From: a virus
Reading direction: 5' to 3' (one strand)
Virus record (IMG/VR): IMGVR_UViG_3300009180_000022
Length of the DNA stretch: 64,000 nucleotides
The notes under the pieces are model-generated. The model saw nothing but the letters and a program-made list of their open reading frames with translations, searched no databases and was not told the origin of the DNA. The position numbers and the translations under genes were made by a program. Shown piece by piece: positions 1 through 64,000 of this stretch; position 1 is the first letter of the stretch; every line of letters starts with the position of its first letter.

Positions 1-16
1 ATTAATCGGAGACATA

Positions 17-760
17 ATGGCAGTTCCAACTTCAAGAATCACCTTTAAAGAGTATTGCTTAAGAAAGCTAGGTAAGCCAGTCATTGAAATTAACGTAGAT
101 GACGATCAGGTTGATGATCGTGTGGATGAGGCGTTAAAGTACTACTATGACTATCACTTTGATGGAACTGAAAAGCTTTACTATAAGCACCAAGTAACCG
201 ATACTAATAAGGCTAATAAGTTTATTACTTTACCAGATAACATTATTGGCGCAGTTAGAATATTCTCAATTGCTGACCCTTCTATCCGTTCAGATGATTT
301 ATTTAATATACGATATCAAATTGCATTAAACGATCTTTACTCCCTAACCTCTGTCAGCATGGTACCGTATTATATGGTTATGCAGAATCTTGCCACTATT
401 ACAGAAATGCTGGTAGGAAAGCAACCCATAAGATATAACAGACACACCAATAAGTTATATGTAGATATGGATTGGAATTCTATTGCAACAGGTGAATTCT
501 TGTTAGTTGAAGCATATGAAGTTATTGATCCAGATGTATATACAGATGCATGGGGCGATAGATGGCTTCAAGAATATGCTTCAGCAAAGATCAAATATCA
601 ATGGGGATCTAATCTTACCAAGTTTACCGGAATGACCTTACCTGGTGGAATTCAGTTTAACGGCGAAAAAATTCTTGATGATGCAAAGGCTGATATAGAA
701 AAATTAGAAAAAGAAATGATATCCAGCTACAGCTTGCCTGTCAGTGATATGGTAGGATAA
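17..760 (+). CDS. gp13: Neck protein gp13
   Basis: YCLRKLGKPVIEINVDDDQ and KYQWGSNLTKF..LPGG motifs; first gene of T4-like gp13-14-15-16-17-18 order. Confidence 0.92.
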   Translation: MAVPTSRITFKEYCLRKLGKPVIEINVDDDQVDDRVDEALKYYYDYHFDGTEKLYYKHQVTDTNKANKFITLPDNIIGAVRIFSIADPSIRSDDLFNIRYQIALNDLYSLTSVSMVPYYMVMQNLATITEMLVGKQPIRYNRHTNKLYVDMDWNSIATGEFLLVEAYEVIDPDVYTDAWGDRWLQEYASAKIKYQWGSNLTKFTGMTLPGGIQFNGEKILDDAKADIEKLEKEMISSYSLPVSDMVG

Positions 761-761
761 T

Positions 762-1502
762 ATGGCGACATCAGTATTCTTCAATAATTTTCAAAGCAGC
801 CAAGAGCAGTTTTTAATTGAAGATTTAGTTATTGAAAGTATCAAGATCTACGGGCACGATGTCTATTATATACCTCGTGTACGTATTGCTTATGATAAAA
901 TTTATGGTGAAGACACCCTTTCGGAATTTATAGATTCTTATTTTGTTGAGATGTTCATTAAGAATGTGGATGGGTTTGATGGTGATGGAGACTTCATTTC
1001 TAAGTTTGGTCTAGAAATACGCGATAGAGTTACATTTACTATTGCTAGAAGAACATTTAATAATGAAATTGGTCTTAATAATAATGCAGTAAGACCGTTT
1101 GAAGGTGATCTTATATTCTTCCCGCTAAACAAAAAGATTTTTGAAATTAAATTTGTAGAGCATGAAGCTATCTTTTACCAGATGGGCGCACTTCAGACTT
1201 ATGATCTTGTTTGTGAGTTGTTTGAATACAGTAGTGAAAGATTTAATACTGGTTTAGATTTTATTGATACCTTGTTTACTAATAACTATCTTACTGGTAA
1301 AAACTACTCTGAAGTTATTACTGATTATGCGTTTATAACAGAAGATTATAATCCATATCAAATAATTACTGAAGATGGATATAGAATTATACAAGAAGAT
1401 AGTTCTAATTCAGATCTAGGTGATAGTACGGAGCTTCAAACAGAAGCAGACGTGTTTATTGACTTTAGTGAATTAGATCCATTTGCCGAGGGTACGTACT
1501 AA
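762..1502 (+). CDS. gp14: Neck protein gp14
   Basis: IEDLVIESIKIYGHDVYYIPR, SKFGLEIRD, RPFEGDLIFFP, DFSELDPF; synteny. Confidence 0.92.
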   Translation: MATSVFFNNFQSSQEQFLIEDLVIESIKIYGHDVYYIPRVRIAYDKIYGEDTLSEFIDSYFVEMFIKNVDGFDGDGDFISKFGLEIRDRVTFTIARRTFNNEIGLNNNAVRPFEGDLIFFPLNKKIFEIKFVEHEAIFYQMGALQTYDLVCELFEYSSERFNTGLDFIDTLFTNNYLTGKNYSEVITDYAFITEDYNPYQIITEDGYRIIQEDSSNSDLGDSTELQTEADVFIDFSELDPFAEGTY

Positions 1503-2308
1503 TGTTAGGTCACGATTTTTATCATAAAACTCTCAGAAAATATGTTGCGTTATTTGGCACTATATTTAATGAAATCTATATTAATAGGGTCGATAATGAT
1601 GGTGCTAACGTCCAGACATTAAAGATTCCAGTTACTTACGGGCCAAAGACCAAAGGTCTATCACGGGTAGATAATGATCCTGCACTTAACAGACCTGCTC
1701 AAATATCATCACCCCTTATATCATTTGAGATGACAGGGATGAGGTATGCATCTGACAGAAAGCTTAACTCTAGAAGAATGCATGCAATTGATACTAATAC
1801 CCTCAATACCGAGCAACTAGACTACATCTATAATCCTGTACCATATGATATAGATTTTAGCATGTACATTCTTGTTAAGAATGCAGAAGATGGTACTAAA
1901 ATTTTAGAGCAAATACTGCCGTTTTTCACCCCAGAGTGGACTCCTTCTGTTACTCTTATTAGTGAACCAGAAGTAAAAATGGACATACCACTAGTAATTC
2001 AAGGTGTAACATCAGAAGATACATATGAAGGTAGTGTAGATGAAAGAAGAACCATTATATGGACACTTACCTTCACTATGAAGGGATATTTGTTTGGTCC
2101 TCCTCGTAAATCAGAGACGATCAAGCTGGCAAATATTAATTTTTATACGGCCTATTCAAACACATCAGCACATGATAATGTTTCTATTTTACCTGGGCTC
2201 ACATCAAATGGTCAACCGACTAACAATGCATCACTAACCATAGATAAGAGTATTATTAAGGCAACTGATGATTGGGATTATATCATAACTATTAATAATG
2301 TAATATAA
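1502..2308 (+). CDS. gp15: Tail sheath stabilizer / terminator gp15
   Basis: FYHKTLRKYVALFGTIFN, PVPYDIDF, ILEQILPFFTP; synteny. Confidence 0.9.
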   Translation: MLGHDFYHKTLRKYVALFGTIFNEIYINRVDNDGANVQTLKIPVTYGPKTKGLSRVDNDPALNRPAQISSPLISFEMTGMRYASDRKLNSRRMHAIDTNTLNTEQLDYIYNPVPYDIDFSMYILVKNAEDGTKILEQILPFFTPEWTPSVTLISEPEVKMDIPLVIQGVTSEDTYEGSVDERRTIIWTLTFTMKGYLFGPPRKSETIKLANINFYTAYSNTSAHDNVSILPGLTSNGQPTNNASLTIDKSIIKATDDWDYIITINNVI

Positions 2309-2682
2309 TGAATGAAGAGATTAGCAAAGCCCTTGGACTCACACATATAGAAGTACCTACAGCAGACGTCCAGGAGATTCCTCAGATAGAATCAGATTAT
2401 GAATATGCTCGTGCTAACATGATTGAAATAATTCAAAAGGGTAATTCTGCATTAGATAACATTATCAGCGTGGCTAATATGTCACAAAATCCTCGCGCAT
2501 ACGAAGTAGCCGCAAACCTTATTAAGAACATGGCTGAGATTAATAAGGACCTTCTTGACTTGACTAAAAAGAAAATGGATATATCTGGCGAGCTTGGGCA
2601 CCCAAAAACTATCAACAACAACTTATTTGTTGGTAGTACAGCTGAGCTTCAAAAGTTAATTAAAAATAATGGCAGCAACTGA
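2308..2682 (+). CDS. gp16: Terminase small subunit gp16
   Basis: DYEYAR..PRAYEVA..NNNLFVGSTAELQK, directly upstream of large terminase. Confidence 0.88.
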   Translation: MNEEISKALGLTHIEVPTADVQEIPQIESDYEYARANMIEIIQKGNSALDNIISVANMSQNPRAYEVAANLIKNMAEINKDLLDLTKKKMDISGELGHPKTINNNLFVGSTAELQKLIKNNGSN

Positions 2683-4294
2683 CAATTATCAAGGCAATCG
2701 TAACCTTAAGAAAACTAACGTTGCGATAGCCTGGACCCAGGAACAAGTACAAGAATATTTAAAGTGTGCACGTAATCCTGTATACTTTATTACGACATAT
2801 GTAAAGATTGTTAACGTTGATCAAGGTTTAATTCCTTTTAACTTGTATGATTTTCAAAAGGATATGGTTGACCTATCAGTCGCCGAACGTTTCGTTATTT
2901 GTAAAATGCCTCGACAGGTTGGTAAGACTACCACAGTTGCTGCATTACTTCTTTGGTATATTTTATTTCATGAATCATACTCTGTTGCTCTCCTTGCACA
3001 TAAGGAAGCCCAGGCTATTGAAATTCTATCTAGGGTTCAACTTGCTTATGAACACTTACCAAAATGGCTTCAGCAGGGTATTGTTGAATGGAATAAAAAG
3101 AGCGTTGAATTAGAAAACGGCTCAACCATTATAGCGTCTTCTACATCATCATCTGCTATTCGTGGAACATCTCAAAACCTGGTATACTTGGATGAGTTTG
3201 CGTTCGTTCCTAACAACTTACAAGAGCAGTTCTTTGCATCAGTTTATCCTACAATTTCTTCCGGTAAAACCACTAAGGTCCTAATAACATCTACTCCTAA
3301 CGGGCTTAATCAGTTCTATAGAATCTGGGCAAACTCGGAGAGAGGTCAAAATGACTATAAGCGATTTGATGTGCATTGGAGCAATGTACCAGGTCGTGAT
3401 GAAGAGTGGAAAAAAGAGACAATTAGAAATACATCTGAAGAACAATTCAGGGTTGAATTTGAATGCGAGTTTGTAGGTTCTACTGATACGTTAATATCAG
3501 CAGCTAAATTAAGCAAGCTAATATACCTTGATCCAACAAGGCAGACTGAGCATTTAAAGGTATATGAAGAACCGCAAAAGGATAAAATATACGCTATTGC
3601 AGTAGATACTGCCCGTGGGGGCGGGGCTGATTATTCAGCCTTTCAGGTAATGGATATTTCTAAGTCACCATACACCCAGGTTGCTAGATATCTTAACAAT
3701 ACAGTCCCTGTAATGTTGTATCCTACTATAATTTATGAGACGGCAAGGTATTACAACAACGCCCTTATTCTAGTTGAAACTAACGATATTGGTGGTCAGG
3801 TTGCTGATATGCTTGCATACGATCTAGAATATGAGGGGGTTTTAAAAACTATAAGTAATCACAATAACACTGTAGAGATATCTGCAGGGTTTGCGGCAGG
3901 ATCAAAATTAGGCATCCGTACAACTAAATCAACAAAGCGTGTTGGGTGTATGAACTTAAAGAACCTGATAGAGAGTGATAAGTTAATAATCAATGATTAT
4001 GAAACAATTGAAGAGTTGATGAGGTTTTCCTTTAATGGGGTATCTTATGTGGCTGAAGAAGGGCATGATGACCTAACAATGGGGCTTGTGCTTTTTGCTT
4101 GGCTTTCAACTCAAAATTATTTTAAAGAGATAAGCAATAGTGATGTTCGACGTGATCTGTTCACTGAGAATCTTAAAAGAATTGAAGAAGAAATGCTACC
4201 ATTTGGTATTATAGCTGATGGTAATGAACAAATATCAAAAATTGAAATTATAGATTTAGAGCGCATGTCATTTGATAGATGGATGTCTAGTTAA
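2669..4294 (+). CDS. gp17: Terminase large subunit gp17
   Basis: Walker A PRQVGKTT, Walker B YLDEFAF, STPNG, nuclease VDTARG and HDDL motifs. Confidence 0.97.
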   Translation: MAATDNYQGNRNLKKTNVAIAWTQEQVQEYLKCARNPVYFITTYVKIVNVDQGLIPFNLYDFQKDMVDLSVAERFVICKMPRQVGKTTTVAALLLWYILFHESYSVALLAHKEAQAIEILSRVQLAYEHLPKWLQQGIVEWNKKSVELENGSTIIASSTSSSAIRGTSQNLVYLDEFAFVPNNLQEQFFASVYPTISSGKTTKVLITSTPNGLNQFYRIWANSERGQNDYKRFDVHWSNVPGRDEEWKKETIRNTSEEQFRVEFECEFVGSTDTLISAAKLSKLIYLDPTRQTEHLKVYEEPQKDKIYAIAVDTARGGGADYSAFQVMDISKSPYTQVARYLNNTVPVMLYPTIIYETARYYNNALILVETNDIGGQVADMLAYDLEYEGVLKTISNHNNTVEISAGFAAGSKLGIRTTKSTKRVGCMNLKNLIESDKLIINDYETIEELMRFSFNGVSYVAEEGHDDLTMGLVLFAWLSTQNYFKEISNSDVRRDLFTENLKRIEEEMLPFGIIADGNEQISKIEIIDLERMSFDRWMSS

Positions 4295-4309
4295 CGACTT
4301 TTCTGATTT

Positions 4310-4341
4310 TATAAATATCTTTAAGTTCTTAGTTATAAATA
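4310..4341 (+). promoter_or_regulatory. Two T4-type late promoters (TATAAATA) upstream of gp18
   Basis: TATAAATA at 4310-4317 and 4334-4341; gp55 is encoded in the window. Confidence 0.8.
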
Positions 4342-4363
4342 CAACCTCTGAAGGGAGAATCAT

Positions 4364-6487
4364 ATGCCATTTCAAGTAAGTCCAGGCGTAAATGTTTCTG
4401 AAATAGACCTGACTACCGTAGTCCCAGCAGTTTCAACAACCGAAGGCGCCATTGCTGGTGTGTTTCGTTGGGGACCAGTGAATACACGTGTTCTAGTTGA
4501 TTCTGAATCCACGCTAGTTAGCCGTTTCTGCAAACCAACCAATCACAACCCAGAAACCTTCTTTACTGCAGCTAACTTTTTAGCCTACGGTAATCAATTG
4601 TATGTTGTTCGTACTGCAGATACAACCGATGCAACAGGCGCCAACGGCGTTCTTTCCGCATACGGTAATGTAGCTGCTGTAACAACCAATACAAACCTTA
4701 TTGTTAAGAATGATGCACTAATCGATAGTAATACTGTTTCTGCTGCTATCACAGCAGAAACAGGTGTAAGGTACATTGCAAGATACCCAGGATCAATGGG
4801 TAACTCTTTAAAAGTCTCTGCCTGCGATACACCTAATGCCTTCTTTTCTTCAACTATTCTAGCTGATAACCAAGGTCCAAACACCTATAACGTTTCAGGG
4901 GTATTTACAGCTGTTGTTGCACAAAACGGTAATAATCAAGTACTTGTTCAAATTGCTAACGGTTCAGCTAATACTGTTGCCCAGGCACTTGTACGCCTTG
5001 ATGTAGTTCGCTCTTTACTTAACGTTAATGATCTTATTGAACTTGGTAATTCAACAATTGGTACTCAACTGCTAAAAGTTTCTTCTATTGCAACTTCTGT
5101 ATCTAATTCTACACATGCGTCTTTTATTATTAATTGTGCATCAAAGTACACACTGTCTAGTATAGGACTTACTACTGTTGCTAACGGCGCAACCCTTAGC
5201 CAAGGTAAATTAACCCGCTATTGGGAATATGCATTTAACGTAGATTCTGCTCCAGGAACTTCGGCATTTACAACCAACTTCGGTAATTCAGCTGCAATTG
5301 ACGAGGTGCATGTGGTTGTTGCTGACGAAGGGGGTGAGTTTACAGGAGTACCAGGTACCGTGCTTGAAGTATATAAAGGTCTTTCAAGAGCAACGAATGC
5401 CAAAACTGATGATGGTACATCTAACTATATCAAAACTGTAATTAACCAAAATTCAGATTACGTATATTACGCAAATGATAGAGCAAGCGAGTTCTCAAAT
5501 CCCGCAGCCAATTTAGCTTCTTTAGCATTTACTGCGCCTTTAAGCCTGTCCTTTTCAGGCGGATTCGATGGATTAGATGAAGCAAACGTGTCGATTAATA
5601 CTTTAACTGCCGGGTATGATATGTTTGTATCACCTGATGATGTAAGTGTTGCCTTAGTAATGCAGGGTAAGGCAAGGGATGGAGTAGCAAATACTCAACT
5701 TGCTAACTACATTATTCAAAACATTTGCGAAGTAAGAAAAGATTGCGTAGCGTTTATTTCTCCATGTAAAACTGACGTTGTACTCAATGCTGGTCAAACC
5801 GAAGCTTTAAATATGGTTGAATTTCGTAATGCTATTACTTCTTCTTCATACGGCTTCATCGATTCTGGATACAAGTATCAATACGACAAGTATAATGATA
5901 TTTACCGCTATGTTCCTTTAAATGGAGACATGGCCGGGCTTTGCGTGCGTACTGATGAGACAAGAGATCCTTGGTTCTCACCTGCTGGATACAATAGAGG
6001 CATTATTAAGAATGTTGTTAAGCTTGCGTTCAATCCAAATAAAACTGCACGTGATGTGCTTTATAAGAATGGTATCAATCCAGTAGTTACATTCCCTGGA
6101 CAAGGAACACTCCTGTTTGGTGATAAGACTGCTCTTTCTAAGCCATCGGCATTCGATCGTATCAACGTTCGTCGTCTGTTTATCGTGCTTGAAAAAGCGA
6201 TTGCAACTGCTGCTAAGTATTCATTATTCGAATTCAACGATGACATTACACGTGCACAGTTCAAGAACTTAGTTGAACCGTTCCTACGAGATGTTCAAGG
6301 TCGCCGTGGCATTTACGACTTCAAGGTAATTTGTGACACCACAAACAATACTGGTGAGGTCATCGATAGAAATGAGTTTAGAGGTGATATCTATATTAAA
6401 CCAGCCAAGTCTATTAACTTTATACAACTGAACTTTATTGCAGTGAGATCGGGTATTGAATTCTCCGAAATCGTTGGACAGTTCTAA
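4364..6487 (+). CDS. gp18: Tail sheath protein gp18
   Basis: SPGVNVSEIDLT N-terminus, PWFSPAG, FDRINVRRLF, KPAKSINFI. Confidence 0.97.
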   Translation: MPFQVSPGVNVSEIDLTTVVPAVSTTEGAIAGVFRWGPVNTRVLVDSESTLVSRFCKPTNHNPETFFTAANFLAYGNQLYVVRTADTTDATGANGVLSAYGNVAAVTTNTNLIVKNDALIDSNTVSAAITAETGVRYIARYPGSMGNSLKVSACDTPNAFFSSTILADNQGPNTYNVSGVFTAVVAQNGNNQVLVQIANGSANTVAQALVRLDVVRSLLNVNDLIELGNSTIGTQLLKVSSIATSVSNSTHASFIINCASKYTLSSIGLTTVANGATLSQGKLTRYWEYAFNVDSAPGTSAFTTNFGNSAAIDEVHVVVADEGGEFTGVPGTVLEVYKGLSRATNAKTDDGTSNYIKTVINQNSDYVYYANDRASEFSNPAANLASLAFTAPLSLSFSGGFDGLDEANVSINTLTAGYDMFVSPDDVSVALVMQGKARDGVANTQLANYIIQNICEVRKDCVAFISPCKTDVVLNAGQTEALNMVEFRNAITSSSYGFIDSGYKYQYDKYNDIYRYVPLNGDMAGLCVRTDETRDPWFSPAGYNRGIIKNVVKLAFNPNKTARDVLYKNGINPVVTFPGQGTLLFGDKTALSKPSAFDRINVRRLFIVLEKAIATAAKYSLFEFNDDITRAQFKNLVEPFLRDVQGRRGIYDFKVICDTTNNTGEVIDRNEFRGDIYIKPAKSINFIQLNFIAVRSGIEFSEIVGQF

Positions 6488-6514
6488 TAAATAACAAGAC
6501 AAGGAGAAACAGAC

Positions 6515-7066
6515 ATGGCATTTGATATAAATGAAATTAGAAGTCAGCTGACCTTGGGAGGGGCTAGAAATAGCCTTTTTCAAGTTATCATTCAAAATCC
6601 AGCGACTGGTGTTGCCGATATTAAATCACCTTTTATGGTTAAGACAGCTGCAATTCCTGCCTCAACTTTAGGTCTTATCGAAGTACCTTATTTTGGTCGT
6701 AAGATTAAACTAGCTGGAGATAGAACGTTCGGTGACTGGACAGTATCAGTAATTAACGATGAAGACTTTTTGATCCGTAATGCCCTTGAGCAATGGTCGA
6801 ATCAAATTCAATCTTTTCAGACTAACCTAAGACAATTTGGTTCATCTAGCCCTTCGGCCTACAAGGCACAGGCTCAGGTTACCCAATTCTCTAAGACTGG
6901 TGTGCCCATCAGGACATACACGTTTAACGGTATATACCCATCTGAAATTTCACCTATCGAACTCGATTGGAACTCAACAGACTCTATTGAAGAGTTTCAA
7001 GTAACTTTCCAATACGACTGGTGGGAAGTAACCGGTGGAACTACAGGAAACGCCGGCGGAGCTTAA
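6515..7066 (+). CDS. gp19: Tail tube protein gp19
   Basis: GGAR..LF, GRKIKLAGDRTF, IEEFQVTFQYDWW. Confidence 0.96.
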   Translation: MAFDINEIRSQLTLGGARNSLFQVIIQNPATGVADIKSPFMVKTAAIPASTLGLIEVPYFGRKIKLAGDRTFGDWTVSVINDEDFLIRNALEQWSNQIQSFQTNLRQFGSSSPSAYKAQAQVTQFSKTGVPIRTYTFNGIYPSEISPIELDWNSTDSIEEFQVTFQYDWWEVTGGTTGNAGGA

Positions 7067-7118
7067 ATTGTGAGGCGGTGAGAGATCATCGCCATTTTAT
7101 TCATTATAAGGATTTTAA

Positions 7119-8717
7119 ATGGCTCAGCTATTTGGTTTTGAGATACGCCGCAAGCAAGAACTTGTACAACAAGCAAACCCCAACATACAAACCTTCTCTC
7201 CAGAAGCCAAAGATGATGGGGCTGTCGTTGTTGCTGCAGGAGGCGCATACGGCACCTACGTTGATATGGAAGGATCGGCTCGATCAGAAGCCGATTTAAT
7301 CAACAAATATAGAGAAATAGCCCAGCATCCAGAAGTTGATCAAGCTATTGATGATATTGTAAATGAGGCAATTGTTTTTGAACCTGATGAAAAGGTTGTA
7401 CAGATTAATCTTGATGACGTAGAACTTTCAGCAGGCGTCAAGAAAACAATCACAACTGAGTTTGGTGAAATACTTGACATGCTTAGTTTTCAACAACAAC
7501 CCTATGATCTGTTTAGACGTTGGTATGTTGATGGTAGGTTGTATTATCATATCGTTATTGATACGAAGAATCCAGGGGAAGGGATTCAAGAATTAAGATA
7601 CCTTGATCCGCGTAAGATACGCAAGATTAGGGAAGTCAAAAAGAAAAGAGATCCAGCAACATCTGCAACAGTTACTAAGACTGCAGGTGAATATTTTCTC
7701 TATAACGAGAAGGGACTCAACAATCAAAAAGCCGGCGCCGCATCTGCAATGGATGCCCAGAACACAACCGGTCTAAGAATTGCAAAAGATAGTATTGCCC
7801 ACGTTACATCTGGATTGATGGATGTAAACAATACAATAGTACTTTCTTATGTACATAAGGCTATCAAGCCTTTAAATCAATTAAGAACACTAGAAGATGC
7901 TACTGTTATTTACAGAGTATCCCGTGCACCAGAAAGAAGGATCTTCTACATTGACGTAGGTAACCTTCCTAAGATGAAGGCCGAGCAATATCTCAGTGAC
8001 ATCATGACTAAGTTTAAGAATAGACTTGTATATGATTCATCTACAGGTGAAATTAGAGACGATAGAAAATTCATGACTATGCTTGAGGACTTCTGGTTCC
8101 CAAGACGTGAAGGTGGTAAAGGTACAGAAGTTACTACGCTACCAGCTGGCCAGAACTTAGGGGAGATGTCCGATGTTGAATACTTCAAGAAGAAGTTATA
8201 TCAATCGTTAAACGTTCCCACTTCAAGGTTCTCTTCCCAGGATGATCCTTTTGATATCGGTCGTTCTACTCAGGTATCGAGAGACGAGGTTAAGTTTGCC
8301 AAGTTCATTAATAGGCTGAGATTGCGTTTTTCTCAGCTGTTTTTAAAGTGTCTTGAGAAGCAGCTAATACTTAAAGGTATCACTACTTCGGCAGACTGGG
8401 AATCAATTTCTAAGAACATTAGATTTGACTTTGCAAAAGACAATTATTTCTCCGAGCTTAAAGAGACTGAAGTACTTACAGGCAGGCTAAATACCCTAAA
8501 CATGATTGAACCTTACGCCGGTAAGTATTATTCTCATACCTGGATTCGTAAGAATATACTTCGTCAGTCAGATGAAGATATTGAAGAAATGGATGAGCAG
8601 ATTGAAGGGGAACAGGATGATGAAAAGTTTAACCCGCCTGTAGATGCGATTGGTAATCCAATGTCTCCAGGTCAAGGTATTCCTAATCCAAATCAGCCTA
8701 GTTCTGACGAACAATAA
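7119..8717 (+). CDS. gp20: Portal vertex protein gp20
   Basis: YRVSRAPERRIFYIDVGNLPK, MLEDFWFPRREGGKGTEVTTLP. Confidence 0.97.
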   Translation: MAQLFGFEIRRKQELVQQANPNIQTFSPEAKDDGAVVVAAGGAYGTYVDMEGSARSEADLINKYREIAQHPEVDQAIDDIVNEAIVFEPDEKVVQINLDDVELSAGVKKTITTEFGEILDMLSFQQQPYDLFRRWYVDGRLYYHIVIDTKNPGEGIQELRYLDPRKIRKIREVKKKRDPATSATVTKTAGEYFLYNEKGLNNQKAGAASAMDAQNTTGLRIAKDSIAHVTSGLMDVNNTIVLSYVHKAIKPLNQLRTLEDATVIYRVSRAPERRIFYIDVGNLPKMKAEQYLSDIMTKFKNRLVYDSSTGEIRDDRKFMTMLEDFWFPRREGGKGTEVTTLPAGQNLGEMSDVEYFKKKLYQSLNVPTSRFSSQDDPFDIGRSTQVSRDEVKFAKFINRLRLRFSQLFLKCLEKQLILKGITTSADWESISKNIRFDFAKDNYFSELKETEVLTGRLNTLNMIEPYAGKYYSHTWIRKNILRQSDEDIEEMDEQIEGEQDDEKFNPPVDAIGNPMSPGQGIPNPNQPSSDEQ

Positions 8718-8737
8718 ATAAAGAATGGAGTTATGCA

Positions 8738-8944
8738 ATGAGTGAATTTAGCGTACAAGATATGATAGGTAGCGTCTTAGAGAAGCAACCTGAACAGTTT
8801 AGAACAGCTTTCAACGACGTTATGGTCGATAAAATTGCAGCTGCCTTAGATATTAAAAAGCAAGAAGTAGCCCAGAATTATTTCACTACTTCCGAAGAAG
8901 AAACAGAACAAGAAACCGAGGAAGAAAATGGCGAAAACACTTAA
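8738..8944 (+). CDS. Small acidic prohead core protein (gp67-like)
   Basis: Acidic 68 aa protein right after portal, the position of gp67. Confidence 0.6.
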   Translation: MSEFSVQDMIGSVLEKQPEQFRTAFNDVMVDKIAAALDIKKQEVAQNYFTTSEEETEQETEEENGENT

Positions 8945-10085
8945 TCAGGTAGTTGGGTATAGGCCTAAAGCAGGTGACGAACAAAAGTTCGTAGACAAGC
9001 ATGTAATTGCTAGTAAAGAAGATCCTAACGGTAATGGTGACGATGTGTTCAAAGGATCTAAGGTTAAAGTTATGGATCGTATGAAACATCGCCACGGGTA
9101 CGATGTAGGTACCGATGATAAGGTGTATGAGGCAAGACTAGGTGAAGCAATTAATGATAACCTACATCCAGCTGGTGCTGCATTGCTAAAGCACATCAAA
9201 CCAGAACACCATAACAAATACAAAGAACATCTAACTACAGACGTTTTTAATGGTTCATACAAGGACCGTACTGATGTATTAAATGCAGCCAAAAAAGCAG
9301 GGCATTTAAAAGAAGATGCTGAGCAAATTGATGAGCTGTCAAAAACAACTCTTGGTTCTTATGCTAAGAAAGCATCGCGTGATGCAGTAATTACTCGTAA
9401 AATTGGTGCAGATTTTGAGCATCAAGGTAACCGAGCAAAAAGCCCAGGAATGAAAGCGGCAAGTAATGAAATGTCGCAAAAATATAAAGTAAAATCTTGG
9501 AAGCGCAGAGATGGCGTTGACAAAGCAGTTGATCGTTTGACCAAAGAAGAAGTTGAAGGCACAATACCTAAAACCGCAAGAGAAAAAGATTTGGCAGGCA
9601 AGCATGGACATCCTAACCGTATTACATTTGGAGATGTTTTAAAAGCCCGTGGTGTAAAGATGAAGAAAGAAGAAGTCGAGATGGTAACAGAGGGAGATGA
9701 AGCTCACGCACGTTTTCAACACTATCACAATGAATCGGCTAAGTTGCTAAAAAACATTCACTCTGGCCTTTCTAAGCACTACGATAATGTAACCAACAAA
9801 AAAGGTCACAACAATGGTGAAGCCCATTGGGGTCATGTCGGTGACATTAAAGACATTCATAGCAGCCTGCAAGACATACACGATAGAATTCTTCAAACTG
9901 GTGAGTATGCAAAGCCTCCAAAGCCAATCAAAGAAGAAGTAGAAGTTCATGAAGATATCGATACATCGTTGTTAAATCTATACGCAAACCTAGATGATGA
10001 CAATCGTATTTCAATGGTAAAGATGATCGACGAAGGCCGTAAAGATGAACTGTTAGAATTTGCAGTCGAGGCAGGTACTGAATAA
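8928..10085 (+). CDS. Modular prohead core / internal head protein
   Basis: Lies between gp67-like and gp21; charged modules separated by L/I/V-x-E sites; shares an ELSKxTLxSY module with 34085..35749. Confidence 0.5.
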   Translation: MAKTLNQVVGYRPKAGDEQKFVDKHVIASKEDPNGNGDDVFKGSKVKVMDRMKHRHGYDVGTDDKVYEARLGEAINDNLHPAGAALLKHIKPEHHNKYKEHLTTDVFNGSYKDRTDVLNAAKKAGHLKEDAEQIDELSKTTLGSYAKKASRDAVITRKIGADFEHQGNRAKSPGMKAASNEMSQKYKVKSWKRRDGVDKAVDRLTKEEVEGTIPKTAREKDLAGKHGHPNRITFGDVLKARGVKMKKEEVEMVTEGDEAHARFQHYHNESAKLLKNIHSGLSKHYDNVTNKKGHNNGEAHWGHVGDIKDIHSSLQDIHDRILQTGEYAKPPKPIKEEVEVHEDIDTSLLNLYANLDDDNRISMVKMIDEGRKDELLEFAVEAGTE

Positions 10086-10462
10086 TGGCTGCATATACTA
10101 TTGTAACAAACAAGATAGGCACCAGAGCGGTGCTTAGAATTAACGCAAATGTAAATATTTCCGTTAATACCTTATCCGTAGGTGCTAGTGAAATTGTAGG
10201 TGCCGCGACCCTTACATCCATTTATTATGCAAGTAACGATGCAACAACAGCCGCCTACTACAGAGGAAACACCGCCTCTGTAGATAGCGCTATACTCAGA
10301 TTAGTTCCTACTCATAACACATACTTAGATTTTGCTGGTAATGGAATTTCCCCTGATCAAGATCTAAGAACAGCAAATATTATTTTTGTTGTTAGTGGAG
10401 CTAATAACAGTAGTATTATTGCTGAGTTCCATAAAATTTCTAACGCTAACACGAATTACTAA
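10085..10462 (+). CDS. Hypothetical virion-associated protein
   Basis: 125 aa ORF translationally coupled within the head operon. Confidence 0.6.
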   Translation: MAAYTIVTNKIGTRAVLRINANVNISVNTLSVGASEIVGAATLTSIYYASNDATTAAYYRGNTASVDSAILRLVPTHNTYLDFAGNGISPDQDLRTANIIFVVSGANNSSIIAEFHKISNANTNY

Positions 10463-10463
10463 A

Positions 10464-11114
10464 ATGAAACTAATAGCAGAATTACACGAAGATGTAAGCT
10501 ACCTGGTCGAAGATGCAGGTAACGGCAAGAAGAGCTACTTCATTGAAGGAGTCTTCTTACAAGGTGATCTTAAGAACAGAAATGGTCGTGTATATCGTAC
10601 AGAGACTCTTGATAAAGAAGTAAATAGATATAACAAAGAATATGTGCTTGAGAATCGTGCTTTTGGTGAACTAGGTCATCCAGCTGGACCTACTCTAAAT
10701 TTAGAGAGAGTATCTCACATGATTAAATCCCTTGATCGCGATGGAAGTAATTTCATTGGTAAGGCTAAGATCATGGATACACCATATGGCAACATCGTAA
10801 AGAATCTAATGGATGAAGGCGCCAAACTAGGTGTTTCTTCTCGTGGTATGGGTTCGTTACAAATGAATAAAGAAGGTGTAATGGAAGTACAGGATGACTT
10901 CTATCTTGCAACTGCGGCTGATATTGTAGCTGATCCTTCTGCTCCTGATGCTTTTGTTAGAGGCATCATGGAAGGCGTTGAATGGGTCTGGGATTCGGGA
11001 GTACTTAAAGCGCAGAAGTTAGAAGAGATTAAGCAAGAAATAAAGCGCACTCCTTCTCGCCGCCTTGACGAAGCAAAGCTACAAGCATTTAAGAGTTTCT
11101 TAAATTCGCTGTAA
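10464..11114 (+). CDS. gp21: Prohead protease gp21 (start moved to ATG 10464)
   Basis: FIEGVFLQ, KNRNGRVY, GELGHP, LGVSSRGMG, DIVADPSAPDAFV. Confidence 0.96.
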   Translation: MKLIAELHEDVSYLVEDAGNGKKSYFIEGVFLQGDLKNRNGRVYRTETLDKEVNRYNKEYVLENRAFGELGHPAGPTLNLERVSHMIKSLDRDGSNFIGKAKIMDTPYGNIVKNLMDEGAKLGVSSRGMGSLQMNKEGVMEVQDDFYLATAADIVADPSAPDAFVRGIMEGVEWVWDSGVLKAQKLEEIKQEIKRTPSRRLDEAKLQAFKSFLNSL

Positions 11115-11122
11115 TATAAATA
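11115..11122 (+). promoter_or_regulatory. Late promoter TATAAATA upstream of gp22
   Basis: Exact T4 late consensus. Confidence 0.8.
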
Positions 11123-11149
11123 AAAGTACAATCCAAACAGGAGAACCCA

Positions 11150-12121
11150 ATGACCCTAAAATTAAATAAAAGAGATCTTCAAGAAAAGATGTCAGCAACC
11201 GAGCCAGTAGGTGGTGGAGCAACAGGTGCATCTAATGCAGCTGACCCAACCGGAGTAAGAGCCAAAGCGCCAGGCAACTCAAAAATTCAAGGCGACCTTA
11301 CACCTGAAAAATGTGAAGGTGAGACTGAAGTAACAAATCCAGAAAACAATACCAAGCCAACCGGTGACAATTCAGCTAAAAACAAATCATCTGTCTCTAT
11401 GAAAGAAGACATGGCTATTATGTTTGATGGTGAAGATCTATCAGAAGAATTTAAAGAGAAAGCAACCACATTCTTTGAAGCTGCTGTTAATGCACGCCTA
11501 CAAGAAGAAGTTACACGTATTGAAGAAGAGTACAGCAATTCCCTAACAGAACAAGTTACAGAGATTGCTGAAGAACTATCTACCAAGCTTAACGATTATC
11601 TAAACCACGTTGTTGAGTCATGGATGGAAGAGAACGAAGTCGCTATTGAGTCATCTCTACGTTCTGAAATCACAGAAGAATTCATCGAAGGTCTTAAGAA
11701 TCTGTGCGTTGAGCACTATATTGACCTTCCAGAAGAAAAAGTTAGTGTTGTAGAAGAGCTTGCACTTCAGGTTGAAGAACTAACTACCAAGCTTAACACC
11801 TCTATTGATGCACAAATTGAACTAAAGAAACAAATTGATGAACAAGCAATGCAAATCGTATTCAGCGAAGTTTCTGAAGGTCTAGCTGATACACAAGCAG
11901 ACAAGTTCAAGACTCTTGCCGAAGGTGTAGAGTTCAATGGTGTTGATGCATACAAGAAGAAACTTGAAGTAGTTAAAGAAAGTTACTTCACAGGTAAGAA
12001 GTCTCCTCAACTAATCGTTGAAGGTGAAATCGATTCTGCTGAGTATATTGAACCTACTGCTCCTGTAACTGGACCTGTTGCTAACTACGTTAGAGCAATC
12101 TCTAGAACAGTCAAGAAATAA
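11150..12121 (+). CDS. gp22: Prohead scaffold protein gp22
   Basis: LSEEFKEKATTFFEAAV, YLNHVVESWMEENEVAIE; between gp21 and gp23. Confidence 0.93.
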   Translation: MTLKLNKRDLQEKMSATEPVGGGATGASNAADPTGVRAKAPGNSKIQGDLTPEKCEGETEVTNPENNTKPTGDNSAKNKSSVSMKEDMAIMFDGEDLSEEFKEKATTFFEAAVNARLQEEVTRIEEEYSNSLTEQVTEIAEELSTKLNDYLNHVVESWMEENEVAIESSLRSEITEEFIEGLKNLCVEHYIDLPEEKVSVVEELALQVEELTTKLNTSIDAQIELKKQIDEQAMQIVFSEVSEGLADTQADKFKTLAEGVEFNGVDAYKKKLEVVKESYFTGKKSPQLIVEGEIDSAEYIEPTAPVTGPVANYVRAISRTVKK

Positions 12122-12125
12122 TTTT

Positions 12126-12133
12126 TATAAATA
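12126..12133 (+). promoter_or_regulatory. Late promoter TATAAATA upstream of gp23
   Basis: Exact T4 late consensus. Confidence 0.82.
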
Positions 12134-12172
12134 AACTTAACCCGATAAATTTTAAACGGAAGGAAAATAAAT

Positions 12173-13552
12173 ATGTACTTAAATGAAGAAATTCAAAAGA
12201 AGTGGCAACCAGTTCTTGAGCATCCTGATCTAGACGCGATCAAGGATCCGCACAAGCGTTCGGTTACTGCTATTATTCTAGAAAACACTGAAAAGGCTCT
12301 TCGCGAAAGCGGCGGTCGCGTTGGTGGTCAGTCTCTTCTTGAAGCTAACCAACCAGTTAACGCAATGCAAGGTTCTAGCTCTGCAGCTGGCGATGGCGCA
12401 GTTGACATTTTCGATCCTGTGCTTATCAGCCTGGTTCGTCGTTCGATGCCTAACCTAATTGCTTATGATGTTTGCGGCGTTCAGCCAATGACAGGTCCTA
12501 CAGGTCTTATCTTCGCAATGCGTGCTCGTTACAGCAACCAAGCTGGAACCGAAACATTCTACGGTGAAGTTAATACTGCATTCTCTTCTAGCCTGACTGG
12601 TGCTAACACCTTCGGTCTAAAGAATGCTGGTAACCTACCAGGTAATACAACTATTACTCTTGGTGCTGATATGGTTTCTAACGGACTATACAACACCGGA
12701 ACTGGTATGTCTACATCGACAGCTGAATATCTTGGTTCTAACGCATCCTTAGTATTCCCACAAATGGCTTTCTCTATCGAGAAGGTTACTGTAACTGCTA
12801 AGTCTCGCGCGCTAAAAGCTGAGTACTCAATGGAACTTGCGCAAGACTTACGCGCTGTTCATGGACTAGATGCTGAAACAGAACTGTCTAACATTCTGTC
12901 TTCAGAAATTCTTGCTGAAATTAATCGTGAAGTTATCCGTACAATCAATATCACTGCTACTCGTGGTGCTACTGAGAATACTACTAACACCGGTATTTTC
13001 GACCTTGACACCGATTCTAACGGTCGTTGGTCAGTTGAGAAGTTCAAGGGTCTTATGTTCCAAGTGGAACGTGAAGCAAATCAAATTGCTAAGGGAACTC
13101 GTCGTGGTAAGGGTAACATCATTATCTGTTCTTCAGACGTTGCGTCTGCCCTACAGATGGCCGGTGTTCTTGACTACGCTCCTGCTCTAAATAGCAACAA
13201 CCTGAATGTTGATGATACTGGCAACACATTCGCCGGTGTTCTAAACGGACGTATCCGTGTATATGTTGATCCATATGCTGGTGGTCAAAATAGTGCTTCC
13301 GGTCAGTATCTGACTGTAGGTTACAAAGGTTCTAGCGCATTTGATGCTGGTCTGTTCTATTGCCCATATGTGCCTCTACAAATGGTTCGTGCGGTTGATC
13401 AAGATACATTCCAACCAAAGATTGGTTTCAAAACTCGTTACGGTATGGTATCAAATCCATTCGCTGACGGTTCATCTGCAACCACTCAAGGTGCATTAAC
13501 TGCTGATACAAACGTTTACTATCGTCGTATCATTGTTGCAAACCTGATGTAA
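12173..13552 (+). CDS. gp23: Major capsid protein gp23
   Basis: CGVQPMTGPTGLIFAMR, KSRALKAEYSMELAQDLRAVHGLDAE, FQPKIGFKTRYG. Confidence 0.98.
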   Translation: MYLNEEIQKKWQPVLEHPDLDAIKDPHKRSVTAIILENTEKALRESGGRVGGQSLLEANQPVNAMQGSSSAAGDGAVDIFDPVLISLVRRSMPNLIAYDVCGVQPMTGPTGLIFAMRARYSNQAGTETFYGEVNTAFSSSLTGANTFGLKNAGNLPGNTTITLGADMVSNGLYNTGTGMSTSTAEYLGSNASLVFPQMAFSIEKVTVTAKSRALKAEYSMELAQDLRAVHGLDAETELSNILSSEILAEINREVIRTINITATRGATENTTNTGIFDLDTDSNGRWSVEKFKGLMFQVEREANQIAKGTRRGKGNIIICSSDVASALQMAGVLDYAPALNSNNLNVDDTGNTFAGVLNGRIRVYVDPYAGGQNSASGQYLTVGYKGSSAFDAGLFYCPYVPLQMVRAVDQDTFQPKIGFKTRYGMVSNPFADGSSATTQGALTADTNVYYRRIIVANLM

Positions 13553-13588
13553 TCTTAAGAATAATAATAATTACATTCTTGCAAACTT

Positions 13589-13615
13589 AAAAGGGCTCCG
13601 CAGAGCCCTTTTTTT
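13589..13615 (+). terminator. Rho-independent terminator after gp23
   Basis: AAAAGGGCTC-CGCA-GAGCCCTTTT followed by T run. Confidence 0.9.
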
Positions 13616-13664
13616 ATGAGATAAATATATTTACTAACTAGTAAATAATGAGGTTATATAAAAT

Positions 13665-14183
13665 ATGTCAGCTACCGATAGATTACCATCAAACAAAAAC
13701 TTTCTTTCTCCTCTTGGGTTTAACTTCTCCATATACAAAACTCCCGGGCTGAATTATTTCGTTCAACAAGCAAGCATCCCTTCTATTACGATTGGCCGTG
13801 CCGAAGTAAACACACCATTCAATGTACTGAAGTATCCAGGTGATAAGGTAGATTATAGTGATCTGACTATTGTGTTTAGGGTAGATGAAGAGTTGCGTAA
13901 TTACATGGAGCTGTATACATGGCTTACAAGCATTACACGTAATGGAGGATTTACTGGATATAAGAGATTGACTGATGCTGCAGTCGGTGAGGGTGTTTTC
14001 TCTGATGCCGTTCTTACTGTAATGTCTAGCTCAAAGAACACCATTGCTCTTGTTAATTACATAAACCTTTATCCTACATCTCTATCTGAACTTACGTTTG
14101 ATTCAAGAATGGAAGATGTGTCATACATTGAAGCTACAGTAAACTTTACGTATCAGTCATTCAATATCGAATACTTGATCTAA
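13665..14183 (+). CDS. gp3: Tail completion protein (gp3-like, tube-fold)
   Basis: NFLSPLGF, PGDKVDYSDL..FRVDE; usual position after gp23 in marine/freshwater T4-likes. Confidence 0.8.
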   Translation: MSATDRLPSNKNFLSPLGFNFSIYKTPGLNYFVQQASIPSITIGRAEVNTPFNVLKYPGDKVDYSDLTIVFRVDEELRNYMELYTWLTSITRNGGFTGYKRLTDAAVGEGVFSDAVLTVMSSSKNTIALVNYINLYPTSLSELTFDSRMEDVSYIEATVNFTYQSFNIEYLI

Positions 14184-14232
14184 GGCAGTACATACTATAC
14201 AATACCTATGTGTTGATTGATAGGACTATATT

Positions 14233-14667
14233 ATGAAGATTGAAGAATTGCATCAGTTATGGGAGAAAGATGCCGGTATTGATCGTACTGAGTTAGGTGA
14301 GGAAAGCCTTCGCATTCCTCAATTGCATTCAAAGTATTATAAGCTATACTCTGAAGAACGTACTACTCTAAGAAAGTGGGAGGTAGAGTTCAAACGTCTA
14401 TATAGAGAAAAGCACGAATACTACAACGGCGTGTTGAGTGAAGAAGAACTACGGTCTAACGGGTGGGAGCCATTCTCACTTCGTGTGCTAAAAACAGACA
14501 TCCCGATGTACCTCGAGGCAGATAAAGACATTTCAAGAGGCAAGTCACTTATTGCCGCCCAACAAGACAAGGTTGAGTTTATTGAATCAATTATCAAGTC
14601 ACTGCCTTCTCGTGGTTATCAGATCAATGCCGCTATAAGCTGGGAAAAGTTTAAAGTCGGCGCATGA
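14233..14667 (+). CDS. uvsY: Recombination mediator UvsY
   Basis: ESLRIPQLHSKY, RGYQINAAISWEKF. Confidence 0.9.
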   Translation: MKIEELHQLWEKDAGIDRTELGEESLRIPQLHSKYYKLYSEERTTLRKWEVEFKRLYREKHEYYNGVLSEEELRSNGWEPFSLRVLKTDIPMYLEADKDISRGKSLIAAQQDKVEFIESIIKSLPSRGYQINAAISWEKFKVGA

Positions 14668-16139
14668 GTATTATAGTATTATCCCGCATAGATGACGTTT
14701 ATATAAGAGTTCATTGCGATTCTGATGTCGCATATGAGCTAAGTGAGTACTTTACGTTTAACGTGCCTGGTGCTAAGTTCTCACCCAAGTATAAAAATAA
14801 GATGTGGGATGGTAAAATACGGCTATACAGCGTTATGACTAAAAGGCTGTATACTGGACTTAGACTGTACGTTGAGATATTTGCAAGGGAAAGGGGATAT
14901 GAGATAGAATACCCTAGCCCAAATGATTTTTGTGATCAAGAGTACTCCTTAGTAGAAGCATTCGAGGATGCAAATAAGTATATAAAGAAGCCTGATATTG
15001 AGGTAAGAGGTTACCAGGCTGAAGCTTTCGCCCATGGCATAAGAACGAGGAGAGCGTTACTTCTATCTCCAACAGCATCCGGTAAGTCATTAATGATATT
15101 TGCACTGTGTATGCATCTACTCAAGAACGATCCATCTAGAAAAGTATTAGTTATTGTTCCTACAACATCTCTAGTACATCAAATGGCTACAGACTTCGGG
15201 GACTATATCCAGGATGATTGCGATAAGTTTTGTCATCGAATTCTAGCAGGCGCCGAAAAATCTACCTCTAAACCAATCGTCATATCGACTTGGCAGTCAA
15301 TCTATAAACAACCCAAAGCCTGGTTCAATCAATTTCATACAGCAATTGGTGATGAGGCCCATCTATTCAAAGCTAAAAGCCTTACCGATATCATGTGTAA
15401 GCTTACCAATTGCCCTAACAAGTTTGGGTTTACTGGTACACTAGATGGAACAGAGACTCATAAGTTAGTGCTCGAAGGACTGTTTGGCCCGGTTAAAAAA
15501 GTAACCACAACAGCCGAACTAATAGAGAACAAGACATTATCATCGTTCAAGATCAAAGCCTTAGTACTTAACTACAGTGATGATATTCGTAAGCAGATAT
15601 CAAAGGCAACATACCCCGATGAAGTTGACTTTATAACTAATAATCAATTCCGTACAAAGTTCATAACAAACTTGGCGCTATCTCTAAAGGGTAACACTCT
15701 AATATTATTCAGACATAAAGCACACGGACATGCAATTCATGATGTGCTTAAAGATAAGATGAACAATCGCGAGCTCTACTACGTGGATGGAGACGTAGAC
15801 GGTGCTATTAGAGAAGATATAAGAAAGGAAGTAGAGGGGGTGCAAGACGGTATTATAGTAGCCTCACTAGGTACTTTCTCAACAGGTATAAATATTAAGA
15901 ACTTGCACAACGTTGTATTTGCAAGTCCTTCGAAATCAAGGATTAAGGTATTACAGTCTATTGGCCGAGGTCTTAGAAAATTAATCAGTAAGAACGTATT
16001 TACACTTTATGACGTCGCTGACGACCTAAGCTGGAAGTCTAACAAGAATCATACTATACTACACTTTGTTGAGCGTATAAAAATGTACAACGAAGAAAAA
16101 TTTGATTATAAAATTTATAATGTTGAGCTAAGGAATTAA
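14664..16139 (+). CDS. uvsW: DNA helicase UvsW
   Basis: WDGKIRL, SPTASGKS, GDEAH, TGT, LQSIGRGLR. Confidence 0.95.
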   Translation: MSIIVLSRIDDVYIRVHCDSDVAYELSEYFTFNVPGAKFSPKYKNKMWDGKIRLYSVMTKRLYTGLRLYVEIFARERGYEIEYPSPNDFCDQEYSLVEAFEDANKYIKKPDIEVRGYQAEAFAHGIRTRRALLLSPTASGKSLMIFALCMHLLKNDPSRKVLVIVPTTSLVHQMATDFGDYIQDDCDKFCHRILAGAEKSTSKPIVISTWQSIYKQPKAWFNQFHTAIGDEAHLFKAKSLTDIMCKLTNCPNKFGFTGTLDGTETHKLVLEGLFGPVKKVTTTAELIENKTLSSFKIKALVLNYSDDIRKQISKATYPDEVDFITNNQFRTKFITNLALSLKGNTLILFRHKAHGHAIHDVLKDKMNNRELYYVDGDVDGAIREDIRKEVEGVQDGIIVASLGTFSTGINIKNLHNVVFASPSKSRIKVLQSIGRGLRKLISKNVFTLYDVADDLSWKSNKNHTILHFVERIKMYNEEKFDYKIYNVELRN

Positions 16140-16141
16140 TA

Positions 16142-16525
16142 ATGGTTACGGTGTGTAAGTTACAATCAGGTAGTGAAATAGTTGGTACTATAATTGAATC
16201 AACATCAAAAAGTATAACTATCAATAATCCCTTGCAGATTATGTACATAAGAAGACTGAATGGTCCGCCATCAGTCACACTACAACGTTATGTACCCTTC
16301 ACATCACAAGAAGACCTTACAATAAGCCGTACCCATATTGAAGTTATGTGTGAGCCGATCCAAGGCCTTGAGCAGTACTATGTTAATACGCTTAAATCAA
16401 TCCAAGAGCATGTTGATCCAAGTCTAGTAACTGATCTTATGGACGCCAATGAACCTAAGAAATTTGAACATGACAGCTATATTGCCATGCTTGAGCAATT
16501 AATGTCAAAGAAGCCACTGAATTAA
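16142..16525 (+). CDS. Conserved hypothetical protein (Sm-like beta fold possible)
   Basis: KLQSGSEIVG N-terminus typical of the gene between uvsW and gp55. Confidence 0.6.
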   Translation: MVTVCKLQSGSEIVGTIIESTSKSITINNPLQIMYIRRLNGPPSVTLQRYVPFTSQEDLTISRTHIEVMCEPIQGLEQYYVNTLKSIQEHVDPSLVTDLMDANEPKKFEHDSYIAMLEQLMSKKPLN

Positions 16526-16532
16526 GGATATT

Positions 16533-17105
16533 ATGAGTGATAACCACTATGTTGACAATAAGAAGCTATTAGAATCGATAACAGAATATAGAAATTTAGT
16601 TATTGAGTCTAAAACAAACGGTACCGTTAAGCCAAGGATACCTGACTATATCGGCAGGTGTATGTTGCTTATTGCCCAGAGATTATCACATAAGCCTAAC
16701 TTCATTAATTACTCATACCGTGAGGAGATGATTAGTGATGGTATAGAGAACTGTATTAGTTATATCGATAACTTTGATCCTTCCAAGTCAAACAATCCAT
16801 TTGCGTACTTTACACAGATTATATATTTTGCATTCCTTCGAAGAATTCAGAAAGAAAAGAAGCAGTTGTATGTAAAGCATAAGATGCTTGAAAACTCATT
16901 GTTAATGAATACACTTATTTCCCAAGGTGAGCACGATGATGGAGAATTTACTCCAGCCTACATTGATATGGAAAATGAGAATATGAGTGACTTCATTAAC
17001 AATTTCGAGGAAGGGCTTGATAAGAAGAAAAAGCTTCGTAAGAAAGGCTTAGAAAAGTTTCTCGAGGAAGATATAGTCGCTGATATAGAGGAAGATGAAC
17101 AATGA
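16533..17105 (+). CDS. gp55: Late-transcription sigma factor gp55
   Basis: HYVDNK, PNFINYSYREEMISDGIENC, NPFAYFTQIIYFAFLRRIQKEKKQ. Confidence 0.96.
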   Translation: MSDNHYVDNKKLLESITEYRNLVIESKTNGTVKPRIPDYIGRCMLLIAQRLSHKPNFINYSYREEMISDGIENCISYIDNFDPSKSNNPFAYFTQIIYFAFLRRIQKEKKQLYVKHKMLENSLLMNTLISQGEHDDGEFTPAYIDMENENMSDFINNFEEGLDKKKKLRKKGLEKFLEEDIVADIEEDEQ

Positions 17106-18166
17106 AGGTTGCAATTCTTGGTGACACCCATTTCGGAGCGCGCGGTGATAGTGCCCACTTTCATAAACTGTTTAAAAGATTTTACGATGAGGTCTTTTTT
17201 CCCTACCTAAAAGCAAACAGTATAGAGTATGTAATTCAACTAGGTGATGTTTTTGATAGACGTAAATACATTAACTATCAAACGTTGAGTAGTGCAAGGG
17301 AGTATTTCTTTGAGCCGTTAAATAGAGACTTTAAAAGCTGGCTGCTTGTTGGTAATCATGATACCTACTACAAGAACACCAACGAAGTTAATTCACTCGA
17401 CCTGTTATTACAGCAATATGAAAATATTCATCAAGTGCATTCGGCATGTGAGCTTGGACTTGAAGGTACATCCATTCTATTAGTACCCTGGATTGCACCT
17501 GATAACCAGATTGAAATACTTAACGATATGCAAACGTCACGCTCCCAGATATGTATGGGTCACTTTGAGATAAGTGGATTTGAGATGCATAAGGGCGCTG
17601 TATGTGATACAGGGCTTAACCGCGATGTGTTTGATAAGTTTGATCTAGTTATATCAGGTCACTTTCACACTAGGAGTATCCGTAATAACATCACATACAC
17701 AGGCACTCCCTATCAAATGACCTGGGCAGACTTTGATGATCCAAAAGGATTTCACATATTAGACACTAACACCAGGGAGATGGAGTTTATACCTAACCCT
17801 AATGTTATGTTCCATAAGGTATGGTATGATGACTTGAACAAAAGCATGACTGACGTTATTGTAGATGACTACACCCTGTATAAAGACTCAATCGTAAAAG
17901 TAATTATTAAAAATAAAACTAATCCTTATTGGTTTGATTTGTTTATCGAGCGTTTAGAGAAGTCAGGCCTATTAGATCTACAGGTCGTAGAAGATCACCT
18001 TAACCTTAACTTAGAAGATGATTCTGATATAGTTAATGAGGCAGAAGATACACTTACTATTCTTAATAAGTTTGTTGATCAGCTGGAACTCAAAGTTGAT
18101 AAACTAAAACTGGAAAGCCTACTACGTAACCTATACAATGAAGCGTTATCAATGGAGATTGCGTGA
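17102..18166 (+). CDS. gp47: Recombination endonuclease gp47 (Mre11-like)
   Basis: GDTHFG, LGDVFDRRK, GNHD, SGHFH. Confidence 0.95.
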   Translation: MKVAILGDTHFGARGDSAHFHKLFKRFYDEVFFPYLKANSIEYVIQLGDVFDRRKYINYQTLSSAREYFFEPLNRDFKSWLLVGNHDTYYKNTNEVNSLDLLLQQYENIHQVHSACELGLEGTSILLVPWIAPDNQIEILNDMQTSRSQICMGHFEISGFEMHKGAVCDTGLNRDVFDKFDLVISGHFHTRSIRNNITYTGTPYQMTWADFDDPKGFHILDTNTREMEFIPNPNVMFHKVWYDDLNKSMTDVIVDDYTLYKDSIVKVIIKNKTNPYWFDLFIERLEKSGLLDLQVVEDHLNLNLEDDSDIVNEAEDTLTILNKFVDQLELKVDKLKLESLLRNLYNEALSMEIA

Positions 18167-19878
18167 TATTTTTTAAAACTATAAGATGGAAAAACTTTCT
18201 TAGTACTGGCAACACATTTACTGAGATTGACTTTACAAAACATAAGTCAACACTTATTATTGGTGAGAACGGCGCCGGTAAATCTACCCTACTGGATGCG
18301 TTGTGCTTTGCGCTCTACGGTAAGCCGTTTAGAAAGATTAATAAGCCTCAGTTGGTTAACTCCATTAATGGTAAGGCACTTGAGGTAGAAGTTGAATTTA
18401 GTATTGGTAAAAGAGAATATAAAGTAAGGCGTGGTATAAAGCCTGCTATCTTTGAAATCTATCAAGATGGCAAGGTAATTAACCAGGATGCTGAATCGCG
18501 AGACTATCAGGAGATGTTTGAGCGTAGCATTATTAAGCTAAGCCATAAATCGTTCTCTCAGATCGTCATCCTCGGTAGTGCAGCGTTTGTACCATTCATG
18601 CAGTTGTCTGCAATGAACCGCAGAGAAGTCATTGAGGACTTACTGGATATACAGATATTCTCTACTATGAACACCCTACTCAAGGGCAAACTATCAACCA
18701 ACAGGGATAACGCTATTAGTGCCGACTTCAATACAAAGAGTACTGGTGAGAAGATTGAACTGTATAAGAAGCATATTGAGTCATTAAAGCAGAACAATGA
18801 AGAGTTAGTCAATCAGAAAAAGGTAAAGGTTACCGAGCTTTCTACCAGCATTGAAAATACAAATAAAACGATTGAATTACTGCAAACTGAAATAGAGGGG
18901 TTGTCAAGTAGTATTAGTGATCAAGACAAAGTACGATCAAGGCTGGAAAAAATCCGAGATATATCAAGACAGGTTGACCTTCGGTTAGAGAAACTACGCA
19001 AAGAGACGCAATTCTTCACATCGCATGATGACTGCCCAACCTGCCGTCAAGGAATTGCACATGATCACAAGTCTTCTATTATTGAGAAAAGCAATAGTCA
19101 AATTACTGAGGTTGAAGCAGGTAAACAAAAAATCACAGAAGAACTGGATAGTATTAATACCAGACTTACAGACATCTCAAGTGTATCCACTACTATTTCT
19201 ACTAAGAATAGAGAAGTGTCAGATTTACTAATACAGTGCCGTACATGGGCATCGTTCATTGAAGATATAAAGAAGGAGATAGAGGCGCTAAACACCTCTA
19301 ATAAGCAAATAGAGTCTAATAATGAAGAGCTGAAAGAGTTGAAAGATCAACTTAAGACCTTGATTAATCAGAAGGAAACACTTATACTTGAGAAACAAGT
19401 GCTAGATGTTGCCAATACTCTACTTAAAGATTCAGGTATAAAGACAAAGATCATTAAGCAGTATGTTCCTATTATGAATAAATTAGTTAACAAGTATCTT
19501 GCATCGATGGATTTTTTTGTTAACTTTGAATTAAACGAGTCGTTTGAAGAAACAATCAAATCAAGGTTTAGGGATGCATTTAGCTATGAGTCGTTTAGTG
19601 AAGGTGAAAAGTCACGTATCGATTTAGCGTTGTTATTTACATGGCGTGCAGTAGCTAAGTTACGTAATAGTGCATCTACTAACTTGCTTATCTTGGATGA
19701 GGTGTTTGATAGCTCAATGGACGTGCAAGGGAGTGATGAACTGATGAAGATATTGCAAACCCTGGCTGGTGATACAAACGTATTTGTTATTAGTCATAAG
19801 ACTGATCAGCTGGTAGATAAGTTTAATAATGTAATTAGATTTGAAAAACACAAGAACTTTTCAAGAATGTGTAATTAA
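18163..19878 (+). CDS. gp46: Recombination ATPase gp46 (Rad50-like)
   Basis: GENGAGKST, CPTC zinc hook, FSEGEK signature, LILDEVFD. Confidence 0.96.
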   Translation: MIFFKTIRWKNFLSTGNTFTEIDFTKHKSTLIIGENGAGKSTLLDALCFALYGKPFRKINKPQLVNSINGKALEVEVEFSIGKREYKVRRGIKPAIFEIYQDGKVINQDAESRDYQEMFERSIIKLSHKSFSQIVILGSAAFVPFMQLSAMNRREVIEDLLDIQIFSTMNTLLKGKLSTNRDNAISADFNTKSTGEKIELYKKHIESLKQNNEELVNQKKVKVTELSTSIENTNKTIELLQTEIEGLSSSISDQDKVRSRLEKIRDISRQVDLRLEKLRKETQFFTSHDDCPTCRQGIAHDHKSSIIEKSNSQITEVEAGKQKITEELDSINTRLTDISSVSTTISTKNREVSDLLIQCRTWASFIEDIKKEIEALNTSNKQIESNNEELKELKDQLKTLINQKETLILEKQVLDVANTLLKDSGIKTKIIKQYVPIMNKLVNKYLASMDFFVNFELNESFEETIKSRFRDAFSYESFSEGEKSRIDLALLFTWRAVAKLRNSASTNLLILDEVFDSSMDVQGSDELMKILQTLAGDTNVFVISHKTDQLVDKFNNVIRFEKHKNFSRMCN

Positions 19879-19890
19879 TAAAGGATTAAT

Positions 19891-20121
19891 ATGGCGACAT
19901 TTTTATCGGAATTTGTTGATGGTGGGCCTACATGTAGTAGAGATGATTGCATGATTCAAGATCAAGGTGGAACCTCTACTATGGCATACTTCCCACCCAT
20001 CTATAACAACAACAATGTTAATATCAATCCTGATATGAACACTCAAACCTATAACAGAAGATGCCTTGCATGTGGTAAGGCCTGGACGGAGACATGGCAA
20101 AATGGTTCTAAAATTAGTTGA
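19891..20121 (+). CDS. Small zinc-ribbon-like hypothetical protein
   Basis: CxxxxC and CLACG; AAGGA RBS. Confidence 0.55.
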   Translation: MATFLSEFVDGGPTCSRDDCMIQDQGGTSTMAYFPPIYNNNNVNINPDMNTQTYNRRCLACGKAWTETWQNGSKIS

Positions 20122-20620
20122 TCCTTCTAGTGCAATTCTTAGTGAAAAAGTTCCTACTTTTGACTTTAAGAACCCACCCGTTAACTCTATGGAACTAGCA
20201 AGAGACTTGCTAGAAACTCTTATTGATAGAAAGTGTATGGGGCTATCAGCTAATGAATGCGGTCTCCCTTATCGTGTGAGTGTATTTCGTACAGAGGATC
20301 CACTTGTTATGTTTAATCCTCGCATCATTGATGAAACTACTGAACACATTATGCTTGAAGAAACCTGTGCATCAAACACAAACATGATTGTCAAGATCAA
20401 AAGACCAAAGATCGTTAAGGTTCGCTATCAAGACGCAACTGGTGAGTTTCATACAGAGAAGTTTATTGGCATAACAGCACGTGCGATCTTACACGAGCTT
20501 GACCATCTCAACGGAATCAACTATACTAGACGTGCGCACCCGGTACATCTATCGCGTGCACAAAACAAAAAGAAACATCTCGATAGACAAGTAGCACGTG
20601 AATTAAAGCTAGCTATATAA
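20102..20620 (+). CDS. def: Peptide deformylase-like protein (divergent motifs)
   Basis: GLSAN, MFNP, ETCAS (for EGCLS), HELDHLNG. Confidence 0.85.
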   Translation: MVLKLVDPSSAILSEKVPTFDFKNPPVNSMELARDLLETLIDRKCMGLSANECGLPYRVSVFRTEDPLVMFNPRIIDETTEHIMLEETCASNTNMIVKIKRPKIVKVRYQDATGEFHTEKFIGITARAILHELDHLNGINYTRRAHPVHLSRAQNKKKHLDRQVARELKLAI

Positions 20621-20671
20621 TCTATCGCTGATAATGGCGAACGGGCCTTCCCGTATAACTAGGAGTTAGTA

Positions 20672-20848
20672 ATGTTTAAATTCAAAGAGGCTTTGACGCC
20701 CGATCCAACCCTGCATCGTAACATCAGCTTTGCCAAAAGCGCACTACGAATCTTTGCAGGTATCTTCCTTGCCATTGGTATTTACTCTATCGCAGGCCTT
20801 CTTGTGATCGCTGCTGAGGTGCTTGGAGTAGTAGAGGAGCTCGTTTAA
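20672..20848 (+). CDS. Small membrane protein, 58 aa (absent from ORF track)
   Basis: AGGAG RBS; MFKFKEALTPDPTLHRNISFAKSALRIFAGIFLAIGIYSIAGLLVIAAEVLGVVEELV; TAATG coupling to queE. Confidence 0.7.
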   Translation: MFKFKEALTPDPTLHRNISFAKSALRIFAGIFLAIGIYSIAGLLVIAAEVLGVVEELV

Positions 20849-21699
20849 TGAGTCGCCTTAAGGTTTCCGAGCTATTTTATTCTATCCAGGGTGAGGGTAG
20901 ATATATGGGAGTGCCAAGTGTATTCCTCCGTACATTTGGCTGTAATTTCACCTGTGACGGCTTTAATATGCCTCCTGGTGAAAAGAGCAATGAACGCAAT
21001 GTCATTGCAAATAATGCTGGTGAAATTAAAGTATACAAAGAACTACCTTTAGTATCAACAGGATGTGATTCATATGCGTCGTGGGATGTTAGGTTTAAGC
21101 ATCTAAGTCCGATGCTTTCTATTGATGCCGTAGTTGATGGCATATTAGACATTCTTCCTCATAATGAATGGAAGGACGAACATCTAGTAATTACAGGTGG
21201 TGAGCCTTTACTAGGATGGCAACGTGCATATCCTGACTTGCTGTCTCATTCAAGAATGGATAACTTAAAAGAACTTACATTTGAGACTAATGGTACACAA
21301 CCTCTATCTGATGAGTTATATGAGTTTCTTAGTGAATGGACATTTGCACGGGTAGGTTATGATAACCTTACATTCTCGGTATCACCAAAGCTGTCGGCTT
21401 CTGGAGAAAGCTGGGATGATGCAATTAAACCAGAGATTGTAAGTAAGTATTCTGCTGTTGGTTATACCTATCTTAAATTTGTAATAAGCAACCTAGATCA
21501 CCTTATCGAGGCAGAGACTGCAGTAGAGGCATACCGTGATCACGGATTTGATGGACCAGTATACTTGATGCCTGTTGGTGGCACTAGTGAGGTATACAAT
21601 ATGAATAACAGGCAAGTTGCCGAATACTCTATGGTTAAGGGTTGGAGATATAGCGATCGACTGCAAGTGCCGCTTTTTAAGAACGAATGGGGAACCTAA
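20848..21699 (+). CDS. queE: 7-carboxy-7-deazaguanine synthase QueE (radical SAM)
   Basis: ELFYSIQGEG, FLRTFGCNFTC...CDS, ITGGEP, FETNGT, VSPKL. Confidence 0.93.
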   Translation: MSRLKVSELFYSIQGEGRYMGVPSVFLRTFGCNFTCDGFNMPPGEKSNERNVIANNAGEIKVYKELPLVSTGCDSYASWDVRFKHLSPMLSIDAVVDGILDILPHNEWKDEHLVITGGEPLLGWQRAYPDLLSHSRMDNLKELTFETNGTQPLSDELYEFLSEWTFARVGYDNLTFSVSPKLSASGESWDDAIKPEIVSKYSAVGYTYLKFVISNLDHLIEAETAVEAYRDHGFDGPVYLMPVGGTSEVYNMNNRQVAEYSMVKGWRYSDRLQVPLFKNEWGT

Positions 21700-22178
21700 T
21701 GGCAAAGTTTATTTCAACAAAAACATACAATCAAATTGGACCAGTAGCATACAGGCAATGGCGCGCCGATAGTCACTGTAACCTTATCCATGGTTACGCG
21801 TTATCGTTTCACTTTGAGTTTGAATGTGATACATTAGATGCACGTAACTGGTGCATGGACTTTGGAGGATTAAAGCCTCTCAAGCAAAATCTAGAAGATT
21901 GGTTCGATCATACATTGCTAGTTGCACAAGATGACCCAATGCGTGAGCACTTGCTTGCACTTGGTAAGTTAAAGCTGGCAAAGATTACAGAGGTCGAAAA
22001 GACTGGATGTGAAGGTATTTCTGATTTCTTGTATGAGTATATCAACACTATCTTCTTACCTCAGTATGGTAAGACAGAGGCCGAACGCATTTGGTGCTGC
22101 AAAGTACAAGTACGTGAGACGGATGCAAATATGGCCATGCGTGTTGGTCATCGTGAAGATAATGAATTTGTAGGATAA
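21699..22178 (+). CDS. queD: 6-carboxytetrahydropterin synthase QueD
   Basis: CNLIHGY, MDFGGLK, FDH, GCE; context of que genes. Confidence 0.9.
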   Translation: MAKFISTKTYNQIGPVAYRQWRADSHCNLIHGYALSFHFEFECDTLDARNWCMDFGGLKPLKQNLEDWFDHTLLVAQDDPMREHLLALGKLKLAKITEVEKTGCEGISDFLYEYINTIFLPQYGKTEAERIWCCKVQVRETDANMAMRVGHREDNEFVG

Positions 22179-22180
22179 TT

Positions 22181-22876
22181 ATGACCGAGCGATATTTTTC
22201 TGATGTTATTCGTGAGAGGATGAATAAGGATGGTAAACGTTATTTTGCATGTGATAATATTTCTGAATATCTTGATGATCATGGACGAGATTTTCTCATC
22301 ACCGAACTGACTGAAAAGTTCAATGGAGTACTTGAGTCACTCCTGATCGATACAACGAATGATCCGAACAGTCAAGGTACAGGCAAGCGTCTGGCTAAGA
22401 TGTATGTTAATGAGATTATGTCTGGGCGTTATTATCCTGAACCAGCCTCTACTGCCTTCCCTAACGAAGGGAGTGAACGGTATACAGGTATGTTAGTTGT
22501 TCGTGCAGAACTTAAGTCAATGTGTAGTCATCATCACCAACCAGTTCGAGGTATTGCATACATCGGTATCATTCCTGGTAATAAGGTAATTGGACTTTCT
22601 AAGTATGCACGGGTTGCGCAATGGCATGCCCGCCGTGGGACACTACAGGAAGAATTATGCACCCATATTGCCAATTCAATTATGAATTCAACCGAGTCAC
22701 CTGATGTTGCTGTTTACATTGCTGCGCGTCATGGGTGCTGTGAAAATCGTGGATTGAACGCCCATTCGTCACTGACTCAAACAACCGTATTGCATGGCCA
22801 ATTCCATCAAGCAGATGTAAAGAAAGAGTTCTTCGACAACATTACGCTACAGCAATCATACAATGAGAAAATTTAA
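22181..22876 (+). CDS. folE: GTP cyclohydrolase I
   Basis: SMCSHH, VIGLSKYAR, LQEEL, HGCCENRG. Confidence 0.95.
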   Translation: MTERYFSDVIRERMNKDGKRYFACDNISEYLDDHGRDFLITELTEKFNGVLESLLIDTTNDPNSQGTGKRLAKMYVNEIMSGRYYPEPASTAFPNEGSERYTGMLVVRAELKSMCSHHHQPVRGIAYIGIIPGNKVIGLSKYARVAQWHARRGTLQEELCTHIANSIMNSTESPDVAVYIAARHGCCENRGLNAHSSLTQTTVLHGQFHQADVKKEFFDNITLQQSYNEKI

Positions 22877-22879
22877 CGC

Positions 22880-22908
22880 TTGCATTAATTAACGGAGTCA
22901 GTTATAAT
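22880..22908 (+). promoter_or_regulatory. Early sigma70-type promoter inside the modification cluster
   Basis: TTGCAT-N17-TATAAT with TAATTA after the -35, resembling the repeated early promoter. Confidence 0.75.
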
Positions 22909-22937
22909 TAACTATCTCTAACTTAATAGGTGTTATT

Positions 22938-23195
22938 ATGACTCAAGCAACTTCAAAGCCTCGTGTTAAGTCTGACGGTATCGGTGAAGATACTATGAAG
23001 ACTTTATATGAGGTATTTAATACAGCAAATACTGATGATTATAAGTTGATGTGTTTAGAAGTGATTGGATGCTCGAATGCTAAACCAGCTACCAAGCAAA
23101 GGTTTAATGATCTTATTACTCAAAGCAATAGCAAGGCTACTATGCTGACCCGGGTTACTAATTTTTTCTTAGCAGGTGAAGGAAAAGGTGTATGA
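22938..23195 (+). CDS. Hypothetical protein
   Basis: ORF after early promoter, AGGTG RBS. Confidence 0.65.
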   Translation: MTQATSKPRVKSDGIGEDTMKTLYEVFNTANTDDYKLMCLEVIGCSNAKPATKQRFNDLITQSNSKATMLTRVTNFFLAGEGKGV

Positions 23196-23605
23196 GCGAG
23201 ATTAACGGTAAGATGTATTTGGCGCGTTTCACGAATAGGGAGACGCGAGAGATAGAGTTCTATAAGTTCGGTCATACTCATTCGTATGATGCAATGGATC
23301 GATTTACATACGCCCCTGCGCAATACGAAAAGTGGAATATTAAGATTATGAAAACGGTCTACGGGCCGTTAGAACAGATGAAGGGCATTGAAGAGACCTT
23401 TAAAGCATTGTATCCAAAGAATCTATGGATCGATGAAAAGGTATCCGGTGTTACTGAAATTGTAAAGCTTGAGCAGCCTGCAATTGATCGTATAATTGGA
23501 TTGATGACTCAACTTAATGGTGTGTACTGGCGTCAACGTGAGCGCGAGAAAGCACAAGGTATTATTGACTATTTAAAGGTATTAGATGAAGAAGATCGCC
23601 CATGA
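23192..23605 (+). CDS. Putative GIY-YIG-superfamily (T5orf172-like) nuclease
   Basis: GKMYL...FYKFGHT...DRF...E pattern resembling a GIY-YIG core; 137 aa. Confidence 0.45.
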   Translation: MSEINGKMYLARFTNRETREIEFYKFGHTHSYDAMDRFTYAPAQYEKWNIKIMKTVYGPLEQMKGIEETFKALYPKNLWIDEKVSGVTEIVKLEQPAIDRIIGLMTQLNGVYWRQREREKAQGIIDYLKVLDEEDRP

Positions 23606-24374
23606 AGCCCCTATTGGTATTTTTAGTCGTATACAGGAAGTAACCGATTATGATTATGCTCTAGTACATTTGTTTGAAGAGCGTGTGGACTATTGGGAAA
23701 AGTTTGTACGGGCTAAGAAGATGGGGCGTGAGATTATTCTTGATAACTCTATTTTTGAATTAGGAGAGGCATTTGAGAAGGATAAGTTCTGTCATTGGGT
23801 AGAGAAACTCCTTCCCACCTGGTATGTTATTCCTGATGCGCTTGAGGATGCTGAGCGTACGGTTAAGAATGTAAAAGATTGGCAGCATTTTGCTGGTTGT
23901 AAATCGATTGGTGTAGTGCAAGGCAAGACCTACGAAGAAGTGAAATGGTGTTATCAAGAGATCGAACCTCTAGTTGATAAAGTGGCTATCTCATTTGACT
24001 ATCATTTCTTTATTGATATTGACCTCAATGGGTTTTTGCCCACGAAGTATCATCACTTTATGTACGGGCGTGATGCGATGATTCATCGCCTCCTTTCTGA
24101 CGGGGTTATTAATGAGAATAAACCTCATCATCTACTTGGGTGTGGGTTGCCTCAGGAGTTTGAAAGTTATAGGGAATTAAATTGGATTGAAAGTATTGAT
24201 ACATCTAACCCTGTAGTTGCAGCGATTAAAGGAATGACCTATAATGGACGCAAAGGCCTTGAAGATAAACCATCACAAAAGCTATTCACTATGCTGGATA
24301 GTAAGCTTAGTTCCTACGAATTACAGCTGGTACTGTATAACATCGAGTGTTTTAGGGCAATTGTAAATGGCTAA
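23586..24374 (+). CDS. dpdA: DpdA-like (TGT-fold) 7-deazaguanine transglycosylase
   Basis: ILDNS, IPD, GVVQG, HHLLG, SIDTS TGT-barrel motifs inside a folE/queDECF cluster. Confidence 0.78.
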   Translation: MKKIAHEAPIGIFSRIQEVTDYDYALVHLFEERVDYWEKFVRAKKMGREIILDNSIFELGEAFEKDKFCHWVEKLLPTWYVIPDALEDAERTVKNVKDWQHFAGCKSIGVVQGKTYEEVKWCYQEIEPLVDKVAISFDYHFFIDIDLNGFLPTKYHHFMYGRDAMIHRLLSDGVINENKPHHLLGCGLPQEFESYRELNWIESIDTSNPVVAAIKGMTYNGRKGLEDKPSQKLFTMLDSKLSSYELQLVLYNIECFRAIVNG

Positions 24375-24906
24375 AAAGTGGATTGCGTTGTATAGTCAGA
24401 CTGGGTCTGAGATTGCAGCTTTGTCTAAGGCGATTGATCGTAAGCCAGATATTCATCTGACAAATAACGTTGTGTTTACGGCTAATACTATTGTTAGTGG
24501 TACTATACTGAGGGCAAAGCATTCATGGATAGTTTCATACCTTGAAAATCAGGTAATATACGATCCAAAAGATACCATCATTACACTTCATGGATACTTA
24601 CGCATACTTCCAGTAAGTTTGTGCACCAAGTATACCATCTATAATGGGCATCCTGGAGCTATTGATCTATACCCTGAGTTGAAAGGTAAAGATCCACAGG
24701 TTAGAACGTGGGAGAACAAAGAACGATATAAGTTCATCGGTAGTGTGGTACATAAGGTAGTACCGGAAGTGGATGCAGGAGAGATCATTAAAAGTGTTCA
24801 TCTTTCTAATACATCTCAATCGATTGATGATACATTCTCAATGCTTAGGATGTGTTCACTTAGTGCATGGACATTTGCAATGAAGGAAATAGGAATATGC
24901 GAATAG
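24367..24906 (+). CDS. PurN-like formyltransferase (DpdN-like, preQ1 formylation)
   Basis: GYLRIL, YNGHPG, GSVVHKV..EVDAGEI formyltransferase motifs; coupled to dpdA. Confidence 0.8.
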   Translation: MAKKWIALYSQTGSEIAALSKAIDRKPDIHLTNNVVFTANTIVSGTILRAKHSWIVSYLENQVIYDPKDTIITLHGYLRILPVSLCTKYTIYNGHPGAIDLYPELKGKDPQVRTWENKERYKFIGSVVHKVVPEVDAGEIIKSVHLSNTSQSIDDTFSMLRMCSLSAWTFAMKEIGICE

Positions 24907-25436
24907 GAATAACTGGTGCGCAGTCGGTAGGCAAGACTACTTTGCTTAATGCGTTACGTTCGGAAGATATGTTTAAAGATCTCGTCATATGTGATGAGGT
25001 TACGCGTAGGGTTAAGGGTTATGGTTTGCCAATTAATGAGGCTGGTAATGATATAACACAACGGCTTATAATGAACGAGCATGTGGTCAATGTATTTTTG
25101 TATGACAATATGATTACCGATCGTACAGTGCTAGACGGATTAGTTTATAGCAGCTATTTGCTCAAAAATCGTAAAGTTAGTATTGATACATTCAGGTATG
25201 TGTATGATGTATACACTAAAGTAACACCCTATTATGATTATATTTTTTATATTGAGCCTGAGTTTGATATAGAAAATGACGGTACGCGTAGTGTGGATGT
25301 AGAGTTTAGGAATGAAATAGCTAGTCTGTTTGAGAGTTTAATATACCAGCATAAGATGGATGTTATTAGGATTGGTGGTTCAGTACGTAACCGCGTTAAT
25401 CAAATTATTGATATTATAGAAAAGGATAAAGAATGA
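24897..25436 (+). CDS. P-loop nucleotide kinase-like protein (NMP-kinase/AAA_28 type)
   Basis: GITGAQSVGKTT, ITDRTVLD, END.TR lid. Confidence 0.75.
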   Translation: MRIGITGAQSVGKTTLLNALRSEDMFKDLVICDEVTRRVKGYGLPINEAGNDITQRLIMNEHVVNVFLYDNMITDRTVLDGLVYSSYLLKNRKVSIDTFRYVYDVYTKVTPYYDYIFYIEPEFDIENDGTRSVDVEFRNEIASLFESLIYQHKMDVIRIGGSVRNRVNQIIDIIEKDKE

Positions 25437-26347
25437 GCGAAATCGAAGATATTGCAAGCGTTCACCTAGGTAAGGCAGGTGATGGTACGGTAGTTAAACC
25501 TTATATTACACCTGATGAAGTAGATCCAGGATTGCTGGTATCTATTCCACGGTATCTTAATCGTACTGCGTATGGTATTGAGGAAGATAATCTGCCGTTT
25601 GCTGGGTATGATGTGTGGAATGCATATGAGTTTTCTACGCTATTAAAGAATGGATTTCCAATTTCTGGGCTAGTAAAGTTTGCATATCCAGCTGATTCTC
25701 CAAATATTGTAGAGAGTAAATCGGTTAAGCTTTACCTCAACTCATATAACATGGCCAGTGTTATTGATAACTGGGAAGATGTTTATATACTCGAGGATAA
25801 GATTACCGCCGATCTCGAGAAAGCTGTCGGGGCCCAGGTAAATGTTAACATCTTCCAGGGTGATCTGGATACTATTAGGCCAGTTGCAGGTGATTTTACA
25901 TTGCTTGAGTCATACTGTAACATTCCTAATATGGAATTTAACAGCTACGAAGAATCATCAGATATTCTAGAAGTAGTTCCAAGTATTGGTCGTTACGAGC
26001 GTTGGCGTTCGCACTCACTCCGCTCCAATTGCCGGGTAACAAATCAACCGGACTGGGGTGATGTGTATGTTCATATTAAGGGTGAGCTTAGCGTGACACC
26101 AGAATCACTTTTGAAGTATATCATTTCTATGAGAAAAGAGAATCACTTCCACGAAGAGATTTGCGAGTGTATCTATACCAGGCTTAATGCATTGCTTGCA
26201 CCAGATGAGCTGCTAGTTACATGCTTGTATACTCGTCGTGGAGGTATTGATATTAATCCCGTTCGTAGTAGCAATCCTTTCCTGATGTATCGTTATACGC
26301 CAATCATTGACGTTACTCAACCTAGTACAAAGACTGCCCGTCAATGA
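25433..26347 (+). CDS. queF: NADPH-dependent preQ0 reductase QueF (two-domain type)
   Basis: QueF motif ESKSVKLYLNS, CRVTNQPDWG, FHEEICE, YTRRGGIDINP. Confidence 0.93.
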   Translation: MSEIEDIASVHLGKAGDGTVVKPYITPDEVDPGLLVSIPRYLNRTAYGIEEDNLPFAGYDVWNAYEFSTLLKNGFPISGLVKFAYPADSPNIVESKSVKLYLNSYNMASVIDNWEDVYILEDKITADLEKAVGAQVNVNIFQGDLDTIRPVAGDFTLLESYCNIPNMEFNSYEESSDILEVVPSIGRYERWRSHSLRSNCRVTNQPDWGDVYVHIKGELSVTPESLLKYIISMRKENHFHEEICECIYTRLNALLAPDELLVTCLYTRRGGIDINPVRSSNPFLMYRYTPIIDVTQPSTKTARQ

Positions 26348-26550
26348 TTGATAAAAATGTAGAGGCCATTCGTCAGTCATTACTCGAACGAATGGAAAAA
26401 GGATATAAGAAATACGGCACTACTACCGAACGTGTCGATATTGACCTGATGGGATGGTTGCAGCATTTACAGGAAGAACTGATGGATGCTGCAGTATATG
26501 TTGAAAGGATTAAAGATGAACTTAGAACAAGCGCTAGCAAAACTACCTGA
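26344..26550 (+). CDS. Small all-alpha NTP pyrophosphatase-like protein (MazG-like)
   Basis: KYG...WLQHLQEELMDAAVY, EExxD metal-binding helix. Confidence 0.5.
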   Translation: MIDKNVEAIRQSLLERMEKGYKKYGTTTERVDIDLMGWLQHLQEELMDAAVYVERIKDELRTSASKTT

Positions 26551-27277
26551 TACAGATGCAAATGTTGTATCGGTATTGTCTGGAGGTCTTGATTCAACTA
26601 TTCTAACGTACATCTTAGTTAAGAAGTATGGTAAGGACCGAGTATTTGCTTTGACTTATGATTATGGACAGAAGCAGAGGCGTGAAATTGATATGGCTCG
26701 TGCAACCTGCATGTACATTGAAGTTAAACATAAGGTACTTGACTTGAGTATACTGGGTGATATTGTTAAAGATGTGTCAGCTAACATCAAAGGCACTGCT
26801 GTTGAGATGCCATCCATTAAGGATGTGCTTGGTGACCCACAACCAAAGACGTATGTACCTTTCCGTAATATGATCCTTAATTCGTTAGCATTCTCATTTG
26901 CTGAGTCGAATAAAGCAAGTCATGTGTTTACTGGATTACAGGTTCACGATCAGTATGGGTATTGGGATACGTCTCAACGCTTTGTTGATAGTATGAATAA
27001 CGTTGCTTCTCAAAACAGATCACATAAGGTATCCCTTGAGGCTCCATTTTCCGAACTATCAAAGTATGATGAGATTTTAATTGCCCAAGAGATGGGGGGC
27101 GTTGAATTAGATCTCACCCTCACATGCTATAATCCTGATGTTGATGGTCGTAGTTGTGGTAAGTGCCCATCGTGTAGTGAGCGTATTGCTAACTTTGCGA
27201 AAGCTGGCATTAAGGATCCAATTCCGTATAATGTAGAGATACCCTGGGATAAACTACTTGTAATGAATAACGATTAA
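26516..27277 (+). CDS. queC: 7-cyano-7-deazaguanine synthase QueC
   Basis: SGGLDS, YDYGQK, YVPFRN, TCY...CGKCPSC. Confidence 0.95.
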   Translation: MNLEQALAKLPDTDANVVSVLSGGLDSTILTYILVKKYGKDRVFALTYDYGQKQRREIDMARATCMYIEVKHKVLDLSILGDIVKDVSANIKGTAVEMPSIKDVLGDPQPKTYVPFRNMILNSLAFSFAESNKASHVFTGLQVHDQYGYWDTSQRFVDSMNNVASQNRSHKVSLEAPFSELSKYDEILIAQEMGGVELDLTLTCYNPDVDGRSCGKCPSCSERIANFAKAGIKDPIPYNVEIPWDKLLVMNND

Positions 27278-27278
27278 T

Positions 27279-27926
27279 ATGTGCGCTATAGTTGGAAGCT
27301 TTGATAAAGATAAACTTATAGAATTAATTGAGTTAAATAGCTATCGTGGTAGTCATTCATACTCAATCTCTATTTACTCCAGGGACATGCTATTCTCTGT
27401 TAAAAAGGAGATTGGTAAGATTAATTATAATGACATCTTCTTGATCGAAGGTCAGTATGGTATTGTTCATATTCAGGCACCTACTACCGAGGCAAAAGAT
27501 GAAGTAAATATCCATCCTGCTAGGTTCAGGCTGTCAGATCGTTACTATAAATGGCCGGCGTTATGGCATAATGGAATCATTAAGTCTTCTCATGTAAAAA
27601 AGATGCAGGTTAAATACGGTATCGATACTGATTGGGATACTGAACTACTACTTCGTGCTTATATTGAAGAAGGCGCCCGCGGGCTATCAGAAATAGATGG
27701 GTCGTTTAGTTGTCTATACTATGATAGGGCCTGTTTATTTCTTTTTAGAAACGATATCAGCCCTATGTTCTATGATAAAGATCTTAACATATCATCTACA
27801 ATGTTTAAAGAAAGTATATCGACCCCGGCTAATAGGATTCTTAAGTTGGATCTTCAATCTAGGGCGCTATATAATATAGGTGAGTTTAAAACGGTAGAGA
27901 ATCCTTATTTCTTTGCTGATGAATAA
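27279..27926 (+). CDS. Class II (Ntn) glutamine amidotransferase
   Basis: N-terminal MC nucleophile, RG, WHNGII, DTE, IDGSFS. Confidence 0.8.
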   Translation: MCAIVGSFDKDKLIELIELNSYRGSHSYSISIYSRDMLFSVKKEIGKINYNDIFLIEGQYGIVHIQAPTTEAKDEVNIHPARFRLSDRYYKWPALWHNGIIKSSHVKKMQVKYGIDTDWDTELLLRAYIEEGARGLSEIDGSFSCLYYDRACLFLFRNDISPMFYDKDLNISSTMFKESISTPANRILKLDLQSRALYNIGEFKTVENPYFFADE

Positions 27927-27944
27927 TTTGGAGATGATTACATA

Positions 27945-28445
27945 ATGAAGCATATTCTAGGACCTAACTCTAGGTCGTCCCTTACTGCTATCCGAGATGG
28001 AGATAGCCAGCCTAATGCAGTTGATCTAAGAGTCGATAAGATTTTTAAGATTAAAGAAGAACTGTTTGAAATATCTAACGAACATAAGAAGCATAGAGGT
28101 ATTGATTATGAAATCAAACTCGACCCTGAAGGATACTTTGTCCTCCACCCTGGTAGTTACGAAGTCGTTATGGAGAACGTTATTAGTGTGGGAGAACGCG
28201 AAGCAGGTTGGGTCATTACCCGCAGCACTCTTAATCGTAACGGTCTCTTCCTTACATCTGGTCTTTACGATAGCGGCTATAATGGTGTTATGGCCGGCGT
28301 CCTTCACGTTACAATTACTACTGCTAGGATTAAGAAAGGTACGCGAATAGGACAATACTTAAACTTCGATGCAGAGTCATTGAGTTTATATGATGGTGAT
28401 TACGGAATTAACAAAACCCACGATAAAAAATATAGAACGGAGTAA
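27945..28445 (+). CDS. Trimeric dUTPase / dCTP deaminase family protein
   Basis: AVDLR, RSTLNRNG, YDSGYNG, RIGQ, YDGDYG. Confidence 0.85.
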   Translation: MKHILGPNSRSSLTAIRDGDSQPNAVDLRVDKIFKIKEELFEISNEHKKHRGIDYEIKLDPEGYFVLHPGSYEVVMENVISVGEREAGWVITRSTLNRNGLFLTSGLYDSGYNGVMAGVLHVTITTARIKKGTRIGQYLNFDAESLSLYDGDYGINKTHDKKYRTE

Positions 28446-28448
28446 ATT

Positions 28449-29300
28449 ATGAAAATTGAAGTTAAAATTGAAGACTTACAGAAGAAGAAACTATTTGTCG
28501 CCACGCCCATGTACGGTGGGCAGTGTGCAGGTATGTACGCCCGAAGCATGGCTGATCTATCGGCATTCTGTGCCAAGTATAACATCCCATTACAGTTATA
28601 TTACCTTTTCAACGAGTCGTTGATTACTCGTGCACGTAACTATTGCTGTGATGAGTTTATGCGTTCAGATGCAACTCACCTTATGTTTATTGATAGTGAT
28701 ATTGGATTTAATCCACAAGACGTTATTGCGTTAATGGCATTGATGACTGATGAGAGTGAGTATGATGTTATCGGTGGTCCATATCCTAAGAAGTGTATCT
28801 CCTGGGAAAAGATTAAGATGGCTGTTGATAAGGGTGTGGCCGATGAGGACCCAAATAACCTCGAGAAGTTCGTTGGTGATTATGTGTTTAATCCTAAATC
28901 ACAACAAAAAGAGATTCCACTAGGTGAACCAGTAGAAGTATTAGAGATTGGTACTGGCTTTATGATGGTTCGTAAGAATACATTTAACAAATATGCCGAA
29001 GCATACCCATACCAAAGCTACAAACCCGATCATGTACGTACTGAGCACTTCGATGGTAGTCGTGAGATTATGGCATACTTCGATTGCATTATTGATCCAG
29101 TAAGCAAGCGTTACCTGTCTGAGGATTATAACTTCTGCTATCATGTTCAAAAGATGGGATTGAAAGTATGGTTCTGCCCATGGATGCAACTACAGCACGT
29201 TGGTAGTTATATATTTGGCGGCAGCTTGGCAGACCTGGCAAGTATCGGTGCATCAGCAACAGCTGACCAAGGGCAACTTAATAAGAAGAAGGGTAAATAA
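28449..29300 (+). CDS. GT-A-fold glycosyltransferase-like protein
   Basis: VATPMYGG, ESLITRARN, FIDSD (DxD), GTGFMM, LSEDYNFC. Confidence 0.65.
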   Translation: MKIEVKIEDLQKKKLFVATPMYGGQCAGMYARSMADLSAFCAKYNIPLQLYYLFNESLITRARNYCCDEFMRSDATHLMFIDSDIGFNPQDVIALMALMTDESEYDVIGGPYPKKCISWEKIKMAVDKGVADEDPNNLEKFVGDYVFNPKSQQKEIPLGEPVEVLEIGTGFMMVRKNTFNKYAEAYPYQSYKPDHVRTEHFDGSREIMAYFDCIIDPVSKRYLSEDYNFCYHVQKMGLKVWFCPWMQLQHVGSYIFGGSLADLASIGASATADQGQLNKKKGK

Positions 29301-30202
29301 TGAGCGATATATTTTCGTATGATACTACGGCCGGTCTTAAAATTGAAGAGAACCCGCTTAAAGCACAATACCCCGATCAGACTGATAATGAGTATTGGAG
29401 CAAAGTACCTCAACTCTTTGAGCAAGAGTTTGAGGATAAAACTAAACTAGAGACGTTTAAATCTAATTGGATTGTCAACAGAGTACCATTGTACCTTTCA
29501 ACATTCGGTCAGTTAGAAGAATCATATATTAAGGATACTCTCAGTCTTATTTTTAGACATGTACCTCCTTCAAGTCATGAGGATTTCTTAAGTCTTATGG
29601 TTGAGCCTCGTCGTGGACATACAGATAAATCTTATGCCGAAACTACTGTTTCATTCGATATTGACACTAATGGTAGTAAGCGAGTACTTAAAAATATTGG
29701 ATATCTTCGAAGCATCCGCGTACATAATGTGCTTATGTTTGAATGTACTACTAGCAAGAAAATTAAAGATTATGATGTAATAGTAGAAATTGGTGGTGGT
29801 ATAGGTGAGTTCGCTAAAATTGTTCGTGATACTGGTTTTGAAGGTGAGTATTATGGAGTAGATTTTCCTCCTATGTGCGAGATCAATCAATACTATAATG
29901 AGTTTAACGAAAAGAACTTTTATGTGAATGATGCAATTGACCTACCTGACTTCGGTGATAAGAAAGTTCTTGTTATTGGTACATGGTCATTTAGTGAAGT
30001 ACCTGTATTGTACAGGGAAGAAATTATTAGCAAGATTCCTGGATGTGATTGGCTTCTTACTATTCAAGCAAATGTGATGGGTATTGATAATCTGAATTAT
30101 TTCTGTAATGATTTTGGACCGCGCACTGGTAAGAGGAATCAAATCTATCATATTCAATTTCATCCATACCAAGGTGGTAACTTTTACTACTTTGTAACCT
30201 GA
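29300..30202 (+). CDS. Putative SAM-dependent (sugar O-)methyltransferase
   Basis: VEIGGGIG motif I, VDFP, WSFSE. Confidence 0.6.
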   Translation: MSDIFSYDTTAGLKIEENPLKAQYPDQTDNEYWSKVPQLFEQEFEDKTKLETFKSNWIVNRVPLYLSTFGQLEESYIKDTLSLIFRHVPPSSHEDFLSLMVEPRRGHTDKSYAETTVSFDIDTNGSKRVLKNIGYLRSIRVHNVLMFECTTSKKIKDYDVIVEIGGGIGEFAKIVRDTGFEGEYYGVDFPPMCEINQYYNEFNEKNFYVNDAIDLPDFGDKKVLVIGTWSFSEVPVLYREEIISKIPGCDWLLTIQANVMGIDNLNYFCNDFGPRTGKRNQIYHIQFHPYQGGNFYYFVT

Positions 30203-30218
30203 GCTCTTTTACTATATT

Positions 30219-30878
30219 ATGAAACTTGAAAACACAACCATTCAGATCTTGAAAAGCTTTTCAACGATAAATCCATCCTTGATGTTTAAGGCCGGGAGTA
30301 CATTAAGTACTTGTACTCCTTTAAAGACAGTATTTGCCAAGGCAACTATCACCGAGCAGATTCCAAATAGCTTTGCTATCTTTGATCTGTCTAAGTTCCT
30401 CGGGGTGCTTAGTTTGTTCAATGCACCAGAGATCAATATTGGTGATCGTAGTATGGAAATATCAGGCGGGCAGCATAAGGTAAATTATACCTTTGCCGAT
30501 CCTAAACTCATCGTCACTCCTAATGACAAAGAGATTAAGATGCCTGATTGTGAGATCAAATTTAGATTGACCTCTGATGATCTGTCTAAGGTTATGAAAG
30601 CACTCGGTGTGCTACAACTACCAGAGATCGCAGTAACAGGTGATGGAGTTAATATGCACCTGGCTGCTATTGACTCGAAGAATCCCTCTAGTGATACGTA
30701 TAAGATTCAACTAGGGAACACCTTGCTTGTCTATAAGATGATTTTCAAATCAGAAAACATTAAAATTATGGCTGGCGATTATGATGTTGAGATCTCTTCC
30801 CAAGGCGTTGCCTACTTCAAGGGTACTAATATTGAGTATTGGATTGCTACAGAGGCATCAAGTACATTTGAAAAGTGA
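30219..30878 (+). CDS. gp45: Sliding clamp gp45
   Basis: ILKSFSTINPS, FAIFDLSKFL, YWIATE. Confidence 0.93.
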   Translation: MKLENTTIQILKSFSTINPSLMFKAGSTLSTCTPLKTVFAKATITEQIPNSFAIFDLSKFLGVLSLFNAPEINIGDRSMEISGGQHKVNYTFADPKLIVTPNDKEIKMPDCEIKFRLTSDDLSKVMKALGVLQLPEIAVTGDGVNMHLAAIDSKNPSSDTYKIQLGNTLLVYKMIFKSENIKIMAGDYDVEISSQGVAYFKGTNIEYWIATEASSTFEK

Positions 30879-30890
30879 TACTAAATTTAT

Positions 30891-31829
30891 ATGATGAAAC
30901 ATTTCTTGTGGGTGGAGAAATACCGCCCTCAGACTATTGATGATGCTATTCTACCGGAGGACTTGAAGACTGTCTTTCAGAAGTTTGTGGATGATGGGTC
31001 AGTTCCTAACTTACTACTAACTGGCCGCGCCGGTATTGGTAAGACTACTGTTGCAAGAGCAATGCTTGAGCAACTTGAATGTGATTATATTGTCATCAAC
31101 GGCTCGATGAATGGTAATATCGATACACTTCGTAACGAGATAAGGACATTTGCCTCATCTGTATCTCTACAAGGCGGCCGTAAATATGTTATACTCGACG
31201 AGGCCGACTACCTCAACCCAAATAGTACCCAGCCCGCTCTACGTAACTTTATGGAGGAGTTTAGTAGAAACTGTGGCTTCATTCTTACTTGTAATTTTAA
31301 GAATCGTATTATTGAACCTCTACATTCACGTTGTAGCGTTGTGGACTTTAAGGTCGAAGGTAAAGACAAATCAAAGATGGCTATGCAGTTCCTTCAAAGG
31401 ACCTGTAACATCCTTGATAGCGAAGGTGTGGAGTACGATAAGAAGGTTCTAGCAGAGTTAATCATTAAGTATATACCTGATTGGAGGCGCGTTCTTAATG
31501 AGCTTCAACGCTATAGTGCAGCAGGTAAAATTGATACTGGCATCCTGTCTAACTTTCATGATGATAATGTCAAGAACTTAATGAAGATGCTAAAGGAAAA
31601 GAACTTTACAGAGATGCGTAAATGGGTGGCTATAAATACTGATATGGATAATGCGGTGTTCTTTCGTAAGCTCTATGAGATTGCATCGGAATATGTTACA
31701 CCAAATACCATTCCAGTATTAGTATTGAAGCTTGCTGACTATCAATACAAGGCTGCCTTTGTGGCTGATCATGAGATTAATACTGCTGCATGTCTTACCG
31801 AACTAATGGTTGATTGCGAATTCAAATAA
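30891..31829 (+). CDS. gp44: Clamp loader large subunit gp44
   Basis: LWVEKYRP, GIGKTT, ILDEAD, PLHSRC. Confidence 0.96.
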   Translation: MMKHFLWVEKYRPQTIDDAILPEDLKTVFQKFVDDGSVPNLLLTGRAGIGKTTVARAMLEQLECDYIVINGSMNGNIDTLRNEIRTFASSVSLQGGRKYVILDEADYLNPNSTQPALRNFMEEFSRNCGFILTCNFKNRIIEPLHSRCSVVDFKVEGKDKSKMAMQFLQRTCNILDSEGVEYDKKVLAELIIKYIPDWRRVLNELQRYSAAGKIDTGILSNFHDDNVKNLMKMLKEKNFTEMRKWVAINTDMDNAVFFRKLYEIASEYVTPNTIPVLVLKLADYQYKAAFVADHEINTAACLTELMVDCEFK

Positions 31830-31836
31830 GACTATA

Positions 31837-32130
31837 ATGAATAACATTATCATCGGCATCCTAACCTGGATTAAGAATGACTACAAGTCTTACCCTCTCC
31901 GCTTTACTATTGAGCTCATTGCTTGGGCTATTAGTATATGTTGTTCTATCACGATGGCACTCACCGTTCCAACCCCTCCCCTCCTGGCTCTTTATCCTAT
32001 CTGGATTTTGGGCTGTGGTATGTACGCTTGGGCTGCTTATAGTCGTAAATCTTTTGGTATGTTGTTTAATTACACCTTACTTGTAACCATAGACTCAATC
32101 GGTCTTATTAGGATGCTTATAAACTTATGA
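31837..32130 (+). CDS. Small membrane protein
   Basis: Three hydrophobic segments; inserted between gp44 and gp62. Confidence 0.6.
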   Translation: MNNIIIGILTWIKNDYKSYPLRFTIELIAWAISICCSITMALTVPTPPLLALYPIWILGCGMYAWAAYSRKSFGMLFNYTLLVTIDSIGLIRMLINL

Positions 32131-32702
32131 AAACATTTTTAGAAATCGGCGCTTGTGACTTTGATAATCTAGATCCGCTGCTAGATTCAGGATGGCGTGG
32201 TATATTAGTAGAGCCAATACCCCTTTATGCTGAGTCACTCCGTAAAAAGGTATTAAAGTATCCTAATGCCATTGTAGAGCAGGTCGCTATTACAAGCAGG
32301 GATGGAACTATCTCTATGGATAGTATGGATGATATCTCGATTACTGGTGTAAATAAGTGGAAGCGTGGCATTAGTCATATATCTCAAACACCTGGAGTGT
32401 CAAAGTATAACTATACTTCAGGCTCTATTACTACCACTACAAACAGTAAAAAGCTAATGGTTGAGTGTATGACGCTTGACGGTTTAATTGACAAACATAA
32501 AATTGAAACAATCGATCTATTACAACTAGACGTTGAAGGTCATGAAATTGTTGTATTAACTAGTTACTCTTGGAAGATTAAGCCAACCATAATGAAGATT
32601 GAACATAAATATGTCAATGATAATGATCTAGTTGCCTTACTCAACTCAAAAGGATATCATTGCTACTACGAAGCTAACGATATCTACGCTATTCTAAAAT
32701 GA
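32127..32702 (+). CDS. FkbM-family methyltransferase
   Basis: LEIGACD, WRGILVEP, IDLLQLDVEGHE. Confidence 0.85.
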   Translation: MKTFLEIGACDFDNLDPLLDSGWRGILVEPIPLYAESLRKKVLKYPNAIVEQVAITSRDGTISMDSMDDISITGVNKWKRGISHISQTPGVSKYNYTSGSITTTTNSKKLMVECMTLDGLIDKHKIETIDLLQLDVEGHEIVVLTSYSWKIKPTIMKIEHKYVNDNDLVALLNSKGYHCYYEANDIYAILK

Positions 32703-33133
32703 CCCCTTTTGACTATATTAACTCCATCTCCTTCAATAAGAACGATCTTATGGGAGGAACTGGGAACGATGAGTTAGCAGAGAAGGATTACCCAGCCTTC
32801 ATAGTCAATAAAGGATTGTCATACTATATCGATACCATCTTACATTCTAATGAGATGAATCAACGGCCATCTACCGATAACAGACTTCAATATACCTATC
32901 TCCTAAATAGTATTAGAGCTCATAAGCGATTTGCTAAATGGGCCAAGCGAGAAGATAGTAATGATCTGGATGCTGTTAAAGAATATTATGGCTATAACAA
33001 TGAAAAAGCCTTTCAAGCCCTGTCCTTACTATCATCTGAACAACTCAGCATGATAAAAGAACAATTACAAAAGGGCGGGTTAAATGAGCATAGTAGACAA
33101 CCTAATAGAGGTGAGGCTAAAAAAAGAGGATGA
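32699..33133 (+). CDS. gp62: Clamp loader small subunit gp62
   Basis: PFDYINSI, NEMN, VKEYYGYNNEKA. Confidence 0.92.
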   Translation: MTPFDYINSISFNKNDLMGGTGNDELAEKDYPAFIVNKGLSYYIDTILHSNEMNQRPSTDNRLQYTYLLNSIRAHKRFAKWAKREDSNDLDAVKEYYGYNNEKAFQALSLLSSEQLSMIKEQLQKGGLNEHSRQPNRGEAKKRG

Positions 33134-33479
33134 TTTCTTAAAGGTCAGGGAAACATTAACTCGGATTGGGGTTGCATCAAAGAAAGATCAGATGCTATAC
33201 CAATCATGTCACATATTACATAAACAGGGCAAATATTACATCGTCCACTTTAAAGAACTATTTCTATTAGATGGTAAGCCATCTAGTTTCGGCGAGGATG
33301 ATGTAGGAAGACGAAATACTATCACTAATTTACTAGCCGAGTGGGGACTCATTGAGATAGTAATCCCAGGTTCAACCAAAGATCCTGTTGCACTTCTATC
33401 ACAAATAAAAGTTCTTCCGTTTAAAGAGAAGGAACAGTGGAATTTAGTGACAAAATACAATATAGGACGTAAGATTTAA
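33084..33479 (+). CDS. regA: Translational repressor RegA
   Basis: DDFLKVRETLTRIGVAS, LYQSCHILHKQGKYYIVHFKELF. Confidence 0.97.
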   Translation: MSIVDNLIEVRLKKEDDFLKVRETLTRIGVASKKDQMLYQSCHILHKQGKYYIVHFKELFLLDGKPSSFGEDDVGRRNTITNLLAEWGLIEIVIPGSTKDPVALLSQIKVLPFKEKEQWNLVTKYNIGRKI

Positions 33480-33484
33480 TCTTT

Positions 33485-33510
33485 AGCCACCAATAGGTGG
33501 CTTTTTTTTT
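33485..33510 (+). terminator. Rho-independent terminator after regA
   Basis: AGCCACC-AATA-GGTGGCT then T run. Confidence 0.88.
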
Positions 33511-33550
33511 GGTGTTTCGTTACAATGAACAGACTAGGAAAGGAATGTTC

Positions 33551-34051
33551 ATGCTTCAGTACTCGGATAAACTAATTAAATCTAATATTCATATGTCAGG
33601 TTACGCATATTATAATAAGGCGCTGCGTCCTAAATCTGATATCGTGGTCCTTATCATTCAGAAGACCCTTCCGGAGTTTATAAAGCTTCTTAATCTTCCA
33701 AAGGGCCTTGCGTTCAGGGTTGCTCCTATTAAAGCCAAGCGTACGCGAGGGGTATATGTTGTAGGTCAGCAGCTTGCTGAAATTGATCCTCGTCAGAGAG
33801 CAGAGGATGTTCTTACTACCCTTGCCCATGAACTGGTGCATGCCGAGCAATATTATGAAGGGCGCCTAAAGATAGAGTATCTCCGGGGGCATGGGCAGGT
33901 TCATATGTGGAATGGTGAGTTTATTACTAATAAAGGATCGACCTATCAGGCATATCGAGACCAGCCTTGGGAGAAGGAAGCGTTTGAGCGTCAAGTAATA
34001 TTAGCTAAAGAGATAGGCAAGATACTAGATTCAAAATTATCCTCTACATAA
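33551..34051 (+). CDS. HExxH zinc metallopeptidase-like protein
   Basis: TLAHELVHAEQ and PWEKEA; start chosen from AAAGGA RBS. Confidence 0.7.
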   Translation: MLQYSDKLIKSNIHMSGYAYYNKALRPKSDIVVLIIQKTLPEFIKLLNLPKGLAFRVAPIKAKRTRGVYVVGQQLAEIDPRQRAEDVLTTLAHELVHAEQYYEGRLKIEYLRGHGQVHMWNGEFITNKGSTYQAYRDQPWEKEAFERQVILAKEIGKILDSKLSST

Positions 34052-34084
34052 ATAGTCGAAAGATTATTTACCCGAGGACTGATC

Positions 34085-35749
34085 ATGAATCCATATCAAG
34101 ATATCAAATTAGACGAGGCGCGCATGAGCGCTGCTCAGCGATTAAGTAACGCATGGGATAAGCAGCGCGCCAAGAGCGATGCCAGCCTTCGTCGTACTCC
34201 AAGTAGTATTCCTAAAAAGGAAGAACCAAAGAAGGAAGTAGCTGAAGCAAAAGATCCAGGCGAATATGATCAAGAAGGCGATATGGCCAAGGGTCAATTA
34301 CGCACGATTATAGCCAATGCAAAGAGAGCACATGATATGCTCGATGATAATACTAACATGGCTGAATGGGTACAGAGTAAGATTACGCTTGCATCTGATT
34401 ACATTAGTTCTGTTGCTGACTATATGCAAAGTCAAATAGAAGAGGCATATGGTCCAGCAGCTACAGCCGCTATACAAAATAAAGAACCTTCTTATCATGT
34501 TGCCAATATGGATAGGAAAGATAAACAAAATCAACTTAATGTAGATAGGGAAAGATCGTTAGCCCGTCAACAGGTTGCTAGAGGTGAAGATCCAACGCTA
34601 ACTCATGCAGGAAATGCAGCTCTTAAATCTCAAAATAAGACTAAATTAAAAGAAGAAACACTTTCAGAGTTAAACAAAGACACATTATACTCGTACAGAA
34701 GAAAAGCTGATAAAGATCTTGATAAGCAAGGAAACGAGCTCGATTCAAATGTTCGTCATGGAAAAGCTAAAGAAGCTAATAAGAACTCATTTAAGGTCAG
34801 TAAAAGAATGGCTGGTATTGATCGTGCTGAAACTCGTTTGAATAAAGAATCAGCAATCTGTTCCAATTGCCAAGCTGACCCATGCATCTGTGATGTCTCT
34901 CATGGATTCGTATCTGAAGCTGAATTAGATGAAGTATTTGCTGATCAAGGTTCAGGATCAACTGCTAAAGATAACGCAGAGTATATGAAAAGACGCAACG
35001 CGGCTAAGAAGCCCAGTCATTTAACTCCAGGATGGATGCTTAAGAAGGATCCAGAACTAGGCGCCAAGGTCAAAGCAATGATTAAAATTGGCAAGGCACG
35101 CGCAAAGTCTCATGGAGACATAAATGCCGGTAAGGATGTGAAGACTGATATTGAACTACACAATATGGTCGAACGTCTTATTGATATGCGAAATGAAGTT
35201 CCATTGACCATGGACAACTATGATGCAATTACAGGAAAGCTCAAAGAAAGTGCCGGTAACGGCGTTGGCGTTTTTAGCCATGAGTTGAGTAATATTAACC
35301 GTGGTATGCAAGTGAAAAAGGCTCTCGATAAAGACCAATCTCTTGAAAAAAAGAGAATGGAACCCGTTCGACAATCTAGAGTTAATCCTGTTTCGGAAGA
35401 ACAGATTAATGAATTGTCTAAAGACACATTGAAGTCTTATGTTGACAAGTTAATGGCGATGAAGAAGGAGCTATCAATAGTTCAAAAATCTCATACTAAG
35501 ATGGAAAAGGATGTTGCTAAAGCAAAAGAAAAGGCCGATGCAGCACCATCCCAAGAAGATCACGATTCGGCTTTAAATCATTTTAAAACTCAGTATCTAA
35601 ATGCCAAAAGAAACAAAGATGACCAAGGGGCCAACGATGCTGCCAGGGGCTATCATGATTATTCACACAAACTATCTAACATCTATCAAAGGAAGCTAAA
35701 GGGGCTGGCGATAGGTGAAGAAACTAACCCATATGGAAACTTAGTATGA
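34085..35749 (+). CDS. Modular, probably head-packaged polyprotein
   Basis: CATAAATA late-like promoter at ~34047; repeated L/I/V-x-E junctions; two ELxKDTLxSY modules. Confidence 0.55.
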   Translation: MNPYQDIKLDEARMSAAQRLSNAWDKQRAKSDASLRRTPSSIPKKEEPKKEVAEAKDPGEYDQEGDMAKGQLRTIIANAKRAHDMLDDNTNMAEWVQSKITLASDYISSVADYMQSQIEEAYGPAATAAIQNKEPSYHVANMDRKDKQNQLNVDRERSLARQQVARGEDPTLTHAGNAALKSQNKTKLKEETLSELNKDTLYSYRRKADKDLDKQGNELDSNVRHGKAKEANKNSFKVSKRMAGIDRAETRLNKESAICSNCQADPCICDVSHGFVSEAELDEVFADQGSGSTAKDNAEYMKRRNAAKKPSHLTPGWMLKKDPELGAKVKAMIKIGKARAKSHGDINAGKDVKTDIELHNMVERLIDMRNEVPLTMDNYDAITGKLKESAGNGVGVFSHELSNINRGMQVKKALDKDQSLEKKRMEPVRQSRVNPVSEEQINELSKDTLKSYVDKLMAMKKELSIVQKSHTKMEKDVAKAKEKADAAPSQEDHDSALNHFKTQYLNAKRNKDDQGANDAARGYHDYSHKLSNIYQRKLKGLAIGEETNPYGNLV

Positions 35750-36174
35750 TATCGTTCATTGATTATCTTATTGAGGGTGATGGGCTGTGGGCTAATATTC
35801 ATGCCAAGCGTGCCAGAATCAAGAATGGATCAGGCGAACGAATGAGGAAGCCTGGATCAAAGGGTGCTCCAGATAAACAAGATTTTAAAGATGCCCAGGA
35901 ATCGGCTGCATGGACCAGGAAAGAAGGTCAATCTGATTCAGGGGGCCTAAACAAAAAGGGTATTGCCTCGTATAGGAGAGAGAACCCGGGATCAAAGTTA
36001 TCGATGGCAGTCACTACCAAGCCATCTAAACTAAAGGCTGGATCAAAGGCTGCGAATAGAAGGAAATCATTTTGTGCCAGGATGTCAGGGATGAAGAAAT
36101 CAAGGACGAGTGCAAAGACAGCCAACGATCCTGATTCACGTATTAATAAGGCACTAAGAAAATGGAACTGCTAA
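35746..36174 (+). CDS. Basic conserved phage protein with capsid-targeting-like N-terminus
   Basis: MISFIDYLIE; GLWANIHAKR, RRKSFCARM, ALRKWNC. Confidence 0.65.
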   Translation: MISFIDYLIEGDGLWANIHAKRARIKNGSGERMRKPGSKGAPDKQDFKDAQESAAWTRKEGQSDSGGLNKKGIASYRRENPGSKLSMAVTTKPSKLKAGSKAANRRKSFCARMSGMKKSRTSAKTANDPDSRINKALRKWNC

Positions 36175-36356
36175 CATTTAAACAGTTCAATGAGAACTTC
36201 CAGGATGGGAGGCATCCAGAAGACAAAGGTGATATGGGCAGGTATGGCCTTAAAGGCAAATCGATCACCCAGTTAAAGAAGGTTAGAACATCTGATAGCG
36301 CATCACCAAGGGAGAAGCAACTGGCCCATTGGTTTATTAATATGCACAAGAAATGA
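36162..36356 (+). CDS. Small protein with capsid-targeting-like N-terminus
   Basis: LTFKQFNE N-terminus; basic. Confidence 0.6.
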   Translation: MELLTFKQFNENFQDGRHPEDKGDMGRYGLKGKSITQLKKVRTSDSASPREKQLAHWFINMHKK

Positions 36357-36411
36357 GCCTGGAAAGGTTTTAGAACACGTGTCTACGCCAAAGCCTCCTG
36401 GTTGCTTAATG

Positions 36412-36936
36412 TTACAAAAAGTGGTTAGACAATTCTAGTTCAGGATTGCGTCCCCAGATATATCCAGGAATCAGTTCCTTGCCTCGGCGTTCATGCCCGG
36501 TATATGGATCATAGCACCATTTCATTCCAACATTCCTTTTATGGCCCATGGCACGTAAAGAAATAATATTCTTTGTTGTGTTAGTATGAACATGACCGGT
36601 ATGATTGCCCCTCTTACCCTTCTTGCCCTCACTAATACGTCGACGTTGATATTCAGATTTAGGAACCCCGGTCTTCTGTTCTGACCATAGTTTACGATGA
36701 TGGGCCTTCATATCATCGGTCCAATACTTCCATCCAAACTTCTTTTTAATATGACAGTCCATGATGACTGATTCTATATTATACTGCTTCTTGGTCTTTG
36801 TTATAACGGATGTTAGATTGGTTTGATCTTTAACATAGGTCAACACCTCACCCGCCATACCGTACTTGGCACGAAACTCCTTATCACTTCTATCATATAC
36901 GATGATACTATTTTGGTGCTGAATAAGTCTATGCAT
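36412..36936 (-). CDS. NUMOD3-type DNA-binding protein / homing endonuclease remnant
   Basis: PKSEYQRRRISEGKKG and HTNTTKNIIS NUMOD3-like repeats; KW...IPGYIWGR tail; no clear nuclease domain. Confidence 0.55.
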   Translation of the reverse strand: MHRLIQHQNSIIVYDRSDKEFRAKYGMAGEVLTYVKDQTNLTSVITKTKKQYNIESVIMDCHIKKKFGWKYWTDDMKAHHRKLWSEQKTGVPKSEYQRRRISEGKKGKRGNHTGHVHTNTTKNIISLRAMGHKRNVGMKWCYDPYTGHERRGKELIPGYIWGRNPELELSNHFL

Positions 36937-37126
36937 GGTTCTGATGGGGGCCTGTTATGTTATTAATACGTTGATTATCTATAAGAAAACATTCCTCAAG
37001 TAAATATATTACGTTTTTTGGGATGCAAGATAGTAAGGTAAACTTACTAAAAGGGGAAAGAGTTCAGAAAGCAGTGGATTTAATTACAAAGAATTCCTAT
37101 AATCAATCATCAACAGGAGAAAAGCG

Positions 37127-37405
37127 ATGTTTGTACGAGTAAAGGGTAAATTTTTGGATGGTTCGTCTCTTTGGTTCCCTCTGCCGGGGCTGACGAATGC
37201 TAGGGTGAAGGAACTTTTTGGAACTGGGCTCTCCCGCCAAGATCTCGAAAAGTACTCTGATTCGATCGTGATTCGTAGTGAAATGACGAACAATCTGTAT
37301 TCGCTGTACAAATGCTATGGAACGTGGAGGGTTGGCAAGATGGCCGGCGTCACGCCTATCCAGGCCGAATTCGATGCAAAAGAGTTGGGAAAGTTGTTGA
37401 CTTAA
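37127..37405 (+). CDS. Early hypothetical protein
   Basis: Behind cassette 37074; stop TAA lies in next cassette. Confidence 0.7.
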   Translation: MFVRVKGKFLDGSSLWFPLPGLTNARVKELFGTGLSRQDLEKYSDSIVIRSEMTNNLYSLYKCYGTWRVGKMAGVTPIQAEFDAKELGKLLT

Positions 37406-37450
37406 TTACGCCGTTTGACTATAATTGGATATCAACAGAGGAAACAACGA

Positions 37451-38332
37451 ATGAGCAACATCACATTTGAAGACGGTAAGTACGTAGGTCGCATCGATGG
37501 TAAGGTCGTGGTTCGTAGCACTAGCAAGTACTATGTTCAGAAGCGTGTAGAGGGCGTTCCTTCTACCTCGTTTGTGGCACCGGTGGAGGCAACTCCCGCC
37601 GTTGAGTTCCCTATCAACCAGCGTTTCGAATTTGTGTTCGATCTGGTGACGATGGTGGCTACGGGTGCTACTGCATCGGCTATCATTACCGGTGAGGGCG
37701 GATTGGGCAAGACCCATACCGTGGTGCAGGCATTGCAGGCTGCCGGTCTTCGTGATATCTCTGAGGTGCCAGCTGGTGAGGTTGTGCCTCCTAAGTCGAC
37801 GTATCGCCTGGTGAAGGGCTTCTCTACTGCCAAGGGCCTGTATCGTATCTTGGCCGAGAATGCTAATTCGGTGATCGTGTTCGATGATTGCGATAGCGTT
37901 TTGAAAGATGATAATGCTTTGAACATCCTCAAGGGAGCTTTGGATACGTATGGCAAGCGCTTCATCTCCTGGAACTATTCGCGTGATGATGACGATATCC
38001 CTCGCTTCTTTCAATTCAAGGGTGGCATTGTTTTCATCTCCAACAAGACGCTTCCTTCGATCGATCAGGCTGTTCGTTCGCGTGCTATGTGCGTTGACCT
38101 GTCTATGACCCTGGATCAGAAGATTGAGCGTATGGCGATGATTATGCGTGAAGATAGCTTCATGCCCGAGGCATCGATGGAATGCAAGCAAGCATCGCTG
38201 GATTTAATTAACAGCCTTAAGGAGAAATCTAAAGAGGTGTCTATGCGTACGCTTATCAAGACGACGAAGATTGCAATGGCCGGACGTCCTAACTGGAAGT
38301 CTTTGGCCGAATACATGCTCCTTCAGGGTTGA
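37451..38332 (+). CDS. Early P-loop AAA-type ATPase
   Basis: GEGGLGKT, VIVFDDCD, FISN, AVRSR; start at ATG after cassette RBS. Confidence 0.8.
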   Translation: MSNITFEDGKYVGRIDGKVVVRSTSKYYVQKRVEGVPSTSFVAPVEATPAVEFPINQRFEFVFDLVTMVATGATASAIITGEGGLGKTHTVVQALQAAGLRDISEVPAGEVVPPKSTYRLVKGFSTAKGLYRILAENANSVIVFDDCDSVLKDDNALNILKGALDTYGKRFISWNYSRDDDDIPRFFQFKGGIVFISNKTLPSIDQAVRSRAMCVDLSMTLDQKIERMAMIMREDSFMPEASMECKQASLDLINSLKEKSKEVSMRTLIKTTKIAMAGRPNWKSLAEYMLLQG

Positions 38333-38381
38333 TTTAATTACGCCGTTTGACTATAATTGGATATCAACAGGAGAACACGAT

Positions 38382-38993
38382 ATGAGCCACACATTACAGC
38401 CTTATGACATCAACGAAATCGGTAGCTCTGGCTACGGCCGGATCACGGTAAAGATCCAGGGCTACTGGTCTAGCGATCCTATCACGCTGTATGTTCAGCG
38501 TAATAACTACGGATCTGATGAAGGTTGGAAGACGTCTCTATCTCATAGCTCCGGTGGGCGTGATTCAAAGGAAGTGGTTTCGGACATGGAAGCCGCACGC
38601 AACTTCGCCAGTGCCATGCTTACACTGGCTGATATTGGTGAGACGTTGATTGCCGAGCAAGGCGTGGCCCTTGAGGCTGCATATGAGGCTGAACGTGCCC
38701 GGCGCCTGGCGGTGGCCGAGGCGGAGAAGGCTGCCAAGGTTGCTGCGATTGAAGCCGACCCAGCCATTGGTCTGGCTGTTGCATCAGGCATTGTGGCGGA
38801 GATGGCGGCTGCAGCTGCTAACACGTATGCAGTGACTCGTGTGTTCCGTAAGCGTGGATCTGCGGTGACTTCCAATGTCGTGGCACGATGCAACTACAAG
38901 ACCCGATTTGCGGTGAACGGATGCACAGTCTCTAAGAAGGAAGCCATCGAATACATCGCCTCCCACGCCGAATTGGTGGAACAAAAGAGTTGA
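38382..38993 (+). CDS. Early hypothetical protein (Ala-rich)
   Basis: ATG after AGGAG of cassette 38328. Confidence 0.75.
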   Translation: MSHTLQPYDINEIGSSGYGRITVKIQGYWSSDPITLYVQRNNYGSDEGWKTSLSHSSGGRDSKEVVSDMEAARNFASAMLTLADIGETLIAEQGVALEAAYEAERARRLAVAEAEKAAKVAAIEADPAIGLAVASGIVAEMAAAAANTYAVTRVFRKRGSAVTSNVVARCNYKTRFAVNGCTVSKKEAIEYIASHAELVEQKS

Positions 38994-39042
38994 TTTAATT
39001 ACGGGTGCCGACTATAATTGGATATCAACAGGAGAATACGAT

Positions 39043-39267
39043 ATGAACTTAGAAATCGGCACCCAGATCCAATACACATGCGCCCTCGGAACCCTGAAGG
39101 CTGTTGTCGCCGGCATCAAGATTGCCCCTACTGCAAGGAAGGGTTTTCTGAACACCTGGATCACCCTGGATCTGCCAGTACAGGAAGGCATTGAGCGTGC
39201 CCACAAGACTATGATCCCAGGTAACGATGGTGCCCTGAAGATGTTCAAGGTCGCGGTGATTGCATAA
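39043..39267 (+). CDS. Early hypothetical protein
   Basis: ATG after AGGAG of cassette 38989. Confidence 0.75.
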   Translation: MNLEIGTQIQYTCALGTLKAVVAGIKIAPTARKGFLNTWITLDLPVQEGIERAHKTMIPGNDGALKMFKVAVIA

Positions 39268-39330
39268 AAGGGTGGATTTAATTACGCCGTCTGACTATAA
39301 TAACGTATGTTCAGTAAGAAAGGTAACAAA

Positions 39331-39558
39331 ATGCAAGCACAAGTTGGATCTGTCGTGAAGACGTTTGATTTCCCTGGCCACACCGATTGCTACATGATCG
39401 GACTGGTAACCAAAGTGGAACAGGGTCTGCTGCATTTGAACACGATCAAGCGTGTGATGCAGGGCAAGGAACTGGCAGCACCTGCCACCTATCAGACTCC
39501 GGTACAGGGTGCCTCGTTCATGGATGCATCTTTCGAACGCGTGGTGGTGCTAGCATGA
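39331..39558 (+). CDS. Early hypothetical protein (SH3-like beta barrel possible)
   Basis: AAGG RBS behind cassette 39272; VGSVVKTFDF..CYMIG. Confidence 0.7.
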   Translation: MQAQVGSVVKTFDFPGHTDCYMIGLVTKVEQGLLHLNTIKRVMQGKELAAPATYQTPVQGASFMDASFERVVVLA

Positions 39559-39722
39559 GCATTATGAAGCACATCTATTCGCTGGTCCAGGAGCAGTATT
39601 TGGATGGTGATGACGTCGACGACATCGCCTATGAGTTAGCCGAACGCCTGGACCTTGATCCAGAAGATGCCATGTCTATAGTGCTGCGGCTGGTAGAGGA
39701 GCTGAAAGAGGAGTTGATTTAA
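39555..39722 (+). CDS. Small acidic hypothetical protein
   Basis: ATGA coupling; stop within cassette 39713. Confidence 0.6.
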   Translation: MSIMKHIYSLVQEQYLDGDDVDDIAYELAERLDLDPEDAMSIVLRLVEELKEELI

Positions 39723-39766
39723 TTACGTGATTTTCCTATAATTGGATATCAACAGGAGAACACGAT

Positions 39767-39859
39767 ATGACACTCAAAGAATTCATCCAAGGCACTGCCG
39801 TAGGCATGCTGTTTGCTAGCCCCCTAATCATCGAACTTATCAAGGATCTCTGCAAATGA
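39767..39859 (+). CDS. 30 aa hydrophobic peptide (absent from ORF track)
   Basis: MTLKEFIQGTAVGMLFASPLIIELIKDLCK after cassette RBS; ATGA overlap with next gene. Confidence 0.6.
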   Translation: MTLKEFIQGTAVGMLFASPLIIELIKDLCK

Positions 39860-40068
39860 ACACCGTAGCTTCTTACAACGCCTTTGCCCGTATGGCCACT
39901 TCCCTGGAAATCATGGGTTACAGGGACCACAATGCTGTGATCTCCCCGACAGACGCCGGTCGTGATGCCTTCACCTCCATGGTATATGACCTGGACTACA
40001 TGGGTCGGATCTCCCGTGAGGTCACCGAATACGAACTCTTCAACAGCCAGGAGTGCGAATTCGGTTGA
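39856..40068 (+). CDS. Early hypothetical protein
   Basis: Coupled ORF; stop TGA within cassette 40064. Confidence 0.65.
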   Translation: MNTVASYNAFARMATSLEIMGYRDHNAVISPTDAGRDAFTSMVYDLDYMGRISREVTEYELFNSQECEFG

Positions 40069-40117
40069 TTTAATTTCCGGTTATTACTATAATTGGATAT
40101 CAACAGGAGAACACACT

Positions 40118-40321
40118 ATGACACACTACGGAATGTTTACTGATATGGGCAACAGCTTGATAGCCCGCGTTGTTCTGACAGCACGTCAGTTTGCACTCAG
40201 CGAGGCCTCTGTACGCGCCATGCTGGAGGCGATTGCAAAGGATGAGACGTATAGTGAGGCGACTGATACCGCCGTTCGCGAAAGTGTGCTGGCCGATCTC
40301 CGCTCGCCCCGTCAACTGTAA
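40118..40321 (+). CDS. Early hypothetical protein
   Basis: ATG after cassette RBS; YGMFTDMGN, EATDTAVRE. Confidence 0.7.
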   Translation: MTHYGMFTDMGNSLIARVVLTARQFALSEASVRAMLEAIAKDETYSEATDTAVRESVLADLRSPRQL

Positions 40322-40331
40322 GGAGCAACCT

Positions 40332-40508
40332 ATGAATAACCCTATCCCTCGCTGCGGCCTGTTTGCAACCCGTACCCTGGAGGCTATACAGGCCGATATA
40401 GAAGGCCTTCCACCTACCCAGAAGGCACTGGTATACCAGTACGTGATGGCCACACTCAATGCATGTCATGCCATGGTGAAGGAAGAGATCGCCATGGAGT
40501 TGACTTAA
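40332..40508 (+). CDS. Early hypothetical protein
   Basis: AAGGAG RBS; stop within cassette 40499. Confidence 0.65.
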   Translation: MNNPIPRCGLFATRTLEAIQADIEGLPPTQKALVYQYVMATLNACHAMVKEEIAMELT

Positions 40509-40558
40509 TTACGTAATCTGGTTATAATCACTTGTGGTTGTTAAAAAGGATACACACT

Positions 40559-40921
40559 ATGACTGACACTATGACACGCCTTGAGGAACTCCAATGCATT
40601 TTCTGGGATATGTACAAAGACGCCTACGGTGTCCGTCCCCGTGGCATTGATACGTCCACCTGGGACGAGGCTACCTTTAACGCCGAGTTTGACTACCTGG
40701 TGGACTTGATTGGCAAGAACGAGCAGGCGCGCCAGATCGCCGAGCAAGAGGCCGCCCATGCCTTTGAGATGCGTGTGCAATCCATCATGGCGTGCGGGGC
40801 CAAGGATCGTGCCATGGCCCTACGTTGGATCCATGAGGCCGAAGGCTCTGACGGTGATGACGAGTACCTGTGCTATCTGGTTGGCCTGCCCTATCGTTAC
40901 TTTGCCAAGGAGGCTGTATGA
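40559..40921 (+). CDS. Conserved early phage protein
   Basis: WDMYKDAYGVRPR, GAKDRAMALRW, YLVGLPYRYF. Confidence 0.75.
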   Translation: MTDTMTRLEELQCIFWDMYKDAYGVRPRGIDTSTWDEATFNAEFDYLVDLIGKNEQARQIAEQEAAHAFEMRVQSIMACGAKDRAMALRWIHEAEGSDGDDEYLCYLVGLPYRYFAKEAV

Positions 40922-41091
40922 CTGATCGTACTATGCGAGTGATCCCCAGCGTGGGTGAAGCAGGCTTGGACCCAGAAGCCAGTTCGGGCAACGGGCAGTT
41001 CTATGTCCGTCTCTACGATGGATCCTACGATATGTGTGGCTATGACACCATCGAAGAAGCCTGGGAAGAACTCATTGCCATTGCAGGTTGA
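40918..41091 (+). CDS. Early hypothetical protein
   Basis: ATGA coupling; stop TGA within cassette 41087. Confidence 0.6.
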   Translation: MTDRTMRVIPSVGEAGLDPEASSGNGQFYVRLYDGSYDMCGYDTIEEAWEELIAIAG

Positions 41092-41144
41092 TTTAATTAC
41101 GGATATTGCTTATAATTGGACATCTAATCTACTAAGGAATCACA

Positions 41145-41513
41145 ATGAACTACTTTTTTAATGATACGCCCGTTACTGAGGCCGAATACAATAAGCTTAT
41201 CACCGAGGCGGTAGAGGCGGCCGAAGTCCTGGAGCATGCTAAGGCGGCTGCATTGGCTGTTGCCAAGGCCGAAAAGGAGGCTTTGCCTAAGAAGGTGGCA
41301 AAGGCCAAGGTTGTGAAGGCTCCTAAGGGTCCTAAGAAGATGGCAACCCCTGAGGTCAAGCTTGGTTCTAAGACCGATACCGCCCGTAACCTGATGCTTG
41401 GTGTTGGTGTAGAAAACAAGGCCGCATGCATTTTGGCTATCATGGAAGGTCTGGGAGTGACTAAGGGTAACGCCTCCTGCTACTACGCCAACGTGATGAA
41501 GAAGCTGGGATGA
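41145..41513 (+). CDS. Early Lys/Ala-rich, possibly DNA-binding protein
   Basis: KKVAKAKVVKAPK linker and helical C-terminal domain. Confidence 0.65.
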   Translation: MNYFFNDTPVTEAEYNKLITEAVEAAEVLEHAKAAALAVAKAEKEALPKKVAKAKVVKAPKGPKKMATPEVKLGSKTDTARNLMLGVGVENKAACILAIMEGLGVTKGNASCYYANVMKKLG

Positions 41514-41659
41514 TGATGACCCCTGAAGACGTCTGGGACGAACTTGTGGCCATGTTCGGTGATCGCCTGCCGGATATGGACCACGAACCCATTCGCTTTG
41601 CCTACTACGTCAAACTGTACCTATACCAAAAAGGATTGAATAATGCTAACCCGTCCTAA
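41510..41659 (+). CDS. 49 aa hypothetical protein (absent from ORF track)
   Basis: ATGA coupling; MFGDRLPDMDHEPIRFAYYVKLY. Confidence 0.6.
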   Translation: MMMTPEDVWDELVAMFGDRLPDMDHEPIRFAYYVKLYLYQKGLNNANPS

Positions 41660-41747
41660 AGAACACGAATATGTGAGTCATGTGGCTTATACGCGTGCCT
41701 TGGAAGAATACTGTGATGCACTAGAAAAGGAGAAAACCAATGGATGA
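41643..41747 (+). CDS. 34 aa hypothetical protein (absent from ORF track)
   Basis: AAGGA RBS; MLTRPKEHEYVSHVAYTRALEEYCDALE. Confidence 0.55.
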   Translation: MLTRPKEHEYVSHVAYTRALEEYCDALEKEKTNG

Positions 41748-41937
41748 AACACCGAATGCAGCTGCATTCGCCAATGCAGGCTACGCCATCTACAACCATC
41801 CGAAACCTGTCGGATGCTGGGTGCTATACGAACAGGCGCCTGTTAAGACGTCATTCTCCATGTACTACAAGCCCACAGACGAACAGATCAAGAACACCGA
41901 GGAACTCCTTGGATGGACCTGGAATGATGCAGAATGA
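41740..41937 (+). CDS. Hypothetical protein
   Basis: AAGGAG RBS. Confidence 0.6.
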   Translation: MDETPNAAAFANAGYAIYNHPKPVGCWVLYEQAPVKTSFSMYYKPTDEQIKNTEELLGWTWNDAE

Positions 41938-42134
41938 CCGAACCCCGCCGTATCACCAAACCCGAACGTGTCTATGAATACATGCTGACTGGGGAATGGG
42001 CATATGCCGACTTCACCCAATGGCTTGGTGAATTCGTGGAGGCCTCTCAGGACAAGGCCTATCATGCCGGCCTGCAGTGTGGTATAGAGGTCGAAAAAGA
42101 ACGGGTCTCCCAGGCGAAAAAACAGTTGACTTAA
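41934..42134 (+). CDS. Hypothetical protein
   Basis: ATGA coupling; stop within cassette 42125. Confidence 0.6.
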   Translation: MTEPRRITKPERVYEYMLTGEWAYADFTQWLGEFVEASQDKAYHAGLQCGIEVEKERVSQAKKQLT

Positions 42135-42180
42135 TTACGTCATTCTCCTATAATTGGATATCAACAGGAGAAAACGACTT

Positions 42181-42411
42181 ATGACTAACTTGAATACCTA
42201 CGTAGACCGCATCAACAAATTCGCCCGCATCTTTGGCAAGCGCCAGCTGTCCTTGGCCATTGCCGCCGATCGTCAGACGATTGCCGAAGGCCTGGAAGGT
42301 GATCTGAGCCCCGAAAACCTAACCTGTGACGGTGAACTGTCTGCCGCCCAGGTCCGCCAGCGTGCCAAGTTCCTCAATGCATGCGTCAAAGAACTGGCGG
42401 CTCTGAAATGA
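42181..42411 (+). CDS. Conserved early phage protein
   Basis: LSPENLTCDGEL motif; cassette RBS. Confidence 0.72.
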   Translation: MTNLNTYVDRINKFARIFGKRQLSLAIAADRQTIAEGLEGDLSPENLTCDGELSAAQVRQRAKFLNACVKELAALK

Positions 42412-42635
42412 ACAAACGAATTAAAGAACTGGCCGAACAGGCTGGAATGATTATTGTTGACGATGAGTTTTCAACTTATGGAAAGTTTGCTGAAAAGTTC
42501 TCCGAGTTAGTAGCCACACATTGTGCTAATATCTGCCTAGAAATGGCAGCAAAGTGTGCAGGACTACCAGGTGACGGTGCTCTTGCCAAAGATTGTGCCT
42601 ACTGGATTCTAGAAGATTTTGGAGTAAATAAATGA
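42408..42635 (+). CDS. MNxRIKELA...FGV mini-protein family, copy 1
   Basis: MNKRIKELAEQAG..EKFSELV..FGVNK. Confidence 0.7.
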   Translation: MNKRIKELAEQAGMIIVDDEFSTYGKFAEKFSELVATHCANICLEMAAKCAGLPGDGALAKDCAYWILEDFGVNK

Positions 42636-42901
42636 ACGAACGAATTAAAGAACTATACGAGCAGAGTCTCACCCACACCACCGGCAAGGACCACGCTGGC
42701 AATCCTATGCTGGTTATTAAACAGAACCCTGAAAAGTTTGCCGAGTTGATTGTTCGGGAATGTCTCGAAGAATTGCGATATACGGTTCTTGATACACAGG
42801 AATTGCGTCGGGACAAAAGCACTGATTATCAAGTGGGTTGGGAAGATGGTATGTTTGATGCCGGTGAAACGATTAAGAACATTTTTGGAGTTGAAGAATG
42901 A
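42632..42901 (+). CDS. MNxRIKELA...FGV mini-protein family, copy 2
   Basis: MNERIKEL..EKFAELIVREC..FGVEE. Confidence 0.72.
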   Translation: MNERIKELYEQSLTHTTGKDHAGNPMLVIKQNPEKFAELIVRECLEELRYTVLDTQELRRDKSTDYQVGWEDGMFDAGETIKNIFGVEE

Positions 42902-43152
42902 ATCAACATCTAATAGATAAACTGCTACACAAGGCTGGTGCTCGCTTTGGTGCCGAGGGTATTGACTATTCTGGTTTTACGTCAAGCAAGTTCGCCCGGT
43001 TGATTGTTCAGGAATGTATCACTATTGTGGACGAGCAGAAAGAATGCTTACACGAAGAACAGAAATATTGGCATGATCGAGACTATGGATATGCGTTGGC
43101 AGTGGACGATGCCAGCAAGGGTATCAAACAATTTTTCGGAGTTGAAGAATGA
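42898..43152 (+). CDS. MNxRIKELA...FGV mini-protein family, copy 3
   Basis: KFARLIVQEC..FFGVEE. Confidence 0.72.
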   Translation: MNQHLIDKLLHKAGARFGAEGIDYSGFTSSKFARLIVQECITIVDEQKECLHEEQKYWHDRDYGYALAVDDASKGIKQFFGVEE

Positions 43153-43241
43153 ACTTCTTCTGGGGATTCCTAGTGGGCTACATTGTTGGGGTGCTGTATA
43201 TGTGTTACCGGTCTAATGAAGATCAGAGAAATAACAGTTGA
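43149..43241 (+). CDS. 30 aa single-pass membrane peptide (absent from ORF track)
   Basis: MNFFWGFLVGYIVGVLYMCYRSNEDQRNNS; stop TGA in cassette 43237. Confidence 0.6.
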   Translation: MNFFWGFLVGYIVGVLYMCYRSNEDQRNNS

Positions 43242-43271
43242 CTTAATTACGCCGTTTGACTATAATAGGAC

Positions 43272-43410
43272 ATACAAAGGAAGAACGCACATACCGCCGG
43301 TCGTATCACACTGAGTAATCGGGGTGCCGGAGATAGTCTCATGGAGACTGAAGGGATGCTAGTGTATAACCTGTGCACGGGCCGATTGCTAGAGTGTGCT
43401 TCCTGCGTAT
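43272..43410 (+). ncRNA. Candidate structured ncRNA (~139 nt) with its own early promoter
   Basis: Closing stem ATAC-AA-AGGAAG..GCACAT / GTGTGC-TTCCT-GC-GTAT; internal hairpins CTGA-GTAA-TCGG, AGTCTC-ATG-GAGACT, CCTG-TGCA-CGGG; no RBS-led ORF. Confidence 0.6.
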
Positions 43411-43434
43411 ACCTATTTTTGTTTGGAGATTGTT

Positions 43435-43815
43435 ATGAGCTATATGCGTGATTATTGTGATGTGAGTGTGCTGAAGGGCAAGACTCTGGTTTCTTGCGTG
43501 TCGATCGATGACGTGATCACATTCACGACTTCTGACGGTGATGTATACAGAATGTACCATGGGCAAGACTGCTGCGAGTCGGTGTACATCGACGACATCG
43601 TTGGCGACTTGCAAGACTTGGTTGGTTCTGAGATCCTGATGGCAGAGGAAGTGGAAGGCGAAAGCCCTGCTGAATTTGATCCTAACGATTACGAATCATA
43701 CACATGGACGTTCTACAAGTTTGCAACGATCAAGGGATATGTGGACATCCGTTGGTGCGGCTCGTCTAATGGGTACTACTCAGAGGGCGTTGACTTTTGT
43801 AAGATAGGAGATTAA
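43435..43815 (+). CDS. Conserved phage hypothetical protein
   Basis: HGQDCCESV, TWTFYK, RWCGSSNGYYSE; GGAG RBS. Confidence 0.75.
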   Translation: MSYMRDYCDVSVLKGKTLVSCVSIDDVITFTTSDGDVYRMYHGQDCCESVYIDDIVGDLQDLVGSEILMAEEVEGESPAEFDPNDYESYTWTFYKFATIKGYVDIRWCGSSNGYYSEGVDFCKIGD

Positions 43816-43816
43816 T

Positions 43817-43978
43817 ATGACTGAACTAGAAATATTGCAGGCGAAAGCTAAGGCGATCCTGGAAAGCTGTGCCCATTGGAAGTCGTGTCAGGACGGCTCC
43901 TATGAAATGGCCCTTCACTATGCAGGGTATGATGCATTGTGCAAGCAGATTTGGGAACACAAGAATGAACTGTTGTGA
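43817..43978 (+). CDS. 53 aa hypothetical protein (absent from ORF track)
   Basis: AGGAG RBS; MTELEILQAKAKAILESC. Confidence 0.55.
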   Translation: MTELEILQAKAKAILESCAHWKSCQDGSYEMALHYAGYDALCKQIWEHKNELL

Positions 43979-44207
43979 TGATTACGGTAATTGTATCCAA
44001 GGCCCCGAATGCCCTATTCGTAAAGAAAAAGTACTGACCGACCCGTTTAAAGCATACGTAGTTAGCAACGCATCTGATACTATCATTATGGATCCAATCA
44101 ACCGGGCTGAAAATCTTACTTTGCTTGAGTTAGTTTATGATGCCGGTTATAATCAAGGACGTGCATCAGTGATGCAGGAACAACTTAAACTACTGGAAAC
44201 AACATGA
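43965..44207 (+). CDS. Hypothetical protein with Cys-rich N-terminus
   Basis: MNCCDDYGNCIQGPECPIR. Confidence 0.6.
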   Translation: MNCCDDYGNCIQGPECPIRKEKVLTDPFKAYVVSNASDTIIMDPINRAENLTLLELVYDAGYNQGRASVMQEQLKLLETT

Positions 44208-44422
44208 CCGGAATACCTGCTGGACTAACGTTAGATTTTGAAACTGCTGACCGAATCACTCTCTTGAACCTTAAAGAGGCGTTGGATAATCTTGAAAAAG
44301 AAGTGCATAACCATCTTGAAAACAGCAAATGGATGCATCCAGAAGATTTGCAAGAAGCAACAGCGTATCTTATTCCTGCACTAAAGAGGTTGGTTAAGTA
44401 TTATGGTGGTTCATATGAATAG
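44204..44422 (+). CDS. Hypothetical protein
   Basis: LDFETADRIT..WMHPED; ATGA coupling. Confidence 0.65.
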   Translation: MTGIPAGLTLDFETADRITLLNLKEALDNLEKEVHNHLENSKWMHPEDLQEATAYLIPALKRLVKYYGGSYE

Positions 44423-44573
44423 CCGTATCAAAGAACTTGCTGCTAAAGCCGGATTTATTTTCTGGGAAGATGAGTCATGGAGACCTGAAGGTCAACTCAT
44501 AGACTGGTCATCAGATTATGATAGCGCATTGGAGCACTTTGCCGAGTTACTTAAGGAAGAGTATGAAGTGTGA
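44415..44573 (+). CDS. MNxRIKELA family, short copy (absent from ORF track)
   Basis: MNSRIKELAAKAGF..EHFAELL. Confidence 0.65.
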   Translation: MNSRIKELAAKAGFIFWEDESWRPEGQLIDWSSDYDSALEHFAELLKEEYEV

Positions 44574-44853
44574 TGTATGCGGACTTGATGATAAAAATGC
44601 CAAAGACTGGTCCCACGTCTGCGCCTCTGAAATAAAAACTGATGATCGTACATTAGTTAATTTGACCGATCGGGAGCTATACGAGGCAATATTGCTTCGC
44701 GGCTCAAAGCAAATATATGATGAGTTCCTATTCCAGAAAACCAGCCTGCAAGGCCGCGGAGAGGTGCAGTTGCGGCAATGGGCTAGAGATGCACGAGATT
44801 TCTTTTATCATGAATTTGTGCGTAAGAATGAAAACGTAAAGGATAAACTATGA
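44563..44853 (+). CDS. Hypothetical protein
   Basis: AAGGA RBS; MKCDVCG..HVC. Confidence 0.6.
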   Translation: MKCDVCGLDDKNAKDWSHVCASEIKTDDRTLVNLTDRELYEAILLRGSKQIYDEFLFQKTSLQGRGEVQLRQWARDARDFFYHEFVRKNENVKDKL

Positions 44854-45281
44854 ACGAAAAACTTGATAACGAACTATGTACCAAGTATCCAAAGCTATTT
44901 GTAAACAGGCATGCAGATATGAAAGTTACGGCTATGTGCTGGGGATTCTCATGCGGGGACGGATGGTATAATATTATCAACCACCTGTGTAGCAATATTC
45001 AGCATCACCTAGATTGGGTTAATAAAAAAGAAGTAAAGGTAGCCCAGGTAGAAGTAAGTCAGGTTAAAGAAAAGTTCGGCACCCTTCGGTTTTACTATAC
45101 TGGTGGTGATGATTATATTAACGGCATGGTGGCTATGGCTGAAAGTATGAGTTCAGTGACTTGTGAAGAATGCGGTGCACCTGGTAAGACCAGTCGTAGG
45201 GGGTGGCTGGTTACGTTGTGTGATGAGCATGCAGCTGCTCGGGAAGCCTCGCTTGCTGCCCATGTTGGTACTAATGTTTAA
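44850..45281 (+). CDS. Conserved phage protein with C-terminal zinc ribbon
   Basis: CGDGW, QVKEKFGTLRFY, TCEECG..TLCDEH. Confidence 0.75.
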   Translation: MNEKLDNELCTKYPKLFVNRHADMKVTAMCWGFSCGDGWYNIINHLCSNIQHHLDWVNKKEVKVAQVEVSQVKEKFGTLRFYYTGGDDYINGMVAMAESMSSVTCEECGAPGKTSRRGWLVTLCDEHAAAREASLAAHVGTNV

Positions 45282-45300
45282 TATTAAAGAAGGAAGTGTT

Positions 45301-45510
45301 ATGCCGTATTTAATTGCGTTTGGCGGGCTTATGACCATAGTATTGATAGTAGGGTTTATTTTAGCATATCCTATCATGCTGTTATGGAACGGATGCCTAG
45401 TTCCAGCTATTCCATCCATCCAGGAAATTGGATGGCTGCAGGCCTGGGGTATTCAAGTACTTTTTTCTGTCCTGTTCAAGACAACCGTGTCCACTAAAAA
45501 GGAAGACTGA
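45301..45510 (+). CDS. Small membrane protein
   Basis: Hydrophobic; MLLWN..IGWLQAWG. Confidence 0.6.
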   Translation: MPYLIAFGGLMTIVLIVGFILAYPIMLLWNGCLVPAIPSIQEIGWLQAWGIQVLFSVLFKTTVSTKKED

Positions 45511-45511
45511 A

Positions 45512-45691
45512 ATGACTTTAGAGGAATACGTTGCTGAATTAACTTTTGCTGTTGACGCCAGACTGGTTGAAGAAACGAAAGACTGGTCTACTGAGAATAA
45601 AATGTATGTGTACTTGCACAACATCCAACTTAGCTTTATGTCGCTGTATATGGATCGGTTACTTGAGTCACAAGTACCAATTAAAGAATGA
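45512..45691 (+). CDS. Hypothetical protein
   Basis: AAGGA RBS. Confidence 0.5.
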   Translation: MTLEEYVAELTFAVDARLVEETKDWSTENKMYVYLHNIQLSFMSLYMDRLLESQVPIKE

Positions 45692-45924
45692 ATACTTTAA
45701 TTAAATCTATCGCACTTCAATCCGGTGCCAGTCATAAACAGAATCTGGGTGTATATCAGTTTTACGAAAGTGAACTTGAGGTGTTTGTAAAGAGTATAGT
45801 TATGGAGTGCATTCATATTAGCAACACTATTGATGCTGCTTATGGAGCACCCTCTACTACCGGGCAAATGTTAAAAACACATTTTGATATTGATAAGCTA
45901 CCCACCAGGTACATAGAACCCTAA
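45688..45924 (+). CDS. Divergent MNxRIKELA-family protein
   Basis: MNTLIKSIALQSG..FVKSIVMEC..LKTHF. Confidence 0.6.
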   Translation: MNTLIKSIALQSGASHKQNLGVYQFYESELEVFVKSIVMECIHISNTIDAAYGAPSTTGQMLKTHFDIDKLPTRYIEP

Positions 45925-46500
45925 CCTGCCCATTCCTGTTTCATTATCATTATCAGGAATACGTACATAATTAGGAAAAGGCGGCTTTTGATCTACTGAC
46001 CATATTGGCCAAAAATCATCATGCATTATTGGATCGGGGTTAGGTCGTAAATGCACCTCAATCACCTTACCACCAATGACTTCAATGTTAATATGGTTAG
46101 CCTCTACATTCATTAAAACATCAGGTACAGGGTAATGGTAAACCACCCTTGTCCAGCGTACAAAGTGTATAAGGTCTTCATGAACATTTTTACCTTCAAA
46201 AGTTGCATCTTGATACCATACATTATCCCTTCGAATGTAGTCAATTGTAATATGTTTTCCCTCGAAAACCTCACAATAAAATAATCCCGAATTAACCTTT
46301 TCACCTTTTTCAAAATATCTTATAACCGCGTCCCTACCCATACCTTTGAGGTTTGTTATTGGTCGTACTATCCATAAACCATTTTCTGGTATTTCGGTAT
46401 CCCCGCACCTGTAACCTAACGACTTGGAAAGTCGTAATTTATCGTATAGATGGCTGTCGTCTGGAAAAGCTTCGAATGCTTGTATGTCGGTTTTTATCAT
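45898..46500 (-). CDS. ATP-grasp-like hypothetical protein, late expressed
   Basis: WIVRPITNLKGMG, YCEVFEG.H.TIDY, NIEVIGGKVIEVHLR; late promoter just upstream. Confidence 0.6.
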   Translation of the reverse strand: MIKTDIQAFEAFPDDSHLYDKLRLSKSLGYRCGDTEIPENGLWIVRPITNLKGMGRDAVIRYFEKGEKVNSGLFYCEVFEGKHITIDYIRRDNVWYQDATFEGKNVHEDLIHFVRWTRVVYHYPVPDVLMNVEANHINIEVIGGKVIEVHLRPNPDPIMHDDFWPIWSVDQKPPFPNYVRIPDNDNETGMGRLGFYVPGG

Positions 46501-46505
46501 TTAAG

Positions 46506-46513
46506 TATTTATA
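46506..46513 (-). promoter_or_regulatory. Late promoter (minus strand)
   Basis: TATTTATA on + = TATAAATA on -. Confidence 0.75.
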
Positions 46514-46516
46514 AGT

Positions 46517-46546
46517 GTTGCTTTAATTTTCATTTGTGACTATAAT
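46517..46546 (+). promoter_or_regulatory. Early promoter upstream of RNA ligase
   Basis: GTTGCTTTAATT...TATAAT, 17 bp spacer. Confidence 0.78.
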
Positions 46547-46631
46547 CAATCATGAGGTAAGGAATGCTATGCCAGGATTTAACAGTAAACGCCAGATGGT
46601 GAATGATAAATTTATTGAAGGAAATACTAAT

Positions 46632-47642
46632 ATGCGTAAGTTAGCTACAATTCGAACAATCGATGAACTGCGTCCTATTGAGGGTGCGGATGCAATCGAA
46701 GCTGCCGTTGTTGGTGGCTGGACCTGTGTGGTAAAGAAGGGTGAGTATAAAGTAGGTGACCGTGCTGTATACTGCGAGATTGATTCATGGATCCCTCATG
46801 AGCTAGCATCATTCCTATCTAAGGGAAAAGAGCCTCGCGAGTTTGAAGGCATCAAAGGCGAACGCCTACGTACGGTTAAGTTACGCGGTCAGCTGTCTCA
46901 GGGTCTGTTGCTTAACCTGGATCAAGTTATTCCTCAAACCAATTCGTTTGTCGAAGGTGAAGATGTGTCTGAGCTGCTTGGAATTATCAAGTGGGAGAAG
47001 CCAATGAATGCTCAACTGGCTGGCATGGCTAAGGGCAATTTTCCTTCACTGATTCCTAAGACTGATCAAGAACGTGTCCAGAACCTGAAGAAGGAAATTG
47101 CTGACGCTACTGGCCTTTATTTTGAGGTATCAGAGAAGCTGGAAGGCTCTTCAATGACTGTATACCAGATCAAAGGTGAGTTTGGTGTTTGTTCTCGCAA
47201 CCTTGACCTTAAGGAAACAGAAGGCAATGCATTCTGGGCTACTGCCCGCCGCGATGATATTGAGGCAAAGATGAAGGTTGTAAATGAGCACTGGGACTTT
47301 GCAATTCAGGGTGAGTTGATTGGACCTGGAATTCAGGGCAATATTTACAAACTATCTCAGCCTATGTTCTGTGTATTTGATGTGTATGACATTCAAGATG
47401 GATCTTACCTGGATCCAGATACTCGTCGTGCTTTGATTGCAAAAATGGATCTGAACCACGTACCTGTGCTTTTGATTGATAAAGACCTTGTAGTGGGTTC
47501 TGTTGAAGAAATTTTGCAGTGGGCCGAAGGTGCATCAAAACTAAACGAAAAGCAAGAGCGTGAAGGTATTGTGTTCAAAGAAGCTAACGGTGGAATGTCT
47601 TTCAAGGCAATCTCTAACAAGTATCTACTAGGAGAAAAATAA
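46632..47642 (+). CDS. RNA ligase, DRB0094/Rnl5-like family
   Basis: MRKLATIR, VYCEIDS, LRGQLSQG, motif I EKLEGSS, QGELIGPGIQGN, EGIVFK, FKAISNKYLL. Confidence 0.9.
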   Translation: MRKLATIRTIDELRPIEGADAIEAAVVGGWTCVVKKGEYKVGDRAVYCEIDSWIPHELASFLSKGKEPREFEGIKGERLRTVKLRGQLSQGLLLNLDQVIPQTNSFVEGEDVSELLGIIKWEKPMNAQLAGMAKGNFPSLIPKTDQERVQNLKKEIADATGLYFEVSEKLEGSSMTVYQIKGEFGVCSRNLDLKETEGNAFWATARRDDIEAKMKVVNEHWDFAIQGELIGPGIQGNIYKLSQPMFCVFDVYDIQDGSYLDPDTRRALIAKMDLNHVPVLLIDKDLVVGSVEEILQWAEGASKLNEKQEREGIVFKEANGGMSFKAISNKYLLGEK

Positions 47643-47932
47643 TGAATATTTCAAAGATTAAAACTAACGTGCGTGTATCAAGCATTGTTGCAATCGACCT
47701 GTCTGCCGATGAGTGGGGGCTGGATACTAAGCACACGCCTCGTGCAGTTATTGACAAGGTTGCAACCTTTCTAAACAAAAGGTTCAATCGTGGGTATAAC
47801 ATTGGACTAACCGTATGTGAACTTGTGAGTTCCATGCATGAGCTAATGGATAGCTTTAAGATCTACGGTGCAAACCACCCTGAGCCTAACGAGGTGTTAA
47901 AGAACTTAATGTATAGCGTGTATAGAAAGTAA
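47642..47932 (+). CDS. Hypothetical protein
   Basis: AGGAG RBS, TAATG coupling. Confidence 0.6.
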   Translation: MNISKIKTNVRVSSIVAIDLSADEWGLDTKHTPRAVIDKVATFLNKRFNRGYNIGLTVCELVSSMHELMDSFKIYGANHPEPNEVLKNLMYSVYRK

Positions 47933-47935
47933 TCT

Positions 47936-49696
47936 TTATCCCCAGTAATTTCCAGCTGCGTAATGGCTATAATCATTTAATGACCCTGGGTAACTATTTT
48001 GGTTTACCGGATTCCGGGCGTAGGACCCATCTGTGGTGACATTATACAATGAACTTGTCTGCCCGCTTGAAGTAATATTTGTTCCATTTACTAAATCAGT
48101 CAATACATATGTGTAATAAGTTGACCAGGCTGGAAATGATTGTAAAACTTCCGTAAAATGAATCACTCCATCATAACCGGGTATGTATTCATATGCACTA
48201 CCTGCATCGTCCGTATTAGTTTGCCCTACTAATTCACGTAGACCGGCGTTAGTAGGTTGAGGTGTAAGAGAGTATAATTTATCTCTTTGAAATATAGTAC
48301 TATGACGGATCTGTGCTGTGGTAGCTCCTGTATGCGCGCACGGGAACGCGGTTATACTATTACCTTGCGAGTCAAAAGCGACTCTACCTCTCGATGGGTA
48401 AGCTGTATTGTCATCAAATAATGACATCCGCACATTGTTTGAGGCTCTATAGACATCTAAAGTTCGTAGACGCAACATGTTTCCATCTAAGTCAAATATT
48501 GCAAGAGTACCTCTGGATGACGCAGACGTACCATTAACATACAAAACTCCCTCGGCTGAATTAAAAGTAATACCCGTGAAATCATTAGATAGAGTTGTAC
48601 CTCCAACAGCCAAAGATTTCGCCCACATTACTTCAGCCGATTCACCGTTTATTTTTACAATAAGCGCTTGTTGGTATCCTGAAGTCACTGATCGGAATCC
48701 ACATGCGTATATGTTACCAGCAGAATCATATGTTACACTGTTAAACACGCCTTGACGCGTAGCACCGTCCGGCCAAGTAATAGATCTATACCAAATGCCA
48801 TTTCCATTTAAGTCCGAGACAATAACTAACGGGTTAGCATCTGTAGAGGGGTATTGAGAATACCCTACAGAAGCCATTCTAGTACCGGTATTATTAAATG
48901 CTGTTTGGTATAATTTTTGTGTTTTACTGTCTGAGATTCCGCCAAAACCTAAAAAAACATTAGTAGTTAAATTAGAGTTTAACTTCCACAACATACCTTC
49001 ATAACCTAGAGCACCATACCCCTGATACTGCGAGCCGGTTATATAAATCCCACCATCAGGACCTATTGCTATATGATCCGGCTGGTCTGGCTGTAAATTT
49101 GTAATCGTAAGTTCGCGGTGGTCTAATAAAATACCATCTGAAGATCTAATGACAAGTAGGTGCACCCAGGACCCAAAATGTTAATTAACCAATACATATA
49201 ATGTAGATTGATCACTGGATATAGCAATACTTTGACAGTAAGTACTATAAAGGTTTCCGGTCCCATATGTGCCTGGCGTTGCACCAGGCGTATAGTACTT
49301 ATTCCAAACTATATTTGTTCCTGCTGCAGTAGTATTTATTTTTTGTATCACAGCGACAGAGCTCGAACTGGAGCTGGTAATAGCTCTATTATTAATATGT
49401 CCTACTGCGTAAATAGAATTTTGTGAGTTATCAACAACAAAACCCGCAGTAGTTAGGCTATGGTTGGCCGGTGTGCCGTTCAGTCTTATGTGTCTAGGCA
49501 ATCCAGATCTTCCATACCCAGAACTCATTGATATTTGCGACCCGGCTGTAGTTGCACCGTTAACATAGCGAAAGTAGCTATTATTCATATTTCGCTCTAG
49601 ATAAGAGTTGTTAGTTGCATTTAAGGCTATTAATCTGTACAGCAGTTCTCTGTTATATTGCCCAATACTGATTGCACCTGATGCTGGTAATGCCAT
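47936..49696 (-). pseudogene. Adhesin/tail-fibre-tip-like beta-propeller gene interrupted by one in-frame TAA (49183-49181)
   Basis: MALPASGAIS N-terminus; DSAGNIYACG / DSQGN propeller-type repeats; track ORFs 49181..49696 and 47936..49165 are in one frame, 15 nt apart. Confidence 0.6.
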
Positions 49697-49720
49697 AAAA
49701 TTGTCCTTGTTGTTAACCTA

Positions 49721-49728
49721 TATTTATA
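49721..49728 (-). promoter_or_regulatory. Late promoter (minus strand) for the adhesin-like gene
   Basis: TATTTATA on +; AAGGA RBS downstream on -. Confidence 0.78.
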
Positions 49729-49734
49729 CGTCCA

Positions 49735-49764
49735 GTTGATTTCTTTTTAGTAACACAATACAAT
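49735..49764 (+). promoter_or_regulatory. Early promoter upstream of kinase
   Basis: TTGATT-N17-TACAAT. Confidence 0.65.
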
Positions 49765-49769
49765 ACCTT

Positions 49770-50249
49770 ATGCCTAACATTACTAAACCTATCCTTTACA
49801 TGCTCATCGGGGTACCTGGTTCTGGAAAGAGCACCTGGATATCCAATCAGTTATGGACTTGCGAATGTGCATATGTATCAACTGACACCTACGTAGAAGA
49901 GTATGCCCGTATTGAACTTAAGACATACAGTGAAGTATTTGAATACTTTATGCCTACTGCTGTTAAGTTAATGTTGAATGATGTAGTTAAGGCTAGTAAA
50001 GCTGGTAAGGACATTATCTGGGATCAGACTAGTACAACCACTGCATCTCGAACGAAAAAGTTTCATATGTTACCGGAATATTATACAATTGCGGTGGTGT
50101 TTAGAACACCGGCCAGGGATGAGTTAGATGTTAGACTTAGTGGGCGCCTTGGCAAGCATATTCCTAAAAACGTTATTGATTCAATGATTGATAAATGGGA
50201 AGAGCCAACCCTGGAAGAAGGTTTTGATGAAATTTGGTATGCTGCTTAA
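49770..50249 (+). CDS. Polynucleotide kinase-like P-loop protein (AAA_33)
   Basis: LIGVPGSGKSTW, STD, WDQT, R..R lid. Confidence 0.8.
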   Translation: MPNITKPILYMLIGVPGSGKSTWISNQLWTCECAYVSTDTYVEEYARIELKTYSEVFEYFMPTAVKLMLNDVVKASKAGKDIIWDQTSTTTASRTKKFHMLPEYYTIAVVFRTPARDELDVRLSGRLGKHIPKNVIDSMIDKWEEPTLEEGFDEIWYAA

Positions 50250-50266
50250 ATTATAGGAGATTTATT

Positions 50267-50635
50267 ATGCGTGAAAAACGTGAACGTATTATTAAGCCAT
50301 TTACCAACAAGTTTGGTCAAGTGATTGAACCAGGCATGTCTGTGTTTGTTGTTACCACTTGTACACACCAGACACATATTACTAAAGGTGAGTATGTTGG
50401 TTATATCGAGCGAGATGTGTATGGTAAGATGGAACCATTTGTGCAGGTGCTAGTTGAGTATGATAAAGCATATTATGTGTACAAAGACATACAGGAGCGT
50501 GTTAACTGGAAGACATTTAGCTCGAATCGTGATTGTGAATGGAGATCAGAGAAAGCTCATCGCATCACAACACTAAATTACAATCGCATCCTCCGTGCTG
50601 ACTCTTCAGCAGAAGATCTTGTAGCAGTTGTATGA
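50267..50635 (+). CDS. Hypothetical protein
   Basis: AGGAG RBS. Confidence 0.65.
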   Translation: MREKRERIIKPFTNKFGQVIEPGMSVFVVTTCTHQTHITKGEYVGYIERDVYGKMEPFVQVLVEYDKAYYVYKDIQERVNWKTFSSNRDCEWRSEKAHRITTLNYNRILRADSSAEDLVAVV

Positions 50636-51006
50636 GCCAGGTAGTCAATGCCATAATGGCAACAAAAGAGGATCGTCGCCGTCTAAAGCAAACAAAGCTG
50701 TTTCAGGATGTGTTCTCTGTTCGTGAGGATATTCAAACAGTATCTGCTGGTACAGAGATACAATATAGGATTGGCGTCACACTTGGCTCACAGTGCTGGG
50801 TTAGTGAGATGGAAAAACTCAAGAGTGATGATGCTCTTATCCATGCCATTGAACGTACTAAGCGTCAAGTAATTGAGGCTATCTTTGGTGAGTTCCGTGC
50901 TGACTTCCGAAACATTGAACGTGCTCTGTATGATAGCGATATCGAAACAGCTCGTGTGATGTTTCATGCTTTGGAAGATAGAATGTTTACGGTGACTCTT
51001 GACTGA
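50632..51006 (+). CDS. Hypothetical protein
   Basis: ATGA coupling; IEAIFGEFR. Confidence 0.65.
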   Translation: MSQVVNAIMATKEDRRRLKQTKLFQDVFSVREDIQTVSAGTEIQYRIGVTLGSQCWVSEMEKLKSDDALIHAIERTKRQVIEAIFGEFRADFRNIERALYDSDIETARVMFHALEDRMFTVTLD

Positions 51007-51244
51007 TTGGTTGTTTGTATTTGCATCTGTGTTTATGCTAGATGTTCTATATACGTATTATCTTAAAGCAGTACAAGACAGTAAGCCACTGACTGCAAGT
51101 GGTCTAGCGTCAATCGTTTACGTGTTGGCCTGTGTTGTCGTTATTAACTATACAACGGATAATTGGTTACTGATACCAGCAGCACTTGGTGCATTTTGTG
51201 GTACATACGTAGGTATAAGGATTAAAAAGAATGGTCAAACGTGA
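50999..51244 (+). CDS. Small membrane protein
   Basis: Three hydrophobic helices; LGAFCGTY. Confidence 0.65.
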   Translation: MTDWLFVFASVFMLDVLYTYYLKAVQDSKPLTASGLASIVYVLACVVVINYTTDNWLLIPAALGAFCGTYVGIRIKKNGQT

Positions 51245-51416
51245 TATTGATACAGAAGAACAATGTAACCTATTCAATGAATGGACAAAGCTGACTGCTG
51301 ACTTCTATGATAGGCAAAGACATCACAGTGGTGCTGTTGGTTATGATGAAATAGAATGGGAAGCATTCCAAGAAGGCTGGAACGCTGCCAAGAAGCACTT
51401 TGGAGTAGAGGGATGA
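51231..51416 (+). CDS. Hypothetical protein ending in HFGVE
   Basis: AAGGA RBS; C-terminus shared with the mini-protein family. Confidence 0.55.
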   Translation: MVKRDIDTEEQCNLFNEWTKLTADFYDRQRHHSGAVGYDEIEWEAFQEGWNAAKKHFGVEG

Positions 51417-51640
51417 ATGAACAAGACATCGTTGAGCGATTGCGGATTCGTGCAGAGATTCGTAGACAGATCCCAGGCCGTAAGAGTGTACAGGAAGGCA
51501 AGTCTGATCGGATTGCTGACCTACTTGAGGAAGCTGCACACGAGATAGAAAGGCTCCAGAAAAAGATAGATACAATGACTCTATCACAAAAGGAGAATCC
51601 GGATGACCAATCCGACATATCGATCAATATTCGTAAGTGA
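51413..51640 (+). CDS. Conserved phage hypothetical protein
   Basis: RLRIRAEIRRQIPGRKSVQEG..DRIADLLEEAA. Confidence 0.7.
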   Translation: MNEQDIVERLRIRAEIRRQIPGRKSVQEGKSDRIADLLEEAAHEIERLQKKIDTMTLSQKENPDDQSDISINIRK

Positions 51641-52379
51641 TGTTCACCTCGGAACAAAAGATAGTCAAGCAGACAAACTAAACAACTTCCTCAAGCACAA
51701 TACATGTGAGACTCTTTACCTCGTTGGAGATATCATAGATGCATGGAGAATACAGCAGAACAGATGGCGCTGGAAGCAGAGTCATACTAATGTTGTTCGA
51801 CGTGTTCTAGGCCACGCAAAACGTGGAACAAGAGTAGTTTATGTAGCAGGCAACCACGATGAGTTCCTACGCCCAATGATTCCATATGGGTTTACATTTG
51901 GTCTAGTGGAAATACATAACCAAATAGAACACATTGGTGCTGATGGAAAGCATTACCTCGTTGTGCATGGTGATATGTTTGACGGTATTACCAGACTCGC
52001 ACCATGGCTGGGATTCCTTGGTGATCGTGCATATGATTTAATACTTACCCTTAATAGCAAGTTCAACTGGGTACGTCATAAGTTTGGATTTGGATACTGG
52101 AGTCTTAGTCAGTATCTAAAGGGTAGAGTGAAGAAGGCTGTTGACTTTATGTTTCAGTTTGAGAAGAACCTTGCTGGCTATTGTAAAAAAAGAGGGTTCG
52201 ATGGTGTGATCTGTGGTCATATTCATAGAGCAGAGATAAAGAACATCGATGGTACTGTCTATATGAATGATGGTGACTGGGTTGAATCATGTACAGCGCT
52301 AGTTGAACATCACGATGGAAGATGGGAAATTATAACTTGGATAAAGGAGAACGATAATGAAAGTTCAGAAAATAATTAA
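51603..52379 (+). CDS. PlcP/LpxH2-like metallophosphoesterase (phospholipase C)
   Basis: SDVHLG, LVGDIID.W, GNHDEFLR, HGD.FD, GD.AYD, YWSLS, CGHIH, GDWVESCTA. Confidence 0.8.
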   Translation: MTNPTYRSIFVSDVHLGTKDSQADKLNNFLKHNTCETLYLVGDIIDAWRIQQNRWRWKQSHTNVVRRVLGHAKRGTRVVYVAGNHDEFLRPMIPYGFTFGLVEIHNQIEHIGADGKHYLVVHGDMFDGITRLAPWLGFLGDRAYDLILTLNSKFNWVRHKFGFGYWSLSQYLKGRVKKAVDFMFQFEKNLAGYCKKRGFDGVICGHIHRAEIKNIDGTVYMNDGDWVESCTALVEHHDGRWEIITWIKENDNESSENN

Positions 52380-52488
52380 GAAAATGCACCAAGCAATTTT
52401 TGAGCACAATACCAAGAAAGAAAAGAAGTTGTGGCTCAAGGCATTGAAGAAGTCGTTAGAGCACAAGAACACATATGCTATTAAGTGA
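52357..52488 (+). CDS. 43 aa basic peptide (absent from ORF track)
   Basis: AAGGAG RBS; MKVQKIIKKMHQAIFEHNTKKEKKLWLKALKKS. Confidence 0.55.
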   Translation: MKVQKIIKKMHQAIFEHNTKKEKKLWLKALKKSLEHKNTYAIK

Positions 52489-53185
52489 TAAGATAACTAT
52501 TGTTGTTCCTTGTAAGAATCAGGAGAATTATATTTCTCATTTGCTTGAGAGTCTAAAGAAACAATATATTGGTAACACAAGAGTAATCATTGCTGATTGT
52601 TCGACAGACAACACAAGAGCAGTTATTGAAGCAAATAAGGGCACACTGAATGTAGAGATTATAGACGGAGGTCCTGTTTCTGTTGCAAAGAACAATGGAG
52701 CCAGACTCGTAACAACACCATACATTCTGTTTATTGATAGTGATGTCAGGTTTTTTCATTCAACAACAATATGGGAGTCTGTTACTCAATTAGAGACAAA
52801 CGACCTCGATCTTGTTGGCTTGTATATTAAATGCTATGATAATAATAGGACAACACAGATAGGGTTTATGCTGTTTAACTTTATAAACAATATTATGAAG
52901 CGCAAGGTACCGTTTGCTGTTGGTGCATTTATGCTTACTCGTCGTGATATGTTTGAGCGGTTTGGTGGTTTCTCAGAAAAGTATGGAACGAGCGAGGACT
53001 TTTTTCTATCAAAGAAGTATGATCCAAAGAGGTTCAAGCTAGTCAATGACTACTTTGGACAGGACAGTAGAAGGTTTCAAACGATGGGATACTTTGGCAT
53101 GGCATGGTATCTGATTAAGAACTTTTGGAATAGAGACAATGATAATTATTGGAACAATACAGACTATTCGAAGTATTGGAAGTAA
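52475..53185 (+). CDS. GT2-family glycosyltransferase
   Basis: IVVPCKN, IIADCSTD, NNGA, LFIDSD, GGF, SEDF. Confidence 0.88.
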   Translation: MLLSDKITIVVPCKNQENYISHLLESLKKQYIGNTRVIIADCSTDNTRAVIEANKGTLNVEIIDGGPVSVAKNNGARLVTTPYILFIDSDVRFFHSTTIWESVTQLETNDLDLVGLYIKCYDNNRTTQIGFMLFNFINNIMKRKVPFAVGAFMLTRRDMFERFGGFSEKYGTSEDFFLSKKYDPKRFKLVNDYFGQDSRRFQTMGYFGMAWYLIKNFWNRDNDNYWNNTDYSKYWK

Positions 53186-53187
53186 GC

Positions 53188-53832
53188 ATGAAGACAATAG
53201 GAATATTCCTCAATCATCCTGAGTGCTCACAAGACTGTGTTAATGGTATGACACAGGCACTTAGTGGTGAGTATCACATTACTACGTTCGGTCAAAACGA
53301 TGTTAATACTGTTACATTAAGTAAACTAGGCCTAGTTGCTTTTCCTGGAGGAATAGGAGATGCTAGTTCATACGATAAATTTTTTAGACGGAGGGCACAA
53401 AATGCAATTGCAGACTATGTGGTACATGGTGGTAGATATCTTGGTATCTGTATGGGCGCATACTGGGCTGGTTCTCATTACTTTGACATCCTTGACGGTG
53501 TGGATGCCGTTCAATATATTAAGAGACCTCAAGCGGAAGTTCGACGATCCTATGGAACAGTGGTAGACGTTAATTGGAATGACAAGCATGAGGATATGTA
53601 TTTCTATGATGGTTGTGCATTAATTGGTGATGAGAGTAAATTTAAAACAATTGCTCGTTATAAAAATGGCGATCCAATGGCAATCATTCAGAATAGAATT
53701 GGACTGATAGGATGTCATCCGGAGAGTCAAGAATTTTGGTATGAAACACCATGGCAGTACATTAATAAGTATTGGCACAAGGGTAACCACCACGGTCTAT
53801 TGCTAGATTTTGTTAATGAGTTAATGGGCTGA
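53188..53832 (+). CDS. Class I glutamine amidotransferase-like (BPL_N-type) protein
   Basis: FPGG, YLGICMGAY nucleophile elbow, HPE. Confidence 0.75.
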   Translation: MKTIGIFLNHPECSQDCVNGMTQALSGEYHITTFGQNDVNTVTLSKLGLVAFPGGIGDASSYDKFFRRRAQNAIADYVVHGGRYLGICMGAYWAGSHYFDILDGVDAVQYIKRPQAEVRRSYGTVVDVNWNDKHEDMYFYDGCALIGDESKFKTIARYKNGDPMAIIQNRIGLIGCHPESQEFWYETPWQYINKYWHKGNHHGLLLDFVNELMG

Positions 53833-53836
53833 AACA

Positions 53837-53866
53837 GTTGATTTAATTACTTGAAGTTCATATAAT
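53837..53866 (+). promoter_or_regulatory. Early promoter (cassette-type)
   Basis: GTTGATTTAATTAC...TATAAT. Confidence 0.8.
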
Positions 53867-53872
53867 TAATGT

Positions 53873-54229
53873 ATGATTCAATATTCTACCGGCCAGCAAG
53901 TCGAAGTGCAGTTCAATGTCAGGTCTAACTATTTGTTTAGAGAATCTGATTATGAAACGCATACTATCAAAGGTACTATAACAAGAACTCCTTCTTGGGT
54001 TGAGTATCCTGCAATTGCTGTTCTTACAGATTTACCTGATTTTCCTCTATCTATTATACCCTTAGGTAGTATAGTAGGAAATGTTGCTACTGATCAGGCA
54101 GATTATGATGTACGTGCGTATACTGAAGGTGGGTACATTGTTACTATTATCAATAAGCAGCTAAATTGTACTTGTACTGGATTCCAGTTTCGTAAATTTT
54201 GTAAACATTCAAGCAAGCATAAACAATGA
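53873..54229 (+). CDS. Hypothetical protein with SWIM zinc finger
   Basis: CTCTGFQFRKFCKH. Confidence 0.75.
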   Translation: MIQYSTGQQVEVQFNVRSNYLFRESDYETHTIKGTITRTPSWVEYPAIAVLTDLPDFPLSIIPLGSIVGNVATDQADYDVRAYTEGGYIVTIINKQLNCTCTGFQFRKFCKHSSKHKQ

Positions 54230-54654
54230 AAAATGATAATGATACATTAACCGTCAAATTAGAGATGGTACGCAACAACAAAGAATTCCTTGCAATAACT
54301 AGATTGCTTGCATCGTATTTTGTTTCAAATCCATATATGACAATTAAAGAGTTTTTAGTTGGACTTTCGGATTATGATCTTAAAACGATGCTAACTATTC
54401 TAGATGAAAGCACTGGTGGAGATACTGATGGCCATCCAAGGCTATGTGAAATGATTATTATTACAGAACTACTTGCTAAAGGTGAAGGTTTAGATCCTGG
54501 TAATTCTAAGATAGTAACTAATAGGTTGAATTCATTTACAACCATGCTTGCTATGGAGTCACTTTATAGAAAAGGGCTTATTAAAATATACCGCGAAAAT
54601 TTTACTCTAGGTGATGATATGGACGATAAAATTATGTGTGAGAGGATTAAATGA
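54226..54654 (+). CDS. Hypothetical protein
   Basis: ATGA coupling. Confidence 0.65.
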   Translation: MKNDNDTLTVKLEMVRNNKEFLAITRLLASYFVSNPYMTIKEFLVGLSDYDLKTMLTILDESTGGDTDGHPRLCEMIIITELLAKGEGLDPGNSKIVTNRLNSFTTMLAMESLYRKGLIKIYRENFTLGDDMDDKIMCERIK

Positions 54655-55148
54655 AAAAAATATTTGTGGACATGGATGGCGTATTGACTAATTTTGAGCG
54701 CCGTTACTTTGAACTGTTTCAAGCATCACCGAAAGATGTTGTAAAGCAAAAGCAGAAAGGGCTCTACACCAAAAACTGGAACGCGTTTGTAGAAGGAAAC
54801 CATTTTGCAACCCTTGATAAGTTTCCTGGTTGTGATGAACTTATTTCTTTTTTAGAATCTATTCCTAATGTTCAGTTGTGTGTTCTTTCCTCTGCTGGTG
54901 GTTTTGATCGTCACGTTGACGTCCAGGCCCAGAAACTAAAATGGCTCACTGCTAACGGTATTAAGTGGCCTGCCATTATTGTTCCTGGTCGCCGCTACAA
55001 ATCAGGTTTTGCTACGGGTGATTCTTTTATGATTGACGATACACCTGACGTTATTAAAGGGTTTTGCGAGAACACCGGGCATGGAATTGTACACGTTCAA
55101 CACGAACATACTATTCAAGTACTAACAAAGTGGTTGATTCCGGTATGA
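54651..55148 (+). CDS. HAD-family 5'(3')-deoxyribonucleotidase-like protein
   Basis: FVDMDGVL, LSS, K..WL, MIDD. Confidence 0.82.
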   Translation: MKKIFVDMDGVLTNFERRYFELFQASPKDVVKQKQKGLYTKNWNAFVEGNHFATLDKFPGCDELISFLESIPNVQLCVLSSAGGFDRHVDVQAQKLKWLTANGIKWPAIIVPGRRYKSGFATGDSFMIDDTPDVIKGFCENTGHGIVHVQHEHTIQVLTKWLIPV

Positions 55149-55384
55149 GTCCATTTGCAGAAGAATTAGTCGAAAGCTCAGGATTCGTAAAGGACCCTGA
55201 GCTTGGATTTAAATGTTCAAATGATAACATTGAACGCTTGCTTTACTACGTTGTAAATCAAATGGCGTCAGCTGGGTTTAAAGTATCAGGTAATAAAGTA
55301 CTATACGATAACCAGGTTGAATACGGCATGAGTCTATTCGGAGTGGAAAATGTTGACTGGGAATCGGAACCAAAAAAGAGTTGA
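55145..55384 (+). CDS. Hypothetical protein (LFGVE near C-terminus)
   Basis: ATGA coupling; stop TGA lies in promoter 55380. Confidence 0.6.
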   Translation: MSPFAEELVESSGFVKDPELGFKCSNDNIERLLYYVVNQMASAGFKVSGNKVLYDNQVEYGMSLFGVENVDWESEPKKS

Positions 55385-55409
55385 TTTAATTTCATAGATA
55401 TCCTATAAT
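55380..55409 (+). promoter_or_regulatory. Early promoter (cassette-type)
   Basis: GTTGATTTAATTT...TATAAT. Confidence 0.8.
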
Positions 55410-55431
55410 AACTATGTTATAGGAAGAAGAT

Positions 55432-55575
55432 ATGAAACATAAAGCAAACTGTGTGCATAAAGACTTGCGATCTCCAAAGTATCGCATGCGCGTTGTGTCG
55501 ATCAAAACTGCATATAAACGTAAACCGAAAAACTCTAAGGATAATTATTATGATGACCGTAAGTCATACGCATGA
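55432..55575 (+). CDS. 47 aa basic ArfA-like peptide (absent from ORF track)
   Basis: AGGA RBS; DLRSPKYRMRVV..KTAYKRKPK. Confidence 0.55.
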   Translation: MKHKANCVHKDLRSPKYRMRVVSIKTAYKRKPKNSKDNYYDDRKSYA

Positions 55576-55843
55576 TGGATTCATTTATAATCTTAAAGAT
55601 GAGGTCTTAGGTATTGGTACCTATACTGGGACGGAGTTTGTATTACTAGAAAGTGATAATACTACCTCTACCCATTATAATGGTATGATGGCAATGAGTT
55701 ATCTCAGGAATAAATATACTCCTGAGTACTATACTATGCCGTTAAAGAAGAGTAATATAGTTATTCCTCGTGAGACGAATAAGTTGAGTAAATATAAAGC
55801 GCACCCTGCCCTTGAAGGTGTGCATCCCCTTGCAATGGAGTAA
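55550..55843 (+). CDS. Hypothetical protein
   Basis: AAGGA RBS. Confidence 0.6.
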   Translation: MMTVSHTHDGFIYNLKDEVLGIGTYTGTEFVLLESDNTTSTHYNGMMAMSYLRNKYTPEYYTMPLKKSNIVIPRETNKLSKYKAHPALEGVHPLAME

Positions 55844-55846
55844 ATT

Positions 55847-56731
55847 ATGAAAATAGCGTTAATGTCCGATGTTCACCTTGAGTTCGGTGACCTTCCAATA
55901 GAACCAGTAGAGGCAGATGTTCTAATTCTTGCCGGTGATATCTTTGTAGTTAAAGATCTACAAATGGATAATCACCGTAGGGATCGAATCATAAACTTTA
56001 TGTCTAATGCTTGTAGCATGTTTAAACATGTAGTTTTGATTTGCGGTAATCACGAGCATTACCATGGAGACTTTGCAACATCATACACTGAAATACGGGA
56101 TGTGTTTAGAGAGCATACTAACCTGCATATTCTTGATAATGATGTAGTAGATATCGATGGCTACATGTTCGTTGGTGGTACTCTTTGGACTGATATGAAC
56201 AAAGAAGATCCAAGTACTATATACGGTATTAAAGGATACATGAATGACTACCGTATCATTGAGAATAGCAACGAAGTAGTTAACTTTAAGACGCCAGTTT
56301 ACGGTACAAAAGAAGGCGGCGGTACTGATTACGATAATATTGTAAGTCATGAATCTCACACTCGCCCGGCTAAGTTTTCACCTGAAGCCTCAGTAGTTGC
56401 TCATAAGAAAATGCTTGAGGTAATTAAGGGCGTAACCGATAATGGATCTACAAGCAAGGTTATTGTAGTTGGGCATCACTCACCGAGTAAGCTTTCTACA
56501 AAGCCTCAGTATGAAGATGATACTATGGTGAACGGTGCTTATAGTTCTGATCTATCAGAGTTTATTTTAGATCGCCCACAGATTAAACTATGGGTGCATG
56601 GTCATACTCATCATGAGTTTGACTACTTGATTGGTAGTACTCGTATTGTTTGTAACCCTCGCGGGTATGTTGATTACGAGCGTGGTAATCATAAGAATGA
56701 GCCATATTTTGCAAAATTAATTGAGGTATAA
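55847..56731 (+). CDS. Calcineurin-like metallophosphoesterase
   Basis: SDVHLE, LAGD, GNHEHY, HHSP, HGHTH, NPRGY. Confidence 0.88.
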   Translation: MKIALMSDVHLEFGDLPIEPVEADVLILAGDIFVVKDLQMDNHRRDRIINFMSNACSMFKHVVLICGNHEHYHGDFATSYTEIRDVFREHTNLHILDNDVVDIDGYMFVGGTLWTDMNKEDPSTIYGIKGYMNDYRIIENSNEVVNFKTPVYGTKEGGGTDYDNIVSHESHTRPAKFSPEASVVAHKKMLEVIKGVTDNGSTSKVIVVGHHSPSKLSTKPQYEDDTMVNGAYSSDLSEFILDRPQIKLWVHGHTHHEFDYLIGSTRIVCNPRGYVDYERGNHKNEPYFAKLIEV

Positions 56732-56732
56732 T

Positions 56733-57212
56733 ATGATTAATAAAACCTGGACGGTTGCTGTAGAGGTTGATGAAATAACAGGTGATTATGTTCTTCCACT
56801 ACCACCAGAAGTGCTTGAACTTCAAGGATGGAAGGAAGATGATGTTCTTAACTGGAAGGATAATATGGACGGTTCATTTACGCTGACAAAATCAGCTGAT
56901 ACAGAGCTTGTAATGGTCGAAGCAATTCAATCGTATCGAATGAGGTATCTGGTTGAAGTTCCAAAGGGTAAATCTGAATGGGCCGCTGATACCGTTACTA
57001 TGATGGAAGCAAAGGAGTTCTCTCAACTTAGCCTGGGAGAACAAATTACTTCACATAGGGTAATTACAGAAGACGAAGCTATTGAGATTTGCGATGCTGA
57101 TAATGACTATCTTAAATCCTGGACGCGTGAACAAAAACTCGCCGCTTTTGTAACAACTTGGGAAGAACAGAATGACCCTAAGACAACAGTGGACTCTTAC
57201 TCGGGAACGTAA
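56733..57212 (+). CDS. Hypothetical protein with AbrB/MazE-like N-terminal domain
   Basis: LPLPPEVLELQGWKEDDVL. Confidence 0.6.
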   Translation: MINKTWTVAVEVDEITGDYVLPLPPEVLELQGWKEDDVLNWKDNMDGSFTLTKSADTELVMVEAIQSYRMRYLVEVPKGKSEWAADTVTMMEAKEFSQLSLGEQITSHRVITEDEAIEICDADNDYLKSWTREQKLAAFVTTWEEQNDPKTTVDSYSGT

Positions 57213-57654
57213 GTGGGATATTAGGTTCATGTTGATGGCTCAAGGGATTAGTAAATGGTCTCAAGACCCATCAACACAGGTAGGTTCGGTAATTGCGTCT
57301 GGTGATCACCGAATCTTATCCCTAGGATATAATGGGTTTCCGCGAGGGGTAGAAGATCATATCGAACGATATCAAAATAAAGTTCTTAAACATAAACTGG
57401 TATGTCATGCCGAGCGTAATGCGTTGGATAATGCCATGTTTGACGTAACAGGAGCCACTCTCTTTTCAACCTTATTTACATGCAACGAATGTGCAAAATC
57501 AATCATTCAACGCGGTATCAGAAGGGTAGTAGCCCCAACACCAGATCTTAAAAAAGACAATCCTTTTAATTGGAATGAAGCCCTTTTAATGTACAAAGAG
57601 TCAGATGTAAAGGTAACTTTACTTGATAACCTACCTTCTGAGACATATATATAA
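57172..57654 (+). CDS. cd: dCMP deaminase
   Basis: DPSTQVG, GYNG, HAERNA, CNECAKSIIQ. Confidence 0.9.
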   Translation: MTLRQQWTLTRERKWDIRFMLMAQGISKWSQDPSTQVGSVIASGDHRILSLGYNGFPRGVEDHIERYQNKVLKHKLVCHAERNALDNAMFDVTGATLFSTLFTCNECAKSIIQRGIRRVVAPTPDLKKDNPFNWNEALLMYKESDVKVTLLDNLPSETYI

Positions 57655-57660
57655 TATTAT

Positions 57661-57757
57661 CTCAGGGATGGGAACTAGGCTGGTACCCTAGTCAACACTA
57701 CCGCTGATGCCTTCGGGGTCAGTTTTTTACTAACTCGCTTAATAGGAGAAAAATATG
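57661..57757 (+). promoter_or_regulatory. ROSE-like RNA thermometer in hsp20 leader
   Basis: Hairpins ACTAGG/CCTAGT and CTGATGCC-TTCG-GGGTCAG; SD hairpin CTCGCT-TAAT-AGGAG with bulged G. Confidence 0.6.
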
Positions 57758-58276
57758 ACTGATTTTAATATCGGAAAAATCGCTTTTGGTCCAGCATTCA
57801 AGGACTTCGACAAATTCTTTGTCGGGTACGACGACCAATTCAACAGGATGGCTAAGATGCATGACGATCTTACAAAATCCATTCCAAACTACCCACCATA
57901 CAATATCAAGAAGACAGGCGATACTACTTACGTAATCGAACTGGCTGTTGCTGGCTTTGCCAGACAGGATATTGAGATCGAGCTTGCCGATGGTAAGATG
58001 TTGATCAAGGGTAATGTAAAATCTGATGATGCTGATAACGTTGAGAATTTCCTCTTTAAAGGAATTGCCAACCGTTCATTTACTCGCGCTTTTGCTTTAG
58101 ACGATCAAATTGAAGTTAAAGATGCCGAGATGCTTAATGGTATGCTACAGGTATTCCTAGAGCGTATTATTCCAGAGCACAAAAAGCCAAAGAAGGTTGA
58201 GGTTAAAGAAAAGTCTCCTACCAAATCCAAAGGTAAAGAGCTTCTTATGGAAGACCCACAAGGTCGCGACCTATAA
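57755..58276 (+). CDS. hsp20: Small heat-shock protein (IbpA/Hsp20)
   Basis: NYPPYNI, IELAVAGF, KGIANRSF, NGML, IPEHKKP. Confidence 0.95.
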   Translation: MTDFNIGKIAFGPAFKDFDKFFVGYDDQFNRMAKMHDDLTKSIPNYPPYNIKKTGDTTYVIELAVAGFARQDIEIELADGKMLIKGNVKSDDADNVENFLFKGIANRSFTRAFALDDQIEVKDAEMLNGMLQVFLERIIPEHKKPKKVEVKEKSPTKSKGKELLMEDPQGRDL

Positions 58277-58279
58277 TCC

Positions 58280-58301
58280 AAGCCGGCCCAGCCGGCTTTT
58301 T
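58280..58301 (+). terminator. Rho-independent terminator after hsp20
   Basis: AAGCCGGC-CCA-GCCGGCTT then T run. Confidence 0.75.
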
Positions 58302-58324
58302 AATTTACAAAATTAAGGAAACCT

Positions 58325-58525
58325 ATGCACGAAACAAAAACCGGGCTACAAGCCCTAATGGACCTCAAGTTTGATGTACCGCAATTTAAACTTTTTTGGG
58401 ATTGGGTAAAACAAACGTTCTCTGGCGACTACAGAAGCGAAATCGATCGATACCTCGCCGACTCCGTCGACCATGCCGATGTTGAACGTAGAATTATGCA
58501 TCTTACAAGACGCGGCCTAATCTAA
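58325..58525 (+). CDS. Small protein resembling DUF3563
   Basis: YLADSVDHADVERR. Confidence 0.55.
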   Translation: MHETKTGLQALMDLKFDVPQFKLFWDWVKQTFSGDYRSEIDRYLADSVDHADVERRIMHLTRRGLI

Positions 58526-58532
58526 GTAGTAT

Positions 58533-58562
58533 GTTGCATTAGTATAGAATCTCCCCTATACT
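58533..58562 (+). promoter_or_regulatory. Early promoter upstream of gp43
   Basis: TTGCAT-N17-TATACT. Confidence 0.65.
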
Positions 58563-58608
58563 ACATAATTATGAACGCCTGGTATGTTGCAGGCAACTTG
58601 AGGAAAAT

Positions 58609-61143
58609 ATGGCTTTCTATACTAATGTACATTTGCATAAAAATGAGTTCCTCATTAGAGGATATGAGAACGGAAACAAGGTTCAATACACCGTACAGTG
58701 TGAACCCTGGCTCTTCACAAACGATAGATCTGGTGGGGAGGAGTTTAAGACCCTAGATGGTAAAACAGTTTTCAAAAAACGTTTTGATAGCATTTACGAT
58801 GCACGTAACTATCTAAAGGAAACCGAAGGGGTTTCTGGTAAGTATGTATTCGGGATGACAAATTGGATCTATCCTTTTATTAACGATCACTTTCCTGGTG
58901 TTATTGATTATGATTCAAAGTTAATAGCTGTAACCACAATCGATATTGAGACTGACTCAACTGGCGGGTTTCCAGATATCAATACGGCCGATAAGCAGAT
59001 AACTGCTATCACCGTACGCAAAGAGGATAAACTAGTTACTCTTGCCTATTATGACTATACCCCGGAATCAGATAACGTTACCTACATCAAGTGCACTGAT
59101 GAGGCTACGCTACTGAGTAAATTTATTCAGGTATGGAGATCAGCTCAGTTTAACCCAGATATTGTTACGGGCTGGAACTGTGAGTTCTTTGATATGCCAT
59201 ATCTTATCAATCGTATTACTCGTATTCTCGGCCCTGAGGCAGCCAAGCGTCTTTCTCCATGGGGAATACTATCATTACGTGAAGCCGATATCAACGGCCG
59301 AATATTTACCATACCAATTATCGTGGGTATTACTATCCTTGACTATCTACAGTTGTATCGTAAGTTTTCATTCACAATGCAGGAGAGTTACAAGCTAGAT
59401 CATATTGCTAACGTAGTGCTTGGTGAGCGTAAACTTGATTATACTGAACTCGGATTTGCAAACCTTGATGAGTTTTATAAAGGTGACTTTAAAAACTATA
59501 TTAACTATAACATACGCGACGTAGACTTAGTTTACCGTATGGATGATAAGCTGAGATTTATCGATCAAGTATTTGCGCTGGCATATGACGGTAAGGTTAA
59601 CTACCTTGATACGTATACATCAGTTCGTATGTGGGATGTTATTATCCATAACTACCTTATCGACCATAACATTGTAGTACCAATGTTTGATCCCAGTGAA
59701 CGTGAAGCGCATGAAGGTATTGAGGGCGCGTATGTTAAGGATCCTCAGACCGGGCTTCATAAGTGGGTTGTCTCGTTCGACTTGAATAGTTTGTATCCGC
59801 ATTTGATTATGCAGTACAATATTAGCCCTGAAACATATAAAGGTATGTTTGCCCATCTTAACGTTTCTGATGGGGTGGATAAAATCCTTAATGGTGCACT
59901 AAATGACATCGGTATTCGTAGGGAAATGGAAACCCAGAACTATACTGTAGCGGCAACAGGATGTTATTTTGATCGAGACCGTCAAGGCTTCCTTCCAAAG
60001 CTAATGGAGAAAATGTATAACGACCGCGTATTGTTTAAGAAGGAAATGATTACTGCAAAGAAGAAATATGAAGCTAATCCTTCCTATGAATTTGAGAAGG
60101 AAATCTCCAGATGCCATAATATGCAGCTAGCAAAGAAGATTCAACTTAACTCCGCATATGGTGCTTTAGGTAATCGCTTCTTCCGCTGGTTTGACCCTAA
60201 GTATGCCGAATCAATTACTAAGTCCGGTCAACTGTCTATTCGATGGATGGAGAACCATATTAATATCTACCTGAATAAGCTGCTTAAGACAACAGGGATA
60301 GACTATGTTATCGCGGTAGACACTGACTCGATGTACATTACCCTAGATAGACTTGTACAACAGGTTATCCCAGGGGCTACTGATGATAAGATAGTTAAAT
60401 TCCTTGATGAAGTATGTGAGAAGAAGATAGAGCCATTCATTGATAAATGTTACGCTGAACTTGCAGTATACGTTAACGCATTCGACCAGAAGATGCAGAT
60501 GAAGCGTGAAGCGATTGCCAATAAAGGTATATTTACTGCAAAGAAACGCTACATCCTTAACGTGTATAATAACGAGGGTGTGCAGTACACCGAACCTAAA
60601 CTTAAGATGATGGGTATCGAGGCTGTAAGATCGTCAACACCGGCTGCTATTAGGAATAACTTTAAAGCTGCTATCAACATTATTATGAATGCATCAGAGA
60701 CTGAGCTGCAGCAATATGTTGCAAAGCAGCGTGACGAGTTTAAGAAGCTTCCATTCGAAGATGTTGCCTTTCCAAGGGGATGTAAGGAGCTGGAAAAGTG
60801 GGCTGATTATAGTGGTGGTAAGATCTTTAGGTTGGGTACTCCTATCCACGTTAAAGGTGCTATTCTATACAATTACTTTATCAAGGAAAAGAATCTTACT
60901 GAAAAATATGAGTTGGTGCATAGAGGTTCTAAGATTAAATTCTGCTATCTCAAAACGCCTAATTACCTTGGCGAACATGTAATTTCAACACCAGGTAAAT
61001 TACCTAGAGAACTTGATCTTGATCATCTGGTTGATTATGACAAGCAATTTGATAAGGCCTTCCTTGAACCACTTGGCACTATATTAGGTGTCATTGGTTG
61101 GGAAGCAGAAAAACGTAGTACATTAGTAAGGTTCTTCTCATGA
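58609..61143 (+). CDS. gp43: Family B DNA polymerase gp43
   Basis: Exo IDIET, SFDLNSLYP, KIQLNSAYG, DTDS, KKRY. Confidence 0.97.
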   Translation: MAFYTNVHLHKNEFLIRGYENGNKVQYTVQCEPWLFTNDRSGGEEFKTLDGKTVFKKRFDSIYDARNYLKETEGVSGKYVFGMTNWIYPFINDHFPGVIDYDSKLIAVTTIDIETDSTGGFPDINTADKQITAITVRKEDKLVTLAYYDYTPESDNVTYIKCTDEATLLSKFIQVWRSAQFNPDIVTGWNCEFFDMPYLINRITRILGPEAAKRLSPWGILSLREADINGRIFTIPIIVGITILDYLQLYRKFSFTMQESYKLDHIANVVLGERKLDYTELGFANLDEFYKGDFKNYINYNIRDVDLVYRMDDKLRFIDQVFALAYDGKVNYLDTYTSVRMWDVIIHNYLIDHNIVVPMFDPSEREAHEGIEGAYVKDPQTGLHKWVVSFDLNSLYPHLIMQYNISPETYKGMFAHLNVSDGVDKILNGALNDIGIRREMETQNYTVAATGCYFDRDRQGFLPKLMEKMYNDRVLFKKEMITAKKKYEANPSYEFEKEISRCHNMQLAKKIQLNSAYGALGNRFFRWFDPKYAESITKSGQLSIRWMENHINIYLNKLLKTTGIDYVIAVDTDSMYITLDRLVQQVIPGATDDKIVKFLDEVCEKKIEPFIDKCYAELAVYVNAFDQKMQMKREAIANKGIFTAKKRYILNVYNNEGVQYTEPKLKMMGIEAVRSSTPAAIRNNFKAAINIIMNASETELQQYVAKQRDEFKKLPFEDVAFPRGCKELEKWADYSGGKIFRLGTPIHVKGAILYNYFIKEKNLTEKYELVHRGSKIKFCYLKTPNYLGEHVISTPGKLPRELDLDHLVDYDKQFDKAFLEPLGTILGVIGWEAEKRSTLVRFFS

Positions 61144-61391
61144 ATATAAAAGACGATGATTTTGACTTTGGATTTACAACAATAAGTGAAACAGACCTTA
61201 CATCAGGTCAGGATCAATTAACCAAGCAGCTACAATCACTATACAACGCAATCATTCCTTTACTTAAAAATCTCCAGAGTAATCCAGACAAAGATTACAT
61301 TAACTGGCCAAATAGAGTCAAGAAGATTCAAGAGTTTAAGACTAAGATTGACGAAATTGTAGGGGATTCAATTACTAAGAAGAAGATTTAA
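61140..61391 (+). CDS. Conserved T4-like hypothetical protein
   Basis: DDFDFGFT, NPDKDYINWPNR. Confidence 0.7.
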   Translation: MNIKDDDFDFGFTTISETDLTSGQDQLTKQLQSLYNAIIPLLKNLQSNPDKDYINWPNRVKKIQEFKTKIDEIVGDSITKKKI

Positions 61392-61421
61392 GTTGCTATA
61401 AACGTGATTATGGATTATAAT
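61392..61421 (+). promoter_or_regulatory. Early promoter upstream of uvsX
   Basis: TTGCTA-N17-TATAAT followed by TGGATAC. Confidence 0.75.
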
Positions 61422-61443
61422 TGGATACATTTAAGGAGAGTAT

Positions 61444-62514
61444 ATGAGTTTTTTTCGTGATTTGATTTCGGAGATAAAAGATGAAGACACTATTATTGCC
61501 GCTGACGGTACTGGTTCTGCTGAGTTTGGTGGCTTTATTGATACTGGCAGCTATATTCTCAACGGCGTCCTCTCTGGTAGCCTCTATGGCGGCATACCTG
61601 ATAACAAGATTACTGCTTTTGCAGGAGAATCTGCTACTGGTAAAACTTACTTCGTACTTGGTGTCGTTAGAGCCTTCCTTGACAAAAACCCCACAGGAGC
61701 AGTCGTCTACTACGACACCGAAGCCGCGGTCACGAAAAGCATGATGGAATCTCGAGGTATTGATACCTCAAGGGTCATTATTGCCGAGCCAGATACAATT
61801 CAGAAATTTAGAACCCATGTATTAAAAATGCTAGAAGCATATGACAAACACCCAGTCGATAAACGCCCCCCTATGATGATGGTGCTCGACAGCCTTGGTC
61901 TTCTATCCACAACTAAAGAGTTGGAAGATAGTACTGAAGGAAAAGAAACACGCGATATGACTAAGGCCCAGACTATTAAGGCTACATTCCGTGTCTTGAC
62001 ACTTAAGCTTGCAAAAGTTAAAGTGCCAATGCTTGTGACCAATCACGTATATGATTTGGTTGGTTCTTATATTCCTACTAAGGAGATGGGCGGTGGATCA
62101 GGTCTCAAATACGCAGCTAGCACGATTGTTTATCTCGGAAAAAAGAAAGAACGAGATGGAGATGAAATCGTCGGAAATATTATCAAAGTTACCATGCACA
62201 AGTCAAGACTTTCAAAGGAAAATAGTAAAGTCGAAGTGTTACTTACTTACACCAGCGGGCTTGACAAACACTATGGTCTCTTAGATCTAGCAGAAAAGTA
62301 TAAGATCATTAATAAGGTATCGACTAGGTATGAGATGCCAGATGGTAAGAAGGTATTTGGTAAGGAGATTAACCGTAATCCTGAACTATACTTTACCGAT
62401 GAAATTATGGCAAAATTAGAAGCAGCAGCAAAGACAGAATTTAGTTATGGAGTAACACCTCATGTCATATTAGGAGTAACACCTCATGTCATATTACAAG
62501 ACGATATCAGTTGA
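61444..62514 (+). CDS. uvsX: RecA-like recombinase UvsX
   Basis: [39 protein letters not shown]. Confidence 0.95.
62449..62496 (+). repeat. Perfect 24 bp tandem duplication
   Basis: GGAGTAACACCTCATGTCATATTA x2 (GVTPHVIL twice in UvsX). Confidence 0.95.
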
Positions 62515-62701
62515 AGCGGAAGTTTGTCTAGAAGATTTTGATGATGAAGATATAGAAAAAGAATACGATGCGCGTTTTGGTAATACAAAGCACGAATCTG
62601 TATGGCATGATCTTTATGAGCTTCGTATCACTAAGTCACAAGAAGCATTTCTAGCTAAGATTGATAAAATAGTTATGGATAGAACCGGTCGAATTTTATG
62701 A
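62486..62701 (+). CDS. Hypothetical protein
   Basis: AGGAG RBS from second repeat copy. Confidence 0.65.
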
Positions 62702-63867
62702 CCATAACGTTTGATCCTATTCTTAACGAACTTAAAAGGTATTCTGATACAGCTCAGCATAAGCCATGGCCACCAAGAAGAAGCAAAGGTTTGAGACGTG
62801 GTAGAACAGGCAAACGGTTTATTAAAAAATGGGCATGGGACACAATGGAAGTCCATTCATCGAAAGTAAAAATGAGTAATTCTGATATTTTTTTAGGCGC
62901 ATCAGACGTAACCGATTACATTACCGGTCAAGTTATGTTTGCGCGTTCAGCAAAACAAATGGAAACTTTCCACAGGGAGTTCACCATCCTGGCTACTCGT
63001 TCTGAGTGGCAAAAGGAGATGCTGCTTAGCGAACTGCGTATTACCCAGATTCGTGAGAATAATGGTATGCTATCAGATGATGAGAATCTTTCGTATTTTA
63101 CATATGAGATTAGCTCTTCATCCGTAATTGTTCGTGTATATGGCAATCAAGACTTTGTATCAAAGTGGTACGATACTTTCATTGGCAAATACGAAGAAGT
63201 TAAGAATGTCATCGAATGGATTTACAACTCCGATGGATCTAGTATTGAGATACCTGTTCGCGCAGATAGGGTACCAGTAGAAGAAATGTATCCGTTCCTT
63301 AATGGTGAGTCTCTTGGAGATTATTACGATAGGTTCCTTCATTCATCGGCGTCTATCCTACTGCTTATTGGACCTCCAGGCACTGGAAAGACAACCTTCA
63401 TTCGCGGACTGTTACAGCATGCAGAACTATCAGCAATGGTAACATACGATACAGGAATCCTTGCAAAAGACTACATGTTTGCCAACTTCATTGAAGGTGA
63501 TCGTAACGTTCTGATTATTGAAGATGCAGATAACTTCCTTGGTGCTCGTACTGAGGGTAATGACTTTATGCATAAGTTTCTAAACGTAGGTGATGGACTT
63601 GTAACAACTAAGAATAAGAAGATGATATTTTCAACCAATCTTTCTTCTATTAAGGATATTGACTCTGCACTTGTTCGGCCAGGGCGTTGTTTTGATGTTG
63701 TTTCATTTAGGAACCTTGATCAAAATGAAGCTAACGCACTTGCAAAACGACTAGATGTAGGCATAGAAGGTACAAAGCCAGAATGGAGTATTGCTGATAT
63801 CTTTCACAAACAAATTGAAGCTTCAAAGAGCATGAAAAGTATAAAGCGTACACTAGGATTTATGTAG
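62698..63867 (+). CDS. AAA+ ATPase (start uncertain)
   Basis: GPPGTGKT, IIEDAD, FSTN, DSALVRPGR. Confidence 0.85.
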   Translation: MTITFDPILNELKRYSDTAQHKPWPPRRSKGLRRGRTGKRFIKKWAWDTMEVHSSKVKMSNSDIFLGASDVTDYITGQVMFARSAKQMETFHREFTILATRSEWQKEMLLSELRITQIRENNGMLSDDENLSYFTYEISSSSVIVRVYGNQDFVSKWYDTFIGKYEEVKNVIEWIYNSDGSSIEIPVRADRVPVEEMYPFLNGESLGDYYDRFLHSSASILLLIGPPGTGKTTFIRGLLQHAELSAMVTYDTGILAKDYMFANFIEGDRNVLIIEDADNFLGARTEGNDFMHKFLNVGDGLVTTKNKKMIFSTNLSSIKDIDSALVRPGRCFDVVSFRNLDQNEANALAKRLDVGIEGTKPEWSIADIFHKQIEASKSMKSIKRTLGFM

Positions 63868-63872
63868 AAATT

Positions 63873-64000
63873 ATGATCGAGCAAACAATATTCAGTAACC
63901 TTATTTTTAATGAGACCTATGCTCGTAAGTCTCTTCCCTTTATCAAAGAGGAATACTTTCAGACAAGGATTGATAAAACCCTTTACAGGATTATAACAGA
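63873..64000 (+). CDS. gp41: Replicative helicase gp41, N-terminal fragment (runs off window)
   Basis: MIEQTIFSNLIFNETYARKSLPFIKEEYF resembles the gp41 N-terminus; position after uvsX. Confidence 0.8.
   Translation, partial: MIEQTIFSNLIFNETYARKSLPFIKEEYFQTRIDKTLYRIIT

Follow-up and report, generated by a model that had tools for sequence, protein, structure and literature searches.

Gene content of the cluster

The window, by which we mean the whole 64-kb stretch of viral DNA analysed here, carries on its plus strand a deazaguanine cluster (FolE-QueD-QueE-DpdA3-DpdN-QueF-QueC) resembling that of Flavobacterium phage immuto, a type of cluster that is already known. It begins with a QueE-like radical SAM enzyme (7-carboxy-7-deazaguanine synthase, 20848..21699), whose matches to Pfam Radical_SAM and Fer4_12 are weak and whose position is kept in related loci, followed by QueD (6-carboxytetrahydropterin synthase, 21687..22178; Pfam PTPS, 3.6e-15) and FolE (GTP cyclohydrolase I, 22181..22876; Pfam GTP_cyclohydroI, 1.7e-37). 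Downstream lie a conserved 85-aa protein (22938..23195), with homologues in 30 related loci and no match in Pfam or PHROG, and, just 5' of DpdA3, a 137-aa protein (23192..23605) with a possible T5orf172/GIY-YIG-like domain, a lead only, taken from ESM Atlas feature neighbours with PF10544 (T5orf172). A diverged PRA-PH was considered for this gene and rejected, since it has no profile similarity to the PRA-PH at the equivalent position in immuto.

DpdA3 itself (23586..24374), a minimal TGT-fold guanine transglycosylase, was recognised by its identity to the immuto enzyme, its predicted barrel and its Foldseek matches to TGT. The DpdN-like preQ1/dPreQ1 formyltransferase that follows (24367..24906) scores 25.4 bits against PF00551 (Formyl_trans_N), just below the cut-off of 26.1, and shares 38% identity across 181 residues with YP_010114479 of immuto, which marks it as kin to DpdN. 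The next genes encode a P-loop small-molecule kinase (24897..25436), assigned as AAA_28 and NadR-RNK/dNK/TMPK-like from Pfam, PHROG, motifs and locus linkage; a bimodular QueF, the preQ0 to preQ1 reductase (25433..26347; Pfam QueF_N, 6.9e-31, and QueF, 5e-18); a 68-aa helical-hairpin protein (26344..26550), a conserved ORF with a predicted two-helix model; and QueC, the preQ0 synthase (26516..27277; Pfam QueC, 5.2e-53), whose ORF opens at 26486 and has alternative start codons. The cluster closes with a class-II glutamine amidotransferase domain, a putative stand-alone partner of QueC (27279..27926; Pfam GATase_6/7, phrog_12378), a dUTPase/DCD-fold dNTP pyrophosphatase (27945..28445; Pfam DCD and dUTPase, with a PDB match) and a phrog_1574 protein (28449..29300) that is conserved 3' of the dUTPase-fold gene, assigned by PHROG and with faint glycosyltransferase hints.

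The names of the phages concerned and the T4-like genes that the window carries point to a myovirus background. Megablast against phage records returned no close relatives of the cluster, and the phage is known from metagenomes only. The 64-kb window yielded no phosphoribosyltransferase, and a search of its GC-rich 37-44 kb stretch for rRNA, tRNA, other RNA families, recoding and repeats found nothing.

In immuto, 100% of G is replaced by fdPreQ1 (PMC10516641). The two phages share the order DpdA3-DpdN-kinase-QueF, with identities of 52% for DpdA3, 36% for the kinase and 49% for QueF besides the value for DpdN given above. They differ in that the window has the dUTPase-fold gene, the separate amidotransferase, the phrog_1574 gene and the 68-aa gene, in place of which immuto carries an unrelated gene of 89 aa and a phosphoribosyltransferase, its DpdA3 being immediately preceded by a PRA-PH pyrophosphatase. 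Campylobacter phage CP220 (Firehammervirus), in which G is likewise replaced 100%, by dADG (PMC10516641), also has DpdA3 (gp056, 37% identical) followed directly by an AAA_28 kinase (33% identical), as here. CP220 departs from the window in making another base, in lacking QueF and DpdN beside DpdA3, and in a further kinase, encoded 5' of DpdA3 as a fusion with an HD domain. A modified-dGTP route was once proposed, in 2019, for the Firehammervirus phages, according to a citation in PMC6884629.

DpdA3 is predicted to be a bare TGT-like barrel

The AF2 model of the window's DpdA3 (pLDDT 90.8) is a bare eight-stranded barrel, and Foldseek aligns it with TGT structures at E 4e-7, probability 1.00 and TMq 0.6-0.7. 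Residues D53, D84 and D205 are invariant, with a spacing (31, 121) near that of D95, D130 and D256 in Salmonella DpdA (35, 126; PMC10164549), a likeness of spacing only rather than of residues placed by alignment. A DpdA3 profile run against PDB sequences found no TGT match, and the kinship of DpdA3 with TGT is visible by fold comparison only, that is, on the predicted model. PF01702 (TGT) misses DpdA3 and even the Nipunavirus DpdA, making it useless as a marker here. On an HMM built from the window's DpdA3 family, all five distant members score between 49 and 70 bits, CGPG_00065 of phiST being at 49.

All DpdA3 family members for which we computed a pI are acidic (4.7-6.8), while bacterial DpdA contacts DNA through a positively charged surface built from insertions (PMC10164549). 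The low pI and the small size of DpdA3 are weak arguments for a free-nucleotide substrate; the probable DpdA1 of phage Seurat also has only 267 aa. All three DpdA3 phages tested so far show 100% replacement of G, as against 30% or less for the other DpdA classes, and the authors of that comparison obtained no result with DpdA3 by itself in their E. coli model (PMC10516641).

The AAA_28 kinase

The sequence-only reading of this DNA had placed an NMP-kinase-like P-loop gene between the formyltransferase and queF, and such a gene is indeed present, in an ORF spanning 24867-25436. Its start is likely to be 24897 rather than the opening of the ORF, given that its relatives begin at MRIG. The protein matches Pfam AAA_28 at 56.9 bits (cut-off 27) across profile positions 1-164 of 164, and phrog_2107, 'thymidylate kinase', at 1e-27. 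Both the Walker A motif GAQSVGKT and the lid motif DDGxRS are conserved, and G17, G22, K23, T25, R86, D90, R141, S142 and R176 are invariant among 15 sequences. Solved relatives are found with weak E-values throughout: the nucleoside kinases NadR and dNK (8puu), and the NMP kinase TMPK (2pbr). The best of them are the ribosylnicotinamide kinase of NadR and the deoxynucleoside kinase, both small-molecule kinases. With NadR the likeness consists of the above-cut-off AAA_28 match and a shared lid, DDGxRS aligning with VDDGLRS of the H. influenzae protein (1lw7). The window's kinase differs in being a free-standing protein of 180 aa that lacks an NMN adenylyltransferase domain, and in that it is found in viral contigs only alongside DpdA3. 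The gene encodes a P-loop small-molecule kinase, whose phosphoryl acceptor may be the nucleoside or the dNMP of a 7-deazaguanine.

A small kinase travels with DpdA3

Co-occurrence of the kinase with this DpdA clade had been put forward as a check on the idea that the two act together on the nucleotide pool, and its outcome is strongly in favour. In eight of the eight isolate lineages compared, DpdA3 or a member of its family has a small P-loop kinase 0-1 genes away; among these we count this window beside immuto, CP220, CC_R7, phiST, MA9V-3, BSTP12 and Youna2; in CP220, DpdA3 is flanked by two. Among non-redundant IMG/VR DpdA3 loci with enough flanking sequence, 30 of 36 have the kinase. In the reverse direction, DpdA3 is present at 61 of 61 loci with a kinase 39-72% identical to that of the window, mostly 400-600 nt upstream of the kinase. 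Because these loci share ancestry, there are fewer independent events than the counts suggest.

By sequence, the kinases beside DpdA3 divide into AAA_28, AAA_18/33 and a Bacillus-phage group, three families at the least, and finding different families at one fixed position indicates non-orthologous displacement. Small siphophages of Bacillus and Weizmannia have the kinase directly upstream of DpdA3. Five phage genomes in which a kinase adjoins DpdA3 have no phosphoribosyltransferase at all, which links the kinase with DpdA3 rather than with guanine salvage. The linkage is also independent of the side chain of the base (fdPreQ1, dADG or dDG; PMC10516641), so that the kinase's target is more likely to involve the sugar-phosphate than the base substituent.

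There are exceptions. Six of the 36 loci have DpdA3, DpdN and QueF and no kinase in the 10 kb to each side, nor was one found elsewhere on their contigs, which are partial (at most 49% complete); a subclade of DpdA3 loci without the kinase exists. In mycobacteriophage PenguinLover67, with a canonical DpdA cluster, FolE is followed by a P-loop nucleotide kinase, which shows that kinases are not exclusive to DpdA3, while two of the three canonical DpdA clusters that we inspected have none. We found no mention of the kinase-DpdA3 linkage in the published accounts consulted, and the account that describes the DpdA3 phages is silent on the kinase (PMC10516641).

The 68-aa protein and the dNTP hydrolases

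The same reading had described the gene between queF and queC as an all-alpha, MazG-like pyrophosphatase with an EExxD motif. The ORF is real and conserved, its product is helical and the motif is present, E44, E45 and D48 being invariant or nearly so, and R16, K23-Y24, W38, H41 and Y52 are invariant too; the label of MazG or pyrophosphatase is not supported. In an alignment of 81 sequences the upstream ExxE (E14, E17) falls outside the conserved columns, so that the paired acidic motifs ExxE...ExxD are not conserved together. In Pfam none of MazG, MazG-like, PRA-PH or dUTPase_2 appears even at E 10, comparison with the PRA-PH family of related phages gives an hhalign probability of 0.2%, and searches of the PDB by sequence and by profile, and of the ESM Atlas, yield no link to MazG. 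The model (pLDDT 90.6) contains two helices only, where solved MazG-type proteins form a four-helix bundle; Foldseek finds nothing below E 6, and the best match of a wide VIA-align search (Z 5.0) is to unrelated helical proteins. From these searches taken together we reject MazG as a recognisable identity for this gene. In one relative it is joined to a genuine MazG domain, and the protein may form an oligomeric helix bundle. With 556 close homologues, 3641 representative clusters and homologues in 214 phage records, the gene is not specific to deazaguanine phages, two of the three contexts that we inspected having no annotated deazaguanine genes in view. Two distant relatives lie on contigs too short to show a gene context.

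The dUTPase-family gene noted at the end of the cluster (27945-28445) was confirmed by Pfam scores above the cut-offs, at 49.7 bits for DCD (cut-off 27) and 23.9 bits for dUTPase (cut-off 22). Its best solved relative is 9w59, a 'probable dUTPase' (1.7e-6). In a single pairwise alignment of low identity with the M. tuberculosis DCD (2qxx), it has no Glu in the aligned stretch that we take to be the site of the catalytic Glu of dCTP deaminases. The role of hydrolase, previously given to the 68-aa gene, would thus fall to the dUTPase-fold gene, which is a candidate for both the removal of dGTP and the supply of dGMP.

Here the co-occurrence with DpdA3 is moderate. Of the 36 loci, 34 have a dNTP hydrolase, either of the dUTPase fold (17) or PRA-PH (17) and never both, but the fold varies from phage to phage (dUTPase here, PRA-PH/MazG in immuto, MazG in phiST and HD in CP220) and the enzyme may simply be the one house-keeping dNTPase that the phage has. 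In two near-complete relatives the dUTPase-fold gene is the sole gene of the dUTPase family, and in one complete relative PRA-PH is the sole MazG-type gene; either enzyme may be an ordinary house-cleaner of dUTP or dCTP.

Discussion

That a dedicated small kinase and a dNTP-splitting enzyme travel with DpdA3 suggests, though it does not prove, that the modified base is built as a free nucleotide ahead of replication. Two systems are known to work in this way. In phage T4, with its hmC, and in the Z-genome phages (PurZ/MazZ/DatZ), one enzyme modifies the base at the dNMP level, a dNMP kinase accompanies it and a hydrolase purges the canonical dNTP. The window has a candidate gene for each of these roles, and they would follow the same logic, although its proteins share no homology with the enzymes of T4 or the Z-genomes and the modifier here would be a TGT-fold transglycosylase. 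To our knowledge, all characterised members of the TGT/DpdA superfamily act on a polynucleotide, and we know of no case in which a TGT-fold transglycosylase was shown to act on free nucleotides.

Gene identities and folds, and the linkage of the kinase to DpdA3, are what we observe; from these we infer each substrate in the route that follows. PreQ1 would be made from GTP via FolE, QueD, QueE, QueC with the amidotransferase, and QueF, and formyl-preQ1 would come to stand in place of all guanines, as has been measured for the related immuto. The dUTPase-fold enzyme would split dGTP to dGMP, removing the canonical precursor and at the same time supplying substrate to DpdA3, which would swap guanine for preQ1 on dGMP or dG. 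The AAA_28 kinase would re-phosphorylate the product of DpdA3, a host NDP kinase would complete the triphosphate, and the T4-type polymerase would incorporate it, with DpdN formylating at the level of the base, the nucleotide or the DNA. The 68-aa protein has no place in this scheme. The linkage of the kinase makes it more plausible that DpdA may act on dG nucleotides, as the sequence-only reading had supposed. Our preferred reading, to which we give even chances, is that the exchange takes place mainly on a free deoxyguanosine nucleotide or nucleoside, and not on finished DNA.

The main competing account places the exchange after replication: DpdA3 would exchange guanine for preQ1 in freshly copied phage DNA, the kinase, with the phosphoribosyltransferase where there is one, would recycle released guanine or host nucleotides to GTP for FolE, and the hydrolase would be an ordinary dUTPase or dCTPase. 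This is the model of the authors who defined DpdA3, proposed in 2023 on the grounds that every deazaguanine phage has a DpdA (PMC10516641). A phosphoribosyltransferase occurs only together with the kinase (both in 26 loci, the transferase alone in none, and neither in the six kinase-less loci), which speaks for recycling, yet the five genomes with a kinase beside DpdA3 and no transferase speak against it, as does phiST, where a second, separate kinase lies by the phosphoribosyltransferase and ribonucleotide reductase while another abuts DpdA3. Similarly, the kinase beside FolE in one canonical DpdA cluster has to be set against its absence from two of the three. No second hydrolase of either kind turned up in the genomes checked, which is in keeping with the post-replicative model, but full replacement would be hard to achieve by base exchange on DNA of packaged length. 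On balance we consider this account less likely than the pool-level route, though it is a live alternative and the most serious one.

Two other roles for the kinase appear less probable still. It could be a general dNMP kinase that replaces T4 gp1, linked to DpdA3 merely through the clustering of nucleotide-metabolism genes and not through its chemistry. The family name 'thymidylate kinase' and the weak profile match to TMPK 2pbr would fit, as would our failure to find a T4 gp1-type DNMK in five DpdA3 myophage genomes, a result that we also count for the pool-level route; but neither the presence of DpdA3 at all 61 loci with this kinase subfamily, nor the position of the kinase in the small Bacillus and Weizmannia siphophages, nor the use of different kinase families at the same position would be expected, and we think the proposal improbable. 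The kinase could alternatively be an end-healing enzyme, akin to polynucleotide kinase, that repairs nicks or abasic-site breaks arising from base exchange on DNA. AAA_33-type kinases, a family that we take to include polynucleotide kinases, adjoin DpdA3 in CP220 (in the HD phosphohydrolase fusion), phiST and MA9V-3, and one Bacillus-phage record names the gene under our DpdA3-like match polynucleotide kinase. The window's own kinase is AAA_28, with small-molecule kinases as its best solved relatives, and the cluster here has no phosphatase or ligase partner, making us highly sceptical of such a role.

Returning to the pool-level route, its fullest form is that DpdA3 would be the first TGT-superfamily enzyme to act on a free deoxynucleotide or deoxynucleoside and, with the kinase and a dGTP-splitting enzyme, would make up a third pre-replicative pathway of whole-base replacement beside T4 hmC and the Z-genomes, a claim that we put forward tentatively, at a little under even chances. 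Among 7-deazaguanine phages, only those with DpdA3 replace all of their G, and both a modified-dGTP and a post-replicative route have been put forward to account for it. The two-way linkage of DpdA3 and the kinase, across kinase families and side chains, makes the chemistry of DpdA3 cheaply testable. If true, a pool-level route would mean new enzymology for the TGT fold and an enzymatic way to 7-deaza-dGTP analogues, and the existence of such a third pathway would explain why substitution reaches 100% in DpdA3 phages only.

The deazaguanine cluster and its surroundings

The window is a portion of a T4-like phage genome, with genes for Gp23 capsid protein, UvsY, UvsW, the gp45 clamp, the clamp loader, RegA, a B-family polymerase and UvsX; nearly all genes lie on the plus strand, and GC content is ~39%. 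Comparing the cluster with phage records, we found no near DNA-level relative among isolated phages. The deazaguanine genes form a co-directional block (20848-29300) that runs QueE, QueD, FolE, two small genes (85 and 137 residues), DpdA3, a DpdN-like formyltransferase, an AAA_28 P-loop kinase, a bimodular QueF, a 68-residue gene, QueC, a stand-alone class-II amidotransferase, a dUTPase/DCD-fold gene and a phrog_1574 gene. The order DpdA3-DpdN-kinase-QueF is common to the window and Flavobacterium phage immuto, in which complete replacement of dG by formyl-dPreQ1 has been measured and for which the formyltransferase was named DpdN (Cui et al. 2023, PMC10516641). The cluster as such belongs to an already known system.

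Several neighbouring features were observed. A phage-encoded peptide deformylase (20066-20620; Pfam 2e-28) lies directly 5' of QueE and has homologues in 26 related DpdA3 loci, its link to formyl metabolism or DpdN being hypothetical. The 137-residue gene (23192-23605) abuts the DpdA3 start and, by language-model features, resembles a T5orf172/GIY-YIG-type domain; it could represent a mobile or DNA-binding element instead of a pathway enzyme. The phrog_1574 protein, with faint glycosyltransferase hints, and a weak methyltransferase-like ORF (28449-30202) follow 3' of the dUTPase-fold gene; phrog_1574 is kept at that place in dUTPase-type loci and may be a pathway member. Further candidates for nucleic-acid modification or repair (at 32127-32702, 51603-53185, 55847-56731 and 46536-47642) are an FkbM-type methyltransferase between clamp-loader genes and, elsewhere, two metallophosphoesterases with a family-2 glycosyltransferase, and an RNA ligase. 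Inside the phage genome, ~7 kb at 37300-44300 is GC-rich (0.46-0.51 against ~0.39) and ORF-poor, and recoding TAG=Q or TGA=W does not open it. Searches there gave neither tRNAs nor tandem repeats, and Rfam matched nothing even at E 0.1; similarity to hypothetical genes in other large phages is confined to ~240 nt (around 43550-43790).

The protein encoded at 23586-24374, 262 residues long and with no Pfam match, shares 52% identity with the immuto enzyme and so is a DpdA3 in the sense of Cui et al. 2023 (PMC10516641). Its AlphaFold model is a confident eight-stranded barrel, for which the nearest solved folds are tRNA-guanine transglycosylases. The family is large (4185 proteins found). Three aspartates are invariant and, compared by spacing only, come close to the Salmonella DpdA aspartates for acid/base catalysis, base recognition and nucleophilic attack (PMC10164549), so that guanine base exchange has likely been retained. 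The family members computed are all acidic (pI 4.7-6.8), whereas insertions in bacterial DpdA form a positive surface for DNA binding (PMC10164549), a difference that is suggestive only.

A P-loop kinase accompanies DpdA3

The kinase gene is genuine, matching AAA_28 at 56.9 bits and phrog_2107 at 1e-27, with a conserved Walker A motif and DDGxRS lid. The lid aligns with the NadR ribosylnicotinamide-kinase domain (1lw7); weaker matches are deoxynucleoside kinase 8puu and thymidylate kinase 2pbr. Since relatives begin at MRIG, the start is probably 24897, as in the sequence-only reading.

Wherever an isolated phage encodes a DpdA3 family member, a small P-loop kinase gene lies 0-1 genes from it. 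An AAA_28 kinase lies near DpdA3 in immuto (gp203), CP220 has DpdA3 between gp057 (AAA_28) and gp055 (HD + AAA_33), and CC_R7 has the order QueC-DpdA3-AAA_28-DNA polymerase. AAA_18/33 kinases occur in Cellulophaga phage phiST (CGPG_00066, 46381-46860, minus strand, between DpdL and DpdA3) and 5' of DpdA3 in Chryseobacterium phage MA9V-3, while Bacillus phage BSTP12 and Weizmannia phage Youna2 each have a P-loop protein, then DpdA3, then PolA. Five distant transglycosylases scored 49-70 bits on the DpdA3 HMM. CGPG_00066 was published as lacking homologues in other deazaguanine phages; it is a P-loop kinase (AAA_18 at cut-off), 32% identical to the MA9V-3 gene upstream of DpdA3. The DpdA3-adjacent kinases of isolated phages belong to three or more sequence families, and the bases of these phages carry formylaminomethyl, amide or no side chains. 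Different kinases at the same place, with different side chains, argue that the kinase would act on the deoxyribose 5' position, common to all these bases.

Clustering the best 80 IMG/VR loci at 95% left 36 non-redundant loci with enough flank; QueF is present in all 36, DpdN in 34 and the kinase in 30. In reverse, all 61 loci with a 39-72% identical kinase and at least 2.5 kb upstream contain DpdA3, usually 400-600 nt upstream of the kinase, a few of them lacking DpdN in between. The co-occurrence that the sequence-only reading had proposed to check is thus upheld for the kinase in both directions and in all isolates, and by neighbourhood this kinase clade is a dedicated partner of DpdA3. Among canonical DpdA clusters, those of Seurat and phiSM lack a P-loop kinase. 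Mycobacterium phage PenguinLover67, however, has one (Ploopntkinase3, PF18751, 5.9e-78; 4032-4589) after FolE in a canonical DpdA/preQ0 cluster, so the linkage is much stronger for DpdA3 yet not exclusive, and kinases may also function in deazaguanine systems other than those with DpdA3. A kinase-less DpdA3-DpdN-QueF subclade (6/36 IMG/VR loci, on contigs at most 49% complete) also lacks the phosphoribosyltransferase discussed below and the 68-residue gene, and keeps the dUTPase-fold gene.

dNTP hydrolases and the 68-residue gene

Profile and PDB sequence matches confirm the dUTPase-family gene as real; in one pairwise alignment its deaminase Glu is apparently missing. Among the 36 loci, 17 have a dUTPase-fold gene and 17 a PRA-PH (MazG-superfamily) gene immediately upstream of DpdA3; no locus has both, and two have neither. 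The phiST cluster has a MazG gene and CP220 an HD domain. Some dNTP hydrolase therefore accompanies DpdA3 almost always, with interchangeable folds. This recurrence fits a role in which the hydrolase would remove dGTP and supply dGMP. In near-complete genomes the dUTPase-fold or PRA-PH gene is the only member of its superfamily, and these could be ordinary phage dUTPases or dCTPases.

The gene taken earlier for an EExxD pyrophosphatase is a real, very conserved helical gene (3641 representative clusters; 214 phage records), modelled as a confident two-helix hairpin with E44, E45 and D48 invariant or nearly so. Its MazG identity is not demonstrable: Pfam gave nothing even at E 10, the PDB nothing by sequence or profile, structural searches nothing above background; no profile relationship joins it to the true PRA-PH pyrophosphatase found in related phages, and conservation does not extend to the first acidic motif. 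In the three contexts inspected, homologues lie between a helicase and a DNA polymerase processivity factor (Septimatrevirus), among small hypothetical genes (a Flavobacterium siphophage) and in a Nipunavirus of the Queuovirinae. In one relative the gene is fused upstream of a MazG domain, a hint of association but not of identity.

Pre- or post-replicative exchange

Does DpdA3 act on free dG nucleotides, as the earlier reading of nucleotide-pool replacement suggested, or on finished DNA? Taking the genomic evidence together, we give the pre-replicative route an even chance. In its favour are a dedicated kinase, independent of side chain and of phosphoribosyltransferase, the recurrent dNTP hydrolase, the restriction of 100% substitution to DpdA3 phages, and the absence of a gp1-type kinase from five DpdA3 myophage genomes. 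That the kinase is instead a general gp1 substitute seems improbable to us, and end repair we consider highly improbable. Against the pre-replicative route, all characterised TGT-family enzymes act on polynucleotides, the kinase-less subclade exists, the hydrolases may be house-keeping enzymes, and shared ancestry makes the locus counts non-independent. Cui et al. saw no DpdA3 action in E. coli (PMC10516641), which again favours exchange before replication.

Exchange after replication, with the kinase serving salvage, is a possible but less probable account. A phosphoribosyltransferase, which 26 of the 36 loci have and which occurs solely alongside the kinase, could convert released guanine to GMP and thence GTP for FolE, and such recycling would speak for the kinase serving salvage. 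The phosphoribosyltransferase was not found in the 64-kb window. Two observations weigh against salvage: five DpdA3 phage genomes whose kinase adjoins DpdA3 have no phosphoribosyltransferase, and in phiST a gp1-like kinase sits beside it, separate from the kinase abutting DpdA3.

The pool-level idea is not wholly new: as cited in PMC6884629, Campylobacter phages had been proposed to use a modified-dGTP route before DpdA3 was discovered, and the word 'kinase' is absent from PMC10516641 and PMC6884629. The kinase-less subclade offers a natural test case for whether full replacement requires the kinase.

Follow-up and report, generated by a model that had tools for sequence, protein, structure and literature searches.

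In a 64,000-nucleotide stretch of viral DNA (IMG/VR record IMGVR_UViG_3300009180_000022; hereinafter the window), we identified a structured leader RNA motif that is new and of narrow distribution. It comprises a domain of 139 nt on the plus strand (43272–43410; 1 = 43272 in the element numbering used below), which was delineated by covariance-model matches and covariation. Comparison of its variants leaves little doubt that this element is a real, evolutionarily conserved structured RNA, and it very probably forms part of the leader of the mRNA for a DUF7448 protein encoded directly downstream. As to its role, the reading that we favor, with a probability of about 0.4, is that it acts in cis as a 5' leader, either stabilizing an early phage message or tuning its translation.

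The window phage encodes a terminase, a tail sheath, a gp43-type DNA polymerase, UvsX and an RNA ligase and is a distant T4-type myophage. Its DNA polymerase shares only ~49% identity with those of cyanophages, and a DNA-level search of INPHARED, at both near and distant settings, recovered no phage similar to the window. From ~37000 to 43300, about 12 nearly identical early-promoter cassettes form an array in a hyperplastic region; their sigma70-type promoters take the form TTGAYTTAATTACG-N9-TATAAT and are, in most cases, followed by a common leader (TGGATATCAACAGGAGAACACGATATG) and then a small ORF. This array corresponds to the promoter cassettes (PeSLs) of the hyperplastic regions of T4-type phages (PMC2839356, PMC4122927). 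Looser copies of the array promoter are found outside the main array at 46518, 53838 and 55381, of which that at 53838 seems to begin a nearly leaderless message (TATAAT-TAATGTATG); hence, the promoter ahead of the element is not the last of its kind, as an earlier note on this DNA had supposed.

The immediate surroundings of the element are variable. Just upstream lie three tandem paralogous mini-genes (MNxRIKEL...FGVEE; 42381–43152); L083, an IMG/VR relative with 96% identity, has other paralogues in their stead but retains the last ~25 nt and the element, indicating a recombination hot spot. A hydrophobic mini-ORF of 30 aa (MNFFWGFLVGYIVGVLYMCY...; 43149–43241, plus strand), with a weak, below-cutoff match to DUF3789, overlaps the stop of the preceding gene (ATGA) and ends with a TGA that falls within the -35 hexamer of the promoter ahead of the element. 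Elsewhere, downstream of an array-type promoter, a ~72%-related phage (L082, 8420–8765, minus strand) has ~330 nt of GC-rich DNA that contains neither an RBS nor an ORF; this stretch folds unexceptionally (z = -1.2) and has no Rfam match.

The element lies behind a promoter, as originally proposed: it has its own sigma70-type array promoter (43238–43266, plus strand; TTGACT-N17-TATAAT), which agrees with the consensus at 11 of 12 positions. What follows this promoter likewise bears out the earlier observation that the usual RBS and ATG are missing, in that the sequence downstream of 43266 reads AGGAC-AUACAAAGGAAG... with no start codon, and AGGACATACAAAGGAAG... takes the place of the usual array leader. 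The predicted transcription start, A43272, is the sixth nucleotide past the -10 hexamer and coincides with position 1 of P1, the helix that closes the RNA. The array-type promoter is shared by the window and L083; five other variants of the RNA have a different promoter at an equal distance, namely TTGACCTTTTTGT...TATAAT in L103, L112, L116 and L141, and TTGACC-N17-GATAAT in L145. Homology among the variants starts at the -10 hexamer, and two unrelated promoter families both end 6–7 nt ahead of RNA position 1, which is the sixth or seventh nucleotide after the hexamer; from this, we predict that the RNA starts with the first nucleotide of P1. Accordingly qualified, initiation at A43272 and an early timing of expression are what these promoter sequences lead us to expect. 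As with PeSL cassettes, the promoter in the window sits in a cassette array, and genes are gained or lost at cassette and RBS repeats (as seen for DUF7448 in L083, below). Unlike them, only the promoter at 43238–43266 belongs to the array: the 139-nt RNA occurs once, has a covarying fold of its own and, in other lineages, lies behind an unrelated, non-array promoter.

The consensus structure from all variants is closed by P1, a helix of 17 bp between positions 1–17 (43272–43288; AUACAAAGGAAGAACGC) and 123–139 (43394–43410; GUGUGCUUCCUGCGUAU), whose 5' strand is nearly invariant and contains an SD-like AAGGAAG. Next comes Px, which pairs CAUACC (19–24; 43290–43295) with GGGAUG (82–87; 43353–43358); it is seen in the minimum free energy (MFE) structures of L103 and L112, shows three compensatory pairs in L145, and in the window copy has one A-G mismatch. 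Px encloses two hairpins, both with compensatory changes. P2 (43297–43330; pairs 26–29/56–59, 36–38/53–55 and 40–43/48–51) has a 6-nt bulge, an A-G mismatch and a GUAA tetraloop and is altered in this manner in L103, L112 and L145, and P3 (43334–43350; pairs 63–69 with 73–79), of 7 bp with an AUG triloop, in L116. The remaining hairpin, P4 (43359–43392; pairs 88–93/116–121 and 99–102/107–110), lies beside Px and combines variable internal loops with an invariant CCUG-UGCA-CGGG tip. The linkers at the junctions are very short (A18; G25; A60-G61-A62; A80-A81; A122). All four helices drawn in the earlier note are retained in this architecture, but the register of P1 had to be set to 1–17/123–139, and, with the fifth helix, Px, added, two three-way junctions stacked on each other replace the four-way junction. 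Similarly, the GNRA loop recognized in P2 holds for the window (GUAA) but is not universal, since L112 has a pentaloop.

Taken alone, the window copy folds no better than might be expected of many sequences of its composition. It is the weakest folder among the variants, with mismatches at A13-G127 and A22-G84; its MFE of -46.6 kcal/mol (z = -1.84) is equaled by 8 of 200 shuffles, and the opposite strand gives a still weaker fold (z = -1.0). Every pairing listed in the earlier note does exist in the window sequence. However, that drawing as a whole evaluates to -38.9 kcal/mol, which is about the shuffle mean, and differs in its interior from the MFE structure; only the outer stem (P1) and the AGUCUC/GAGACU hairpin attain a high pair probability. 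The interior of the MFE structure was rejected because its long helix (43–51/111–119) is not maintained in L103, and RNAalifold on as few as three sequences already gives the four-helix architecture rather than the MFE structure of the window. The MFE structures of L103, L112 and L145, the last of these a 90-nt variant, coincide with the consensus fold; their z values are -4.2, -4.5 and -4.1, respectively.

The case for conservation is carried by the substitutions. The tip of P2 goes from CUGA-GUAA-UCGG to CUUG-GCAA-CAAG in L103 and to CUGGG-UGUUC-CCCAG in L112, and its base from CCGG/CCGG to CCCU/AGGG in L145, with two pairs changed; P3 goes from AGUCUC/GAGACU to AGCUGC/GUGGCU in L116; and the three altered pairs of Px in L145 are A-U to G-C, A-U to U-A and C-G to U-A. 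P1 and P4 present several C-G to U-G and G-U to A-U changes, those in P1 being of the wobble kind only, and G134U together with C135U (in L112 and L116) closes an internal loop of P1. The many G-U pairs imply that the structure is specific to the plus strand. Aligning 6 sequences with MAFFT gave 95.9% paired cells and 5 pairs changed on both sides; the covariation score was reached in none of 500 shuffles, and the number of pairs changed on both sides in 2 of 500. The corresponding figures for a model-fitted alignment of all 8 sequences are 94.5% and 12, with 0/500 shuffles reaching the observed value on any of five measures and partner-slid controls giving 34–44% paired cells and 0–3 pairs; these values are to be read in the light of there being 8 variants from one narrow clade with mosaic histories and of one of the two alignments being fitted to the model, and the independent covariation events are few because the variants are few and several share blocks through recombination. 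Further, the RNA of L116 shares 88% identity with that of the window, as against 72% for the adjacent coding sequence and ~50–55% for its third/fourfold positions. Thus, the fold of the ~139-nt multibranch RNA first drawn from the window is kept across the variants.

The homologue search and covariation test by which the earlier note wished its proposal to be judged yielded seven further variants, whose helices covary, with the above proviso regarding P1. These are L083, L103, L112, L116/117/118, L126 (its copy being truncated at the 5' end), L141/142/143 and L144/145, from lake and other metagenomes. The L083 copy differs by two substitutions (98% identity), one of which makes codon 9 of an internal 36-aa ORF a stop. 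L103, with an 82%-identical element, came from an exact-word metagenome scan, whereas L112, L116/117/118, L126, L141/142/143 and L144/145 came from contigs encoding the closest DUF7448 proteins and were confirmed with two covariance models (R1 and R2), whose matches to the whole 139-nt domain score 153–167 bits. Searches farther afield point to a restricted distribution. Exact-pattern scans recovered L083 alone in IMG/VR and, in metagenomes beyond L103, 17 matches sharing only the 18–20 nt seed; a pattern scan of GTDB genomes gave two matches, against ~nine expected by chance, neither of which was matched by R2 at E <= 1. The RNA is absent from all 80 IMG/VR DUF7448 loci that were retrieved, and neither BLAST nor either covariance model found it in the near-complete relatives G001 and G005 or in the partial records G002 and G003. 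Using the 184-aa upstream neighbor as an anchor led to distant proteins only, with no RNA. Where present, the element is found as one copy per genome, always at the same locus. Hence, so far as these searches of sequence collections extend, it is a single-copy family confined to a narrow clade, in which the DUF7448 proteins are at least 72% identical to that of the window. In a separate DUF7448 locus (L031, 2240–2500; IMG/VR 3300020735_000006), the gene is preceded by tRNA-gene-like sequence with GGTTCGAATC-type T arms and not by the leader RNA.

The element also lies outside the known RNA families. Against the 4227 models of Rfam 15, there was no match at the gathering threshold in the whole window or in L081, L082, L083 and L089; at E <= 10, the region 43100–43600 gave only chance snoRNA-type matches of 12–23 bits, against gathering thresholds of 46–100, and none to known ribozyme models. 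As ARAGORN also reported 0 tRNA or tmRNA genes in the whole window, the initial impression of an undescribed RNA conforming to no tRNA, riboswitch or ribozyme consensus is upheld. The RNA occurs as a single unit per genome with no terminator, at variance with type III antitoxin RNAs, which are tandemly repeated ahead of the toxin gene and set apart from it by a terminator, and as one copy at a constant locus without target-site duplication at its flanks, at variance with MITE-like elements, of which many copies are dispersed. We also compared it to rnaC of T4 (species 1 RNA; NC_000866, 70908–71046), which is likewise 139 nt long, from a T4-type phage, and shows stable-RNA-like pairing of its ends; however, the tRNA-like T arm (GGUUCGAAUCC) and the tRNA-cluster location of rnaC have no counterpart in the element. 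An identity of the two was rejected, as their alignment showed no meaningful similarity, the T arm is missing from the element, and there are no tRNA genes in the window. Another parallel is offered by the orphan riboswitch-like leader motifs that have emerged from comparative genomics in Weinberg-type surveys (PMC2864571, PMC8040213): like them, the element is a metagenomic, covarying conserved fold upstream of one gene family; unlike them, it matches none of the Rfam 15 models, has no detected expression platform and is known from only 8 variants.

A natural minimal version helps define the core of this RNA. In L144/L145, it is reduced to 90 nt, with P4 replaced by ~4 nt and P2 cut to a 4-bp hairpin, but it retains P1, Px and P3 as well as the junction purines, and the linker and SD still follow. 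Thus, the GUGCAC tip and the GNRA loop are dispensable, and multimerization via the self-complementary GUGCAC tip, as once suggested, is weakened as an idea by a natural variant without the whole P4 hairpin. The joint loss of P4 and the distal part of P2 is what one would expect if these two peripheral elements contact each other.

We next consider what the RNA is attached to. It is followed by an AU-rich single-stranded linker (ACCUAUUUUUGUUU) and an SD, GGAGA at 43425–43429 (43411–43434 in all, plus strand), and then by the gene that it leads, encoding a DUF7448 protein of 126 aa (PF24240, phrog_2650; 43435–43815, plus strand). The 14-nt linker and GGAGA are conserved with the RNA in all variants, to the same degree as P1, and the ATG lies 5–7 nt further on. 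No terminator-like site was found between 43410 and 43435, and in folds of the RNA with 58 downstream nt the domain forms independently, with the linker and SD unpaired. The ORF that follows is DUF7448 in 7 of the 8 variants and, in L083, the next gene. To elaborate, DUF7448 is bracketed in the window by GGAGATT repeats (43425–43431 and 43811–43817), respectively comprising its own SD and that of the next gene. In L083 (2809–2830) it is missing precisely between these repeats, with the RNA, linker and SD fused to the next gene, and this is a case of RBS-repeat-mediated gene loss or gain. Since there is no terminator and the linker and SD run straight into an ORF in all 8 variants, the RNA is at the least a 5' leader of that gene rather than, as had been suggested, a transcript that stands in place of a gene cassette. 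The AlphaFold2 model of the DUF7448 protein is all-beta (pLDDT 84.6), with no recognizable nucleic-acid-binding fold; a Foldseek search with it against the PDB returned no match at E <= 0.001, and a literature search found no paper mentioning DUF7448.

We propose, as the simplest account, the following mechanism for a cis-acting leader. Host RNA polymerase would begin at the predicted A43272, and the first 17 nt of the transcript would pair with nt 123–139 to form P1, burying the 5' end in a helix. P1 would stack on Px, which carries P2 and P3, with P4 branching beside it, and beyond the domain there would follow the unstructured AU-rich linker, the exposed SD and the DUF7448 ORF. The buried 5' end would deny single-stranded entry to RNases of the RppH/RNase E or RNase J type while the RBS stays open; the early mRNA might thereby be protected and/or tuned in cis, and the conserved purines of the junction (G25, A60-G61-A62 and A80-A81) could furnish a docking site for a protein. 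Both the stabilizing effect and any binding partner are our suppositions. 5'-terminal stem-loops with almost no unpaired 5' nucleotides stabilize E. coli mRNAs such as ompA, and the element has the features that such a stabilizer calls for: the predicted start is position 1 of P1, the SD downstream is free, and, as in the ompA 5' UTR, a first transcribed nucleotide that is predicted to be paired is combined with an open AU-rich ribosome-binding region. Moreover, the RNA, linker and SD travel as one module, including in the fusion to a different ORF in L083. Unlike the ompA-type stabilizers, however, the element has five helices, two three-way junctions and invariant junction purines. A simple hairpin would be enough for stabilization, leaving these purines and the near-invariant P1 unexplained; their retention even in the 90-nt variant suggests a more specific recognition.

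This consideration lends some room to the tentative alternative that the element is a new functional class of phage RNA in its own right, acting either as a sensor whose junction binds a ligand or as a released stable RNA that neutralizes a host factor early in infection, with P4 and the distal part of P2 as an optional tertiary clamp. For a released RNA in particular, the leader might be cut at an RNase E-type site in the AU-rich linker, with its ends locked by P1, to yield a stable trans-acting small RNA that serves as a decoy, sponge or anti-defense RNA against a host or phage protein or RNA. The engagement of both ends in a long helix (an arrangement shared by many stable RNAs), a fold that is autonomous from the downstream sequence, the invariance of the junction nucleotides and the P1 sequence, and the 98% identity retained in L083 despite the loss of DUF7448 would all be in keeping with this. 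Nevertheless, we hold it to be doubtful: no terminator was found, an SD and ORF always lie within 24 nt, and no target can be named; further, the deletion in L083 is recent (the genomes being ~96% identical) and may be neutral, and the absence of the RNA from the near-complete relatives G001 and G005 argues against a core function.

We think it unlikely that the element is a sensor leader, with a Px/P2/P3 junction that recognizes a metabolite or a protein, perhaps that encoded by DUF7448, so as to alter translation or decay of the message, even though the fold itself is aptamer-like and covarying. Its compact junction, with unpaired purines that stay invariant while the helices covary, the fact that the 90-nt variant has lost P4 and distal P2 together, which would suit an auxiliary tertiary clamp, and the tight linkage to a single gene family are all features that one might look for in such an RNA. 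What is lacking is an expression platform: there is neither a terminator nor any conserved pairing that would compete for the SD, which together with the linker remains unpaired in the extended folds, so that a classical riboswitch is unsupported. A candidate anti-SD in P3 is lost in L116; the CUUCC of P1 was also considered as an anti-SD and set aside, as it offers only a 4-bp pairing across a ~21-nt loop. The all-beta model of the DUF7448 protein speaks against autoregulation of this sort in showing no recognizable nucleic-acid-binding fold, and thousands of DUF7448 genes do without the RNA.

That the element is a processing or antitermination signal we regard as improbable. Under this proposal, P1 and Px, coaxially stacked over ~23 bp, would serve as an RNase III-type stalk, or the P2–P3 pair would act on RNA polymerase in the manner of the HK022 put RNA. 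The location directly after an early promoter, the pairing of the 5' and 3' ends into a helix of about two turns and a minimal core of two adjacent hairpins would fit, and the early RNase III sites of T7, the stalks of rRNA and put do similarly present structured RNA right after early promoters, with a long helix formed from distant segments. Yet the resemblance is positional only: RNase III cleavage leaves the sequence invariance unexplained, and no downstream terminator in need of suppression was found.

More improbable still is a leader peptide that regulates the downstream gene. In L083, L103, L112, L116 and L141, a GGAGA followed, after a 7-nt spacer, by the AUG of the P3 triloop opens an 8-codon frame (METEGMLV), and this constancy of length in 5 of the 8 variants, along with the synonymous nature of all three substitutions in L103, might hint at translation. 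However, the stop is lost in the window (43341–43451) and L126, where the frame extends to 36 aa, the AUG is absent from the 90-nt variant, two residues are changed in L116 by the very mutations that are compensatory in P3, base pairing accounts just as well for every synonymous change, and P2 and P3 bury both the SD and the AUG. The 36-aa ORF was separately rejected as a gene for a small protein, as it is cut to 8 codons in five variants and has no AUG in L145. Lastly, it is hardly credible that the element is a non-functional remnant, that is, a decayed gene cassette or a MITE-like inverted-repeat element folding by chance, for although its first ~25 nt look like an array leader of the standard kind whose RBS and ATG have degraded, P1 resembles 17-bp terminal inverted repeats and the window copy has an unexceptional fold, four inner helices show compensatory and G-U-preserving changes, the RNA is far better conserved than neighboring synonymous sites, it is single-copy in a constant place with no target-site duplication, and the same RNA is also found behind a different promoter family.

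To our knowledge, the structured leader RNAs of lytic phages are poorly catalogued, with almost all known examples coming from a few model phages. Against this backdrop, the element, for which we prefer the reading of a cis-acting stabilizer or translation-tuning leader, provides a compact case (90–141 nt) from uncultured, probably freshwater T4-like phages, with covarying helices, a natural minimal version, and a defined promoter and downstream gene. The RNA could be synthesized for direct tests of its effects on stability, of ligand or protein binding and of processing. It also offers a first handle on DUF7448, a widespread and uncharacterized family of phage genes. Finally, it shows that, within the hyperplastic early regions of T4-type phages, a module of RNA plus RBS can pass from one promoter or gene to another.
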